Of a stretch of 48,048 nucleotides of DNA, positions 1 through 48,048 are shown piece after piece. Within the stretch, counting starts at the first letter, position 1; every line of letters starts with the position of its first letter. Under the pieces are notes generated by a model. That model was not told the origin of the DNA and searched no databases. It saw only the letters and a list, made by a program, of their open reading frames with translations. Source of the stretch: Candidatus Lindowbacteria bacterium RIFCSPLOWO2_12_FULL_62_27 (GTDB taxonomy: Bacteria > Lindowbacteria > 2-12-FULL-62-27); NCBI GenBank assembly GCA_001784175.1, contig MFPR01000027.1, forward strand, positions 45,167 to 93,214, in the 5' to 3' direction. Made by a program: the position numbers and the translations under genes.

Positions 1-1567
1 GCCGCATGCCCGATTCATCCGCCTCAACGGGCACCGGGCCGTTACTTTCGACCCGGACGCCATCCGTCGTTTTGGCGATCTCCCTCGCGAGGGCGGCCAG
101 ATCAAAAGAACGCCGCACCGGATCGCAGGGCCGCGCGAATTCAAGATATTGGTTGACGATCTGTTTGAGCCTTCGGAGTTCCGACACGACCAGATGGCCG
201 ACCTCGTGCAATTCCGGATTGCGGTGGCCGGACTGCAGAATTTCTGCGGATGCGATGATCGTCGTCAGCGGATTCTTGATTTCATGGGAAACCTGCGCGA
301 CGGCCTCGCCCATCTGCGCGAGCCGCTCCCGGCGATTCAGGCGCAGATTCTCATGGGCGAACGTCAGTTCCTCGCCCAGCGTCTCGATCAGCCGGAGTTC
401 GTCCGGAAAAAACCGGCGGCCGTTCGTTTTGGGCGCCAACAGCAGCGTTCCCGCGAACTGGTGGTCCCGGAAAAAGCCGAAGGCCGCGCCGAGTTCGCCC
501 GCGTCGAACCGCCCCCGCAGGTGGTCTTCATACGAGTCCGGCAGCCGCTCTGTGTCCGATGCGGTGACGGGACCTTGACGCAGCGCTTCAATTTCCCGCG
601 GGGACAGATTCGCGGCCGATGTCGAGAACGTCGATCCCGTCAATTTGAACGTGTCGTTGAGAAAGGCGCAGAACCGCGCGGTCAACTCCGATTCGGATCT
701 TGAAGTCAGGATCAACTTTCTCGCCGATCCCACGACCTCGGCATCCTGAATCTTGATCCCCAACAGCACGCGTTTCAAAAAAAGACGGATCGCCTCCGCC
801 GCCGGACGCAGGCTCATGATTGCCAGGAGCGCCGTGAGGCCGGCCGCCCAGATTGGGCCGATCAGGCGATTCAACCCGAATCCCGCGCCCGCGTAGACGG
901 CGCCCAACCCGCTGTACACAACCAGGTCCAAGGCCAGCGGATGGACCGCGACAACCTCCAGCCGGGCGGTGGCGACGGCCAGGATCGCAAGCGCGACCGT
1001 GCTGCCCAACGCCCCGGTCAGCGGCAGCCGGCCGCTCAATCCCTGAACCAGGTCCGCCAGCCCGCCGATGCTGGCGGCCAGAACCGCGACGAGCATGTAC
1101 CTCGCCCGAAACCGAATGACGGGGTTGGTGTTTCTCCACGCCCGGCCGATGATGAACAAGGCGAGAAGAGTCGCGAGGACAATGAAAATCATGAGATTGA
1201 CTTTCCACCGGTAGGTGATTCCCAGGACAAAACTGACGAGGAAGAACCCCAGACCCACAGCGTAGAGCAGGCGGCCCGCCCGGCGTCCCGGCGACTCGAC
1301 GCTTCGAACCATGAAATCCAGAAACGCGCCGGGCAGAAAACACGCCGCGCCGAACATCAATCGGTATGGAAATGCATTCGGATCCTTGAACGGCCAGGAA
1401 AAAATGAAGCCGGCGTCCCAGGCCAGATTGCAGAGAATGAGAAACAGAAACGAAATGTCGTCCGCGCGGAATTTCCACTTGATCAGAACCGCCGCAAAGA
1501 GCAGCGCCGAGAGGACGACCGCAGCCCACGCAAACATCGTCGGATAAAACGCCGGCGTGACCGTCAT
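1..1567 (-). CDS. Membrane-bound sensor histidine kinase (multi-TM N-terminus, HisKA); C-terminus runs off the window
   Basis: Not in the ORF track because it has no stop in the window. Manual translation from ATG 1567 gives MTVTPAFYPTMFAWAAVVLSALLF... with many hydrophobic segments, then ...RERLAQMGEAVAQVSHEIKNPLTTIIASAEIL... (H-box) and ...QYLEFARP... Confidence 0.9.
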   Translation of the reverse strand, partial: MTVTPAFYPTMFAWAAVVLSALLFAAVLIKWKFRADDISFLFLILCNLAWDAGFIFSWPFKDPNAFPYRLMFGAACFLPGAFLDFMVRSVESPGRRAGRLLYAVGLGFFLVSFVLGITYRWKVNLMIFIVLATLLALFIIGRAWRNTNPVIRFRARYMLVAVLAASIGGLADLVQGLSGRLPLTGALGSTVALAILAVATARLEVVAVHPLALDLVVYSGLGAVYAGAGFGLNRLIGPIWAAGLTALLAIMSLRPAAEAIRLFLKRVLLGIKIQDAEVVGSARKLILTSRSESELTARFCAFLNDTFKLTGSTFSTSAANLSPREIEALRQGPVTASDTERLPDSYEDHLRGRFDAGELGAAFGFFRDHQFAGTLLLAPKTNGRRFFPDELRLIETLGEELTFAHENLRLNRRERLAQMGEAVAQVSHEIKNPLTTIIASAEILQSGHRNPELHEVGHLVVSELRRLKQIVNQYLEFARPCDPVRRSFDLAALAREIAKTTDGVRVESNGPVPVEADESGMR

Positions 1568-1817
1568 GCCGCAACTGTATGTGCGGCTGCGGGCGGCGTC
1601 AAGCAAACCGGAATGCAGTTTCGCAGCCCATGCGAACGTCAGAACGTTTGCTGCGAAGAGACGTTCGCGGCCGCAGGAAAGGCCGGTAAAAACGGCGTTG
1701 TGCGCAACTGTCTCAAAATCGCCCGGTAACGGAGAAACTTCCAGGACCGGCAATCAAAGGCGAGGGATTTGCATCTGGGATGGACGAACCACAAACGAAT
1801 GGTCAGGAGGGGATCAA

Positions 1818-4800
1818 ATGAACGGATTGACGAACACGGAACTCCAAAAAAACGGACTGACGGGCAAATCCCTTTTCGGATATCTGGCAACCCTGGGCTT
1901 GGACGCGTTCAACGACAACGCCTATAAAGTCTCGGTGTCGCTGACCGTGATGGCGAAGTTATTGCCGCAGGAAGGCGGCACGCTTCTGATTTCGGCGGCC
2001 TCGGCCGTGTTCATTCTGCCGTATATTCTGGTTTCCTCGTTCGCCGGCAGTCTGACGGACCGGCTGTCAAAGCGGACCATCCTGGTGGGCGCCAAGTGCG
2101 GCGAGGTTGCGGTGATGGCCGTCGGCGCCGCCGGATTTTATGCGGGACACATCCCGACGCTTTTTGTCGCGATGTTTCTGAACGGCATACAGTCGGCCAT
2201 TTTCAGCCCGGCGAAATTCGCGATCATTCCGGAGCTGGTCGAGGCCGGGGCGATCGCGAAAACGAACGGCCGTGTGGAGGCCATGACATTTCTTGCGATT
2301 GTGTGCGGAACGGCCGCCGGCGCGCTGCTCATGCCGGTCTTTGGAGACAAGTGGATCGGCTTGTGTTTCGTCGGAGTTTCCATGACGAGCCTTCTGACCA
2401 GCCTCTGGATCCCCCGCGTGCCGGCGGCGGACCCCGCGCGACGCCTTGCGATCAATCCGTTCGGCGACGTTTTGCGCACGCTGCGCGGAATTCTGGGCAG
2501 CCATCGGGTCACGGCGCCGATGGCGGGGTTGACCTGGTTCTGGTTTTTCGGCGCGTTTCTCCAGATGTCGTTGCTCCTGTTCGCAAGGCAGTCCCTCGGA
2601 CTCGACGAAACCTCTACCGGGCTTCTTTTGACCGCCCTCGCGTTGAGCATCGGCCTTGGCTCTCTCCTGGCCGGCCGGTGGTCCGACCGGAAAATAGAAA
2701 TCGGGCTGATTCCGCTCGGCGCCGTCGGCATGGCCGGTTGCACAGTTGCGTTGTCCTTTGTGAACACGGCCGGCGCCGCTGCCTGCGCCCTGTTTTTCCT
2801 CGGACTCTTTGGCGGTCTCTTCATCATCCCGCAGGACGCCATGGTCCAGCACAGGACAAATCCGGCCGAACGCGGCCGGGTGCTGGCCGCGTCCAATTTC
2901 CTGATTTTTTCCGGCATCCTGCTCGCTTCAGGCGCGTTTTCGCTGATGTCCGAAATTTTTGGCGCAACGCCGGCATGGGCAATCCGAGCGGCCGGGATGG
3001 CCGCGACGGTGGTGGCCGCTTACCTCGCCGCGAGATTGGCCGCGCCGTTGTTCCGGTTCATGGCCTGGCTGTTTACGCACGCGGTGTTCGACATCCGTAT
3101 TCGAGGCACGGAGAACATCCCGCATCACGGCGCGGCGATCCTCGCGGCCAACCACGCTTCCTTTATGGACATGGCGATCATCGGCGCCTCCGTCCAGCGC
3201 ATGATCCGATTTCTGATGCTCCACGAATATTTCAAGATCCGCTGGTTCAAACCAATCTGCGCGCTCATGCGGGCGATTCCGTTCAAGCCGGGCAACGGCA
3301 TCGAGGCGCTGGAACGGGCGGCGGCGGAGCTGCGGGCCGGCAAGGTCGTCTGCATATTTCCTGAGGGTCAGATTTCTCGAAACGGGCAGATTCTGCAGTT
3401 CCGAAAAGGAATCGAAATCCTCGCGCAAAAATCAGGCGCGCCGATCATCCCCATCCACATCGACGGCATGCGCGGCGGGCCGGTCACAGAAGACCCGACC
3501 GGCCGGAGGACGTGGCTGCCTCGGAAATTTCCATGGCGCGTGACGGTGACCTTTGGCGCGTCGATGCCGGCAACGTCGAACGCGGAATCGGTGCGGTCAG
3601 CGGTGGTGCGCATGAGTTCGGACGCGGTCGCAAACCGCCCGGCGGTTCGGTCGACCTTGGCGGCGGAATTCGTTCGGGCGGCCAAAAAGAATTGGGACCG
3701 CCCGGCCATGGACGACTCCACCGGCAGGTCCCTGACCTACGGCAAGCTGCTGACAGCCGTCGTTTCGCTGCGTTCCATCATCCGCCGGCAGATTCCGACG
3801 GCGAACGTCGGGATCCTGCTGCCGACCTCGGTTGGCGCGGGGGTCGCGAATCTGGCGGTCGCGCTGGCCGGAAAAACGGCCGTGAATTTCAATTTTACGA
3901 CTTCCGAAGAGTCCCTGCATTCGGCGGCCGAACGGTGCGGGATTCGGCGGGTGATCACATCGAGAAGATTTATTGAAAAACTGAATCTGACGCCGCCGGT
4001 CGAGCCTGTTTATCTTGAGGACCTCATGGGCGGCATGTCGAGGATCAGGAGTCTCATGGTCTACCTCGGTCTTCGCATCGTTCCCGCGCAAGTCGCGGTC
4101 AGACTGCTCGTCGATCGCCAGGTTGAGCCGGACAGCCTGGCGGCGATCATTTTTTCGTCCGGATCGTCCGGCGAGCCGAAGGGCGTGATGCTTTCAAACG
4201 CGAACGTCCTCGCGAACGTTTCCGCTCTCACGGACGTGTTTTACGAGCAAACGAACGAACGGATTCTGGGCGTCCTCCCCTTTTTCCACTCGTTCGACTG
4301 GACCGGGACGCTCTGGTATCCGTTGATTCGCGGATTCCGTGTGATCTACCACCCCAATCCGACGGACGCGCGGGCCATCGCAGGCCTGGCGCGGCGGCAT
4401 GGCGCGACGTTCATGGTGGCGACACCGACGTTCTGCCGGATGTATCTGCGCCACATTGCGCCCGGATATTTTGCGGCCCTGCGGACGATCGTCGTCGGCG
4501 CGGAACGGCTGCGGCCGGAGTTGGCGGCGCAACTCCGCGAAACCTACGACGCGGACGTTTTCGAAGGATATGGCGCGACCGAATGCTCTCCGGTGATCTC
4601 CGTGAACATTCCGTCGGTCGGACTCTCAGGCAAGCGCCAGCGCGGCGTCAAGTCCGGCACCGTCGGACGGCCGATCCCCGGCGTTGCGGTCAAGGTGGTA
4701 GACCCCGATACGTTCGAGGAGAGGGCAACGGGCGACGAAGGACTTCTGCTGGTCGGCGGGCCGAACGTGATGCAGGGATACTGGAAGGATCCGGAGCGCA

Positions 4801-5240
4801 CCGCGCAGGCGCTCCGGGACAGCTGGTACGTGACGGGTGACATGGCGATGGTCGACGCAGAGGGATTCATCACGCTGACAGGGCGGCTGGCGCGATTTGC
4901 CAAAATCGGCGGCGAGATGGCGCCGCTCGGACAGATCGAGGAAACGCTGATGGATATGACCGGCGCAACCGATCCCATCCTCGCCGTCACAGCCGTTGCC
5001 GACGAGGCGCGGGGCGAGCGGATCGTAGTCGTGCATACGCAGGACATGGACATCCCGGCGATCCTTGAAGGACTCAAGGCGCGCGGGTATCCCAACCTTT
5101 GGATTCCCAAGCCACTCGATTTTTTCCGCGTCGAGGCGCTTCCGATGCTCGGAACCGGCAAACTCGACCTGATGGCGTTGCGGCGGCTCGCGGAGGAGTG
5201 CACGCGGCCGGCATGCGTGAAGGCGCAGACTTTGGTATGA
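1818..5240 (+). CDS. aas: MFS lysophospholipid transporter (LplT-like) / 2-acylglycerophosphoethanolamine acyltransferase / acyl-ACP synthetase trifunctional fusion
   Basis: MFS N-terminus (DAFNDNAYK, FSPAKFAIIPE), PlsC motifs NHASFMD and FPEG, AMP-binding motifs FSSGSSGEPKGV, EGYGATE, WYVTGD, GTGKLD. AGGAGG RBS precedes ATG 1818, so the ORF-track start at 1557 is probably too long. Confidence 0.92.
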   Translation: MNGLTNTELQKNGLTGKSLFGYLATLGLDAFNDNAYKVSVSLTVMAKLLPQEGGTLLISAASAVFILPYILVSSFAGSLTDRLSKRTILVGAKCGEVAVMAVGAAGFYAGHIPTLFVAMFLNGIQSAIFSPAKFAIIPELVEAGAIAKTNGRVEAMTFLAIVCGTAAGALLMPVFGDKWIGLCFVGVSMTSLLTSLWIPRVPAADPARRLAINPFGDVLRTLRGILGSHRVTAPMAGLTWFWFFGAFLQMSLLLFARQSLGLDETSTGLLLTALALSIGLGSLLAGRWSDRKIEIGLIPLGAVGMAGCTVALSFVNTAGAAACALFFLGLFGGLFIIPQDAMVQHRTNPAERGRVLAASNFLIFSGILLASGAFSLMSEIFGATPAWAIRAAGMAATVVAAYLAARLAAPLFRFMAWLFTHAVFDIRIRGTENIPHHGAAILAANHASFMDMAIIGASVQRMIRFLMLHEYFKIRWFKPICALMRAIPFKPGNGIEALERAAAELRAGKVVCIFPEGQISRNGQILQFRKGIEILAQKSGAPIIPIHIDGMRGGPVTEDPTGRRTWLPRKFPWRVTVTFGASMPATSNAESVRSAVVRMSSDAVANRPAVRSTLAAEFVRAAKKNWDRPAMDDSTGRSLTYGKLLTAVVSLRSIIRRQIPTANVGILLPTSVGAGVANLAVALAGKTAVNFNFTTSEESLHSAAERCGIRRVITSRRFIEKLNLTPPVEPVYLEDLMGGMSRIRSLMVYLGLRIVPAQVAVRLLVDRQVEPDSLAAIIFSSGSSGEPKGVMLSNANVLANVSALTDVFYEQTNERILGVLPFFHSFDWTGTLWYPLIRGFRVIYHPNPTDARAIAGLARRHGATFMVATPTFCRMYLRHIAPGYFAALRTIVVGAERLRPELAAQLRETYDADVFEGYGATECSPVISVNIPSVGLSGKRQRGVKSGTVGRPIPGVAVKVVDPDTFEERATGDEGLLLVGGPNVMQGYWKDPERTAQALRDSWYVTGDMAMVDAEGFITLTGRLARFAKIGGEMAPLGQIEETLMDMTGATDPILAVTAVADEARGERIVVVHTQDMDIPAILEGLKARGYPNLWIPKPLDFFRVEALPMLGTGKLDLMALRRLAEECTRPACVKAQTLV

Positions 5241-5247
5241 CACAGAT

Positions 5248-6600
5248 ATGAAATTCAACGAATCCGGGTGGCTGGCATCCAGAATCCGACAGTGGGTGGA
5301 GAAGGGATTGATCAGCGCCGAGCAGGCCGACGCCATCCTGAAAACCGAAAGCGATAAAACGGGGCCGGTCAAAGCGCTTACCCTGCTCGCCGCGCTCGGC
5401 GCCGTCTGCGTGGCGGCCGGCGTCGTTCTCGTCATTTCGTATAACTGGGAATTGATTCCACGATTTTTCAAGATCGCGGGCCTCATGATCCTGCTGGCGC
5501 TTCTCGCTGAGACGGCGGTCCGGCTGTCGGATGAACGGAGGGCGTTCAGAACGGTCTGTCAGATTCTGTGGCTGTTCCTGCCTCTTGGCGGGATCGGGTT
5601 GTACGGCCAGATATACCAGCTTTCGGGCGACGTGTTTAAACCCTTGATCACATGGCTGGTCCTCACCCTTCCCCTGATTGTGCTGGTCCAAAACACCCTC
5701 GTGACGTTTCTGCATACGGCCGGACTGATCGCGGCGATATTCGCCGGAACATCCGATCCTGGGTCGGTCATATCACTTGTGGCGGCCGACCCGGCCTGGA
5801 GACGTTCCGGATGGAGCGGGACGTTTGGCGAATTGGTCGATAATTTCGGTGTGGCGCTGGTGCTTCTGCCGCTTCTATGGACCTGGGCGTTCCTGCAGGC
5901 CAAACGGGGATTGAATGATCGAAGCGTTGCGTGGGTCCTGCTCACGTGTCTGATCCATGTATGGATACTCGGCGCGGTTCACCGGACACCCTTTACAGTC
6001 CACTTCGCACCGGCGTCGTTCCTTCTGGTAAGCTCACTGTGCGCGCTGTTTTGGGGCGGCAGGCAGATGCTGCTGCCGGCGGCGACGGCTGGGAGGAGTT
6101 GGGGGATCGCCCTTCTGAGCGGCATTTACTACGCGATGACGTATCTGTGGCATGTGCCTTCTGAACGGTTTACCGTTGTGAACCTCGCGCCCGTTCCGAG
6201 GGGGGCGCTGATCGCACTGGCGGCGGGAGGTGTACTGGCGCTGTTGGCGACGATGCCGCGCATCTTCAAACTGATACTTCTTCTGCCCCTGCTTCTGAGC
6301 GCGGCGCTCTGGACAGACGTCTCGACCAGGGTCATCGCCGTGATCGCCAACGCCGGACTGATCGGATTTGCGCTCTGGCTCATGTGCGAGGGCGTTCGGA
6401 CGGCGAATCACAAGTTCATCAACGCCGGCGTCGCGCTGATGGGACTGCTGATCGTCACCCGGTTCATCGACTATTTCGGCTCCCTGCTTCGGAGCGGGAT
6501 CGCGTTCATCGCGGTCGGGCTGTTGTTCATCGGGATGGCGTTCGCACTGAATATGGGCCGCCGGAGACTCATCGAGATGATGAGAGGAGGTGCGGCATGA
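5248..6600 (+). CDS. DUF2157-type polytopic membrane protein
   Basis: N-terminal WVEKGLISAEQADAI, ISYNWELIPR and GQIYQLSG motifs; many TM helices; usual partner of the downstream GDYXXLXY gene. Confidence 0.8.
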   Translation: MKFNESGWLASRIRQWVEKGLISAEQADAILKTESDKTGPVKALTLLAALGAVCVAAGVVLVISYNWELIPRFFKIAGLMILLALLAETAVRLSDERRAFRTVCQILWLFLPLGGIGLYGQIYQLSGDVFKPLITWLVLTLPLIVLVQNTLVTFLHTAGLIAAIFAGTSDPGSVISLVAADPAWRRSGWSGTFGELVDNFGVALVLLPLLWTWAFLQAKRGLNDRSVAWVLLTCLIHVWILGAVHRTPFTVHFAPASFLLVSSLCALFWGGRQMLLPAATAGRSWGIALLSGIYYAMTYLWHVPSERFTVVNLAPVPRGALIALAAGGVLALLATMPRIFKLILLLPLLLSAALWTDVSTRVIAVIANAGLIGFALWLMCEGVRTANHKFINAGVALMGLLIVTRFIDYFGSLLRSGIAFIAVGLLFIGMAFALNMGRRRLIEMMRGGAA

Positions 6601-7118
6601 AGCCGTTGCGGATTCTGCTAGCGGCCCACCTCGCGTTTTTTCTGGGCTGGGCCGGCTTGGAAGAATGGCGCCGCGCCGACTCGACCGTCATATGGCTCCA
6701 AACGCTGCCCATCGATCCCCGGGATCTCATCTCCGGGCACTACATGATCCTCCGATACGGGATTGGCGAGATACGGAACCTCCCGGGGTTTCCGACAGAC
6801 AAGCCGGGCCGCAAGACTCGGGTCGGCGTGCGGCTGGTGCCCGGACCGACTGCGGTCATTCACGGCTCAGAAAAACAAATACATGTGGCCGAATCGGTCC
6901 GGATCCCGCCGCCGCGGAATGGGCCGCAGCCGGACCCGAACAACGGCGTCTGGGCGGCAGGGACGTGGACGGGAAAGGGCATCGTGTACGGCATCGAACG
7001 ATATTATTTCAGCGAAAAGCGGAAAGAGGCGCTGAACACAGTGCGGTCGGGGAAGGTATATGTGGCCGCCATTGTCGGAGAGGACGGAACATTGCGGATC
7101 AAGGATATTGTGTTTTGA
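6597..7118 (+). CDS. GDYXXLXY domain membrane-anchored protein
   Basis: PIDPRDLISGHYMILRY and YGIERYY motifs; ATGA overlap with the upstream gene. Confidence 0.85.
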   Translation: MKPLRILLAAHLAFFLGWAGLEEWRRADSTVIWLQTLPIDPRDLISGHYMILRYGIGEIRNLPGFPTDKPGRKTRVGVRLVPGPTAVIHGSEKQIHVAESVRIPPPRNGPQPDPNNGVWAAGTWTGKGIVYGIERYYFSEKRKEALNTVRSGKVYVAAIVGEDGTLRIKDIVF

Positions 7119-7131
7119 ACAAGGCAAGACC

Positions 7132-8097
7132 GTGACTGACCGGAAAAAAGACCTGGTGGACGTCCACGTTCATCTGCTGGCCCTGCCGGCGCCCGGAAAC
7201 GGATGCCGCATTTCACCGCGTCTGAAAAACGGGCTTCTGGCCCGCGCGCTCGCACGGTTGCGCGGATGGCCGCTCGACGACGCGGACCGGTTCAACCGGA
7301 TGTATCTCGAGCGGCTCTTGCGGGACTTGGCGGAGTCCGAGCGCGTGGGCCGGGCGGTGATCCTGGCGATGGACGGGGTGTACGACGACGACGGCCGGCT
7401 GGACGAACAGAAGACTGACATTCTGATTTCGAACACCCATTGTCTGGAGATTTCACACGAGCATCCCTGCCTCCTCGCGGGCGTTTCGATCAATCCCCTG
7501 CGGCGCGACGCGCTCGACGAGCTGGATCGCTGCGTTCAGGAGGGCGCGGCGCTCGTCAAATGGCTGCCGAATTCGCAGGGATTTGATCCCGCCGACCCGC
7601 GGTGCCTTCCGTTCTACCGGGCACTCGCCGCGCGCGGCATGCCGCTCCTGAGCCACATCGGGTACGAATTCAGTCTCATCGGGAAGGACCAGTCGGCCGG
7701 GGACCTGCAGAGAATACGATGCGCGCTGGACGAGGGCGTGACGGTGATCGCCGCGCACGCGGCGAGTTTCGGCCTCTTCTTCCACGAGCCGTTTTGGCGG
7801 CTGTTCACGCACTATATGAAAACTTATCCGAATTTCCATGCTGATGTGTCGGCCCTCACGCTGCCCAACCGGGCCGGGATGCTGTGGCGGCTTCGGTCGC
7901 GGCCTGAATTTCATGGCCGGCTCCTGTTCGGTACAGATTACCCGCTCCCTGTCTTCTCCTATCCCTCCCTCCGCACAGGCTCGCTCCGTGCATGGCGGGA
8001 GGCACACGCCTGTGCCAATCCGTTTGACAGACATGCGGGTGTTCTCGAATCCGTGGGAATCCGTGCCGATGCGCGGGTGATCAGGGTGTCCGGATGA
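7132..8097 (+). CDS. Amidohydrolase_2 family metallohydrolase
   Basis: VDVHVH, LSHIG, IAAH and LFGTDYP metal-binding motifs; GTG start assumed at 7132. Confidence 0.85.
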   Translation: MTDRKKDLVDVHVHLLALPAPGNGCRISPRLKNGLLARALARLRGWPLDDADRFNRMYLERLLRDLAESERVGRAVILAMDGVYDDDGRLDEQKTDILISNTHCLEISHEHPCLLAGVSINPLRRDALDELDRCVQEGAALVKWLPNSQGFDPADPRCLPFYRALAARGMPLLSHIGYEFSLIGKDQSAGDLQRIRCALDEGVTVIAAHAASFGLFFHEPFWRLFTHYMKTYPNFHADVSALTLPNRAGMLWRLRSRPEFHGRLLFGTDYPLPVFSYPSLRTGSLRAWREAHACANPFDRHAGVLESVGIRADARVIRVSG

Positions 8098-8995
8098 GAA
8101 GCGCGTCGACGATTTTCCGCACCGTTTCGTCCACCGCGGGCGGCGGCATGGAGCATCCGCCGGCTTTGGGGTGACCGCCGCCGCCGAACTGCTTCAGAAA
8201 ATTACCGATGTGCGTCCGAAGGCGCTGGTCAGGACTGAAAATATTGAAGCCCACCGTGACGATCGTCCGGTTCGCCTCGAGCGGTTTCACCCGGACCAGG
8301 ACGTCCGCGCCGTCGAAGAGGACATAGGGAAGGAATTTGTTGTTGCAGAGATCCCGCTCCTGCTCGGTGAGATCCCGCTGGTCCATGATCAGGATGTTCC
8401 CTTCGCGCATCATGCGCTGCAGGATCGCAGCCTTGGACATCTCGAGATTCGCCAGAAATGCCTCGGCCTTGCGCGCAAACGTCGGATGCGCGAGCGCATG
8501 TTCGGCAGGGCCCTCGGAGAGGAGCCGGATCAAAAGCAGGTTGTCCTCGACCGTGCCGTCCATGACCGGCTGGGAGGAGATCAGATGGCTGATCAGCACG
8601 TATCGCCGGGGATCGAGAATGTCGTCCCGCGCGAAGGCCGCGCTGTCGACCTTGTCAGTTTCCCGCAAGAGTTCGTCGTAGCGGTCGAGAATGGGGCCGT
8701 AGGCTGGAGCGTAAAAACGGTAAACCACGCGCGCGGCGCTGGGTGCGCTCTCATGCCGCCCGGCGAACGGCCGGGTGATCACGTTCGAATCGTGGTGATC
8801 AAACCAGAGGCCGCAGCCTTCCACGTAAGGAATATTCACCGCGATGTCGGTCTCCTCGCCCTTCCACCCCTTCCGAATTTCGTCAAGATCGATGAACTTG
8901 ACGTCGCCGATCGGTTCGACGGCGCGCAGAAGAACGCAGGAGGTGATCGCGTCCAAATCAGAGTTGGTGACGATCCGTTTCAAGATTTTACTCAT
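8081..8995 (-). CDS. DHH-family phosphoesterase (exopolyphosphatase/NrnA-like)
   Basis: NSDLDA, WFDHH, PSAARVVY, DKVDSA and C-terminal GGGGHPKAGGC (DHHA1-like). Confidence 0.85.
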   Translation of the reverse strand: MSKILKRIVTNSDLDAITSCVLLRAVEPIGDVKFIDLDEIRKGWKGEETDIAVNIPYVEGCGLWFDHHDSNVITRPFAGRHESAPSAARVVYRFYAPAYGPILDRYDELLRETDKVDSAAFARDDILDPRRYVLISHLISSQPVMDGTVEDNLLLIRLLSEGPAEHALAHPTFARKAEAFLANLEMSKAAILQRMMREGNILIMDQRDLTEQERDLCNNKFLPYVLFDGADVLVRVKPLEANRTIVTVGFNIFSPDQRLRTHIGNFLKQFGGGGHPKAGGCSMPPPAVDETVRKIVDALLIRTP

Positions 8996-9033
8996 TTCAC
9001 AGTATAACAAGCCCGTCCAATGCGGGCAACGCC

Positions 9034-9855
9034 TCAGGCGGGGGACTCGAACCCGACCACCGAAATGCCCGCCGCATCCGATTCCGCCAGCATCTCGTCC
9101 TTTTCCAGCAACAACGTCTGACCCGCCTGGACCGCGAGCACGGTGGCGCCGGAATCGCGCATCCGGTGGATGGTGGCCAAGCCGACCGTCGGCACGTCAA
9201 AGCGCAGGTCACGGCCGGGCGCGTTTGTTTTGACCACCACACAGCCGGCGCCGGCGATCCGGCCGCCGCGCTCGATCGTTTCGTTGGTGCCCTCCACCGC
9301 CTCCACCGCAACGACCATCCGGTTCTTGACGACCACGGTCTGCCCCACATCCAGCGCCGCGATCGATTGCGCCATCCGGATCCCGAACTCGACGTCGCTC
9401 TCTTCACGGTCGTCCGGCGTTCGGCGGGTGAGAACGCCGGCCGTTGGAAGATGGTCGCCGAGAAACGTCACGGAGGACCGGACCGAAAACCCCTCCGATT
9501 CCAGAAAATCGGCCGCCGCATTCAGAATGCCGCCCGTCCGCATGTCCCCCAGCCTTCCCAAAAGCCTGAGCCCGACCAGATCGATCGACGGATGCTTGAA
9601 AAAAATCTCCTTGCGGATCCGCCCGCACATGACAAGTTCCTTGACGCCCTCGGACCGGAAATGCTCCAGAATCCGGCCGATCTTTCCAAGCCCCACCCAG
9701 TACGTCCGGTCCGCGGCGGTCTCGATCTCCGCCGGCGCCGCATTCTCGATCGCGCACGCCACCACCCGCCGCCCGGACCGCCGGGCCGCGCGGGCGAACA
9801 GGAGCGGAAAACTCCCCTCCCCGGCGATGAGCCCGACAGGTTCCAGCCCGGCCAC
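9034..9855 (-). CDS. lpxI: UDP-2,3-diacylglucosamine pyrophosphatase LpxI (DUF1009)
   Basis: GLIAGEGSFP, LDVGQTVVV, AVEAVEGT, DLRFDVPTVG; lies directly downstream of lpxA. GTG start inferred. Confidence 0.9.
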   Translation of the reverse strand: MAGLEPVGLIAGEGSFPLLFARAARRSGRRVVACAIENAAPAEIETAADRTYWVGLGKIGRILEHFRSEGVKELVMCGRIRKEIFFKHPSIDLVGLRLLGRLGDMRTGGILNAAADFLESEGFSVRSSVTFLGDHLPTAGVLTRRTPDDREESDVEFGIRMAQSIAALDVGQTVVVKNRMVVAVEAVEGTNETIERGGRIAGAGCVVVKTNAPGRDLRFDVPTVGLATIHRMRDSGATVLAVQAGQTLLLEKDEMLAESDAAGISVVGFESPA

Positions 9856-9862
9856 AGTGATA

Positions 9863-10699
9863 TCAGCGGTGGATGCCGAGCTGGCTTGCGCGGACGAACC
9901 GCACGAGGTCGAGAACTTCGGGCGGGGCAGACGATTTTTCCAGAAGGTCGAGCGCCTCGGCGACGGTGTGTTTGGGCGACACCAGGACGCGGACGGCTTC
10001 CTTGAGCGCATCGATGACCGGCTTTCCGAACCCGCGACGCTGGAGGCCGATGCTGTTGACGCCGATGATGCGGACCTTGTCCTCGCCCGCGACCCGGCAG
10101 TACGGCGCGACGTCCTTGGTGATTCTCATCTGCCCGCCGATGTGCGCGTGCCGGCCGACCCGCGCGAATTGAATGACGCCGGTCATGCCGCCCAGCACCG
10201 CCCAGTCCTGAACCTCGACGTGGCCGGAAAGGCCCACGCCGTTGGCCATGATGATGTTGCCGCCCAGGTGGCAGTCATGCGCGATATGAACGTAGGCCAT
10301 GAACAGGTTGTTGTCCCCGAGCCTCGTCACGCCTCCGCCGGGGACCGTTCCGAGATGGACGGTCACATATTCCCGGAAAACGTTGTTCCGGCCGATCCGG
10401 AGTTCCGTGATTTCTCCGGAATATTTCAGGTCCTGCGGGATCGTTCCGATGACGGCGCCGGGGAAGAACTCACAGCCGGCGCTGATCTCCGTGCGGCCGT
10501 GGATGGAGACCCGCTCGTGCAGCCGGCTCGGCCCCAGGAATTTGACGTTCTGGCCGATCACCGAATACGCGCCGACATACATGCCCTCCGGCAACTCCAC
10601 GGATGGATGGATGACGGCCGTGGGATGAATTTCGCGGAGGCGGCCGGACCGCCAATCAGTCATGGCGTCCGGTGCGGGTTCACTATTCGGCAACGGCAT
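9863..10699 (-). CDS. lpxA: Acyl-ACP:UDP-N-acetylglucosamine O-acyltransferase
   Basis: IHPTAVIHP, PQDLKY, REYVTVHLGT, HIAHDC hexapeptide repeats, GVNSIGLQRRGF. Start may be 10699 or 10663. Confidence 0.93.
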   Translation of the reverse strand: MPLPNSEPAPDAMTDWRSGRLREIHPTAVIHPSVELPEGMYVGAYSVIGQNVKFLGPSRLHERVSIHGRTEISAGCEFFPGAVIGTIPQDLKYSGEITELRIGRNNVFREYVTVHLGTVPGGGVTRLGDNNLFMAYVHIAHDCHLGGNIIMANGVGLSGHVEVQDWAVLGGMTGVIQFARVGRHAHIGGQMRITKDVAPYCRVAGEDKVRIIGVNSIGLQRRGFGKPVIDALKEAVRVLVSPKHTVAEALDLLEKSSAPPEVLDLVRFVRASQLGIHR

Positions 10700-11987
10700 A
10701 TTTGAAAACCCCTTCCGTGGCCAGATTTCCCTCCACATAGGCCCGGCCCTCCATCGCGCCAAGCCGGCCGCCCATGTTGATCGCTTCGCATTCCAGCACC
10801 AACTGGTCCCCGGGCACCACAGGACGCCGCCATTTCACCTTATCGAGCCCCAGAAAATACACGATCCGGCCCTTGATCTTGAGGCGGGACAAAAGAAGGA
10901 TCGCGCCGAGCTGCGCGATGGCCTCAACGATCAGCACGCCCGGCATGACCGGACGCTGGGGAAAATGTCCCTGGAAAAATAACTCGTTGCCGGTGACGTT
11001 TTTCAATCCTATGATTTTTGTGTCGGTCATGCCCAGGACCCGGTCGACCAGCAGGAACGGATATCGATGCGGCAGGATTTCCTTCACGGCGTTCAGATCA
11101 AGACAAAAATCCTCGGCGCGGCCCAGAGGCTGCGGCATGGTCTCCGGAATTCCCTCCGGCAGCTTCAAGAACCGCTCCCGCAGCATCTGAACGAAGCGGA
11201 TGTTGAACCCATGACCCGATTTGATCGCAACGATCCTGCCTTTCAGCCGCCGGCCCATGAGCGCCAGATCGCCGACCAGGTCGAGAATCTTGTGTCGGAC
11301 CGGCTCGTCCGGAAACCTCAGGGGGCCGCTTAGAAGTTTTCCATTTTCGTACACGACCGCATTCTCCAGGCTGGCGCCTTTGATCATGCCCTGCTTCATG
11401 AGCTCGTCGGCCTCCGACACGAACCCGAACGTCCGGGCGGGCGCGATCTGGGCGCTGAACTCCTCCGGCGTCAGCCGAAACGCGGCATACTGCGTGCCGA
11501 CGGCGGGGTCCGGAAAGCTGACCGTTTCGCACACGTTGAAATCCGAGGCCGGCAGGGCGATCAGCGTCCGTTCGTTGTCTGTGAGGTGGATCGGCTCCCG
11601 GATTCGCAGCTCGCGCGCAGGGGCCGACTGCCGCACGAGCCCCACCGACTGAACGGCCTCCACATACATTTTGGAAGACCCGTCCAGAAGCGGCAATTCC
11701 TCCGCGTCGAGTTCCACCGTGCAATTGTCGATGCCGAGCCCCAGGAACACCGCCATCAGGTGCTCGATCGTGTGCACGTGAACATCGCCCACCGCGAGGC
11801 TCGTCCCCCGGTTCGCCCGCACCACAAGATCCACGCGAGCGGGAATTTCGACGGCCTCCATGAGGTCCACCCGGCGAAAGACAATCCCGCGGTTGGGTTC
11901 CGCCGGGACCAGCCGCACGCCGGCCGGTCGGCCCGTATGAAGGCCGATGCCCTGCAGTGGAACCGGGGACTTGAGTGTGTATTGCAT
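10683..11987 (-). CDS. lpxC-fabZ: Bifunctional UDP-3-O-acyl-GlcNAc deacetylase / 3-hydroxyacyl-ACP dehydratase
   Basis: LpxC motifs GIGLHTG, TIEHLMA, RHKILDLVGDL, KSGH, followed in frame by FabZ motifs LPHRYPFLLVDR and FFQGHFP..PVMPGVL. Confidence 0.95.
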   Translation of the reverse strand: MQYTLKSPVPLQGIGLHTGRPAGVRLVPAEPNRGIVFRRVDLMEAVEIPARVDLVVRANRGTSLAVGDVHVHTIEHLMAVFLGLGIDNCTVELDAEELPLLDGSSKMYVEAVQSVGLVRQSAPARELRIREPIHLTDNERTLIALPASDFNVCETVSFPDPAVGTQYAAFRLTPEEFSAQIAPARTFGFVSEADELMKQGMIKGASLENAVVYENGKLLSGPLRFPDEPVRHKILDLVGDLALMGRRLKGRIVAIKSGHGFNIRFVQMLRERFLKLPEGIPETMPQPLGRAEDFCLDLNAVKEILPHRYPFLLVDRVLGMTDTKIIGLKNVTGNELFFQGHFPQRPVMPGVLIVEAIAQLGAILLLSRLKIKGRIVYFLGLDKVKWRRPVVPGDQLVLECEAINMGGRLGAMEGRAYVEGNLATEGVFKYAVAE

Positions 11988-12015
11988 GGCTCAGTTCACG
12001 AGGCCGGATCGTTTC

Positions 12016-13125
12016 CTAAGCCGAGCCGATCGAAACGTTCTCAACAGATGATATCCTTCTGGACAATCGCACAATGGAGGCCTTGAGCCGGTGTACATCC
12101 CGGACGACGTCCGGCAGACGGCCCAGGGAAACCTTGATGCGCTTCTCCTCCGGGTGCGGGCGCGCCGGAAATCCTGACACGGCCTGTGCCGGCGCAAGGG
12201 ACTTGGTGACGCCGGACTTGGCGCCGATCATGACGCGATCGCCAACTTCGATATGCCCCGCAACGCCCGACTGGGCCGCGAGCACCACGCCGTGGCCCAG
12301 CTTCGCGCTGCCGGCGATTCCCGATTGCGCGATCAGAAGACAGTGGGACCCCAGCCGGACATTGTGGGCGACATGAACCAGATTGTCGATCTTGGTGCCC
12401 CGGCCGATCACGGTGTCGCCGACCGTTCCGCGATCGATCGTGACGTTCGCGCCGATCTCCACGTCGTCCTCGATTCGAACGCCGCCGATCTGCGGCACTT
12501 TGTGATGTCCCTCGGCGGTCGACACGTATCCATACCCGTCACTGCCGATCACGGTTCCGGAGTGGATGAGGCATCGGGATCCGATGCAAACGCCGTCGTA
12601 CACGCGAACGCCCGGAAAAATGCGCGTCTGAGCGCCGATCCGGCTGCCCGGCCCGATGCTCGCGAGCGCCTCCACGATCGCGCCGTCTCCCAGCTTGCAG
12701 CCGTCGCCGATCACCGCATGAGGGCCGAGCGAAACGTTTTTGCCAAGTTCCACCCGGCTGCCCACCACGGCCGTCGCATGAACGCCCGGCGCCGGAACCG
12801 GCCGGTGGTCGAACAGGGCCAGGAGATGCGGCATGGATGCGCGGACATCCGAAACGCCAAGCAGCGCGCGGCCCGAGGACGGAATCAGATCCGAGAGCGC
12901 CGGGCGCGGAAGCATGACGATCGCGGCCAAACTTCGCATCGCCGCCGGCACATCCTTTAATTTCTCCACAAAAATCAGGCTGGCCTCATCGGCCTCGGCC
13001 GGCTGCGCCAGGCGCGCAGCGCGCGCGTCGGGGTTGCCCCGCAGCTCAGCCGTCAGGCCCGCCTGCTCGATGGCCGCCAGGAGGCCGGCGGCGGTGCGGC
13101 CTGTGTTTCCGGGCTCTGTGTTCAC
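12016..13125 (-). CDS. lpxD: UDP-3-O-(3-hydroxyacyl)glucosamine N-acyltransferase
   Basis: Hexapeptide repeats, [40 protein letters not shown]. Confidence 0.95.
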
Positions 13126-13727
13126 TTTTTCTTTTCTTCTGGCTTCTCCGATTTCGACTTGACCGCTTCCTTCACCCTGGAAATGACCGCCTCGGTGATG
13201 TCCAGCGAGTCATCGACGTAAAGAATCGGCCGGCCGGAGGGGGCGGCCGCGTCGAACACGACGTTAAATCCCTTGGACTTCGAAACCTCCTCGATGGACT
13301 TGCTGAGCGTTTCCTTGACGGGCGACAAAAGCTCGTCCTCCTTTTCGGCCAGCTCGCTCTGCAGTTGCTTGACGAGGTCCTGGTATCCGCCCAGCTCCTT
13401 CTTGAACTCGCCCTCCTTTTCCTTCTTGGAGTCTTCCGACCGCAGAAGATTCTTTTTCAGGTCGTTGTCGAGCTGCTGGATCTGCCGTTCCTTCTCGGTG
13501 ATCAGCTTCTGCTTGGGTTTGGCCCATTCCTCCAGCGTCTCCTTGGCCTTGGCGTACTCCGGATAATTGCGGAGCACCTCCTGCAAATCGATGAAACAGG
13601 CCTTGATGTTTCCGGCGCTGATCAAGGGTTCTTCGGCGCGGGCGGCATGGCTCAGGGCCGGGCCCGCCAAAAACGCTGCGCACAGGATCGCTCGCAGGTA
13701 CGGAATGTTCATGGAAAACCTCCTCAT
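13122..13727 (-). CDS. skp: OmpH/Skp family periplasmic chaperone (second copy)
   Basis: Signal peptide, [11 protein letters not shown], coiled coil, GFNVVFD...[15 protein letters not shown]; sits upstream of lpxD. Confidence 0.85.
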
Positions 13728-14245
13728 GGCTTTTTCGGCTTGTTCAATTTCTCGATGACGGCGCTCGTCATGTCGACGTAATCCTCGGATGCGTACAAAA
13801 TCTCGTTTTCGGAAAACACCAGGCTGAATCCCTTCTGGATCGCAATGTCTCGGATCGCGTTGTAGATGGACTTCCGGGCGTCCGAAATGAGCGTCTCCCG
13901 CTCCTTGTCCAGCACGTTCATCGACTGGTAATAGGACGTCTGGAGTTCCACCTTCTGCTGGGCCAGGATGGCCTGCATGCGCTGGACGCGGACAGGATCG
14001 TTTTCGGAGGCCAGCTCCTTTTCCATCCGGCGGATGTCCTCGTTGGCCTTGGTGACGTTCTGCACCACTCGGTCTTTTTCGGCGTCGTTCTTCTTGAGCT
14101 TTTCCTGAAAGGCATCGTAACTCATGGAAACTTCTTCGAAATTCACCACGGCGATCCGGATGAGCGCCTCGGCCGAGGCGGAAACCGCCGGCAACCCCGC
14201 CAGACACAGACCGAAGGTCAGTCGATAGAGCATTTTTTCAAACAT
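13724..14245 (-). CDS. skp: OmpH/Skp family periplasmic chaperone (first copy)
   Basis: Signal peptide, RIAVVNFEEV, coiled coil, KGFSLVF..NEILYASEDYVDMTSAVIEKLN. Confidence 0.85.
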   Translation of the reverse strand: MFEKMLYRLTFGLCLAGLPAVSASAEALIRIAVVNFEEVSMSYDAFQEKLKKNDAEKDRVVQNVTKANEDIRRMEKELASENDPVRVQRMQAILAQQKVELQTSYYQSMNVLDKERETLISDARKSIYNAIRDIAIQKGFSLVFSENEILYASEDYVDMTSAVIEKLNKPKKP

Positions 14246-15467
14246 GTTGATGTTCCTCCAAATATCGTTCGGCGTCCAGCGCTGCCATGCAGCCTGTGCC
14301 GGCGGCCGTCACGGCCTGCCGGTAAACCCGGTCCGCCACATCGCCGGCCGCAAAAACACCCGGCGCGCTGGTCTTCGTGCAGCCGGGCATCGTGCGGATG
14401 TATCCATGCTCGTCCATGTCGATCTGTCCGCGAAACGCCGCCGTGTTGGGCTGATGGCCGATCGCGACAAAGAGTCCCTGGCAGGGAAGAACCTCCTCCG
14501 CTCCGTTCACGGTCGATTTGAGCTTAAGTCCGGTCATGACCTTGCCGTCGCCCACCACTTCCGTCACGGCCGTGTTCCACCGTACCTCCACTTTCGGGTT
14601 CTTGAGCACTCGATCCTGCATGATCTTCGACGCGCGAAACTTGTCCCGGCGGTGAATCAGGATCAGCTTCGAAACGAATTTCGTCAGAAAGTTCGCCTCC
14701 TCCATCGCCGTGTCGCCGCCGCCAACCACTGCGACAGCCTGGTTCCTGAAAAACGCGCCGTCGCATGTTGCACACGCCGATACTCCGCGCCCGCCGTACC
14801 CGGCCGGCGCCGGCGCCTCGCCCGGAATGCCGATCCATTTGGCCGACGCGCCGGTCGCGATGATCAGCGCGCGACAGCGCCGGGCCGTGCCGTCGCCCAT
14901 CGAAAGCACGATCGGCCGGGCCTTGAGGTCCGCCCGGACAACCTCGCCGGACACGATCCGCGTTCCGAACCGGCTCGCCTGCCGGCGAAACAAGTCCATC
15001 ATGTCCGGGCCGAGCACGCCTTCCGGAAAGCCCGGAAAATTTTCGACGTCGGTCGTGATCGTCAACTGGCCGCCCGGCTGAAGGCCGTCGATGACCAAGG
15101 GGTTGAGATTCGCGCGCGCGGCGTAAATCGCCGCCGTCAAGCCGGCGGGGCCGCTGCCCAGAATAACCACCTCTTCCGTTGCCCCCGCGTCGGCCGATCC
15201 GCCGCCGATCGGCGCCAGACCGAGAACCTCATCGAGCTTTCCCTGCCGCTCCAGGTCCGCGAGATCTTCGAATCCGCCATGGGGCCGGCCGTCAATGAAG
15301 ACTTGGGGCACGGTGTCCCGGCCGGACTCCCGGCGCATTTTCATCTCCAGCTCCAGATCACGTTCCACGTCAATTTCCTTGAACGGCACTCCCTTCGATT
15401 TCAACAACTCCTTCGCCCACCGGCAAAACGGGCAGTAGGGTTTCGTGTATACCAGCACGCTTACCAT
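14238..15467 (-). CDS. trxB: Glutaredoxin (GrxC-like) - thioredoxin-disulfide reductase (TrxB) fusion
   Basis: N-terminal YTKPYCPFC...TVPQVFIDG..GGFEDL (glutaredoxin), Gly-rich linker, then ILGSGPAGLTAAIYAARA, VSACATCDG, VVGGGDTAMEEA, IHRRD, FAAGDVAD..YRQAVTAAG. Confidence 0.92.
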   Translation of the reverse strand: MVSVLVYTKPYCPFCRWAKELLKSKGVPFKEIDVERDLELEMKMRRESGRDTVPQVFIDGRPHGGFEDLADLERQGKLDEVLGLAPIGGGSADAGATEEVVILGSGPAGLTAAIYAARANLNPLVIDGLQPGGQLTITTDVENFPGFPEGVLGPDMMDLFRRQASRFGTRIVSGEVVRADLKARPIVLSMGDGTARRCRALIIATGASAKWIGIPGEAPAPAGYGGRGVSACATCDGAFFRNQAVAVVGGGDTAMEEANFLTKFVSKLILIHRRDKFRASKIMQDRVLKNPKVEVRWNTAVTEVVGDGKVMTGLKLKSTVNGAEEVLPCQGLFVAIGHQPNTAAFRGQIDMDEHGYIRTMPGCTKTSAPGVFAAGDVADRVYRQAVTAAGTGCMAALDAERYLEEHQHV

Positions 15468-15522
15468 AAAAGGAAAGCATATCTGAAACCGCCGGCAAAA
15501 TTCAACACGCGGCGCCGGTCCA

Positions 15523-16254
15523 CTACTCGTACGACCGGATGTTTCGCTCAATCCGGCGGACATTCGATTCAACCGCCTGCCGCAGCTTCGCCGCGCTCTC
15601 CCCAAGGAACGTCCCCGGCACGGCCGTCTCGATGTCCTTCAACAGATCCACCGATTCCGCCGGCGCCGATAGCTCCATCAGGCAGACAGCCATCCGGAAC
15701 TTGGCCGCCAGCGCGCCTTCGCCCTCCGGATCCTGCGTCAGCGACTCCCGGTAGAGCTGCAGCGCCTTCAGGTGGTCTTTCCGGTTCTCTTTGAGCGTGG
15801 CCAGCCGGCGGTACACTTCGGCGCGGTCTTTCCCGCCCGTTTCGACATCCGTGAGAAGCTGCTCATACAGGGACTCCGCGCGGTCCGTCTCTCCGAGTTC
15901 ATCTGTGAGCAGTGCGACCATCAGGCGGCACCGGCCGCGAACCTGGCCCGACGTCTCGGCGATCATGGCCTCAAAGTGCTGCCGGCCCCGGCCCAACTGA
16001 TTGAGGGACCGGTGACAGAATCCCAGAAACACGCCGCTGTCAGGTGCCAGCGCCCGACGCGACCAGAGCTGCTCCAAGATCGCAGCCGCATCGCCGACCT
16101 GCGAGAGATGGTACAGGCACACCGCGACGTTGTAGAGGTACTTGTCCTCCTTCAAGTCGGCGTGAAGCCCCCTGTACACCTCCAGGGCCTCCTCATATTT
16201 CTTCTCCCGAAACAAAGCTTCCGCCCGCCGTTGGGCCGCAGGTTTGTCGCTCAT
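15523..16254 (-). CDS. Tetratricopeptide repeat protein
   Basis: Repeated TPR-like helix pairs (AEALFREKKYEEALEVY, YNVAVCLYHL, FRMAVCLMEL). Confidence 0.75.
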   Translation of the reverse strand: MSDKPAAQRRAEALFREKKYEEALEVYRGLHADLKEDKYLYNVAVCLYHLSQVGDAAAILEQLWSRRALAPDSGVFLGFCHRSLNQLGRGRQHFEAMIAETSGQVRGRCRLMVALLTDELGETDRAESLYEQLLTDVETGGKDRAEVYRRLATLKENRKDHLKALQLYRESLTQDPEGEGALAAKFRMAVCLMELSAPAESVDLLKDIETAVPGTFLGESAAKLRQAVESNVRRIERNIRSYE

Positions 16255-16362
16255 CTCGACACCATCGCATATTTTTTGCGGAATGAACATCTTTCAAACA
16301 CATGGATTGAACATGTTATACTCATGGAAGGAAGCGAGACAAAACTGTCATACGAGGAGGCG

Positions 16363-16779
16363 ATGTCCATGTTCGAAGTATCAAGCGCACTGAGGCGCGG
16401 ATGGTGCGCCGGTTTGTTCGCTCTGCTCTTGTGCCTGCCGCTGACGGCCGGCGAGGAGGGCGGCGAGAAGGCCCGTCACGAGCAGCGCGAAAAGGCGGGA
16501 GAGGAAATGCAGGCGGAACGGCATAAAATCCGGGAGGAATTCGACAAAAAGCGCGACGTCGTCCAGGAAAAACGCAAGAAGCTCCGGGCCGAAATCCGGG
16601 AACTCAAGGCCAAAATGCGGGAACTGCAGAAACAACAAAACGACCTCGAACTCGAAGTCGGCGCGATCCAGGACCAGATGGAGGTCGCCATGGAGGAGCT
16701 GGAGGAGAAGATGGAACAGAAACGGAAAGAAATGAGGGAAAAAGAACAGGAGAAACGAAAGGAGCGCGGGGAGGATTGA
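16363..16779 (+). CDS. Secreted, highly charged coiled-coil hypothetical protein
   Basis: GAGGAGG RBS before ATG 16363; signal-peptide-like N-terminus followed by an E/K/R-rich helix. Confidence 0.65.
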   Translation: MSMFEVSSALRRGWCAGLFALLLCLPLTAGEEGGEKARHEQREKAGEEMQAERHKIREEFDKKRDVVQEKRKKLRAEIRELKAKMRELQKQQNDLELEVGAIQDQMEVAMEELEEKMEQKRKEMREKEQEKRKERGED

Positions 16780-16783
16780 TACA

Positions 16784-16989
16784 TCAGACTGGCCCGCGTT
16801 CCCGGGAAGTCAGGGCGGAACGGCAAGGTCGGAGTGCCGGAGCCGGTGGCGCCACACGGATGTGGCGGCGCATGTTCGGCGGAGGGACGGGGTCCGCCGC
16901 CGTAGCTCCCCCCAAGAGCTGGGGCTCCTCCCCTCATTCGATGCTTCCTTGTTGGGGGCTGCCAAGGAGAGGAGGAGTTGAGGGGAGGA
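16784..16989. repeat. ~206 bp structured intergenic repeat, copy 1
   Basis: Aligns by eye to 35994-36200 in the same orientation with 9 substitutions and 1 indel; contains several inverted repeats. Confidence 0.95.
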
Positions 16990-17043
16990 CGCTGCGCGCC
17001 TGCGGCCGGTGTCAGGACGTAGAGGCGGGTGCGCCCGGACGCG

Positions 17044-17760
17044 TCAATACATCCACCTTTCATGCCTCACAGGAAGACGATTCAACACATCCCGATAATA
17101 TCCCCACTTCGGTATAAACCGGTCCATGAAAGATTTGAAGCGCGCATTGTGCCTGGGTTCCAGCAGGTGGAGCATCTCGTGCACGACGATGTATTCGATG
17201 CACTCGGATGGCTTCCTGGCCAGATCCGTGTTGAGCCGGATGTTTTTGGAGACGAGGTTGCAACTTCCCCACCTTGTTTTCATCCGTTGCACAAAGAACC
17301 GCTCCACCTTCACCCCTATGAGCGGCTCCCATTTGGCAATCAAGGGCGGTACGGCTTTTTTGACTTGCTCTCGATACCATTCATCCACGATGGTTCTCTT
17401 TTTCTTTTGCCGAGTGCCGGGCCGAATCCGAAGGAGCATCTTGCCGTGCTTCAGTTCCACGCTTGGCGCTTCGTCGACCTCGATTGGCCTGAGGATGTGC
17501 CGCCTTCCCCAGACGTAATGGCTTTCCAGGTCCAGATATTCACGCGGGGTTTCACGCTCCTGAGTCCGAAGCTTTTCCCGCTGTTTTTTGATCCATCCGA
17601 GTTTCGAGATCGCGAAGACGCGAATCAAGTCCAGACTCATCCGCGATGGGGCGGAAATCCGGACTCTGCCGGTTGGAGGATAGACGCTGAGATGGATGTT
17701 TTTGATGTCCTTCAGCGTCACATCCACCGCGATCTCGCCCATTTTTATTTGCGTGATCAT
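17044..17760 (-). CDS. YgjP/DUF45 (M48/SprT-like) metal-dependent hydrolase associated with Type I RM
   Basis: MKTRWGSCN, YIVVHEMLHL (HExxH), HNARF; last gene of the hsd operon. Confidence 0.9.
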   Translation of the reverse strand: MITQIKMGEIAVDVTLKDIKNIHLSVYPPTGRVRISAPSRMSLDLIRVFAISKLGWIKKQREKLRTQERETPREYLDLESHYVWGRRHILRPIEVDEAPSVELKHGKMLLRIRPGTRQKKKRTIVDEWYREQVKKAVPPLIAKWEPLIGVKVERFFVQRMKTRWGSCNLVSKNIRLNTDLARKPSECIEYIVVHEMLHLLEPRHNARFKSFMDRFIPKWGYYRDVLNRLPVRHERWMY

Positions 17761-20700
17761 CAGTATTCTCTCTGCGCTCTGATGATGAGGAAGATGCGTT
17801 CCACCTCGGCCTCATTCCTTCCTAAAAGCGGGAGCAATTCCCCTTTGATGATGTTCTCGCGCGTCCGAATGCCTCGCCAGCCGTCCGGCCGGACCCTTTT
17901 CACGGTCTCGTCAATCTTCAACGCCAACTCTTCATTCTGGTTCAGATTGTGGTAGAGGGCGCGTTTCCCCTGCGTGTCCAGCTTTTCCGGCGTCTCCTCC
18001 GAATGCCCGGCATCCACCTTCTTCGCCAGCTCGGCGACGCGTTTCAAGTATTCCTCATACTCGATCGCCTTGGCCTTGCGCGCCGCGATGATCTCGTCCA
18101 GGAGCGTCGACATCTTCTCGTAGAAAGCCGGGTCGTTCAGGTGCTCCTTGATGATCTTTCTGCGGACGTTGTTCTCGATGGTTTCGGCGATGGCGTCCTT
18201 GTTGCCCTTCAGGCCGCCCAGCTGCGTGGCGATGGCATTGGCGATGCCGGTCTTCACAATCAGCTCCAGCAGGCCCATGTTGTCGAAGGGCGAAATTTTG
18301 CGCGGCTCATCGGCCTCGATGTAGGTGTCAATGAGGTGCCGCATGTCGGCCTCGTAGGCTTTGAGGTCGAGCGTCTCGCCGCTGGCCTTGCGGATGATCT
18401 CGCGGACGTTCAAGTGGTAGTCGAGCTGCTTCTTGATGCGCGCAATGTCGGAGCTGCTGTAGCCGGCCGCGTCCAATTCGTCGGAGATGTTGGCGTAGGC
18501 GCGCACGAGCGCCACGGTCGCCTTGTAGAGCGCGGCCCGCTGCGGTTCGCGTTCCTTCAGGTCGGAAGCGATCTCGGTATTGCCGCAAAAATAGTGGATG
18601 TGCTCCAGCTCACCCTTGGGCGGCTCAACCGGTTCGCGCAGAAGGGCGATCACTTCAATGGCGTCGTCGAGGCGTTCTCTCCCCTTCTTCAAACGATCCT
18701 GCAACAGGACTTCCGGGTCTGTCCCGCCGTCGCTGTGGTCCAGTTCGGAGGTGTAGACCGCGATGGCGTTCTCGACTTTTTTGAACAGGTCTTTGTAGTC
18801 CACGATGTAGCCGAAATCCTTGTCCTCGCCGTCCAGCCGGTTGACGCGGCAGATGGCCTGGAACAGGCCGTGATCCTGCATGGACTTGTCGATGTAAAGG
18901 TAGGTGCAGGGCGGCGCGTCGAATCCGGTCAAGAGCTTGTCCACCACCACCAGAAGTTTCATGTTCGCCGGCTCTTTTGTGAACAGCGCCTTTGCTCTCT
19001 CCTCGTATGTCTCGGTCCGGGTCTGCCCCGGCTTGGCGTCGACGTCCTTCAGAAGTTCCGTGTATGTGTTGTAGATGAACTGCTTGTCGGTCTCGGTGTT
19101 GGCGCCGGTTTCCTCCAGCGTCACATCTTTCGCAAGCGGGTTGTAGGATGTCACCACCGCGCACTTGCCCCTGAACGGCGTCTTCTGGAACAGCGTAAAA
19201 TATTTGCTCGCATCGTAGATGCTGGAGGCCACCAGGATGGCGTTGCCGCGTTCGCTCGAAAGACGCGGCTTCACGCTGAAATCGAAGACGATGTCGTTCA
19301 CCACCCGATCCATGCGCGATTTGGAGCTGAGCACGTTCTGCATCGTGCCCCATCGCTTTTTCAGCTCGTCCTTTTGCCAGTCGTTCAGCCCTTTGGTCTT
19401 GGAGTCGAACCACGCGTCGATCTTGTCTTCGGAGCCGAGCCGTTGATCGATGTCCCGCGCCTCGTACACGATATCCAGCACCACCCCGTCATCCACCCCC
19501 TCGCTGAACTTGTAGGTGTGGATGTAGCCGCCGAACACTTCAAGGCTGGTCGCCTTGTCTTTCATCAGAAGCGGCGTGCCCGTGAATCCGATGAAGACGG
19601 CGTTCGGCATCATCGCCTTCATCACGCGGTGCAGCTTGCCGCTCTGCGTGCGATGGCATTCGTCCACGAACACGAACACTTCGCCCATCGTCGGGCTGGG
19701 CCTGGCTTCCAGCTCCTTGATGAAGGCGTCGAAGTCGTCCACGTCCTTTCGGCCGAACTTGTGCACCAGCGAGCAGAGCAGGCGCGGTCTGGCTTGGCCG
19801 AGCTGATTCATCAGTTCACGGCCGCTGTTGGTGCGCTTGATGGCCTCGCCCGTTTCGGTGAAGACCCGCTCGATCTGTTTGTCCAGCTCGTCGCGGTCGG
19901 TGATGATGGCAACGCGGGCGTTCGGGTTGTTTTCCAAAATCCATTTGGCGAGCATGACCATGACGATGCTCTTGCCGCTGCCCTGCGTGTGCCAGATGAT
20001 GCCGCCCTTTTTCTCGCGCACATGGCTCTGCGCGGCCTTGACGCCGAAATACTGGTGGACGCGCGGCAGTTTCTTTACGCCGCCGTCGAACAGCACGAAG
20101 TCGCGCATCAGCTCGATCAGCCGGCGCTTGTCGCACATCTTGAGCAGATACTTGTCCAGCTTGAACCGGCTGTTGTCCGCTTCGTCCTCCTTCCACTTGA
20201 GGAAATATTTCTCCGGCGTGCCGATGGCGCCGTATTGCAGTCCCTCGGAATCATTCCCGGCGAAAACAATCTGAACGGTGGAGAAGAACCACTCGTTGAA
20301 CTCCTTCTGCTGGTTGGACAGCAACTGCCGGATGCCGTCGCCGATGGTGACGCGGCTGTTCTTCAGTTCCAGCATGCCGACAGCGATGCCGTTCACGTAC
20401 AGAACCAAGTCGGGCCGCCGCTCGTGGTTGCCCTGGAGCGTCACCTCCTCGGCGATGGCGAAGTCATTCTTTAATGGATTGCCCCAATCGATCAGTTGGA
20501 TCGATTCCGTCTTCTCGCCCGCCTCCACTTTTACCGGGACGCCGTAGCGCAGAAGTCCGTACACGATTCTGTTATTTTCGTAGAGACTCCGGTTGGGATG
20601 GTGGGCTTCCGTGAGAAGAACGTGAATCGCCCGGGCGATTTTATCCGCGCGGTATTTCCGGCTTTCCAGATATGCCTTGAGAATTTTTCCCTCGATGTTG

Positions 20701-20813
20701 CTGTTGCCGTCGCGGTCGGTCCAGTCGCCGAGATATCGATAGTCCAGCTCGTCGCGGAAGAGGGCGATGACCCGGTTCTGCGTGGCGCGTTCGGGCTGGC
20801 CGATGGTGCTCAT
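17760..20813 (-). CDS. hsdR: Type I restriction endonuclease subunit R (system 1)
   Basis: RRPDLVLYVNGIAVGMLELK nuclease motif, WHTQGSGKS, VDECHR, GFTGTP, LLTGFDAP, QAICRVNR. Confidence 0.96.
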   Translation of the reverse strand: MSTIGQPERATQNRVIALFRDELDYRYLGDWTDRDGNSNIEGKILKAYLESRKYRADKIARAIHVLLTEAHHPNRSLYENNRIVYGLLRYGVPVKVEAGEKTESIQLIDWGNPLKNDFAIAEEVTLQGNHERRPDLVLYVNGIAVGMLELKNSRVTIGDGIRQLLSNQQKEFNEWFFSTVQIVFAGNDSEGLQYGAIGTPEKYFLKWKEDEADNSRFKLDKYLLKMCDKRRLIELMRDFVLFDGGVKKLPRVHQYFGVKAAQSHVREKKGGIIWHTQGSGKSIVMVMLAKWILENNPNARVAIITDRDELDKQIERVFTETGEAIKRTNSGRELMNQLGQARPRLLCSLVHKFGRKDVDDFDAFIKELEARPSPTMGEVFVFVDECHRTQSGKLHRVMKAMMPNAVFIGFTGTPLLMKDKATSLEVFGGYIHTYKFSEGVDDGVVLDIVYEARDIDQRLGSEDKIDAWFDSKTKGLNDWQKDELKKRWGTMQNVLSSKSRMDRVVNDIVFDFSVKPRLSSERGNAILVASSIYDASKYFTLFQKTPFRGKCAVVTSYNPLAKDVTLEETGANTETDKQFIYNTYTELLKDVDAKPGQTRTETYEERAKALFTKEPANMKLLVVVDKLLTGFDAPPCTYLYIDKSMQDHGLFQAICRVNRLDGEDKDFGYIVDYKDLFKKVENAIAVYTSELDHSDGGTDPEVLLQDRLKKGRERLDDAIEVIALLREPVEPPKGELEHIHYFCGNTEIASDLKEREPQRAALYKATVALVRAYANISDELDAAGYSSSDIARIKKQLDYHLNVREIIRKASGETLDLKAYEADMRHLIDTYIEADEPRKISPFDNMGLLELIVKTGIANAIATQLGGLKGNKDAIAETIENNVRRKIIKEHLNDPAFYEKMSTLLDEIIAARKAKAIEYEEYLKRVAELAKKVDAGHSEETPEKLDTQGKRALYHNLNQNEELALKIDETVKRVRPDGWRGIRTRENIIKGELLPLLGRNEAEVERIFLIIRAQREY

Positions 20814-22168
20814 TTCAAGACCTTCCAATGTCCACCTTTGGCTGCGCCGATGCGTTGCACATACCCATGCGACTTCAAATACTGGATGTTCTTTTCCACC
20901 GCCGTTGTGCTGAATTTCAGCATACTCGCCAGTTTGGTCAGCGTGATTTTTGGGTTATCCTGCATTGCGCGCACAATGGCTGTGCGGGTTTCACCCAACT
21001 TTTCACCCAACTTTTCTCCCGACGATACCCCTGCAGTATCGGCCGCAAGCGCCGCCGGCAGATGCGCGGGGTTGGCATGAAACGTCAACATGAGTCCCGA
21101 CATTTCAAAATCATAGAGAGGCGGCTCTATGCCGTGCTCCCGGCACTCCCGGCGAATTTTTTCGATGCCCCGTCCCCAGGATTCTATATACCCGGCTCTG
21201 AAAAATGCGTTGGCCAGGAGCGGATTGGGTGGGTTCGACGGATGCTTACCCAACAGACGCTTCAGCGTCCACCCTTCCGGAAGTCGCCCGGGGTTCCACA
21301 GAACGATTCTGTCGTCATACACGCTGATCTGGATCGGCGCACCGACGCTGTAGTCCTTGTGAACGATGGCGTTCAGCAGAGCTTCACGCATTGCACCATG
21401 AGGGAATAAAAAGATCTCGCGGCGTTGAATGCCCTCGTAACTGATATATGCCTTCAAGTACTTCGTGTGCAGAATCTCCAAGGTTTTCTCGACTTGATTA
21501 AACAGATTCCCGTGAATTTCGTCCTGATAGCGGAGGTCGTCGTCGGTGACGAAAAAGCCGATCTTGATCCATGCACCGCTGACATAACGCTCCGGCCAGT
21601 CGGAAAACAGCAGACACGCGGCGCGTTTGAGGTGGCGCTTCTCCGACAATTCCAGATTCTCGAGGATGACCGCGCGGCTGTCCCGCAACACGGCCCGATC
21701 CATGCGGCCGCTGCGGGCGGCCTTCTGCTTGAAAAGCCGAAGCGCAGTATTGCTGCAATCTTCGAATGAAAATGCGGGTTCAGGCACGCCATCCCAATGG
21801 CGTCCGCGCTTCTTCAACAAGAACCGATCGAGCGACGCGCCCTTCAACTCCTGCTTGGTACTGCCGCTACGGTAGTGGTACTCGCCCTTGTAGCTGACCG
21901 GATACGGATAGGGCTCGACGGCGATCTCCAGCGTCTCCTTGCCCGACTCCTCGCGCAGGTTCACATCCACCATGATGCCGAGAATATCGCGCACCTTGTT
22001 TGGAATGTCTTCGAGCAGTTTGGCCGCATTCTTGACCCCGACGGCCTTGCCCCGGTTGTTGCGGCCGATGATCAGTACCCCGCCTTCGGCATTGGCGAAG
22101 CCGCATATCCAGCGCAGATACTCGTCGCGCCATGTCTCTTTCCATTCAGTCTTCTGGCTCTCCTTCAT
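20810..22168 (-). CDS. AlbA_2/Schlafen-like domain + HATPase_c_4 (RecG-C-like) + wHTH putative transcriptional regulator
   Basis: ESQKTEWKE..ICGFANAEGGVLIIG, REALLNAIVHKDY, NPLLANAFFRAGYIESWGRGI, C-terminal HTH ...RIGAAKGGHWKV. Confidence 0.85.
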   Translation of the reverse strand: MKESQKTEWKETWRDEYLRWICGFANAEGGVLIIGRNNRGKAVGVKNAAKLLEDIPNKVRDILGIMVDVNLREESGKETLEIAVEPYPYPVSYKGEYHYRSGSTKQELKGASLDRFLLKKRGRHWDGVPEPAFSFEDCSNTALRLFKQKAARSGRMDRAVLRDSRAVILENLELSEKRHLKRAACLLFSDWPERYVSGAWIKIGFFVTDDDLRYQDEIHGNLFNQVEKTLEILHTKYLKAYISYEGIQRREIFLFPHGAMREALLNAIVHKDYSVGAPIQISVYDDRIVLWNPGRLPEGWTLKRLLGKHPSNPPNPLLANAFFRAGYIESWGRGIEKIRRECREHGIEPPLYDFEMSGLMLTFHANPAHLPAALAADTAGVSSGEKLGEKLGETRTAIVRAMQDNPKITLTKLASMLKFSTTAVEKNIQYLKSHGYVQRIGAAKGGHWKVLK

Positions 22169-23355
22169 ACCAACCTCGTCTTCCCAGTCAGTAATTCCTG
22201 CATCATCCCCTGCTTGAGCGCGCGGGTTTTGTCGCGTTTCCGCTCCACCGCCGCGATCCCGGCGTCCATGTCGGAAAGCACGGCGGCGATGGCGGTTTGT
22301 TCGGGGATGGATGGCAATGAAATCGGGAGTTGCGCATACTCGTTACCATTGATTCCAGGTTGCCCGCTGCGCATCGACATTAGTCGCACCCAATTCCAGT
22401 AAGCATCAGTGGTTGCATACGCAGCCAAGAAAGCGGGTATGAGGATCGCGGGATCAGGCCGAACACGGATAAGAAAACCAGCGAACACCAAACGACCATC
22501 CAGCGGGTTATATAAATAGGATTTGCCTACGCTCGCACCTGTCCTCGCAAAAACGAGATCACCGTCGCCGAGGTAGTAATTGCCGGCATTCGCAGCCCTG
22601 ACTGAGACAAGCTTCTCAGGAGAGAAACGACTATCTTCAGAAATGTCAGTAATCCGAATGTAGGCGGGCAGCCTGTCCGAAAATGGAACGGCAGGCGCAT
22701 TGATTCCATAGTCGGGGCGTGAGATCAGACAGTCCCCCAACCGTTTCACCTCCCACTCCCCGCTGAAACCCGGCAGGCGTTTTTTGCCGGTAAGGAGTTC
22801 CTGCATGGCGGCCTGTTTGAGGTCGCGCTTCTTGGCGATGAGTTTGTCCAGCGACGCAATCAGTGCGTCCACATCCGACAACGCCTCGGCGATGGCTTCT
22901 TGCTCGGCTTTCGTAGGCGGGAGGGCGATCTTCATTTCGGTCAACGTGCCTCGCGTGATGTATGGTGTATTGCCGGCATTCACCTCAACCCGAATTCTTT
23001 CAGAGAGATTCCGCCCCATGTAATGCTGAACGTATTTGATCGAGTCCACGAAACCCGACAGCACATAAGTACGCTGATACGCGTTGAACTTTCCCTTGTA
23101 GTAATGGATGTATCCCACGTTCGCGCCATTTCCTGAAACAAGGAGCGCTTCGGTATCAAAAGCGTAGGTGTCGATTTGGTAATAGTCTCTCGCGCAGGTA
23201 TAAAAGTTGTATTGACCATTTGGCGTCATAGCGTTTACATCAAGTTTGCCGGTCGTAACTTGGGTGCATGTAGTTCCAAGTTCGGCGACCACCCACTCCT
23301 CCGGAATCACGCCGACCTCGGTTTGCTTGTATCCTTTCGGCACGGTTCCGGTCAT
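22165..23355 (-). CDS. hsdS: Type I RM specificity subunit S (system 1)
   Basis: GYKQTEVGVIPEEW, two AT-richer TRDs, and two conserved EQ.AIA..LSD.D...KQ..MQELLTGK.RL repeats. Confidence 0.93.
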   Translation of the reverse strand: MTGTVPKGYKQTEVGVIPEEWVVAELGTTCTQVTTGKLDVNAMTPNGQYNFYTCARDYYQIDTYAFDTEALLVSGNGANVGYIHYYKGKFNAYQRTYVLSGFVDSIKYVQHYMGRNLSERIRVEVNAGNTPYITRGTLTEMKIALPPTKAEQEAIAEALSDVDALIASLDKLIAKKRDLKQAAMQELLTGKKRLPGFSGEWEVKRLGDCLISRPDYGINAPAVPFSDRLPAYIRITDISEDSRFSPEKLVSVRAANAGNYYLGDGDLVFARTGASVGKSYLYNPLDGRLVFAGFLIRVRPDPAILIPAFLAAYATTDAYWNWVRLMSMRSGQPGINGNEYAQLPISLPSIPEQTAIAAVLSDMDAGIAAVERKRDKTRALKQGMMQELLTGKTRLV

Positions 23356-24494
23356 GCTGGCGACCTTGCGCGGAGTCTGCGTTCGATCACTCGTTTCAAC
23401 TGCTCGCGTTTGGGCAGGTGAAGCTGATATTTGGAGACGAAGAGTTTGTTGTCCATGCCGGCCAGGGCGTACTCGGCGAGGGCGTGGTCCTTTTTGGCGC
23501 AGAGCAGGATGCCAACGGGCGGGTTGTCGCCTTTGGCCATGACGTTTTTGCGGTACCACGTCACGTAGGTGTTGAGCTGGCCGATGTTTTCGTGGCTGAA
23601 TTCCTCCAGCTTCAGTTCAATCAGCACATGACACTTGAGGACGCGGTGGTAGAAGACGAGATCCACGAAACCATGCGTATCGCCGATGAGGATGCGTTTC
23701 TGTCGGGACTCGAAACAGAAGCCGTGGCCCAGTTCCAGAAGAAACTCCTGCAACCGGTCCAGCAGTTGGTCTTCCAGATGCGACTCGCCCATGACCTCTC
23801 TCGGTTTCAAGCCGAGGAACTCAAAGATGTAGGGGTCGCGGATGTTCAAGCGCGGTTCGGATTTTTCCGCTCCTCGTCTGGCCAGCGCAGCCAGCTTCTT
23901 CCTGTCGCGGGACAGGCCGGACCGCTCGAAATAGAGCGACGCGATCTGGCGCCGGAGTTCGCGCACCGACCAGCCGCCCTGAACGCATTCGGCCTCGTAA
24001 AAGGCGCGTTTGTGCTTGTCGTCGATTGCGACCAATTGCTCGATGTGCGTGTAAGAGACCTGCTGGAGAAACCCTTTCTTGAAAACCTGAGATTGTGCGG
24101 TCAGTGACCGCACTTTCCCGGACTTGGCGCCGCCTCCATCCGGCAGAAGGAGTTGGAATTGTGCGGGCAGTGACCGCAGAATTTGAGGATAGACTTGGTA
24201 AAATCGGAGGTACTGGTAAAGCTGGCGTTTTCCGCAGGCGCTGACATTCGACGTTTCCAGTTCAACCGACAGCTTCGCAAACAGCTCACTTCCATATTTT
24301 GCCCGGTCGGCGCCACGCAGTTCATATTCGGCGATGTAACATCCGATCAGCCAATTGCGCATGGTCAGAGCGATGTTGACCGCGCGGCCGGCCTGCGCGG
24401 CCAGATTGTCATGAACAGCGCGGATAGACTTGACGAGTTCGGCAAAGGTGAGACGCGCCCGGCCGGCAATCGCGGATTTATTTGGTTTCGTCAC
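23352..24494 (-). CDS. YhcG/DUF1016 family PD-(D/E)XK nuclease
   Basis: RNWLIGCYIAEYE...RAKYG, WSVRELRRQI, IRDPYIFEFL, FLLELGHGFCF, VDLVFYHR..KCHVLIELK, DNPPVGILLC. Confidence 0.92.
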   Translation of the reverse strand: MTKPNKSAIAGRARLTFAELVKSIRAVHDNLAAQAGRAVNIALTMRNWLIGCYIAEYELRGADRAKYGSELFAKLSVELETSNVSACGKRQLYQYLRFYQVYPQILRSLPAQFQLLLPDGGGAKSGKVRSLTAQSQVFKKGFLQQVSYTHIEQLVAIDDKHKRAFYEAECVQGGWSVRELRRQIASLYFERSGLSRDRKKLAALARRGAEKSEPRLNIRDPYIFEFLGLKPREVMGESHLEDQLLDRLQEFLLELGHGFCFESRQKRILIGDTHGFVDLVFYHRVLKCHVLIELKLEEFSHENIGQLNTYVTWYRKNVMAKGDNPPVGILLCAKKDHALAEYALAGMDNKLFVSKYQLHLPKREQLKRVIERRLRARSPA

Positions 24495-26905
24495 GACCTG
24501 AACCCCATCTTCTTCAGATGCCCGTCCACCCGGGCGGAGAGCGTCTCAACTTCCTTCGTGATTTCCAGGAGCGGTGAGGCGTAGCGGTCGGCCAGTTCCC
24601 TCACGCGCTGGGTGAGGGCCTGACTGACGCGGTCCATCTCCCCGTGAATGGCGGCATCGAGGGCGGTGAGCCATTTGTCGTCTACGACCAGCATCTTAAT
24701 CTCGGCCTCGGCAAGTTTGGGGTATTTGGCGCAGGCCTTCGCATCCAGATCGGCGGCGGCCTCTTTGTGGCGTTTCTTGAGGTCGGATTCCCGGTTGCTG
24801 AATTCCAGCCACGCATTCAACACGGCGGCTTCGTCCTTGGCATCCTTGTCGTCCTTGATCTCCTTCAACCGGGCGGCGACGCTGGCCTTGTTCACCTTGT
24901 CGAGATCGGCGAAGGCGCCCTCCTCACCGCCGTGTTCTTCCTCCAACTCGGCGATCTTGGCGGTGACGCTTTCCAGCTCGGCGGCGAGTTGGTCAATCGC
25001 CTCCTGCTCCTTCGCGTAGTAGCGGGCGACGATGAGAGACTTTGGGATCAGATCGCAGGTCCAGCCCTTGTCCACCTGTTTCCCCGGTTTGCCGTCCTTA
25101 TCTTTCCTGGTCTCGATAACCCGGTAGGTCTCGGCTTTCCATCCGTCAGCGGCGATGAGGTAGCAGTCGTCCTGCATGGTCTCGGTCCAATAGTCCATCA
25201 GGCGTTGATAGACATCGTAGGGATCGATGAGTGGCTTGCCGGCGTAGTGGACGAGCAGGTCCTCGGCAAGGTCAGCGATAAGTTTCTTCGGATGGAATCC
25301 AATTTTCAATTGCCGCAGGGCCTTGGCGTTTTTTTGCCGCCATGTGTCGAAGTGGGCGTTCATGTTCGCGGCAAAGGCGACGAATTCCGGGTGCTCGAAG
25401 ATTCTGGATTTGATGGCGGCCTTCTCCACGGCAAGGTCGATGTAGCTGACACGATTTTTTTTAAACAGGGTTTGTCGGAGCCTGGGGCAGACGGCCCAAT
25501 ATCGATCGAGGGCATCCACATCGCGAATCGGGATTCCGCCTTTTAGATGGCCTTCAATATCTTGAATGTCCTCGGGCGTCTGGCTGTCGATATAGCGCGG
25601 CAGGTTGAGGTTGAACTCGTTCTTCTCGATCTCCTCGACGCCGACCATGCGCGCAAAGCGGGGCACATCGAGCCGCCGCGTGAAGACGTCCACGATCTTG
25701 TGGATGTCCCGGGCGCGCAAGCGATTCTTGGGGCCGTCCTTCATGAAGCCGCCGCTCGCGTCGATCATGAAGATGCCCTTGCGGGCCGGCGCGTCCTTCT
25801 TGTCGACGACCACGATGCAGGCGGGGATGCCGGTGCCGTAGAAGAGGTTGGCGGGCAGGCCGATGATGCCCTTGATGTACCCCTTGCGCACAAGAGCGCG
25901 ACGGATGTCGGCCTCGGCATTGCCGCGAAAGAGCACGCCGTGCGGCAAGATGCACGCGCCTTTGCCGGTGCTCTTGAGCGAGCGGACGATGTGCAGGAGG
26001 TACGCGTAGTCGCCCTGCTTGGCGGGCGGCGTGCCGAATGGCGCAAAGCGCTGGTATGGGTCCTTCAGCGGGTCGATTCCGGTGCTCCAGCGTTTGTCGG
26101 AAAATGGCGGGTTTGCAACGACGTAGTCGAATGTCTTGAGGGTGTCGCCGTCCTTGAAGAGCGGTGTTGCCAGCGTGCTGTGTCCCCCCTGAATCAGGGC
26201 CGTCGGATTGTCGTGCAGGATCATGTTCATCCGGGCGAGACCCGCCGTCGCCACGTCTTTCTCCTGCCCGTAAAGCGTGACGGCGGTGCCGGCCTCGTCG
26301 CCCACCTTCAAGAGCAGGGAGCCGGAGCCGCAGGTGGGATCATAAACGGTGGTGGCGGCGCTGGTCTTCGCATCGCGGATGCCGATAATCTGCGCCATGA
26401 TCCGGCTGACCTCGGCCGGCGTGTAGAACTGTCCCTTGCTCTTGCCGCTCTCGGTGGCGAAGTGCCGCATGAGATATTCGTAGGCATCGCCGAGGATGTC
26501 GTCGCCTTCGGCGCGGTTTTTCGAGAAGTCGAGCGCCTTGTTCTCGAAGATGGCGATGAGATGGGTGAGCCGCTCGACCTTCTCCTTGCCGCTGCCCAGT
26601 TTAGTGGCATCATCGAAGTCCGGCATGTCGGACAGATTGTTGGCCTTGGCCAACGGTCCGATGATTTTCTTATTGATCTGATCGCCAATGTCGCTTTTGC
26701 CCTTCAGCGCCACCATGTCCTTGAAGCCCGCGCCCTTCGGGATCGTGATCGGCGCGTAAGGTTGACCGGCGTATTTATCGCTGACGTACTTGATGAACAG
26801 GAGGACGAGGACGTAGTCCTTGTACTGGCTGGCATCCATGCCGCCGCGCAGTTCATCGCAGCTCGACCAGAGGGATGAATAGAGTTCGGATTTCTTGATG
26901 GGCAT
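24491..26905 (-). CDS. hsdM: Type I RM methyltransferase subunit M (system 1, N6-adenine)
   Basis: KKSELYSSLWSSCDELRGGMD, GQFYTP, YDPTCGSG (motif I), ANPPF (motif IV), LPHGVLFRG. Confidence 0.96.
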   Translation of the reverse strand: MPIKKSELYSSLWSSCDELRGGMDASQYKDYVLVLLFIKYVSDKYAGQPYAPITIPKGAGFKDMVALKGKSDIGDQINKKIIGPLAKANNLSDMPDFDDATKLGSGKEKVERLTHLIAIFENKALDFSKNRAEGDDILGDAYEYLMRHFATESGKSKGQFYTPAEVSRIMAQIIGIRDAKTSAATTVYDPTCGSGSLLLKVGDEAGTAVTLYGQEKDVATAGLARMNMILHDNPTALIQGGHSTLATPLFKDGDTLKTFDYVVANPPFSDKRWSTGIDPLKDPYQRFAPFGTPPAKQGDYAYLLHIVRSLKSTGKGACILPHGVLFRGNAEADIRRALVRKGYIKGIIGLPANLFYGTGIPACIVVVDKKDAPARKGIFMIDASGGFMKDGPKNRLRARDIHKIVDVFTRRLDVPRFARMVGVEEIEKNEFNLNLPRYIDSQTPEDIQDIEGHLKGGIPIRDVDALDRYWAVCPRLRQTLFKKNRVSYIDLAVEKAAIKSRIFEHPEFVAFAANMNAHFDTWRQKNAKALRQLKIGFHPKKLIADLAEDLLVHYAGKPLIDPYDVYQRLMDYWTETMQDDCYLIAADGWKAETYRVIETRKDKDGKPGKQVDKGWTCDLIPKSLIVARYYAKEQEAIDQLAAELESVTAKIAELEEEHGGEEGAFADLDKVNKASVAARLKEIKDDKDAKDEAAVLNAWLEFSNRESDLKKRHKEAAADLDAKACAKYPKLAEAEIKMLVVDDKWLTALDAAIHGEMDRVSQALTQRVRELADRYASPLLEITKEVETLSARVDGHLKKMGFRS

Positions 26906-26908
26906 GGA

Positions 26909-27496
26909 TTACCCCATACCTTTTATCCCAGGCCCAAACCGGCGGCGGTTTTCAATGACTTTCCTGCCGGCGGCCGTTGTGCGGTATCGCTGGAGGCGGC
27001 TGTTGGGTTTGTCGGGGATCGTGTATTCGATCAGACCGGTTTGCAACGCGGGCTGAAGATATTTTTCAATGAAGTGCATCTTATCCACAAGCTCCACGAT
27101 TGCCTGAAGTTCTTCCCGCGATTTTTCCTTCACAGCAGCCTTGAGAAGTTTTCCGACTGTAGGGGTGACTGTAGGGGCGACTGTAGGGGCGACTTGCGGG
27201 GTCTTCTTCGTCTCCGCTTTCCGGAATCGTACAACAAACGATGTGCCTCGCTCCTCAAACTCCGGGCCGGGAATGCCCGCCTCCCGACAAAGCCTGACGA
27301 TCTTCATCGTGCCCTGGCCAAACCTCTCGATGAGGCCGACGTAGAAGAAGGCCGTCGCGATCAGTTTGTTCCGAGGAAGGGATTCATGAGTGCGTTTCAG
27401 GTCGCGGATCGAAAGTCCCGGATGCAGTCGCCCGGGATTCCAGATTTCGAGCGCATGGTCAAAAATCCGGAGCATCACGTTCCCCGTGGACGTGTA
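26909..27496 (-). pseudogene. 5'-truncated ATP-binding regulator fragment (HATPase_c_4 + Fic-associated HTH C-terminus)
   Basis: Begins at YTSTGNVMLRIFDHALEIWNPG, i.e. just after the family HRD motif, with no upstream AlbA domain; then PRNKLIA..F...GLIERFGQG and TIPDKPNSRLQRYRTT. Confidence 0.7.
27154..27201. repeat. 12-bp in-frame tandem repeat x4 (YGACTGTAGGGG-like), encoding PQVAPTVAPTVTPTV
   Basis: cgactgtagggg tgactgtagggg cgactgtagggg cgacttgcgggg read directly from the sequence. Confidence 0.85.
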
Positions 27497-27566
27497 TGGG
27501 GGCAAGGTGGTTATTCAAACGATGATTGACAGTGACACATTGACCGCCCAGCGCGTCATTGATTTT

Positions 27567-29951
27567 ATGCTGGAGATGGATCAGGAATTGGAACAGGCTC
27601 GACTTGAAATCGAAAAACTGAGAAATGAGAACGTAGAACTTCGGAAGATGCTGGAATTGCCGGCCACCGAATCACAACCCCATCTTGAAATGGGCATTCG
27701 CGAAGTCGTGCTCGATTCCAAGCCATTGCCCTCAATGACAAAAGATTCGCCCACAAAAGAAAAAATCGCGTTGTTCCGGATGCTCTTCAGAGGCAGGGAC
27801 GATGTATATGCGCTCCGTTGGGAGAATGAGCGAACAGGCAAGAGAGGTTATTCCCCGGTGCGCGAGGGAGGGGCGGTCGGGAAAGCGGCGAAATCCAAAA
27901 AATATTTGCCGTTGACGGATCAAGCCGTCCAGTACCATTTGTCGGGTGAGAAGACGATTGGCGTCTATCCGCTGCTCTTGGACAATACCTGCTGGTTTCT
28001 TGCGTGTGATTTTGACAAAGAGGGGTGGACGCTGGACGCACTCGCGTATCTGAATGTTTGCAATCGATATGGACTGCCTGCCTATCTGGAGCGTTCCCGG
28101 TCGGGCAATGGCGGCCATGTGTGGACCTTTTTCTCGTCACCCGTTTCAGCGACTTCGGCCAGGCAGTTGGGTATGAGATTGCTTCGGGAAACAATGGTTG
28201 TGCGCGGCGAGATGGACCTTGCCAGTTACGATCGATTTTTCCCGAATCAGGATTTTGTCCCCAAAGGCGGGTTTGGAAATCTCATCGCCCTGCCGCTCCA
28301 GAAAAAATGCCGGCGGCTTGGGAACACGGAATTCGTAAACCCCCACGATGCTGACCTCCGGCCATGGTCGGACCAGTGGGGATTTCTCAGCCAAGTCAAA
28401 AGGCTGTCCTCCGTTCATGTTGATGCCCTGCTTGAAAAAATTCCGCCGATCTCCGTCGGATTGGGATCCACGGCCAAGGTTTCCGCTGAATTGTCTCGAA
28501 AATATCCTGCTCCGCCCAAGATTCGCTGCACGTTTGCCAGTGCATTCAGTATCGAAAAATCCGGCGTCCCACCTTGGCTTCTCTCACAGATCAAGCATCT
28601 CGCGTCACTTCATAATCCTGAATTCTACCGGCGCCAGAAATTGAGACTGGAGACATATCGGACGCCAAGATTTGTCAAATGCTACGGCGAAGACATGAGT
28701 CACCTTCACCTGCCGCGCGGGGCGCTGGATGATCTGCAAGGGATATTCGCCGAAGCCAATTCGGAGATGGACATCATCGATCGCCGCCCCAGATTTGAAA
28801 AATTGGATATGCACTTCCAAGGATCGCTCAGACCTGAGCAGGAGAAAGCTCTGCATGCCGCCTTGTCACACGATATGGGCGTTCTGATTGCGCCGCCGGG
28901 AGCGGGCAAGACGGTCATGGGATGCTTTGCCGTTGCAACGCGGAGCGTGCCGACGCTGATATTGGCCCACCGAAAGCCCATCCTCGATCAATGGCGGACA
29001 CATTTGATGGAACACTTGGGACTGAAATCGAAGGAAATCGGGCAGATCGGCGGAGGCAGAAAGCGATTGAGCCGGCTTGTGGATCTGGCGATGATCCAGA
29101 GTCTCGAACGGATGGAGGATATGGAGGATTTATTTTCTCAATACGGATTCATTGTCGTCGACGAATGCCAGCACATCCCGGCTTATACATTTGAAAGATG
29201 CGTCAAGAAGGCCGCAGCGCGCTACATCCTCGGCCTCACAGCGACACCCCACCGCCGTGACGGATTGCAAGGGATAATCGAGATGCAGTGCGGTCCGATC
29301 CGCTACCGGATGCCGGCGGCGAAAAACGGCATGACCGTTCATTTGATCGAGAGGTCGACAAAATTTTCATACCCCTCGGCCGATCTCTCGGCTCCGGCCA
29401 TACAGGACATTTTTGGCGCTCTGGTCAAAGACGATCTCCGAAATGCGTTGATCATGGAAGATGTCCGGCAGGCGCTGTCACAGAAGGGGCATTGCCTGAT
29501 TCTGACTCACAGAAAAGAACATTGCCGAATACTTGCGGAGGGGCTGGCCGGATCCGGCGCAAATCCATTTGTGCTGACCGGCGATTTGGGCAAGAAAGAA
29601 CGGACGGCCATCATCAAGGCGATTCAGAATTTGCCTGTCGATGGAGAATTCATCATCGTTGCCACAGCCCAGTACCTCGGCGAGGGATTCGACTGCCCGC
29701 AGGTCGACACCCTCTTCCTGGCATTCCCCATTTCGTTCAAGAGCAATCTGGTTCAATACGTCGGAAGATCACTGCGAACCTGTGAGGGCAAAGAGAGCGT
29801 CCAGATTTATGACTATGTGGACACCGAAGTGCCGGTGCTCAAGAGAATGTCCGCCAAGCGCGTCAAGGCTTATAAATCTCTCGGGATTGGCGTAGATGAC
29901 GACGAGGTATCTTCGCGAGAATACACTTTGCCCATGCCGGCGGGGCGCTGA
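27567..29951 (+). CDS. AEP primase-like (TOTE-conflict-system type) domain fused to SF2 DEAD/DEAH (ResIII-like) helicase
   Basis: KIALFRMLFRGRDDVYA, GVYPLL..TCWFLACDFD, ERSRSGNGGHVW, DRFFPNQD..PKGGFGNLIALPLQ; helicase APPGAGKT, VDECQH, GLTATP, GEGFDCP, QYVGR. Start uncertain (27522, 27567 or 27576). Confidence 0.85.
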   Translation: MLEMDQELEQARLEIEKLRNENVELRKMLELPATESQPHLEMGIREVVLDSKPLPSMTKDSPTKEKIALFRMLFRGRDDVYALRWENERTGKRGYSPVREGGAVGKAAKSKKYLPLTDQAVQYHLSGEKTIGVYPLLLDNTCWFLACDFDKEGWTLDALAYLNVCNRYGLPAYLERSRSGNGGHVWTFFSSPVSATSARQLGMRLLRETMVVRGEMDLASYDRFFPNQDFVPKGGFGNLIALPLQKKCRRLGNTEFVNPHDADLRPWSDQWGFLSQVKRLSSVHVDALLEKIPPISVGLGSTAKVSAELSRKYPAPPKIRCTFASAFSIEKSGVPPWLLSQIKHLASLHNPEFYRRQKLRLETYRTPRFVKCYGEDMSHLHLPRGALDDLQGIFAEANSEMDIIDRRPRFEKLDMHFQGSLRPEQEKALHAALSHDMGVLIAPPGAGKTVMGCFAVATRSVPTLILAHRKPILDQWRTHLMEHLGLKSKEIGQIGGGRKRLSRLVDLAMIQSLERMEDMEDLFSQYGFIVVDECQHIPAYTFERCVKKAAARYILGLTATPHRRDGLQGIIEMQCGPIRYRMPAAKNGMTVHLIERSTKFSYPSADLSAPAIQDIFGALVKDDLRNALIMEDVRQALSQKGHCLILTHRKEHCRILAEGLAGSGANPFVLTGDLGKKERTAIIKAIQNLPVDGEFIIVATAQYLGEGFDCPQVDTLFLAFPISFKSNLVQYVGRSLRTCEGKESVQIYDYVDTEVPVLKRMSAKRVKAYKSLGIGVDDDEVSSREYTLPMPAGR

Positions 29952-29952
29952 A

Positions 29953-31374
29953 ATGAATCCCGGCCGGAATGAAAGATGTCCCTGCGGCAGCGGGAAGAAA
30001 TACAAGAAATGCTGCATTGACAATCCGAAGGCGTCCTGGCGAAAGCCGGCGGCAGAGCCGGTTTCCACTCCTGTCAGAGCCGCAGACAGAGATGATGATG
30101 AATTTGAGGATGAGGAAGACGAAATGGAAACCGGTGAGGATGCGGAGTCGGATGACGAAATGGCAGGCGTTTCACGGGGGACCAAATCCAGGTTCGAGCG
30201 GATTCGATACCCGGAGCCGGACGCATCCCTTCCTAAAATATCTCCGGAGGATGAACGCATCGTCGACCAATGGTGGATCGATTTCAAGCCCGTATACAAA
30301 GGGAGTGACCGCGGTGAAATGACCAAACGCATCGCAGACTTTATGGACGCCCATCCCGGGTTGTTCGTCCATTTGCGATTGGACGATGAGGCTTTGTTTG
30401 AACTTGGGGCCATGTACGGCCGTAAGCAGGAATGGAACATATTTGTGGATTTATTAAATCGCATCAGGCAGGAACACCCTCGCGCATACCTTCGGGCGTT
30501 CGGATACTGCGATTCGTATATCATCGCGCATCTTTTAGCGAGCGGGAGGAACAATGAGATTCCCGAATATTTGAAAAATTTCAAGACCTATCCCGACACG
30601 GATCCGGATGATTTGCGGCGCGTGATCGACATGCTTGCCTTGGCCGATATGACGGAGGTTCTGGGAGACCTGATTGAGGCCGTGGCCATTCCTCTGTGCC
30701 AATCATCGAAAATCATCAACAGCGGATTTGCCTTCCGCTGGGTGATATTCAGGCGGATGATCCCCCGGCTTGATCGGAAATCCTATCCGGAGGATGACGC
30801 GCGGCTCATCGTCGATGAATTGAACGCCCTGCATCCTCCATTTGATTTCGATCCGGGAACATTTCGCCGAACACTTGCCTGCTACGCCGCGCCACCGGAT
30901 TTTCGTGACATCAAACTCATGCGGATGGAAAAACTATTCGAAATTTATATCCATGTCGTCTGCCATTTTTGCGCTTGGCTGCATGAGAAGAGGAGCATGG
31001 GGTGGATTCGCGCGCGATTTCTGGCGGATCGGCTTGAAGAGTACTTGTTGGACATTCCCTCCGGCAAGCGTCCGAAAACCCCGTTTCGTTTTTCAGATGA
31101 ACGGATGGAGCGCCACATCTCCACACACTACAAATGGATCGTCAGCATCCACGGCGTTCCCGCCATGGCATTTCTGCACGCCGTATTTCTGTTTTCAGAA
31201 TATCTTCTGGAGGCCGGGTATCACGACCGGGCGGAGTGTGGCCGGATCCAATCCGAGTGTTTGAATGTCTTGGATCGTTGTAAGAAGGTGTGCGATCCGA
31301 CAGATCCGGCGGCGCGTCTCTATACACATTTCCCGCATCTGGCGGCCGGCTCCCCGCCTGCCGGCGTCAGGTAA
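29953..31374 (+). CDS. SEC-C zinc-binding motif protein with acidic linker and helical domain
   Basis: MNPGRNERCPCGSGKKYKKCC; starts 1 bp after the helicase stop. Confidence 0.85.
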   Translation: MNPGRNERCPCGSGKKYKKCCIDNPKASWRKPAAEPVSTPVRAADRDDDEFEDEEDEMETGEDAESDDEMAGVSRGTKSRFERIRYPEPDASLPKISPEDERIVDQWWIDFKPVYKGSDRGEMTKRIADFMDAHPGLFVHLRLDDEALFELGAMYGRKQEWNIFVDLLNRIRQEHPRAYLRAFGYCDSYIIAHLLASGRNNEIPEYLKNFKTYPDTDPDDLRRVIDMLALADMTEVLGDLIEAVAIPLCQSSKIINSGFAFRWVIFRRMIPRLDRKSYPEDDARLIVDELNALHPPFDFDPGTFRRTLACYAAPPDFRDIKLMRMEKLFEIYIHVVCHFCAWLHEKRSMGWIRARFLADRLEEYLLDIPSGKRPKTPFRFSDERMERHISTHYKWIVSIHGVPAMAFLHAVFLFSEYLLEAGYHDRAECGRIQSECLNVLDRCKKVCDPTDPAARLYTHFPHLAAGSPPAGVR

Positions 31375-31391
31375 CGGTTCTGGAGTTACGA

Positions 31392-31709
31392 TCAGTTTTC
31401 TGACGGATCCATTTTCATCATGGATTGGAGGTCGAGGGGTTGCGGGAGGCGCCGCAGATCGACCTTTGTCAGAAAACGCGGAGGAATTCTCCAACTCCCC
31501 TCTTTAGTTTGGATGGTGGCCGTTTTCTGATTGACTCGCACGACCATTCCCTCCACGGTTCTGCCTTCGTTTTGAAAACTGACCCGATCCCCTATTTCAA
31601 ACTTTCTCAACGCATCCCCTGTTTTGATCTCGGATAAATACCGAATACGCCGGACAATGCGCCGATTCAGTTCGATCAATTGTTCGAGTGACAACTTTTC
31701 AATATCCAC
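31392..31709 (-). CDS. Small hypothetical protein (helix + SH3/KOW-like beta domain)
   Basis: DIEKLSLEQLIELNRRIVRRI...FEIGDRVSF...GMVVRVNQKTATI...WRIPPRFL; GTG start inferred. Confidence 0.7.
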   Translation of the reverse strand: MDIEKLSLEQLIELNRRIVRRIRYLSEIKTGDALRKFEIGDRVSFQNEGRTVEGMVVRVNQKTATIQTKEGSWRIPPRFLTKVDLRRLPQPLDLQSMMKMDPSEN

Positions 31710-31881
31710 GCAAGTCACACGCTCCTTTCTTTGCGAGAGTCGTTCGGAACCCAACCGCCGCCAACCTGTTCGACATCCCACTCAGTTTCTATTCTAAGCC
31801 TATTCTAAGCCGACCAGTCGATTTTGGGCACTTTTCGACAATTTTTGGAAATTTTGATTGTCATAAGTCGAAATAAATCAA

Positions 31882-31955
31882 TGGGCGCACGAGGACTCGA
31901 ACCTCGGACCTCCTGCGTGTGAAGCAGGCGCTCTAACCAGCTGAGCTATGCGCCC
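31882..31955 (-). tRNA. tRNA-Val (anticodon CAC), CCA not encoded
   Basis: Reverse complement GGGCGCATAGCTCAGCTGGTTAGAGCGCCTGCTTCACACGCAGGAGGTCCGAGGTTCGAGTCCTCGTGCGCCCA folds as a cloverleaf; anticodon arm CCTGC-TTCACAC-GCAGG; GTTCGA T-loop. Confidence 0.97.
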
Positions 31956-31991
31956 TCGGCAAAACGCTAAGTCCAAGATTCACAAGTACGC

Positions 31992-32019
31992 ATCATAGTT
32001 TTTGCGGGCGTAAATTCAA
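31992..32019 (-). promoter_or_regulatory. Putative sigma70-type promoter for tRNA-Val
   Basis: Minus strand TTGAAT-16 nt-TATGAT, ending 36 bp upstream of the tRNA. Confidence 0.6.
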
Positions 32020-32082
32020 GGGCGTGTCGAAGACCTCGCGCGGCCTTGCCTAAGCGTGGCCTAAGCCGGATTTTCATTTGGC

Positions 32083-33294
32083 CTAAGCCGCGCGCAGTGC
32101 ATGGAGCTTGGCGGGGATGTTCTGAATGTCCCGAGCGGTAGAGGGCTTCACGTAATATTTGTAGATCGTCGCGGGCGTGTTGCCCGAATGCGTGGCGACG
32201 TCTTTGACGTTCACACCGGCGTCAAGCATCTCGTTGATCATCGTGACGCGCGCCGCGTATGGCGCGGCGTATTCAACGCCGGCCTTTTTCAACACGGCGC
32301 GCCACGTGCGGCGCATTGTTGAGCGACTGAGGGGTTCGGACAGAAACGGACTTTCCACTGCATTTCCAACCTGATCGATGAAGTCTTGACCATTCATGTG
32401 AAAGCCGAGGCGGTTGGCATAATGTTCGATCAGTCCTTTGGCTTCGGCCGGAATGAACGACGGCGACGCCTCGCCGGATTTTCTGTGCGTGGGCGATTTG
32501 TGAACCTCGGGCCGAACCCACAAAAGGCCGGCGGACATGTCGAGATCGTCCCAGCGGATCTTGTTGAATACGGACGGCCGCAGGCCCAGCCAGACGTTCA
32601 TGCCCACCCATACGGCGCGCGGATCGCGCCAAGTCTTTACGACCTCGCAAATTTTTTGCCGTTCGGCCGGTGTCAGGAATTTCCGCATGGCCGGATTCTT
32701 GCGCTCCTGGGGAATCTTCCGGAGCTGTTTGGCCAAGACCTCGTTGCTTCGCGCGTCGATCACGGGATTGAACTTGTACAACCCTCGCGACATGGCCATG
32801 CCGTAGACGACATGCAGGAGCCGCAGACACATTTCTATCGTTCGCTCGCTCTTTCTCGTGCTCCGCATCCACTTGGCAAAATCCACGACCGATACGGCGT
32901 CCGAGAAATGTTTTCGATTGTGCTTGGCGAGATAGTCGATGCACATGCCAAAAAGTGAATAATCGCTGTGATTTGAATACAGGACGGAATATCGGACGCG
33001 GCCAGTCTGTGAGGCTGCTTTACGGACGTCGCCGTGCTTCACGAGTTCGTCAATCATTTTCCCGAACGTGGACACCGGCAGACGCCGGGACTCCAACTTG
33101 CCATCCGTTTCCATCAACTCGGACTTCAGCCGCACCCGCGCGTTCCGGGCCTGCGTAAGCGAGGTGAACCCGGAGCGCCAATATTGTTTGCCGCGCCACT
33201 GGGACACGCATGAAAATTTCGCCGGCGATCCCTTTCGGGCGGCTCTCAGATCAACGTAGACGCCCTCGTATTTCGTTTTCTCCCACTTGTTCAT
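32083..33294 (-). CDS. Tyrosine recombinase / phage-type integrase
   Basis: N-terminal arm-binding-like domain (GFTSLTQARNAR), KFLTPAE, GLRPS (catalytic R), IRWDDLD, PYAARVT (H-x-x-R variant), HSGNTP..IYKYY (catalytic Y); adjacent to a tRNA. Confidence 0.88.
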   Translation of the reverse strand: MNKWEKTKYEGVYVDLRAARKGSPAKFSCVSQWRGKQYWRSGFTSLTQARNARVRLKSELMETDGKLESRRLPVSTFGKMIDELVKHGDVRKAASQTGRVRYSVLYSNHSDYSLFGMCIDYLAKHNRKHFSDAVSVVDFAKWMRSTRKSERTIEMCLRLLHVVYGMAMSRGLYKFNPVIDARSNEVLAKQLRKIPQERKNPAMRKFLTPAERQKICEVVKTWRDPRAVWVGMNVWLGLRPSVFNKIRWDDLDMSAGLLWVRPEVHKSPTHRKSGEASPSFIPAEAKGLIEHYANRLGFHMNGQDFIDQVGNAVESPFLSEPLSRSTMRRTWRAVLKKAGVEYAAPYAARVTMINEMLDAGVNVKDVATHSGNTPATIYKYYVKPSTARDIQNIPAKLHALRAA

Positions 33295-33300
33295 GTGATG

Positions 33301-33750
33301 TCACCCCACGACATTTTCGGCCGCCCAACGCTCAAGATCCGCCGCACGGTATCGCTTTCGCTGATAAAGTCCAGTGCCTTTCACTTCACCCGTTACGGGG
33401 ACAAACGGAATTTTCCCCTGTGCTGAAAGTTTCCGAAATTGTGATTCTGTCAGTCCCAAATGATCAGCGGCAGATTTGGCGTCCAGCAGGCGGCCCCCTC
33501 CGTTGGACTCGTTGTCCGCCTTACCCGGCCCGCCACGCGCTGTCAAGGTATCGCTCTGACGCTGATACCATCCCTTATCCGACAGTGTCAGAACGATTCG
33601 GCGGTATTGTTCGTCGTTCAGCACATCCGGGCGGTCTTCCGCGAGAAGTTCGGCCAGATCGGCATTGAACAATAGCGCGTCGCGCGGAGCCATGACGCAG
33701 ACGCGGAAAAAATCTTCGATATGGCGGCGCGATTTCGTGCTGGCCGTCAT
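33301..33750 (-). CDS. Excisionase-like HTH_17 DNA-binding protein with N-terminal extension
   Basis: C-terminal LLDAKSAADHLGLTESQFRKLSAQGKIPFV...RYRAADLERWAAE; immediately upstream of the integrase. Confidence 0.7.
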   Translation of the reverse strand: MTASTKSRRHIEDFFRVCVMAPRDALLFNADLAELLAEDRPDVLNDEQYRRIVLTLSDKGWYQRQSDTLTARGGPGKADNESNGGGRLLDAKSAADHLGLTESQFRKLSAQGKIPFVPVTGEVKGTGLYQRKRYRAADLERWAAENVVG

Positions 33751-33992
33751 TCGAGTTTCATCTCCCCGGCGAAATAATATCGCTCGATCGAAAGGCAGTC
33801 TTTGTCACGGGTCAATGCGCTGAATCGGACCAAAGTTCTGCATCCATCCGGCTCGTGAACAACACAGCGGTCGGGTTGTTTGAGTCCGTCTCCCGTGCAA
33901 AAGTCGCGCTTGCACCGCGGGCATTCGACCAAAATATAACGCGGGGCCGGCGCCTCCGACTCATTCGCTGAAAACGATTTCCTTGACGCCAT
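33747..33992 (-). CDS. Small Cys-rich hypothetical protein
   Basis: VECPRC; 4-bp overlap with the next gene and 3-bp gap from rep, consistent with operon packing. Confidence 0.55.
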   Translation of the reverse strand: MASRKSFSANESEAPAPRYILVECPRCKRDFCTGDGLKQPDRCVVHEPDGCRTLVRFSALTRDKDCLSIERYYFAGEMKLE

Positions 33993-33995
33993 GGC

Positions 33996-34829
33996 CTACG
34001 AGTCCCGATATTGCCCTTCGTAGACTTTGACCGCGTTTTCGGTCCCGTCCTGCCCCTTTGTCAGAAGCCAGTCGAAGCTGGCCACGAATTTTCCGTGGCC
34101 CGGCGTATTGTTCAAACCGCGCAAAAATTTTGAATGGTGGATCTCGACACAGACCTGATCCCAGAATTCCCGCTCGGAAAACATCGCGAGATACTTCTTC
34201 GCCTTTATCTGGCGGGCCGGAGAAAGGGTTGTTACCTCCGGACATTCATCCGGAGTTTTTTGGTTGTATAGTTCAACCAGGGCTTCGGGTGTGCCCCAGC
34301 CATTGTCGGAAAGTTCTCCTGTCGGCTCGTCGGTCCCGCCGGCGGCGGGAACGGCAGGGGTAGATTCAGTTACAGCAGTTGAAGATGAAGGTGGAGTTGG
34401 AGATGAAAAGCCATCTTTTGCCATCTGTTTTTTATGGCTGACCTTTGGGTGACCCATAGGTGACCTATGGGTATGCCATCGCCTGTCCGCCCCTAACTTT
34501 CCGCCCAGTTGTCTGGCCTTCTGATGTTCTTGCTGCTTTCGCAATTCTCGCACCAGGCGCTTCTGGATGAGGATCCCGTCCTGTGCGGCGTCCCACGCTC
34601 GTAGGACGTTTTTCTTGCACGCCTCCCAGCGTTCCGGCCCAAGGCGGCTCAAAGCGGCCAGCATCGTGTCGTCGTTTGGAAGTGTTCCGATGTCCTCCTG
34701 TTTCCAGGCATGGCAAATCAGCCGCCAGTTGGCGCCCTGCTCCTCCAGCGACATCATCTCGACGTTTGGGTCGGACAGGTAGTTGTCGGGATAGAACTGA
34801 AATGCCGGAGGCCGCTCGCGCCGTTTCAT
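33996..34829 (-). CDS. Phage replication initiator-like protein (DUF1376/YdaU N-terminus)
   Basis: RPPAFQFYPDNYLSD..VEMMSLEEQGA.WRLICHAW; low-complexity linker; C-terminal FVASFDWLL...NAVKVYEGQY typical of phage replisome organisers. Confidence 0.8.
   Translation of the reverse strand: MKRRERPPAFQFYPDNYLSDPNVEMMSLEEQGANWRLICHAWKQEDIGTLPNDDTMLAALSRLGPERWEACKKNVLRAWDAAQDGILIQKRLVRELRKQQEHQKARQLGGKLGADRRWHTHRSPMGHPKVSHKKQMAKDGFSSPTPPSSSTAVTESTPAVPAAGGTDEPTGELSDNGWGTPEALVELYNQKTPDECPEVTTLSPARQIKAKKYLAMFSEREFWDQVCVEIHHSKFLRGLNNTPGHGKFVASFDWLLTKGQDGTENAVKVYEGQYRDS
34439..34471. repeat. Iteron-like 11-bp repeats inside the rep gene (candidate origin)
   Basis: TGACCTTTGGG TGACCCATAGG TGACCTATGGG, including the perfect inverted repeat CCCATAGG-TGA-CCTATGGG, next to a T-tract. 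Confidence 0.6.
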
Positions 34830-35065
34830 TGTTGTGGGGTCTCCGGTTGCGGCACGATCTCGAATACTTCGTCAAAGGCGGCAATCTTCAGCGCGGCCAT
34901 GATTTTCTTCCGAAGCTCCGGTGACGGATGGCGCGTGCCGTTCATGAGCTGGGACATGTAGCCGCTGCTCGCCCCGATCCGGCCGGCAAGCCCGTTCTGG
35001 GATTGGTTCTTCTTCGCCATGATCTCGCGAATGGCCTTGGCTTTTAACGCAACTTTCATTTTCAT
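34826..35065 (-). CDS. Cro-like XRE HTH regulator
   Basis: SQNGLAGRIGASSGYMSQLMNGTRHPSPELRKKIMAAL; AGGGGG RBS-like sequence upstream. Confidence 0.85.
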   Translation of the reverse strand: MKMKVALKAKAIREIMAKKNQSQNGLAGRIGASSGYMSQLMNGTRHPSPELRKKIMAALKIAAFDEVFEIVPQPETPQQ

Positions 35066-35102
35066 TCCCCCTTGCGATTTATCTTGCTTTTGTTATGTCT
35101 AT

Positions 35103-35205
35103 TGCTTGCTTAAACGATGCGAGACGATTAGTCAACACAATTGTTAAAATAGTGCTTGCAATAATATAGCGGTGCTGATAGGGTGCTTGCATGACCAAGC
35201 AAGCA
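35103..35205. promoter_or_regulatory. Divergent switch region with repeated TGCTTGC operator-like half-sites and a candidate leaderless promoter for the repressor
   Basis: TGCTTGC at 35103, 35153 and 35184; inverted partner GCAAGCA at 35199; TTGCAA(35156)-17 nt-TAGGGT(35179)-6 nt-ATG(35191). Confidence 0.55.
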
Positions 35206-35658
35206 AAACAGACGTCCGTTGGCGTCCCGGTTCGGACAGGGGCTTCGGCGGTGATCAAGGTCAGGTCAACAGACATGCTGACCTCGGAGGGAAAGAGCCG
35301 GCCATTCGGGGACTACATCAAGGAATTGCGTCAGCGGCGGAATATGTCGCTCCGGGACGTCGAACAGAAATGCAAAATATCGAACGCCTATTTGTCCCAA
35401 GTCGAGCGGAACAAAAGGGGAATTCCCACCGTCCCGGTTCTAAGGAAGCTGGCAAAGGTTTACGGCGTCCCACTTGAACACATTGCCATCATGGCGGGGG
35501 ACGAGTCCGATCGGCGCAAGAAACTGGCGCAAACGCCTCTCCCGCCGGATGCGCAATTCATCGTGGACGGCTACGACAGATTGCCACCGGAGAATAAACA
35601 TCTGCTGACCGAGTTTCTGAATTTCCTGCTCAAGCGGAGCCAAGGCAAAATCGTCTAA
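35191..35658 (+). CDS. CI-like XRE HTH repressor
   Basis: FGDYIKELRQRRNMSLRDVEQKCKISNAYLSQVERNKRGIPTVPVLRKLAKVYGV; divergent from the cro-like gene. Start is 35191 or 35275. Confidence 0.88.
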   Translation: MTKQAKQTSVGVPVRTGASAVIKVRSTDMLTSEGKSRPFGDYIKELRQRRNMSLRDVEQKCKISNAYLSQVERNKRGIPTVPVLRKLAKVYGVPLEHIAIMAGDESDRRKKLAQTPLPPDAQFIVDGYDRLPPENKHLLTEFLNFLLKRSQGKIV

Positions 35659-35993
35659 CGCGTCTCCGTGCCCGGCGATTCACCCCCCTGTTTGGGAAAA
35701 CAAGTGTCAAGGCTAATTCTTGGTAGGCCATCGCATTACAAAAATCGACTGCTGGATAAGATCGAATGGCCGACGCCACTGGAAACGGGGGTTAAGCTGT
35801 CTTTGGCGTCAGGGGGGACGTTTGTGGAAACGAGTGGTCAGGTCAAGCCGTTTGTTTTCAGCGGGTTAATCGTGATCCTCCGCACGGGGTGGGTTGCGGG
35901 GTGATTTTGCCGCGCGGACAGGAGGTCCGCGCCAAAAATACCACGGACGGTCCGACAGCGTGTTCGCCGCGCCGGACGTTTCTGCTTGGACGG

Positions 35994-36200
35994 TCAGACT
36001 GGCCCGCGTTCCCGGGAAGTCAGGGGCGGAACGGCAAGGCCGGAGTGCCGGAGCCGGCGACGCCACACGGATGTGGCGGCGCGTGTTCGGCGGAGGGACG
36101 GAGGCCGCCGACGTAGCTCCCCCCAAGAGCTGGGTCTCCTCCCCTCATTCGATGCTTCCTTTTTGGGGGCTGCCAAGGAGAGGAGGAGTTGAGGGGAGGA
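35994..36200. repeat. ~207 bp structured intergenic repeat, copy 2
   Basis: Direct repeat of 16784-16989. Confidence 0.95.
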
Positions 36201-36414
36201 GAACCTGCGGCGGGGGGAGCGGTCCGCCCCGCTCGTCGTCGGAGCGGCGGACGGGCGACGTGGCCGCTGATTTTTGCGGACACGGCGCGAGAGGACGCCG
36301 CGCTCTACGTCTCCTTGGTCATCTGCCCACAATTCGAGCGGGCCAGTCCTCAGCCCTATGCTCAGGCGCGGCGAATAGAATATGCTTGGTTTTTTATGTT
36401 GGAGACCATGTTAC

Positions 36415-37902
36415 TCAGTCAGAATTTTCACGTTGGATTTTCGTGCTCAACGCCAATTTTCGGCCAGCCTCGCAGAGCGCGCGGACGCGCTCCTTTTCAG
36501 CATGTCGGAGATGTGGATTGCCAGATTCAGCCGCGAGAAACTCGATGATGTCGAAATACGTGGCGACGATGGTCGGCAACCCGTGGAGTTCGATAAACGA
36601 GGATCCCGGGATAAAGTGCGCGACCTTGTTTCGGATTTCGTTTTTTAAAATATCGACAGCTTCTTTCTGATCTGCTGTGAGAGTCAGAGTTTGTGAAAAT
36701 ACGTATTGTTTCATCCACCCGTCCTCCTGACATCTTTTGAGCGCGGTATCAAAATTGATCAGCTTGAGCCGGCCCCCACCGTCCGTCTTTGTCACACGCA
36801 TATAGTCAGTACCCTTAATCGCGCAAACAGCAAATCCATATAACGAGCCATGTAACGAGATGCAAACCCATTTCCATGCCCACGGATTTTTCTCGACATC
36901 CATGAGGGAGCGAACAGCCATCTCCAAGTAATCGAGCGCGTTGGATTCCTCCGTGAGTTCCCAATAGGCAGTCTCGACCGTCTCCGAGACTTTGGGTTGA
37001 ATTTCAGGGCGCGAAAACTGAAACAGAATCTTATTTTTTGCTGCATCAAAGACGTAAATTTTTCCGAACGGCGAGGAAGCGATATTTTGCTCAACAAATG
37101 AAGAGAATGCCGGCAGCCAAATATCTTCGGGCAGGACAGGCTGGGATTCGTAAAATGCCAAAAGCTCGATAGGCGCGTCTGTTGTGTATTTCTTTTCGAA
37201 TTTTTTCTGAACCGCCTCCAATGCCGGTTCACCGAACGACCCGGTGGCATCCACACCGAAAAGCGGTCCTTGAAGGTGTTCATACCGAGAAACATTGAGC
37301 CAGTCCACGGTACCTAAGAGGGGGGAATGATTCTTGATGAGAAACAGAGGCGACCTCCGATATTGAGGAAACACGACACGGACATGGTCGTCCGCACGCG
37401 CGAACTCCGCATGTCTGTAAACTTTTTCGTAGTCCTCTCTATATTCTGCAAATCTGTTTGTTCCGGTTATGGATTCAGCAGAAGACAAAAGAAGGTCGAG
37501 GATGGCCGGCACCGCATCCGCCCGACGCCGATAGGCAGCCTCGTCCTGAAAAGAAACATATATCGAACAATGTTGATAACGAGATAAAAAAGATGCATGC
37601 CGATCGTCCGGCAAGCTCTTGAATGCGCCGACAAGCAACTCCCGCAGCCGTGTCGCGTCGCTATCCCGTCTGGCCATGCTCTCGTCGATGATCTCAACAA
37701 GCTCGAAGGCCATGTCCCCGCGCCCATCGGTTGAGCAGAGAATATCCGGTTCCGGTGACTGGCGTTTTTGGATGGAATTCGGAGATACGGCAAGTTTGGC
37801 CGCCACGACAAATTGATTGAATATCGTCAACTCATGGTTTCCCTGTGGGTCGCGACCCTCTTTCACGCCACCCGGCCTGCCTTCGGTGTGTGAATCATAC
37901 AA
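36415..37902 (-). CDS. Hypothetical two-domain protein: restriction-endonuclease-like N-domain + HEPN-like C-domain
   Basis: E...PEPDIL...AFELVE (PD-(D/E)XK-like) in the N half; helical C half with RNKVAH (RxxxxH). AT-richer than flanks; TTG start 2 bp from the upstream stop, alternative GTG at 37866. Confidence 0.65.
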   Translation of the reverse strand: MYDSHTEGRPGGVKEGRDPQGNHELTIFNQFVVAAKLAVSPNSIQKRQSPEPDILCSTDGRGDMAFELVEIIDESMARRDSDATRLRELLVGAFKSLPDDRHASFLSRYQHCSIYVSFQDEAAYRRRADAVPAILDLLLSSAESITGTNRFAEYREDYEKVYRHAEFARADDHVRVVFPQYRRSPLFLIKNHSPLLGTVDWLNVSRYEHLQGPLFGVDATGSFGEPALEAVQKKFEKKYTTDAPIELLAFYESQPVLPEDIWLPAFSSFVEQNIASSPFGKIYVFDAAKNKILFQFSRPEIQPKVSETVETAYWELTEESNALDYLEMAVRSLMDVEKNPWAWKWVCISLHGSLYGFAVCAIKGTDYMRVTKTDGGGRLKLINFDTALKRCQEDGWMKQYVFSQTLTLTADQKEAVDILKNEIRNKVAHFIPGSSFIELHGLPTIVATYFDIIEFLAAESGNPHLRHAEKERVRALCEAGRKLALSTKIQRENSD

Positions 37903-37904
37903 CG

Positions 37905-38612
37905 CTAAACCATCAACCCAAACACAAGATAGTCCTTCGCCTTTCGGGCCAAGGCATCCTTACGCTTTTGCCAATCGGGCACGGCACGGCCCAATGCCTT
38001 CCAAAATTCAGGCCCGTGATGGCCTTCCCGCAGGTGAACGAGTTCGTGCAGGATGATGTAGTCCACGAGCCGGACCGGGAGTTGGAGGACTTTCCAGTTG
38101 AAATACAAAATATCGTTCTTGCCGCACGAGCCCCAGCGAAATCCGAGGTCACGAACTTCAATCCGGGGCGGATTGCTTGCGGCACGGCTCGAAAGGCGTT
38201 CGACCCGGCGGCGAATCCAGTCCGTACCCGTCTCCACATACCAGCGCCGGAAATGCTCCTCGGCGGGCCGGGCATCCCGGCGAAGCATGAACCGGTTGCC
38301 ATCGAAGTGAAGCGGACGCTCCTGCTTTTCCACAACCTTGAGTCCGAACCGGCGACCCAGATAACAGAATGCCTCGCCTGAAACGTATTCGGGAGCCTGC
38401 AACTTGGGCACAGCCTCTTCCTTCAACGCCAGCTTGCGATGCACCCAGAGCAACTTCCGATTGGTCCACCGGGCCAGCTCCACAGCATCGGCCTTCGCGG
38501 GAGCATGAACCACCAACTCGCCGCCTCGATCCACGGTCAAACCGAGAGTCTTGCGGCGAACACTTCGGCGCACCTCAAAGACCAACCCGCCGACCTCCAG
38601 CGTCTCGGTCAT
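37905..38612 (-). CDS. YgjP/DUF45 (M48/SprT-like) metal-dependent hydrolase (system 2)
   Basis: RRSVRRKTLGLTV, YVSGEAFCYLGR, RWGSC, DYIILHELVHL, HGPEFW. Confidence 0.9.
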   Translation of the reverse strand: MTETLEVGGLVFEVRRSVRRKTLGLTVDRGGELVVHAPAKADAVELARWTNRKLLWVHRKLALKEEAVPKLQAPEYVSGEAFCYLGRRFGLKVVEKQERPLHFDGNRFMLRRDARPAEEHFRRWYVETGTDWIRRRVERLSSRAASNPPRIEVRDLGFRWGSCGKNDILYFNWKVLQLPVRLVDYIILHELVHLREGHHGPEFWKALGRAVPDWQKRKDALARKAKDYLVFGLMV

Positions 38613-41600
38613 GAGCGGGTCAGGTATTCGTGATTCTCGCGCGCCAAGGCCACGAGGCGTTGCGCAAGATCGCGTTCGCCGCCGGCCCGGCAGATTCCGG
38701 CGCGGTCGATGTCGCGAACCAACGTCCGCGTCAACAGTTCCCGCATGTCGTCATTCTTCCAGAATCCGACCTTGCGTACTTCCTGGCGAACGCGGTCCAC
38801 CATCTCCAGCGTGGCCGAGAGTGCGGTCGTTCGCTGCGCTTCGGTCAGTTCACGCCCTTTGCCGCATTCCTCCAGAACGAGACGGACGAACGGCACTTGC
38901 ACTTTCGGGTCAAGGTCGGGGAATTCGTTGCGGTCGCCGCGCCGCAACTCGTCGATGAACTTTCGGAGCTCCCTCTCCAGCGCATCCCAATCATCTTTAA
39001 ACCGCCGAAGAATTTCCTCCAACTTCTCGCTCATCTTCCGGGCATAGGCCGGATTCTGATTGGTAAAGCCGATGATGTGATAGCGCGCGGCGTGCTGCAT
39101 CTGCGCCGCGCGGGCGCGGCTGTTGGACTGGCCTTGGAGCACTTTCTCAAATTCCGCGTCGGTGATGGCCGTCGGCGGAATCTTCGGGTCAACGCCCCGG
39201 GCGGAGATGTGCGCATAGATGAGCGCCTTCACCTTCTCCGCCACGCCCAGAAGATTGAGCGCGGGGTCGCGATAGAGGTTGGCCGCAACCTTGTTGATGA
39301 ATCCAAGCAACTTGGCGTCTCGGAACACGGACGTCGGTACTTCCGGGCGGTGCTCCAGCAGGCCCAGCATTTCGTAAAACATCCGCAGTTTGTTGATAAA
39401 ATCGGCGCGAATCTTCAGATCTTCGAGCATCTGCACGCACACATCCACTTGGCCCTGCAAATCCGTCACGCCCCGGTCGGTGAACACCGCGACGGCCCGC
39501 GCCCGCCGGTCGAGCAGTTTCGGCAATTCGACGTTGATGTCGATCAATGCGCACTCGATATCCTCGCCGTCGTAATCCTTCAGCGCATCGTTCAAATGGC
39601 GGGCCACGCCGATGTAGTCCACCACGTAACCGCATTTCTTCTGTCCGGAAGTCCGGTTCACCCTGGCGATGGCTTGCAATAGATCGTGCGCGACGACTTT
39701 CCTGTCAAGGTACAGCACCTGCTCCACCGGCGCGTCGAATCCCGTGAGCAGCATGTTCATCACCACGAGAATCGAAAGCGGGTCGGTCTTGTCCGTTTTT
39801 GCCGCGCCGAATTTCCGTTTGAACCGCTTGATCACATCTTCCTGCTTGTCCTTGTCCGACCACTCCCACCATGACTCCGGGTCGTTGTGGTTGCCGGAAA
39901 AAACGGCCGCAATCTCCATCGCGCGCAGTTTGGGCAGTTGCGGATGGGTTTGTACCAGAAAGCGCGTCTTTGCATCGAGCTTGACGAGTTCGTCATCGGA
40001 GAGCGCCAGCGTTGCAGCGGGCACGGCTTCCAGTTCCGCGACCAGTTCATTCCGCGCCTGCGCCAATTTGTCGATATAGGTCATGACCGCCGGGCGGCTG
40101 GTGGCCACGACCTGCGCCTTGAATCCCTCGGGCAACACCACGCCGGCGTAATGCCGGATCATGTCGCGCGCCTTTTGCTCGATGAGCATGGGCGCTTCGA
40201 TCACGTCGCCCTCGGTCGCGTACTTGGCTTTGATGAGCGCCAGTTCGTCGGGGGTGTAATCGCGGAACATGTCCTCAAACACCGCGTCGAGGCTGGGCGC
40301 ATCCTTCACGATGCCGTCCGCCGTCCGGCCCTCGTAGAGAATCGGCACGGTCGCGCCGTCCAGTTCCGCGTCCTGGAGGATGTATTTGTCAATGAAGTCG
40401 CCGAATATCTCGCGGGTCTCCTTCTTTTCACTGCTCAAGATCGGCGTGCCGGTGAATCCGATGACGGCGGCGTTCGGCAGGGCCCGGCGCAGGTTGCGGT
40501 GCAGGGTGCGCGTGTGCGACCGGTGCGCCTCGTCCACCAGCACGAGGATTTCCTCCGAGTCGTTGAGCTGTGGAAACTCCTCGAAGCGGATGTTCTCCGT
40601 GAAGGTGACTTCCTTCCCGACGACCTCTTCGTGCTTGCCCGGTTTCTTTTCCTTGCGGACGATCGTCATCGCCACCTTGTCGTCAGGGCGGCTGCCCGCC
40701 TGCGGCAGAACGGCGAGGCTTTTACCGTCGGTCCTGCCGCCCACCGGTTGATACTTTTGCAGCATCGCCATGACGATGTCCGGCGTGCGCTCGCTCAAGA
40801 GCCGCTGGGTTAACGCCGTCGGCGACTCGCGCGATCTCAAATCCTCGTCCGTCGGCCGCACCGATTCCCCGCTCAACCGCGCCGTCGCGCCAAGCTGGTC
40901 CTGCAAATCCGTGCGGTCGGTCACGACGACAATCTTGAAACGGTTCAGGCGCGGCATCATCCGCATCTTTCGAACGAGGAAGACCATGCTAAGGCTCTTG
41001 CCCGACCCTTGCGTGTGCCAGACGATGCCCCCGCGCTCGTCGCGGTCCGCTCCCCGCGCTTTCGTTCGGCCTTCCTGCAATTTTTTCACCGCCTTATGGA
41101 TGGCGCGGAACTGCTGGTATCGCGCCACCACCTTGCGCGTCTTGCCGTCCACCTGCTGGAACAGCGTAAAGTTGCGGATGAGGTCGAGCAGATGCGCCGG
41201 GCGCAACATGCCGGCGGCGAGAATCTGCTGGCTTTGGAGCGTAGCGCCCTGCCCGCGCAAGGCGGCGGGCCGTTGCTCCGGTTTACGGAAGAAGAGCGGC
41301 GTGCCGACGCGGTCGCCTTGTTCCTGTCCGAGCGTGGCCAGTTCCTGCGCGGCTTCCGTCGTGTCGGCGGACCGGGGCAACACGCCGAGTTCCTCCGCCA
41401 CTGTGCCGAGCGGCACGGGACTGGTATCCGCCCATTCCAGATACGCCTCCGGCGGCGCGCCGACCGTGGCCGCGCGCGCTTCGAAGAGATTGCTGGCGAT
41501 GAGCAATTGGTTCGTGTGAAAGAGCCGCTCGACGCCCTCGTTTTCGGTGTAGAGCGTGGGAAATAATTCCTTGCGCTGATTCGTGTAACGCAGGAGCTGG

Positions 41601-42142
41601 TTGATGGCCTCCTGCAACGGATTTTGGATGCCGGGACTTTTGAATTCCGCCACCGCCACCGGGATGCCGTTCACGAACAGAACCGCGTCCGGAATGACGT
41701 GACCGCGGCCGCTGGTCAACTCCACCTTGAACTGGTTGATGACGAGAAAATCATTGTTGGCCGGGTTCTCGAAATCAATGAACCGCACCGGCTGGTTGCG
41801 CCCGAAATTCCAATCCGGCAGACCGTCAATCTCCGTTCCCTTGAGCAGCATCCGGGTCGCCGACTCGTTGACTTCCATCAGGCGATGGCCCTCGGCCTTC
41901 TCCAGCTTTTCGATGATACGGCGGATGCGGTCATCATCAAGCCACGTCTGGCCGTCTTTGCCCAGATTGAGCTTCCGCAGCGCTGCGGCGAGCCGCCCTT
42001 TGAGCAACACCTCGCGGAAGTTGGCGCGCTCGGTGAATTCCGCCACGTCCGTGTCGCCCTCAATCCACTGCCAGCCCATCGCCTTGAGCTGTTCGCAAAA
42101 AGGGCGCTCGACGAGATCGTATTCCCATTGGACTTTGCTCAT
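38609..42142 (-). CDS. hsdR: Type I restriction endonuclease subunit R (system 2)
   Basis: IPDAVLFVNGIPVAVAEFK, WHTQGSGKS, LVDEAHRS, GFTGTP, MLLTGFDAP, LLQAIARVNR. Confidence 0.96.
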   Translation of the reverse strand: MSKVQWEYDLVERPFCEQLKAMGWQWIEGDTDVAEFTERANFREVLLKGRLAAALRKLNLGKDGQTWLDDDRIRRIIEKLEKAEGHRLMEVNESATRMLLKGTEIDGLPDWNFGRNQPVRFIDFENPANNDFLVINQFKVELTSGRGHVIPDAVLFVNGIPVAVAEFKSPGIQNPLQEAINQLLRYTNQRKELFPTLYTENEGVERLFHTNQLLIASNLFEARAATVGAPPEAYLEWADTSPVPLGTVAEELGVLPRSADTTEAAQELATLGQEQGDRVGTPLFFRKPEQRPAALRGQGATLQSQQILAAGMLRPAHLLDLIRNFTLFQQVDGKTRKVVARYQQFRAIHKAVKKLQEGRTKARGADRDERGGIVWHTQGSGKSLSMVFLVRKMRMMPRLNRFKIVVVTDRTDLQDQLGATARLSGESVRPTDEDLRSRESPTALTQRLLSERTPDIVMAMLQKYQPVGGRTDGKSLAVLPQAGSRPDDKVAMTIVRKEKKPGKHEEVVGKEVTFTENIRFEEFPQLNDSEEILVLVDEAHRSHTRTLHRNLRRALPNAAVIGFTGTPILSSEKKETREIFGDFIDKYILQDAELDGATVPILYEGRTADGIVKDAPSLDAVFEDMFRDYTPDELALIKAKYATEGDVIEAPMLIEQKARDMIRHYAGVVLPEGFKAQVVATSRPAVMTYIDKLAQARNELVAELEAVPAATLALSDDELVKLDAKTRFLVQTHPQLPKLRAMEIAAVFSGNHNDPESWWEWSDKDKQEDVIKRFKRKFGAAKTDKTDPLSILVVMNMLLTGFDAPVEQVLYLDRKVVAHDLLQAIARVNRTSGQKKCGYVVDYIGVARHLNDALKDYDGEDIECALIDINVELPKLLDRRARAVAVFTDRGVTDLQGQVDVCVQMLEDLKIRADFINKLRMFYEMLGLLEHRPEVPTSVFRDAKLLGFINKVAANLYRDPALNLLGVAEKVKALIYAHISARGVDPKIPPTAITDAEFEKVLQGQSNSRARAAQMQHAARYHIIGFTNQNPAYARKMSEKLEEILRRFKDDWDALERELRKFIDELRRGDRNEFPDLDPKVQVPFVRLVLEECGKGRELTEAQRTTALSATLEMVDRVRQEVRKVGFWKNDDMRELLTRTLVRDIDRAGICRAGGERDLAQRLVALARENHEYLTRS

Positions 42143-43359
42143 GGCGTGGCTCCGATCGTTTCCGGCACGCGGACGCGGCCGGTGAGCAGGTCGGTCATCA
42201 GGCCGGATTTCAGGTCACGGAGCTTGGAGAATTCGCGCATTGTCGCTACAATCTCACGATCAATTGTATCAAGTGCATCGGAAATCTTCGTTTGCTCGGC
42301 AGGTGGTGGGATTCTCAGCGGAACAAATTCCAGATTGCGTTGTGTGAGCTTGGGTTGAGCTGAGCCAAGCAGCCAAGGGACGTAGTCCTGCGCCTCCAGA
42401 ATTGTGGCCAAGAAACGAACATCTGTGGTTGGTAGTGGCTCAAAAATGTGAGCGTGATTGTTTACCCAGAACTTACCGGAAGCGATAAAGGCCAAAGGTA
42501 ATTGGCGCGAACGTAGATTCTCGCCGTCCTCTCCGATGAGAACGAAATCTCCGTCAAACAGATAGTCATCAATGAAATCAATTACGCCCGACGCGCCGTA
42601 GTATGGATATATACCGTGCCTCGTATCTCGGTCACCCTGCTTTAACGGCACTCGGCGAGCGTCTCGATTGTTAGCCAAGGCTGAAACATTTCTGACGATC
42701 CACTCGCTGGGGATGCGGCCAATGGGGGAGTCTTGGAATTGTTCGGGGTGGGCGATGGGGTCGCGGAGTTGGCCGTTTTGGTCGAGGCCGCGGGTGAGGA
42801 GGTCGTGGAGCAGGCCGGCGCGCACCTGCCGCAGTTTCGCAATCACCGCCTCCGTCTTCGCGATCGCTTCGTCCACCGTGTCCAGCACAGCCGTGATGCG
42901 CCACCGCTCCTCCTTCTCTGGACAGAAAACACTAATGCGCCGAACGTCACTTTCATTGACCGCTGGATAGCTTGACCCTGTTTCGAGGGCGCGAAGCTGT
43001 GTTGCAACTGAGTCACCAAAGATTTGGTGAAAGACAAAACCGGAGTCCCCGGATAAGTTGGGCCGCAAAACGGCGAAGCCTGTCGAACCAACGAGCGGAG
43101 CATCTGCTTCTTGGCGGATTCTTGCATGCGCTTGTAGGCCCGGTCGGACAGTGCAGAGCAAAACGTCTCCCGAACGCAACCGCCTCCGCGCCCGGCTCGG
43201 AGCGTTCGCATATTTCCACAGTTGCGTTGCCGACCAATCAACTTGGCCTTTCGTCACAGCCGAGATGTCGAGATATCGGAACTCCATGTCCATCGGAGTG
43301 GCGGCACCGAGAGCCTCCGGGTTGATGCTACAAAGGGAGTCGAGAGTTTGCGTGCTCAT
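42139..43359 (-). CDS. hsdS: Type I RM specificity subunit S (system 2)
   Basis: APSRARR..RSGDVL TRD1, YPYYGASG..WVNNHAH TRD2, conserved I.AVLDTVDEAI...GLLHDLLTRG and EQ..I..LD.ID...GLMTDLLTGRVRV repeats. Confidence 0.93.
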   Translation of the reverse strand: MSTQTLDSLCSINPEALGAATPMDMEFRYLDISAVTKGQVDWSATQLWKYANAPSRARRRLRSGDVLLCTVRPGLQAHARIRQEADAPLVGSTGFAVLRPNLSGDSGFVFHQIFGDSVATQLRALETGSSYPAVNESDVRRISVFCPEKEERWRITAVLDTVDEAIAKTEAVIAKLRQVRAGLLHDLLTRGLDQNGQLRDPIAHPEQFQDSPIGRIPSEWIVRNVSALANNRDARRVPLKQGDRDTRHGIYPYYGASGVIDFIDDYLFDGDFVLIGEDGENLRSRQLPLAFIASGKFWVNNHAHIFEPLPTTDVRFLATILEAQDYVPWLLGSAQPKLTQRNLEFVPLRIPPPAEQTKISDALDTIDREIVATMREFSKLRDLKSGLMTDLLTGRVRVPETIGATP

Positions 43360-45962
43360 GCGTAGCTCAGTTGCTTGAGAAACTCGCTCAGGCTCGTCTC
43401 AACTCCGGTGCGGTCGCCTCGCAGTTGGGCCAGCGTCACCCGATACTTGTCCCACAACCCCTCGATGTATCGAACCAACTCCTGCCGCTTCTCGGCCACG
43501 GCGGCGTCGAGACCGGCTTGCACGTCCTGCTCGAACAGTTCGAGTACGAGCGCGCGCTTCTGATCGCCGTTCAGCGCGGCACAGCGGGACTTGAGTTCGT
43601 TCACGAACTCGTTGGTCAGGGTGCGGTACCGCACGCGAGCTTCGGAGAGCTGTTCCTTGATTTGTTCGTAAGGCGCAAGAGTCTCTGCGTACGCCGCCAG
43701 TTGGTCGAGCACCGGCTGGAGCGCGGCTTTCGCATCGGAGGCGTCGCGCTTGTCCTCGGTCGTGGCGCGGGGCCTGTCGGCGGCGCGTTCCAGTTTGGCG
43801 AGTGTCTTGAGCGCATCCCTGTTTTCAGTTTTGAGTTCGCGCATCTGCCGGTCGATGTCCTTGGCGTAGTTCCAGTCGGCTTGTTCCTCCTCGTCGAGAT
43901 CGTCGGGCGCGTTGCTCTGCTCGAAGGATTCCTTCTCGCCCTTGAGCCGGGCGACGTCGGCCTTGGCGGCGGCGATGCGTTCGAGGTAGTCGCTCATGGT
44001 GCGGCGGACGAGTTTGTGGCCGAAGGGGTCGAAGGCCGGGCCGGCGGCTTCGTCGTCCTCTACCGCATCGGCGATGGCATCCACCCAGCCGTCGATCACA
44101 CCGGGGAATCCGTTTTCGAGCAGGGTCTTGAAGTCGGACAGCGTGTCGGTCCACCAAGTGGCGATGACGCCCGAGAGTTTGAATCGGTCCAGCGTGTTCG
44201 GCGGCAGGAGCGCTTCGACGAAGGTCTCGAGGAACTCGGCGCGGACGCGATTGAGGTCGCGACGACGCGGCAGGTTGGCGAGGCGGGGCGAGTGTTCCGC
44301 CCACCATTCGGCAAGGCGGCGGCGCACCGCCACCAAACACGCCTGAACGCCGGGATCGTTCTCGACCAGCGGGCGAATGGCGGCGCGGTCGGGAAGCGCG
44401 GCGGCGAAGTCGAGATAAGCGGGATCATTCTCGCGCCTGGCGAAGGCGTGGGACGAGTTGAATCCGAGCGCATCAAAGAGCGGGCGCTTGTCCGTCACTT
44501 CGGCCGCGGGCACGCCGCCGAGCAGGTGAGCACGCACGTCGTGCGGCTCGGGCGGCGGCGAGTTGTCCACGTACCGGCGGATGTTGAGATTGAAATCATT
44601 GGCGTCGCCGGCGATTTCAGTGATGGGAACGACGCGGGCATAGCCGGGGATGTCCTGGTAGCGGTCGAAGGTGGAGACGATTTTCTCGATGTGTTCCGGC
44701 CGGAGATAGTTTTGCGCGCGGCCGGCATGAAACTCGGCGTCGGCATTGATGAAAAGCACCCGGCCGCGGCGGTCGGCGGGCTTGTTCGGATTCGGCGCTC
44801 GGCCGGTGAGGTTCGGGCGCATTACGAGAATGCAGGCCGGGATGCCGGCGCCGTAGAACAGATTTTGCGGCAGACCGATCACGGCTTCGATGAGATCCTC
44901 TTCGAGAAACTTTTTCCGGATTTCCTTTTCCGCCCCGCCGCGAAAGAGCACGCCATGGGGCATGACGGTGGCAACCATGCCGCCGTTTTTGCAGACGGCG
45001 AGCATGTGCTGGGCGAACATGAGGTCGCCCTTCTTGCCCGAGGTCGGACACCATCCCCAGCGAAACCGCTCGGGAAATTCCATATTGGTGCGGGTGTAAT
45101 TCTGGCTGAAGGGCGGATTGGCGATGACGCGGTCGAAGCGTTCAAGTTCCCCGGCATCGCGGTGCTGGGGATGGAGCAGAGTATCTTGCAACTGAATGTC
45201 CGCGCCGGGCACGCCGTGCAGAAGCATATTCAACCGGCAGATGGACCATGCGGAGGCGTCGTTGACCTGGCCGCAGAGGCGGAGGTTGGTGGGATCGCCG
45301 CCGGATTGCTCGATGAACTCGCGGCTGATGATGAGCATGCCGCCCGATCCGCAAGTGGGATCATAGACGCTCATGCCCGGCGCGGGCTTGAGGATGCGCA
45401 CCATGAGCCGGATGACGTCGCGCGGCGTATAGAAATCGCCGCCCTTCTTTCCCGCCGACTCGGCGAACATGTTGATGAGAAATTCGTAAGCCGCGCCGAG
45501 CAGGTCGGAAAACTGGAAATCCTCATTACGCAGGCGGTGGCGGGTAAAATGCCGGACGAGGTCCTTGCAGGCGTCATCAGACAGAATGCGCTTGTTGCCC
45601 TGGGTACGCAGGAATTGGATATGATCGAGGACGTGTTCGAGGGATTCATTCGCTTCGCTCAAAGCGCCCAGCGCCTTATCGAGGACGCTGCCGTAAACCA
45701 CGGTGCCGTCGTTGAGTTTGTCCTGGAGGAATTGCCACCTGGCGATCTCGGGAACAAAGAAACCGTCGTAGTAGTCCGGTTTCTCGCGATTACGCTCCGG
45801 AAGTTTCTCCCGATCCGCCTCAAAGACATCGGAGCAACGCTTTAGAAAGAGCATTCCAAAGATGTAATCTTTGTAGGTGGCGGCATCGAGGCCCTCCTGC
45901 CGCAGCCGGTCGGCGGCCGAGTACAGGTGACGTTCGAGTTTAGCAAGAGAAAGACGTGGCAT
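43356..45962 (-). CDS. hsdM: Type I RM methyltransferase subunit M (system 2, N6-adenine)
   Basis: LSLAKLERHLYSAADRLR, GGDFYTP, YDPTCGSGG, IANPPF, MPHGVLFRGG, long coiled-coil C-terminal extension. Start at ATG 45962; the ORF-track extension to 46205 overlaps the divergent gene. Confidence 0.95.
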   Translation of the reverse strand: MPRLSLAKLERHLYSAADRLRQEGLDAATYKDYIFGMLFLKRCSDVFEADREKLPERNREKPDYYDGFFVPEIARWQFLQDKLNDGTVVYGSVLDKALGALSEANESLEHVLDHIQFLRTQGNKRILSDDACKDLVRHFTRHRLRNEDFQFSDLLGAAYEFLINMFAESAGKKGGDFYTPRDVIRLMVRILKPAPGMSVYDPTCGSGGMLIISREFIEQSGGDPTNLRLCGQVNDASAWSICRLNMLLHGVPGADIQLQDTLLHPQHRDAGELERFDRVIANPPFSQNYTRTNMEFPERFRWGWCPTSGKKGDLMFAQHMLAVCKNGGMVATVMPHGVLFRGGAEKEIRKKFLEEDLIEAVIGLPQNLFYGAGIPACILVMRPNLTGRAPNPNKPADRRGRVLFINADAEFHAGRAQNYLRPEHIEKIVSTFDRYQDIPGYARVVPITEIAGDANDFNLNIRRYVDNSPPPEPHDVRAHLLGGVPAAEVTDKRPLFDALGFNSSHAFARRENDPAYLDFAAALPDRAAIRPLVENDPGVQACLVAVRRRLAEWWAEHSPRLANLPRRRDLNRVRAEFLETFVEALLPPNTLDRFKLSGVIATWWTDTLSDFKTLLENGFPGVIDGWVDAIADAVEDDEAAGPAFDPFGHKLVRRTMSDYLERIAAAKADVARLKGEKESFEQSNAPDDLDEEEQADWNYAKDIDRQMRELKTENRDALKTLAKLERAADRPRATTEDKRDASDAKAALQPVLDQLAAYAETLAPYEQIKEQLSEARVRYRTLTNEFVNELKSRCAALNGDQKRALVLELFEQDVQAGLDAAVAEKRQELVRYIEGLWDKYRVTLAQLRGDRTGVETSLSEFLKQLSYA

Positions 45963-46055
45963 GGCAGGAACGATACCTTTTGGTCGGGCAAGAGGGCAAC
46001 GGGATAAATTCTTCTCGCTTGAATAAATTCGAGGTTCGATATAATTTCGTTTGTG

Positions 46056-46937
46056 ATGGTCAAACGAAAAAGAGAAAAGGGCAGAAAAATCAGAATACAG
46101 GAGTATAATTTTCTGTCCATAGACACAGTTTCCTCCACAGAACTTTGTTCCATCGTGGGTACGGCCCAAATCGACGCAGTCGTCCATACCTTTAATATGC
46201 TGCACGATACGTTGCTGTCGGCCATCCGCGGTCGATATGATGAATATCGCTGGTCATTTGATGGCGGACTCTGGAAACGGCGGATTGTTGACGCGCGCAT
46301 CGACGCTGAGAAAACTGTTCAAACCGGGTTTGAAATATTTCAACGAATCAATGCCATCAATAGAAAACACCGGTTGGGCAATGGGCGCGTCATTGCCCTG
46401 CGCGTCGTGGCCCATAAAGGAAAGGTAGTGTTCTCCGGCCCCACATGGGGTACCGCCTTCAGTCCGGCCCTTGGGGCGCTGGCCAAATATGAAAAACAAG
46501 CCGTGAATGGTGAAATATGGCGGTTTCATATCAGCGAAGATATTTACGAAGATTTGCCAAACAAAATCCAAAAAAAGTTTGAACTCGGTGGTGGATCCAT
46601 ATCCGAGATTGGACGAAGCGGCGGAACACGGTTTTACCAGTCTCAGCGGCTATTCGGCGGCCCTGCTCTCCGCGAAGCTCATTTACGCTTTAGGGATGGC
46701 AATCCGAGTCCGATGGGTAAGAAGAAAACAGATTCGATTAATTCAGTGGTCAAAAAGGCAAAATCTCTTATGAAAAAGAATGAGCACAGGAAAGCCTACA
46801 GGATGCTGTTGAAAGCCCATGGAACTGACCGTCTAAACAAATCTTTCTTGACACTGCTGGTCAGCATATGTAAACATCTCGGGTGGATGGCAACAGCAGG
46901 ACAGTATCAACAACTTCTGGGGTCCCGACAAGAATGA
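46056..46937 (+). CDS. Divergent class III nucleotide (adenylate/guanylate) cyclase-like protein with TPR-like C-terminal helices
   Basis: FLSIDTVSST (first Asp), WSFDGG (second Asp), LRVVAHKGKV (RxGxHxG variant), ALAKYEKQA, FHISEDIYEDL match class III cyclase motif order and spacing. TATAAT at 46040-46045 just upstream. Confidence 0.65.
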   Translation: MVKRKREKGRKIRIQEYNFLSIDTVSSTELCSIVGTAQIDAVVHTFNMLHDTLLSAIRGRYDEYRWSFDGGLWKRRIVDARIDAEKTVQTGFEIFQRINAINRKHRLGNGRVIALRVVAHKGKVVFSGPTWGTAFSPALGALAKYEKQAVNGEIWRFHISEDIYEDLPNKIQKKFELGGGSISEIGRSGGTRFYQSQRLFGGPALREAHLRFRDGNPSPMGKKKTDSINSVVKKAKSLMKKNEHRKAYRMLLKAHGTDRLNKSFLTLLVSICKHLGWMATAGQYQQLLGSRQE

Positions 46938-47770
46938 AAATGAAGAATAGACGCGCAATGGGGGGAATGCCAATACTGCGGCAGCCGAGACCGAGGAAGA
47001 CTGTTCTTATTGGGAGCAAAAAAATCGGTAGCGGCCCCACACGGATCATCTGCGTCGTGGGTGGAAAGTCTGCCCTGAAGGATGCCCTGACGGCCAAGAG
47101 ACAGGGTGCGGACATATTAGAGGCCAGGGTGGATTTGTGGGACAACCCAGGTCAGGCAAAAACCGACCTCCGCGAACTCAGAAAAATGAAAATACTGCCT
47201 ATTATCGCAACGGTCCGGCGCGTCCAAGAGGGCGGATTTTGGCCGGAGAATGAAGAGATAGATAGAAAGAATTTTTTAGGGGAAATTATCGATGAGGAGC
47301 TTGCGGATTGCATCGACATCGAACTCAACGCCACCAAAATCCGTACGGCCATTCTGCAATTGTGCAAGAGGAATGAGATTGCCACGATCGTGTCTTACCA
47401 TGATTTCGTAGGGACGCCGTCTTCGTCCCAACTCTCAAAAATCATTGACCGGATAAACCGAACAGGCGCGGACATTATTAAAGTGGCGGTCATGGCCAAT
47501 AGCCGGGAAGATGTCCATCAAGTCATACGGCTGACGGAAAAATATGCAAAAAAGCTCAGGCCCATGGTGATGATTTCGATGGGCGAGCTGGGTCGACCCA
47601 CGCGCGTCATGGCGGGTCTTTTTGGATCGTCCATGACGTATGGTTATTGCAGTGCCCAACCCATGGCGCCGGGCCAAGTGCCAGTTACTGAATTGAAAAA
47701 AGCTTTGCAAATGTCCCCCAACAATATTTCCGGACAGGTTCGTTTCTCTGATTTAGCCGCGGTTCTCTAA
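46934..47770 (+). CDS. aroD: Type I 3-dehydroquinate dehydratase
   Basis: ADILEARVD, IIATVRR..EGG, IDIEL, IVSYHDF..TP (catalytic His), GADIIKVAVM (Schiff-base Lys), ISMGELG..TR, APGQ; ATGA overlap with the cyclase-like gene. Confidence 0.92.
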   Translation: MKMKNRRAMGGMPILRQPRPRKTVLIGSKKIGSGPTRIICVVGGKSALKDALTAKRQGADILEARVDLWDNPGQAKTDLRELRKMKILPIIATVRRVQEGGFWPENEEIDRKNFLGEIIDEELADCIDIELNATKIRTAILQLCKRNEIATIVSYHDFVGTPSSSQLSKIIDRINRTGADIIKVAVMANSREDVHQVIRLTEKYAKKLRPMVMISMGELGRPTRVMAGLFGSSMTYGYCSAQPMAPGQVPVTELKKALQMSPNNISGQVRFSDLAAVL

Positions 47771-47804
47771 ATTCCGACAACTCCCACCCGCAAAAACTGG
47801 GTTG

Positions 47805-47834
47805 GGCAGCCTATATGGCCGCCTTTTTATTTTT
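47805..47834 (+). terminator. Possible intrinsic terminator after aroD
   Basis: GGCAGCC-TATAT-GGCCGCC stem (one mismatch) followed by a T-rich run. Confidence 0.4.
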
Positions 47835-48048
47835 CCCAATTGAGATTCCTTCCTATGCTTGGCCCAAGCTGGATGTTCAATTCGGAACGCACTGCGTTCC
47901 GTTTTCCTGTCGCATCTGATTCATCACGCGGTGAGTGATGAATCGGGGGAGGCCAAATAAAAGTGCCTCTTCCGGTTTTCCTGTGGGTGAATTTTCGAGG
48001 TTGTGAGTCATAATCATCTGGTGCAAGGTGAGATGAGACTGCCAACGG

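Follow-up and report, generated by a model that had tools for sequence, protein, structure and literature searches.

We analysed a window of 48,048 nt (the whole stretch of DNA under study) from the genome of an uncultured groundwater bacterium. Near its end lies a two-gene unit, a cyclase-like gene (gene 1) followed by a spare, intact dehydroquinase gene (gene 2, aroD) (Table 1). As described in the first-pass annotation, the unit diverges from hsdM of the second type I restriction-modification (R-M) system, which the coordinates and strands confirm, and the spacer between hsdM and gene 1 is 93 nt long. A GTG at 46053 stands just 5' of the ATG of gene 1, and the HsdM_N match in the hsdM frame begins at residue 9. 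The region 46001-46150, which includes part of the spacer, has a GC content of 36%. The TATAAT box assigned to the unit at first reading is present; the TTGAAT/TATAAT pair was not called by our consensus promoter scan, which needs a spacer of 16-18 nt and returned 3 promoter-like sites vs 2.1 expected in shuffles. The box ends 10 nt 5' of the gene 1 ATG, so that a transcript started from it would have little or no leader.

The TGA of gene 1 (46935-46937) shares bases with an ATG of gene 2 (46934-46936), as expected from the ATGA stop/start overlap read earlier. Other starts are possible for gene 2, with ATGs at 46940, 46958, and 46967, the first of which was chosen by the gene caller (P0012, 276 aa); the two genes therefore overlap or stand 2-30 nt apart. 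That two functions with no evident relation should be so tightly coupled speaks against the account favoured below. On the 3' side of aroD, the weak hairpin previously suggested as a possible terminator is there and was not called by our terminator scan. The scan called a second, stronger hairpin (47883-47901), which is not above chance (1 terminator vs 2.8 expected in shuffles) and forms also in the RNA fold of 47771-47910. There was no RNA run among the 7 runs carrying the locus, and a single strain is represented in them.

Table 1. Features of the two-gene unit and its flanks (window coordinates)
Feature	Position	Strand	Basis or remark
hsdM, second type I R-M system	43356-45962	-	N6_Mtase E 9.1e-95; HsdM_N E 7.1e-22
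Promoter-like TTGAAT-15 nt-TATAAT (putative)	46019-46045	+	sequence inspection; TATAAT at 46040-46045
Gene 1	46056-46937	+	293 aa; ORF and translation
Cyclase-homology domain, ~residues 16-196 of gene 1	46101-46643	+	hhalign, Foldseek, ESM Atlas, genome-cyclase HMM
Helical TPR-like tail, ~residues 203-292 of gene 1	46662-46931	+	five helices predicted; AF2 secondary structure
Gene 2, aroD	46934-47770	+	278 aa from the overlapping ATG
Weak hairpin, then TTTTTATTTTT	47804-47834	+	RNA fold of 47771-47910, z-score -2.05
Terminator-like hairpin and T-rich tail	47883-47910	+	8 pairs, 6 of them G-C; hairpin 47883-47901
Start of multi-copy repeat, mobile-element-like	47965-48048	.	ends the contig

Composition and the contig end

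Both genes are richer in AT than the host, in line with the first-pass annotation: gene 1 has 47.8% GC (GC3 0.50) and aroD 50.8% (GC3 0.58), compared with 61.3% for the genome and a GC3 of 0.78-0.83 for lpxC, hsdM, and hsdR (hsdM 0.78). The contig stops 278 nt past aroD, inside the repeat, so the operon could continue. Contigs C2, C11, C21, and C23 open with the same 73-90 nt. Contig depth in the last bin goes up ~6-10-fold, and three of the four runs examined have loose ends at 47964. A possible full copy of the repeat at C4:221768 contains no transposase-sized ORF, and a search of 17000-48048 for an island border did not find a direct repeat of tRNA-Val. The position of the contig end fits the idea that the gene pair is only the first part of a longer cluster, for quinate or hydroaromatic use or for a small-molecule pathway, which has been cut by the contig end or the repeat. 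Indeed, the exact gene 1 protein is on record in 13 contigs, the longest of 260,454 bases, showing that longer assemblies exist. We nevertheless consider a larger cluster unlikely, given the two terminator-like hairpins 3' of aroD, the 46 kb upstream with no other shikimate or quinate gene, and the ends of C2, C11, C21, and C23, which by eye have no target-site duplication in common with the end of the present contig (C27).

Gene 1 and the class III cyclases

Gene 1 had no match at E≤1 in Pfam, NCBIfam, or PADLOC and therefore did not reach the PF00211 cut-off; it stands below every Pfam threshold, unlike the members of the class III cyclase family. Searching the PDB by sequence, either with the protein itself (P0001) or with a profile of P0001 and P0003, returned chance matches only. 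Relatives were sought exhaustively among ~1.8 billion representative proteins, resulting in a family of two members, gene 1 and P0003, which is 83% identical across all 293 aa, has the same start, and comes from a 1,232-base contig present only in Logan. Two of the four matches of this search (P0004 and P0005) were 2,000-aa repetitive Ig/SprB surface proteins and were dropped as spurious. No further copies were found in genome_contigs, metagenome_contigs, viral_contigs, or phage and plasmid records.

As gene 1 alone or with P0003 matches no cyclase by sequence, the link to the class III cyclases runs via one intermediate family. The alignment of gene 1 and P0003 (A2) matched that of the P0006 family (A3) in hhalign (97.4%, E 9.6e-12, 154 columns), and A3 alone matched solved class III cyclases (3mr7, E 1.5e-12; Ma1120, 1.6e-8). 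This REC-cyclase family (P0006-P0011) is the nearest to gene 1 by sequence, with 19-24% identity and 18 invariant columns that include both metal-binding Asp. It is itself under the Pfam cut-off (19.6 vs 21.9 bits), with one of the six members matching at E≤0.01, and one member is annotated as 'class 3 adenylate cyclase' by JGI. A receiver (response-regulator) domain is present in three of the six and a TPR tail in none, unlike gene 1. An HMM made from the 13 canonical cyclase domains (PF00211) that this genome encodes scored gene 1 at 17.5 bits.

We also compared predicted structures. The AF2 model of gene 1 (pLDDT 67.8), whose input alignment includes the distant cyclase relatives of the P0006 family, gave 146 Foldseek matches in the PDB at E≤0.001, and among the matches listed all were adenylyl or guanylyl cyclases, with TM by target of up to 0.72; the top match was 3et6 (E 2.2e-7, TM by target 0.70). 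In the ESM Atlas model, which was made without that alignment, the aligned part was named PF00211 in 8 of 10 structure rows, and the best ESM Atlas feature match (0.95) was to Guanylate_cyc+TPR_19 clusters. A single-sequence AF2 model with a pLDDT of 40.6 was discarded. The class III cyclase fold claimed in the first-pass annotation is therefore recovered by fold and, via the P0006 family, by profile, with Foldseek, ESM Atlas, and hhalign in agreement and no match to PycC. The same fold is found in 3mr7, Ma1120 (4wp8/4wp9), CyaC (1wc0/1wc1), and the Chlamydomonas guanylate cyclase 3et6.

A TPR-like tail had also been noted, and the predicted helices and the structure search favour it, as a lead only. 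Residues 198-293 retrieved mostly TPR clusters from the Atlas (TM by query 0.63-0.69 over ~72-83 residues), every row being below the naming bar. The Pfam TPR models did not match gene 1, in contrast to cyclase-TPR proteins, and matched P0003 only with ANAPC3 (E 0.16). The arrangement suggested for gene 1, with the cyclase domain at the N-terminus and TPR-type helices behind it, is seen in the Atlas 'Guanylate_cyc + TPR_19' clusters (~366 aa) and in XC_0250 from Xanthomonas campestris, which the available text of PMC3770947 describes as an 886-aa guanylate cyclase with TPR. Gene 1 is far shorter than XC_0250, with a tail that fits about two helical hairpins, and the partner of XC_0250 is, according to the same text, a cGMP-binding GGDEF protein and not a metabolic enzyme as in the pair studied here. 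Judged from profile alignments and structural models, gene 1 belongs to the class III nucleotidyl-cyclase superfamily as a very divergent orphan, and its short tail is TPR-like.

The active site is partly retained. In the alignments, the two metal-binding Asp of 3mr7 and Ma1120 fall on D23 (in S21-I22-D23) and D69 (in F68-D69-G70), as proposed in the first-pass annotation, and D23 and D69 are invariant in an alignment of eight sequences (A1) composed of gene 1, P0003, and six distant relatives. The R..H.G motif of class III cyclases is retained too, as R116..H120..G122. The other canonical positions are R65, T133, G140, and K144. In class III cyclases the substrate-specifying pair is Lys/Asp-or-Thr for ATP and Glu/Cys for GTP. 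Gene 1 has R65, four residues ahead of D69, at what we take from the K-x-x-G-D spacing to be the substrate-Lys position, and T133, a Thr variant, at the second. The transition-state Asn..Arg pair reads G140..K144, which agrees with the altered N..R motif reported earlier; the P0006 family retains Asn and has His at the Arg position. Three of the six canonical positions (R65, G140, and K144) thus depart from the usual residue, and where canonical class III cyclases have Arg and the substrate Lys, gene 1 has Lys144 and Arg65. With the Asn-Arg pair replaced by Gly-Lys and the substrate Lys by Arg, catalysis by gene 1 may be lost. Thr is found at the second substrate position of some known cyclases, as in gene 1, according to the available text of PMC4215837. 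The same text reports that Ma1120 is active although Ala replaces the Asn, with Arg retained; Ma1120 and gene 1 both lack the transition-state Asn, and Gly140 need not abolish activity.

A second dehydroquinase

The gene 2 protein matched PF01487 over residues 47-258 of 278 (E 1.4e-55, 189.3 bits, cut-off 22.2) and TIGR01093 with 176.9 bits (cut-off 139.3). The catalytic His and Lys, already recognized as intact, are H156 and K183, which align with positions 167 and 194 of the tagged Salmonella 3l2i chain; these positions are presumably His143 and Lys170 of Salmonella AroD. All 27 invariant columns of an 11-sequence alignment (A4) are kept, H156 and K183 included. A full-length match with the catalytic and invariant residues is common to gene 2 and known type I enzymes (Salmonella 3l2i/1gqn, C. 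difficile 3js3), and gene 2 is, as far as its sequence tells, a complete type I 3-dehydroquinate dehydratase. It differs from known AroD proteins in its N-terminus, ~20 residues longer than that of Salmonella AroD, and in its low similarity (≤37% identity to the nearest non-self proteins, at most 38% to any protein retrieved, and no close relatives found in genome_contigs). It is also set apart by its redundancy with aroQ, its foreign composition, and its pairing with a cyclase-like gene.

Gene 2 is extra to the housekeeping dehydroquinase AroQ. An aroE-aroC-aroQ cluster is present on contig C43, and the window contains no shikimate gene other than aroD, as first annotated; the possibility, raised there, that this is the only dehydroquinase in the genome does not hold. 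Among three same-family genomes, all have a type II enzyme (PF01220) and none a type I enzyme (PF01487). The absence of AroD from these genomes and of gene 1 from all 60 other genomes searched, the strongly atypical GC3, and the adjoining repeat at the edge of a variable region would suit passenger DNA that arrived with a mobile element, is useless to the host, and is on its way out. This is improbable, because both reading frames are intact, AroD retains its catalytic and invariant residues, and gene 1 and P0003 are both full length with the same conserved positions. The locus is also identical in contigs from runs of four studies, which is weak support because five of the seven runs may be the source sample.

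We asked whether the pairing of the two genes is conserved. A cyclase-domain neighbour was found at none of 31 distinct AroD loci of other genomes. The pairing is real and seen only here, and a functional link between the two genes is hypothetical. The first-pass annotation had envisaged a cyclase-AroD module; neither the 31 loci nor the single relative of gene 1 gives evidence of a conserved one. Complex prediction for gene 1 and AroD (score 0.01, mark 0.32) is evidence neither way. Gene 1 could be a pseudo-cyclase that keeps the fold, and perhaps nucleotide binding, has no catalysis, and regulates or scaffolds the co-translated AroD; for example, its TPR-like tail could dock the extra N- or C-terminal residues of AroD, whose activity would respond to a nucleotide or protein cue. 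The three altered canonical positions with the T133 variant, the look of the tail, and an ATGA overlap that fits production of both proteins in fixed proportion are consistent with this, as is an AroD that begins ~20 residues before the Salmonella start and extends beyond the Pfam match at residue 258. Short tails occur in other AroDs of the alignment as well, though, and both metal-binding Asp are retained in gene 1, P0003, and all six distant relatives. With an active cyclase known that also lacks the Asn (Ma1120, in the available text of PMC4215837) and no cyclase neighbour at the other AroD loci, we regard a pseudo-cyclase as fairly unlikely.

Defence context and interpretation

The defence-island setting described in the first-pass annotation is borne out by two type I R-M systems, a PDC-S02 candidate, and a TOTE/PrimPol-helicase nearby. 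The annotation also drew a parallel to Pycsar, which according to the available text of PMC11224242 consists of a PycC cyclase and a cNMP-activated PycTM or PycTIR effector. The likeness lies in the defence-rich location and in the layout, a gene pair whose first member encodes a class III-type cyclase domain with two conserved Asp; the differences are that gene 1 has no PycC match and that the second gene encodes a complete dehydroquinase. The PADLOC models, PycC among them, gave one chance-level match only at E≤1 when searched against both genes, and none for gene 1. Gene 2 has no PF00027/cNMP-binding, TIR, or membrane effector domain in Pfam, and the genome's 30 cNMP-binding domains are all on other contigs. 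Hence, the unit does not belong to the Pycsar type of defence, and the parallel fails for want of both a PycC match and a cNMP-binding effector.

The location is also the sole argument for the defence role proposed at first reading, in which the cyclase-like protein would sense or signal and the dehydroquinase would divert dehydroquinate or aromatic precursors or make a small molecule. The foreign composition and the adjoining mobile-looking repeat are compatible with such an anti-phage unit. Moreover, gene 1 has only the two Asp among the conserved, catalytic residues that the available text of PMC11224242 names for PycC, so that an odd active site is compatible with signalling. Against a defence role stand the PADLOC result, the lack of an effector domain in gene 2, and the absence of conservation and of relatives in the phage, plasmid, and viral-contig sets. 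As AroQ is retained, it is not obvious how one more dehydroquinase could starve a phage, and the literature searched as full text (supplements aside) contained nothing linking a dehydroquinase with anti-phage defence or defence islands. An anti-phage unit is accordingly very improbable.

Starting from the established folds, residues, redundancy with aroQ, foreign composition, and coupling, we favour a laterally acquired accessory operon of two coupled genes, in which gene 1 is a divergent, probably weak cyclase and gene 2 a working AroD that duplicates AroQ, and we give this account about an even chance of being right. The best reading is an accessory operon at the end of the contig, beside a multi-copy repeat; a safer one is two accessory genes arriving together. 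For the accessory operon, we infer that gene 1 would dimerise like other cyclase-homology domains and that D23 and D69 would bind NTP and Mg/Mn, so that the protein would act as a nucleotide cyclase, non-canonical and probably weak. The nucleotide it makes may enter the large cNMP network of this organism, and the TPR-like tail might serve for regulation or for binding other proteins. The gene 2 enzyme would turn 3-dehydroquinate into 3-dehydroshikimate, with Lys183 forming the Schiff base and His156 acting as the base. The two genes would be co-transcribed and tightly or translationally coupled, and might function together.

A more far-reaching idea, which we think very unlikely, is a new conflict or stress module in which an orphan cyclase-fold sensor with a TPR tail picks up a cue and, by direct contact or by way of a nucleotide product, controls its own type I dehydroquinase. 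The enzyme would then redirect flux through the shikimate pathway or make a small molecule derived from dehydroshikimate, and cyclase-type signalling would be tied directly to a core metabolic enzyme, not to a killing effector. At present the unit is one instance from one uncultured population, for which the sets searched gave no indication of either conservation or expression, and a cyclase-like gene translationally coupled to a spare dehydroquinase is without precedent in the 31 AroD loci or the searched literature. Gene 1 shows that the class III cyclase superfamily includes lineages too divergent for any curated model and, by keeping the two Asp while replacing the Asn-Arg pair, is well suited for testing which residues are truly required by the fold. 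If both proteins cooperate, they would connect nucleotide signalling with aromatic metabolism in a new way.

Layout, composition and surroundings of the two-gene unit

Positions 46056-47770 of the window sequence are occupied by two ORFs on the + strand, encoding a cyclase-like protein (gene 1) and a type I dehydroquinase (gene 2, aroD). The ATG of gene 2 at 46934 overlaps the TGA stop of gene 1, and additional in-frame ATGs are present at 46940, 46958, and 46967; the gene caller placed the start at 46940 (P0012). Depending on the start used, the two genes share 4 nt or are separated by up to 30 nt. A spacer of 93 nt separates gene 1 from its left neighbour, the divergent hsdM. A consensus promoter scan did not call the TATAAT at 46040-46045 and returned 3 promoter-like sites, no excess over shuffled sequences (2.1). 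On re-reading, the ORFs, the ATGA-type overlap, the divergent hsdM, the TATAAT, and the hairpin were as described in the first-pass annotation. Gene 1 has a GC3 of 0.50 and aroD one of 0.58, compared with 0.78-0.83 for lpxC, hsdM, and hsdR, and the genome GC content is 61.3%. The unit looks foreign by this measure.

Features of the window around the gene 1-aroD unit
Feature	Position	Strand	Remarks
Type I R-M system 1	17760-26905		two extra genes inside
Schlafen/AlbA_2 + HATPase_c_4 + HTH gene	20810-22168		inside R-M system 1
YhcG/DUF1016 PDDEXK nuclease	23352-24494		inside R-M system 1; PADLOC PDC-S02, E 8.4e-125
TOTE-type archaeo-eukaryotic primase-helicase fusion (853 aa), then 492-aa protein	27390-31374
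tRNA-Val(CAC) and integrase gene	31882-33294	tRNA on -	integrase at tRNA 5' side, not 3'
495-aa ORF	36415-37902	-	no Pfam or PADLOC match; GC 50.5%, GC3 0.55
Type I R-M system 2	38609-45962		hsdM divergent from gene 1
hsdM of R-M system 2	43356-45962	-	868 aa
TATAAT	46040-46045	+	TTGAAT 15 nt upstream; read from sequence
Gene 1	46056-46937	+	293 aa; ORF read from sequence
Gene 2 (aroD)	46934-47770	+	278 aa from the ATG overlapping the gene 1 stop
Weak hairpin and T-run	47804-47834	+	3' of gene 2
Terminator-like hairpin	47883-47901	+	3' of gene 2
Multi-copy repeat, contig end	47965-48048		also starts contigs C2, C11, C21, C23

Defence genes are frequent around the unit. A search of 17000-48048 for an att-like repeat of the tRNA-Val found none, hence the island of the integrase has no visible ends. 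The 492-aa protein has an N-terminal SEC-C motif, and the region upstream of the primase-helicase contains three tandem units of 12 nt (CGACTGTAGGGG) at 27154-27201. The 495-aa ORF adjoins a gene for a YgjP-like metallopeptidase, just upstream of hsdR of R-M system 2. The methylase domains of hsdM in that system finish near residue 468 and are followed by a C-terminal extension of ~400 residues rich in charged residues.

Cyclase-homology domain and active site of gene 1

Gene 1 had no match at E≤1 among Pfam, NCBIfam, and PADLOC models. When 1.84 billion representative proteins were searched exhaustively with HMMER, four matched at E≤0.001. P0003, from a contig of 1,232 bases, is the only close relative and shares 83% identity along its whole length, and P0006 is 26% identical (E 2.4e-4); P0004 and P0005, both repetitive surface proteins, were discarded as spurious. 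P0006 belongs to a small family with a receiver domain in three of six members. The source annotation of one member is 'class 3 adenylate cyclase', and only one of the six matches PF00211, under the cut-off. Profile-profile comparison linked gene 1 plus P0003 to this family (97.4% probability, E 9.6e-12), which on its own matched the solved class III cyclases 3mr7 (E 1.5e-12) and Ma1120 (E 1.6e-8); gene 1 plus P0003 alone retrieved no cyclase in a sequence search of the PDB. Class III cyclases are represented in the genome by 13 domains, alongside 30 cNMP-binding domains, and an HMM from the 13 canonical cyclase domains detected gene 1 with 17.5 bits.

The AF2 model of gene 1 (pLDDT 67.8, from an 8-sequence alignment) had 146 matches in the PDB at E≤0.001, with cyclases in all rows among the matches listed, and guanylate-cyclase-domain proteins ranked first in a viral library. 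With the ESM Atlas's own model, the aligned part was PF00211 in 8 of 10 structure rows (TM by query 0.52-0.58), and the best feature matches (0.95) were clusters with Guanylate_cyc and TPR_19. These results place a cyclase-homology domain at residues 16-196, in agreement with the initial assignment. The C-terminal 90 residues are predicted to form five helices similar to TPR hairpins, in line with the proposed TPR-like tail; TPR models had no match there and every Atlas row fell under the naming bar.

In alignments, D23 and D69 are invariant at the positions of the two metal-binding Asp residues. The Asn-Arg transition-state pair is replaced by G140 and K144, and T133 occupies the second substrate position. 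R65 lies four residues before D69, probably at the position where Lys is usual in cyclases. Gene 1 could be a pseudo-cyclase partner of AroD, the likeliest of four possible alternatives to the reading we prefer. The Asn-Arg pair is described as kept by most class III cyclases; Ma1120 carries Ala in place of this Asn and is active, and reintroducing the Asn abolishes its activity (PMC4215837). For PycC cyclases, the conserved residues described as catalytic are the two Asp (PMC11224242). Judged by sequence, the protein encoded by gene 1 may therefore be catalytic or not.

An additional dehydroquinase in the host

Gene 2 matched PF01487 (E 1.4e-55) and TIGR01093 (176.9 bits, cut-off 139.3) and, in an alignment of 11 sequences, has the conserved residue at each of the 27 invariant columns. 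H156 and K183 correspond to the catalytic His and Lys of Salmonella AroD. AroD is intact, as first noted; that the pair are decaying passenger genes is possible and ranks third among the alternatives. By sequence, AroD is remote from all other proteins found, with top non-self identities of 37% (5.8 billion clustered proteins) and 38% (60 other genomes).

The suggested check for a separate housekeeping enzyme yielded one aroQ, directly 3' of aroE and aroC on contig C43, and gene 2 is the only PF01487 match in the genome. The three genomes of the same family (81-91% complete) all have a type II enzyme and none has type I. AroD is therefore an additional copy, probably gained by lateral transfer. 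At C1:96387-97379 the genome, which is 94% complete, encodes an archaeal-type 3-dehydroquinate synthase II (PF01959, E 5.3e-121); a search for bacterial AroB (PF01761) found none. The archaeal-type synthase is the probable source of dehydroquinate, so the substrate of AroD is available.

Contig end and occurrence of the pairing

The repeat at the contig end is at least 98 nt long and opens four other contigs (C2, C11, C21, C23). Depth in public contigs rises ~6-10-fold at the repeat, its flanks are A/T-rich, and a core of 21-30 nt recurs close to the ends of further contigs and at one internal site in C4. The interior of the element is unassembled, and no transposase was seen with it. The pair may be part of a larger, truncated cluster, the second most likely alternative. 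No matching target duplication was seen between the window end and C11. The latter has host-like GC and encodes a small cNMP-binding protein (PF00027) at 1196-1696, ~1.1 kb from the shared repeat (L046). Four studies of groundwater and soil contributed the seven public runs that contain the locus; five of these runs possibly come from the source sample, and none is an RNA run. The public contigs compared are identical to the window and end within the repeat.

As an indirect test of whether the pairing is conserved, we collected 36 AroD loci (31 distinct) from other genomes, each with flanks of 1.5 kb, and scanned them in six frames with two cyclase HMMs at E≤1. Neither HMM had a match near AroD in any of the 31 loci, and both detected the window's own locus. 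Phage, plasmid, and viral-contig sets contained no relatives of gene 1 or AroD, and our full-text literature search found no paper pairing a dehydroquinase with phage defence. The unit differs from Pycsar in both defining features, a PycC-recognised cyclase and an adjacent cNMP-binding effector. The functional idea of the first-pass annotation, a unit of cyclase-type sensing or signalling plus a metabolic enzyme, perhaps directed against phages, is a guess from location, and a defence module is the least likely of the possible alternatives. Overall, the evidence best supports an accessory operon gained by horizontal transfer that combines an orphan, possibly active cyclase-type protein with a redundant dehydroquinase.
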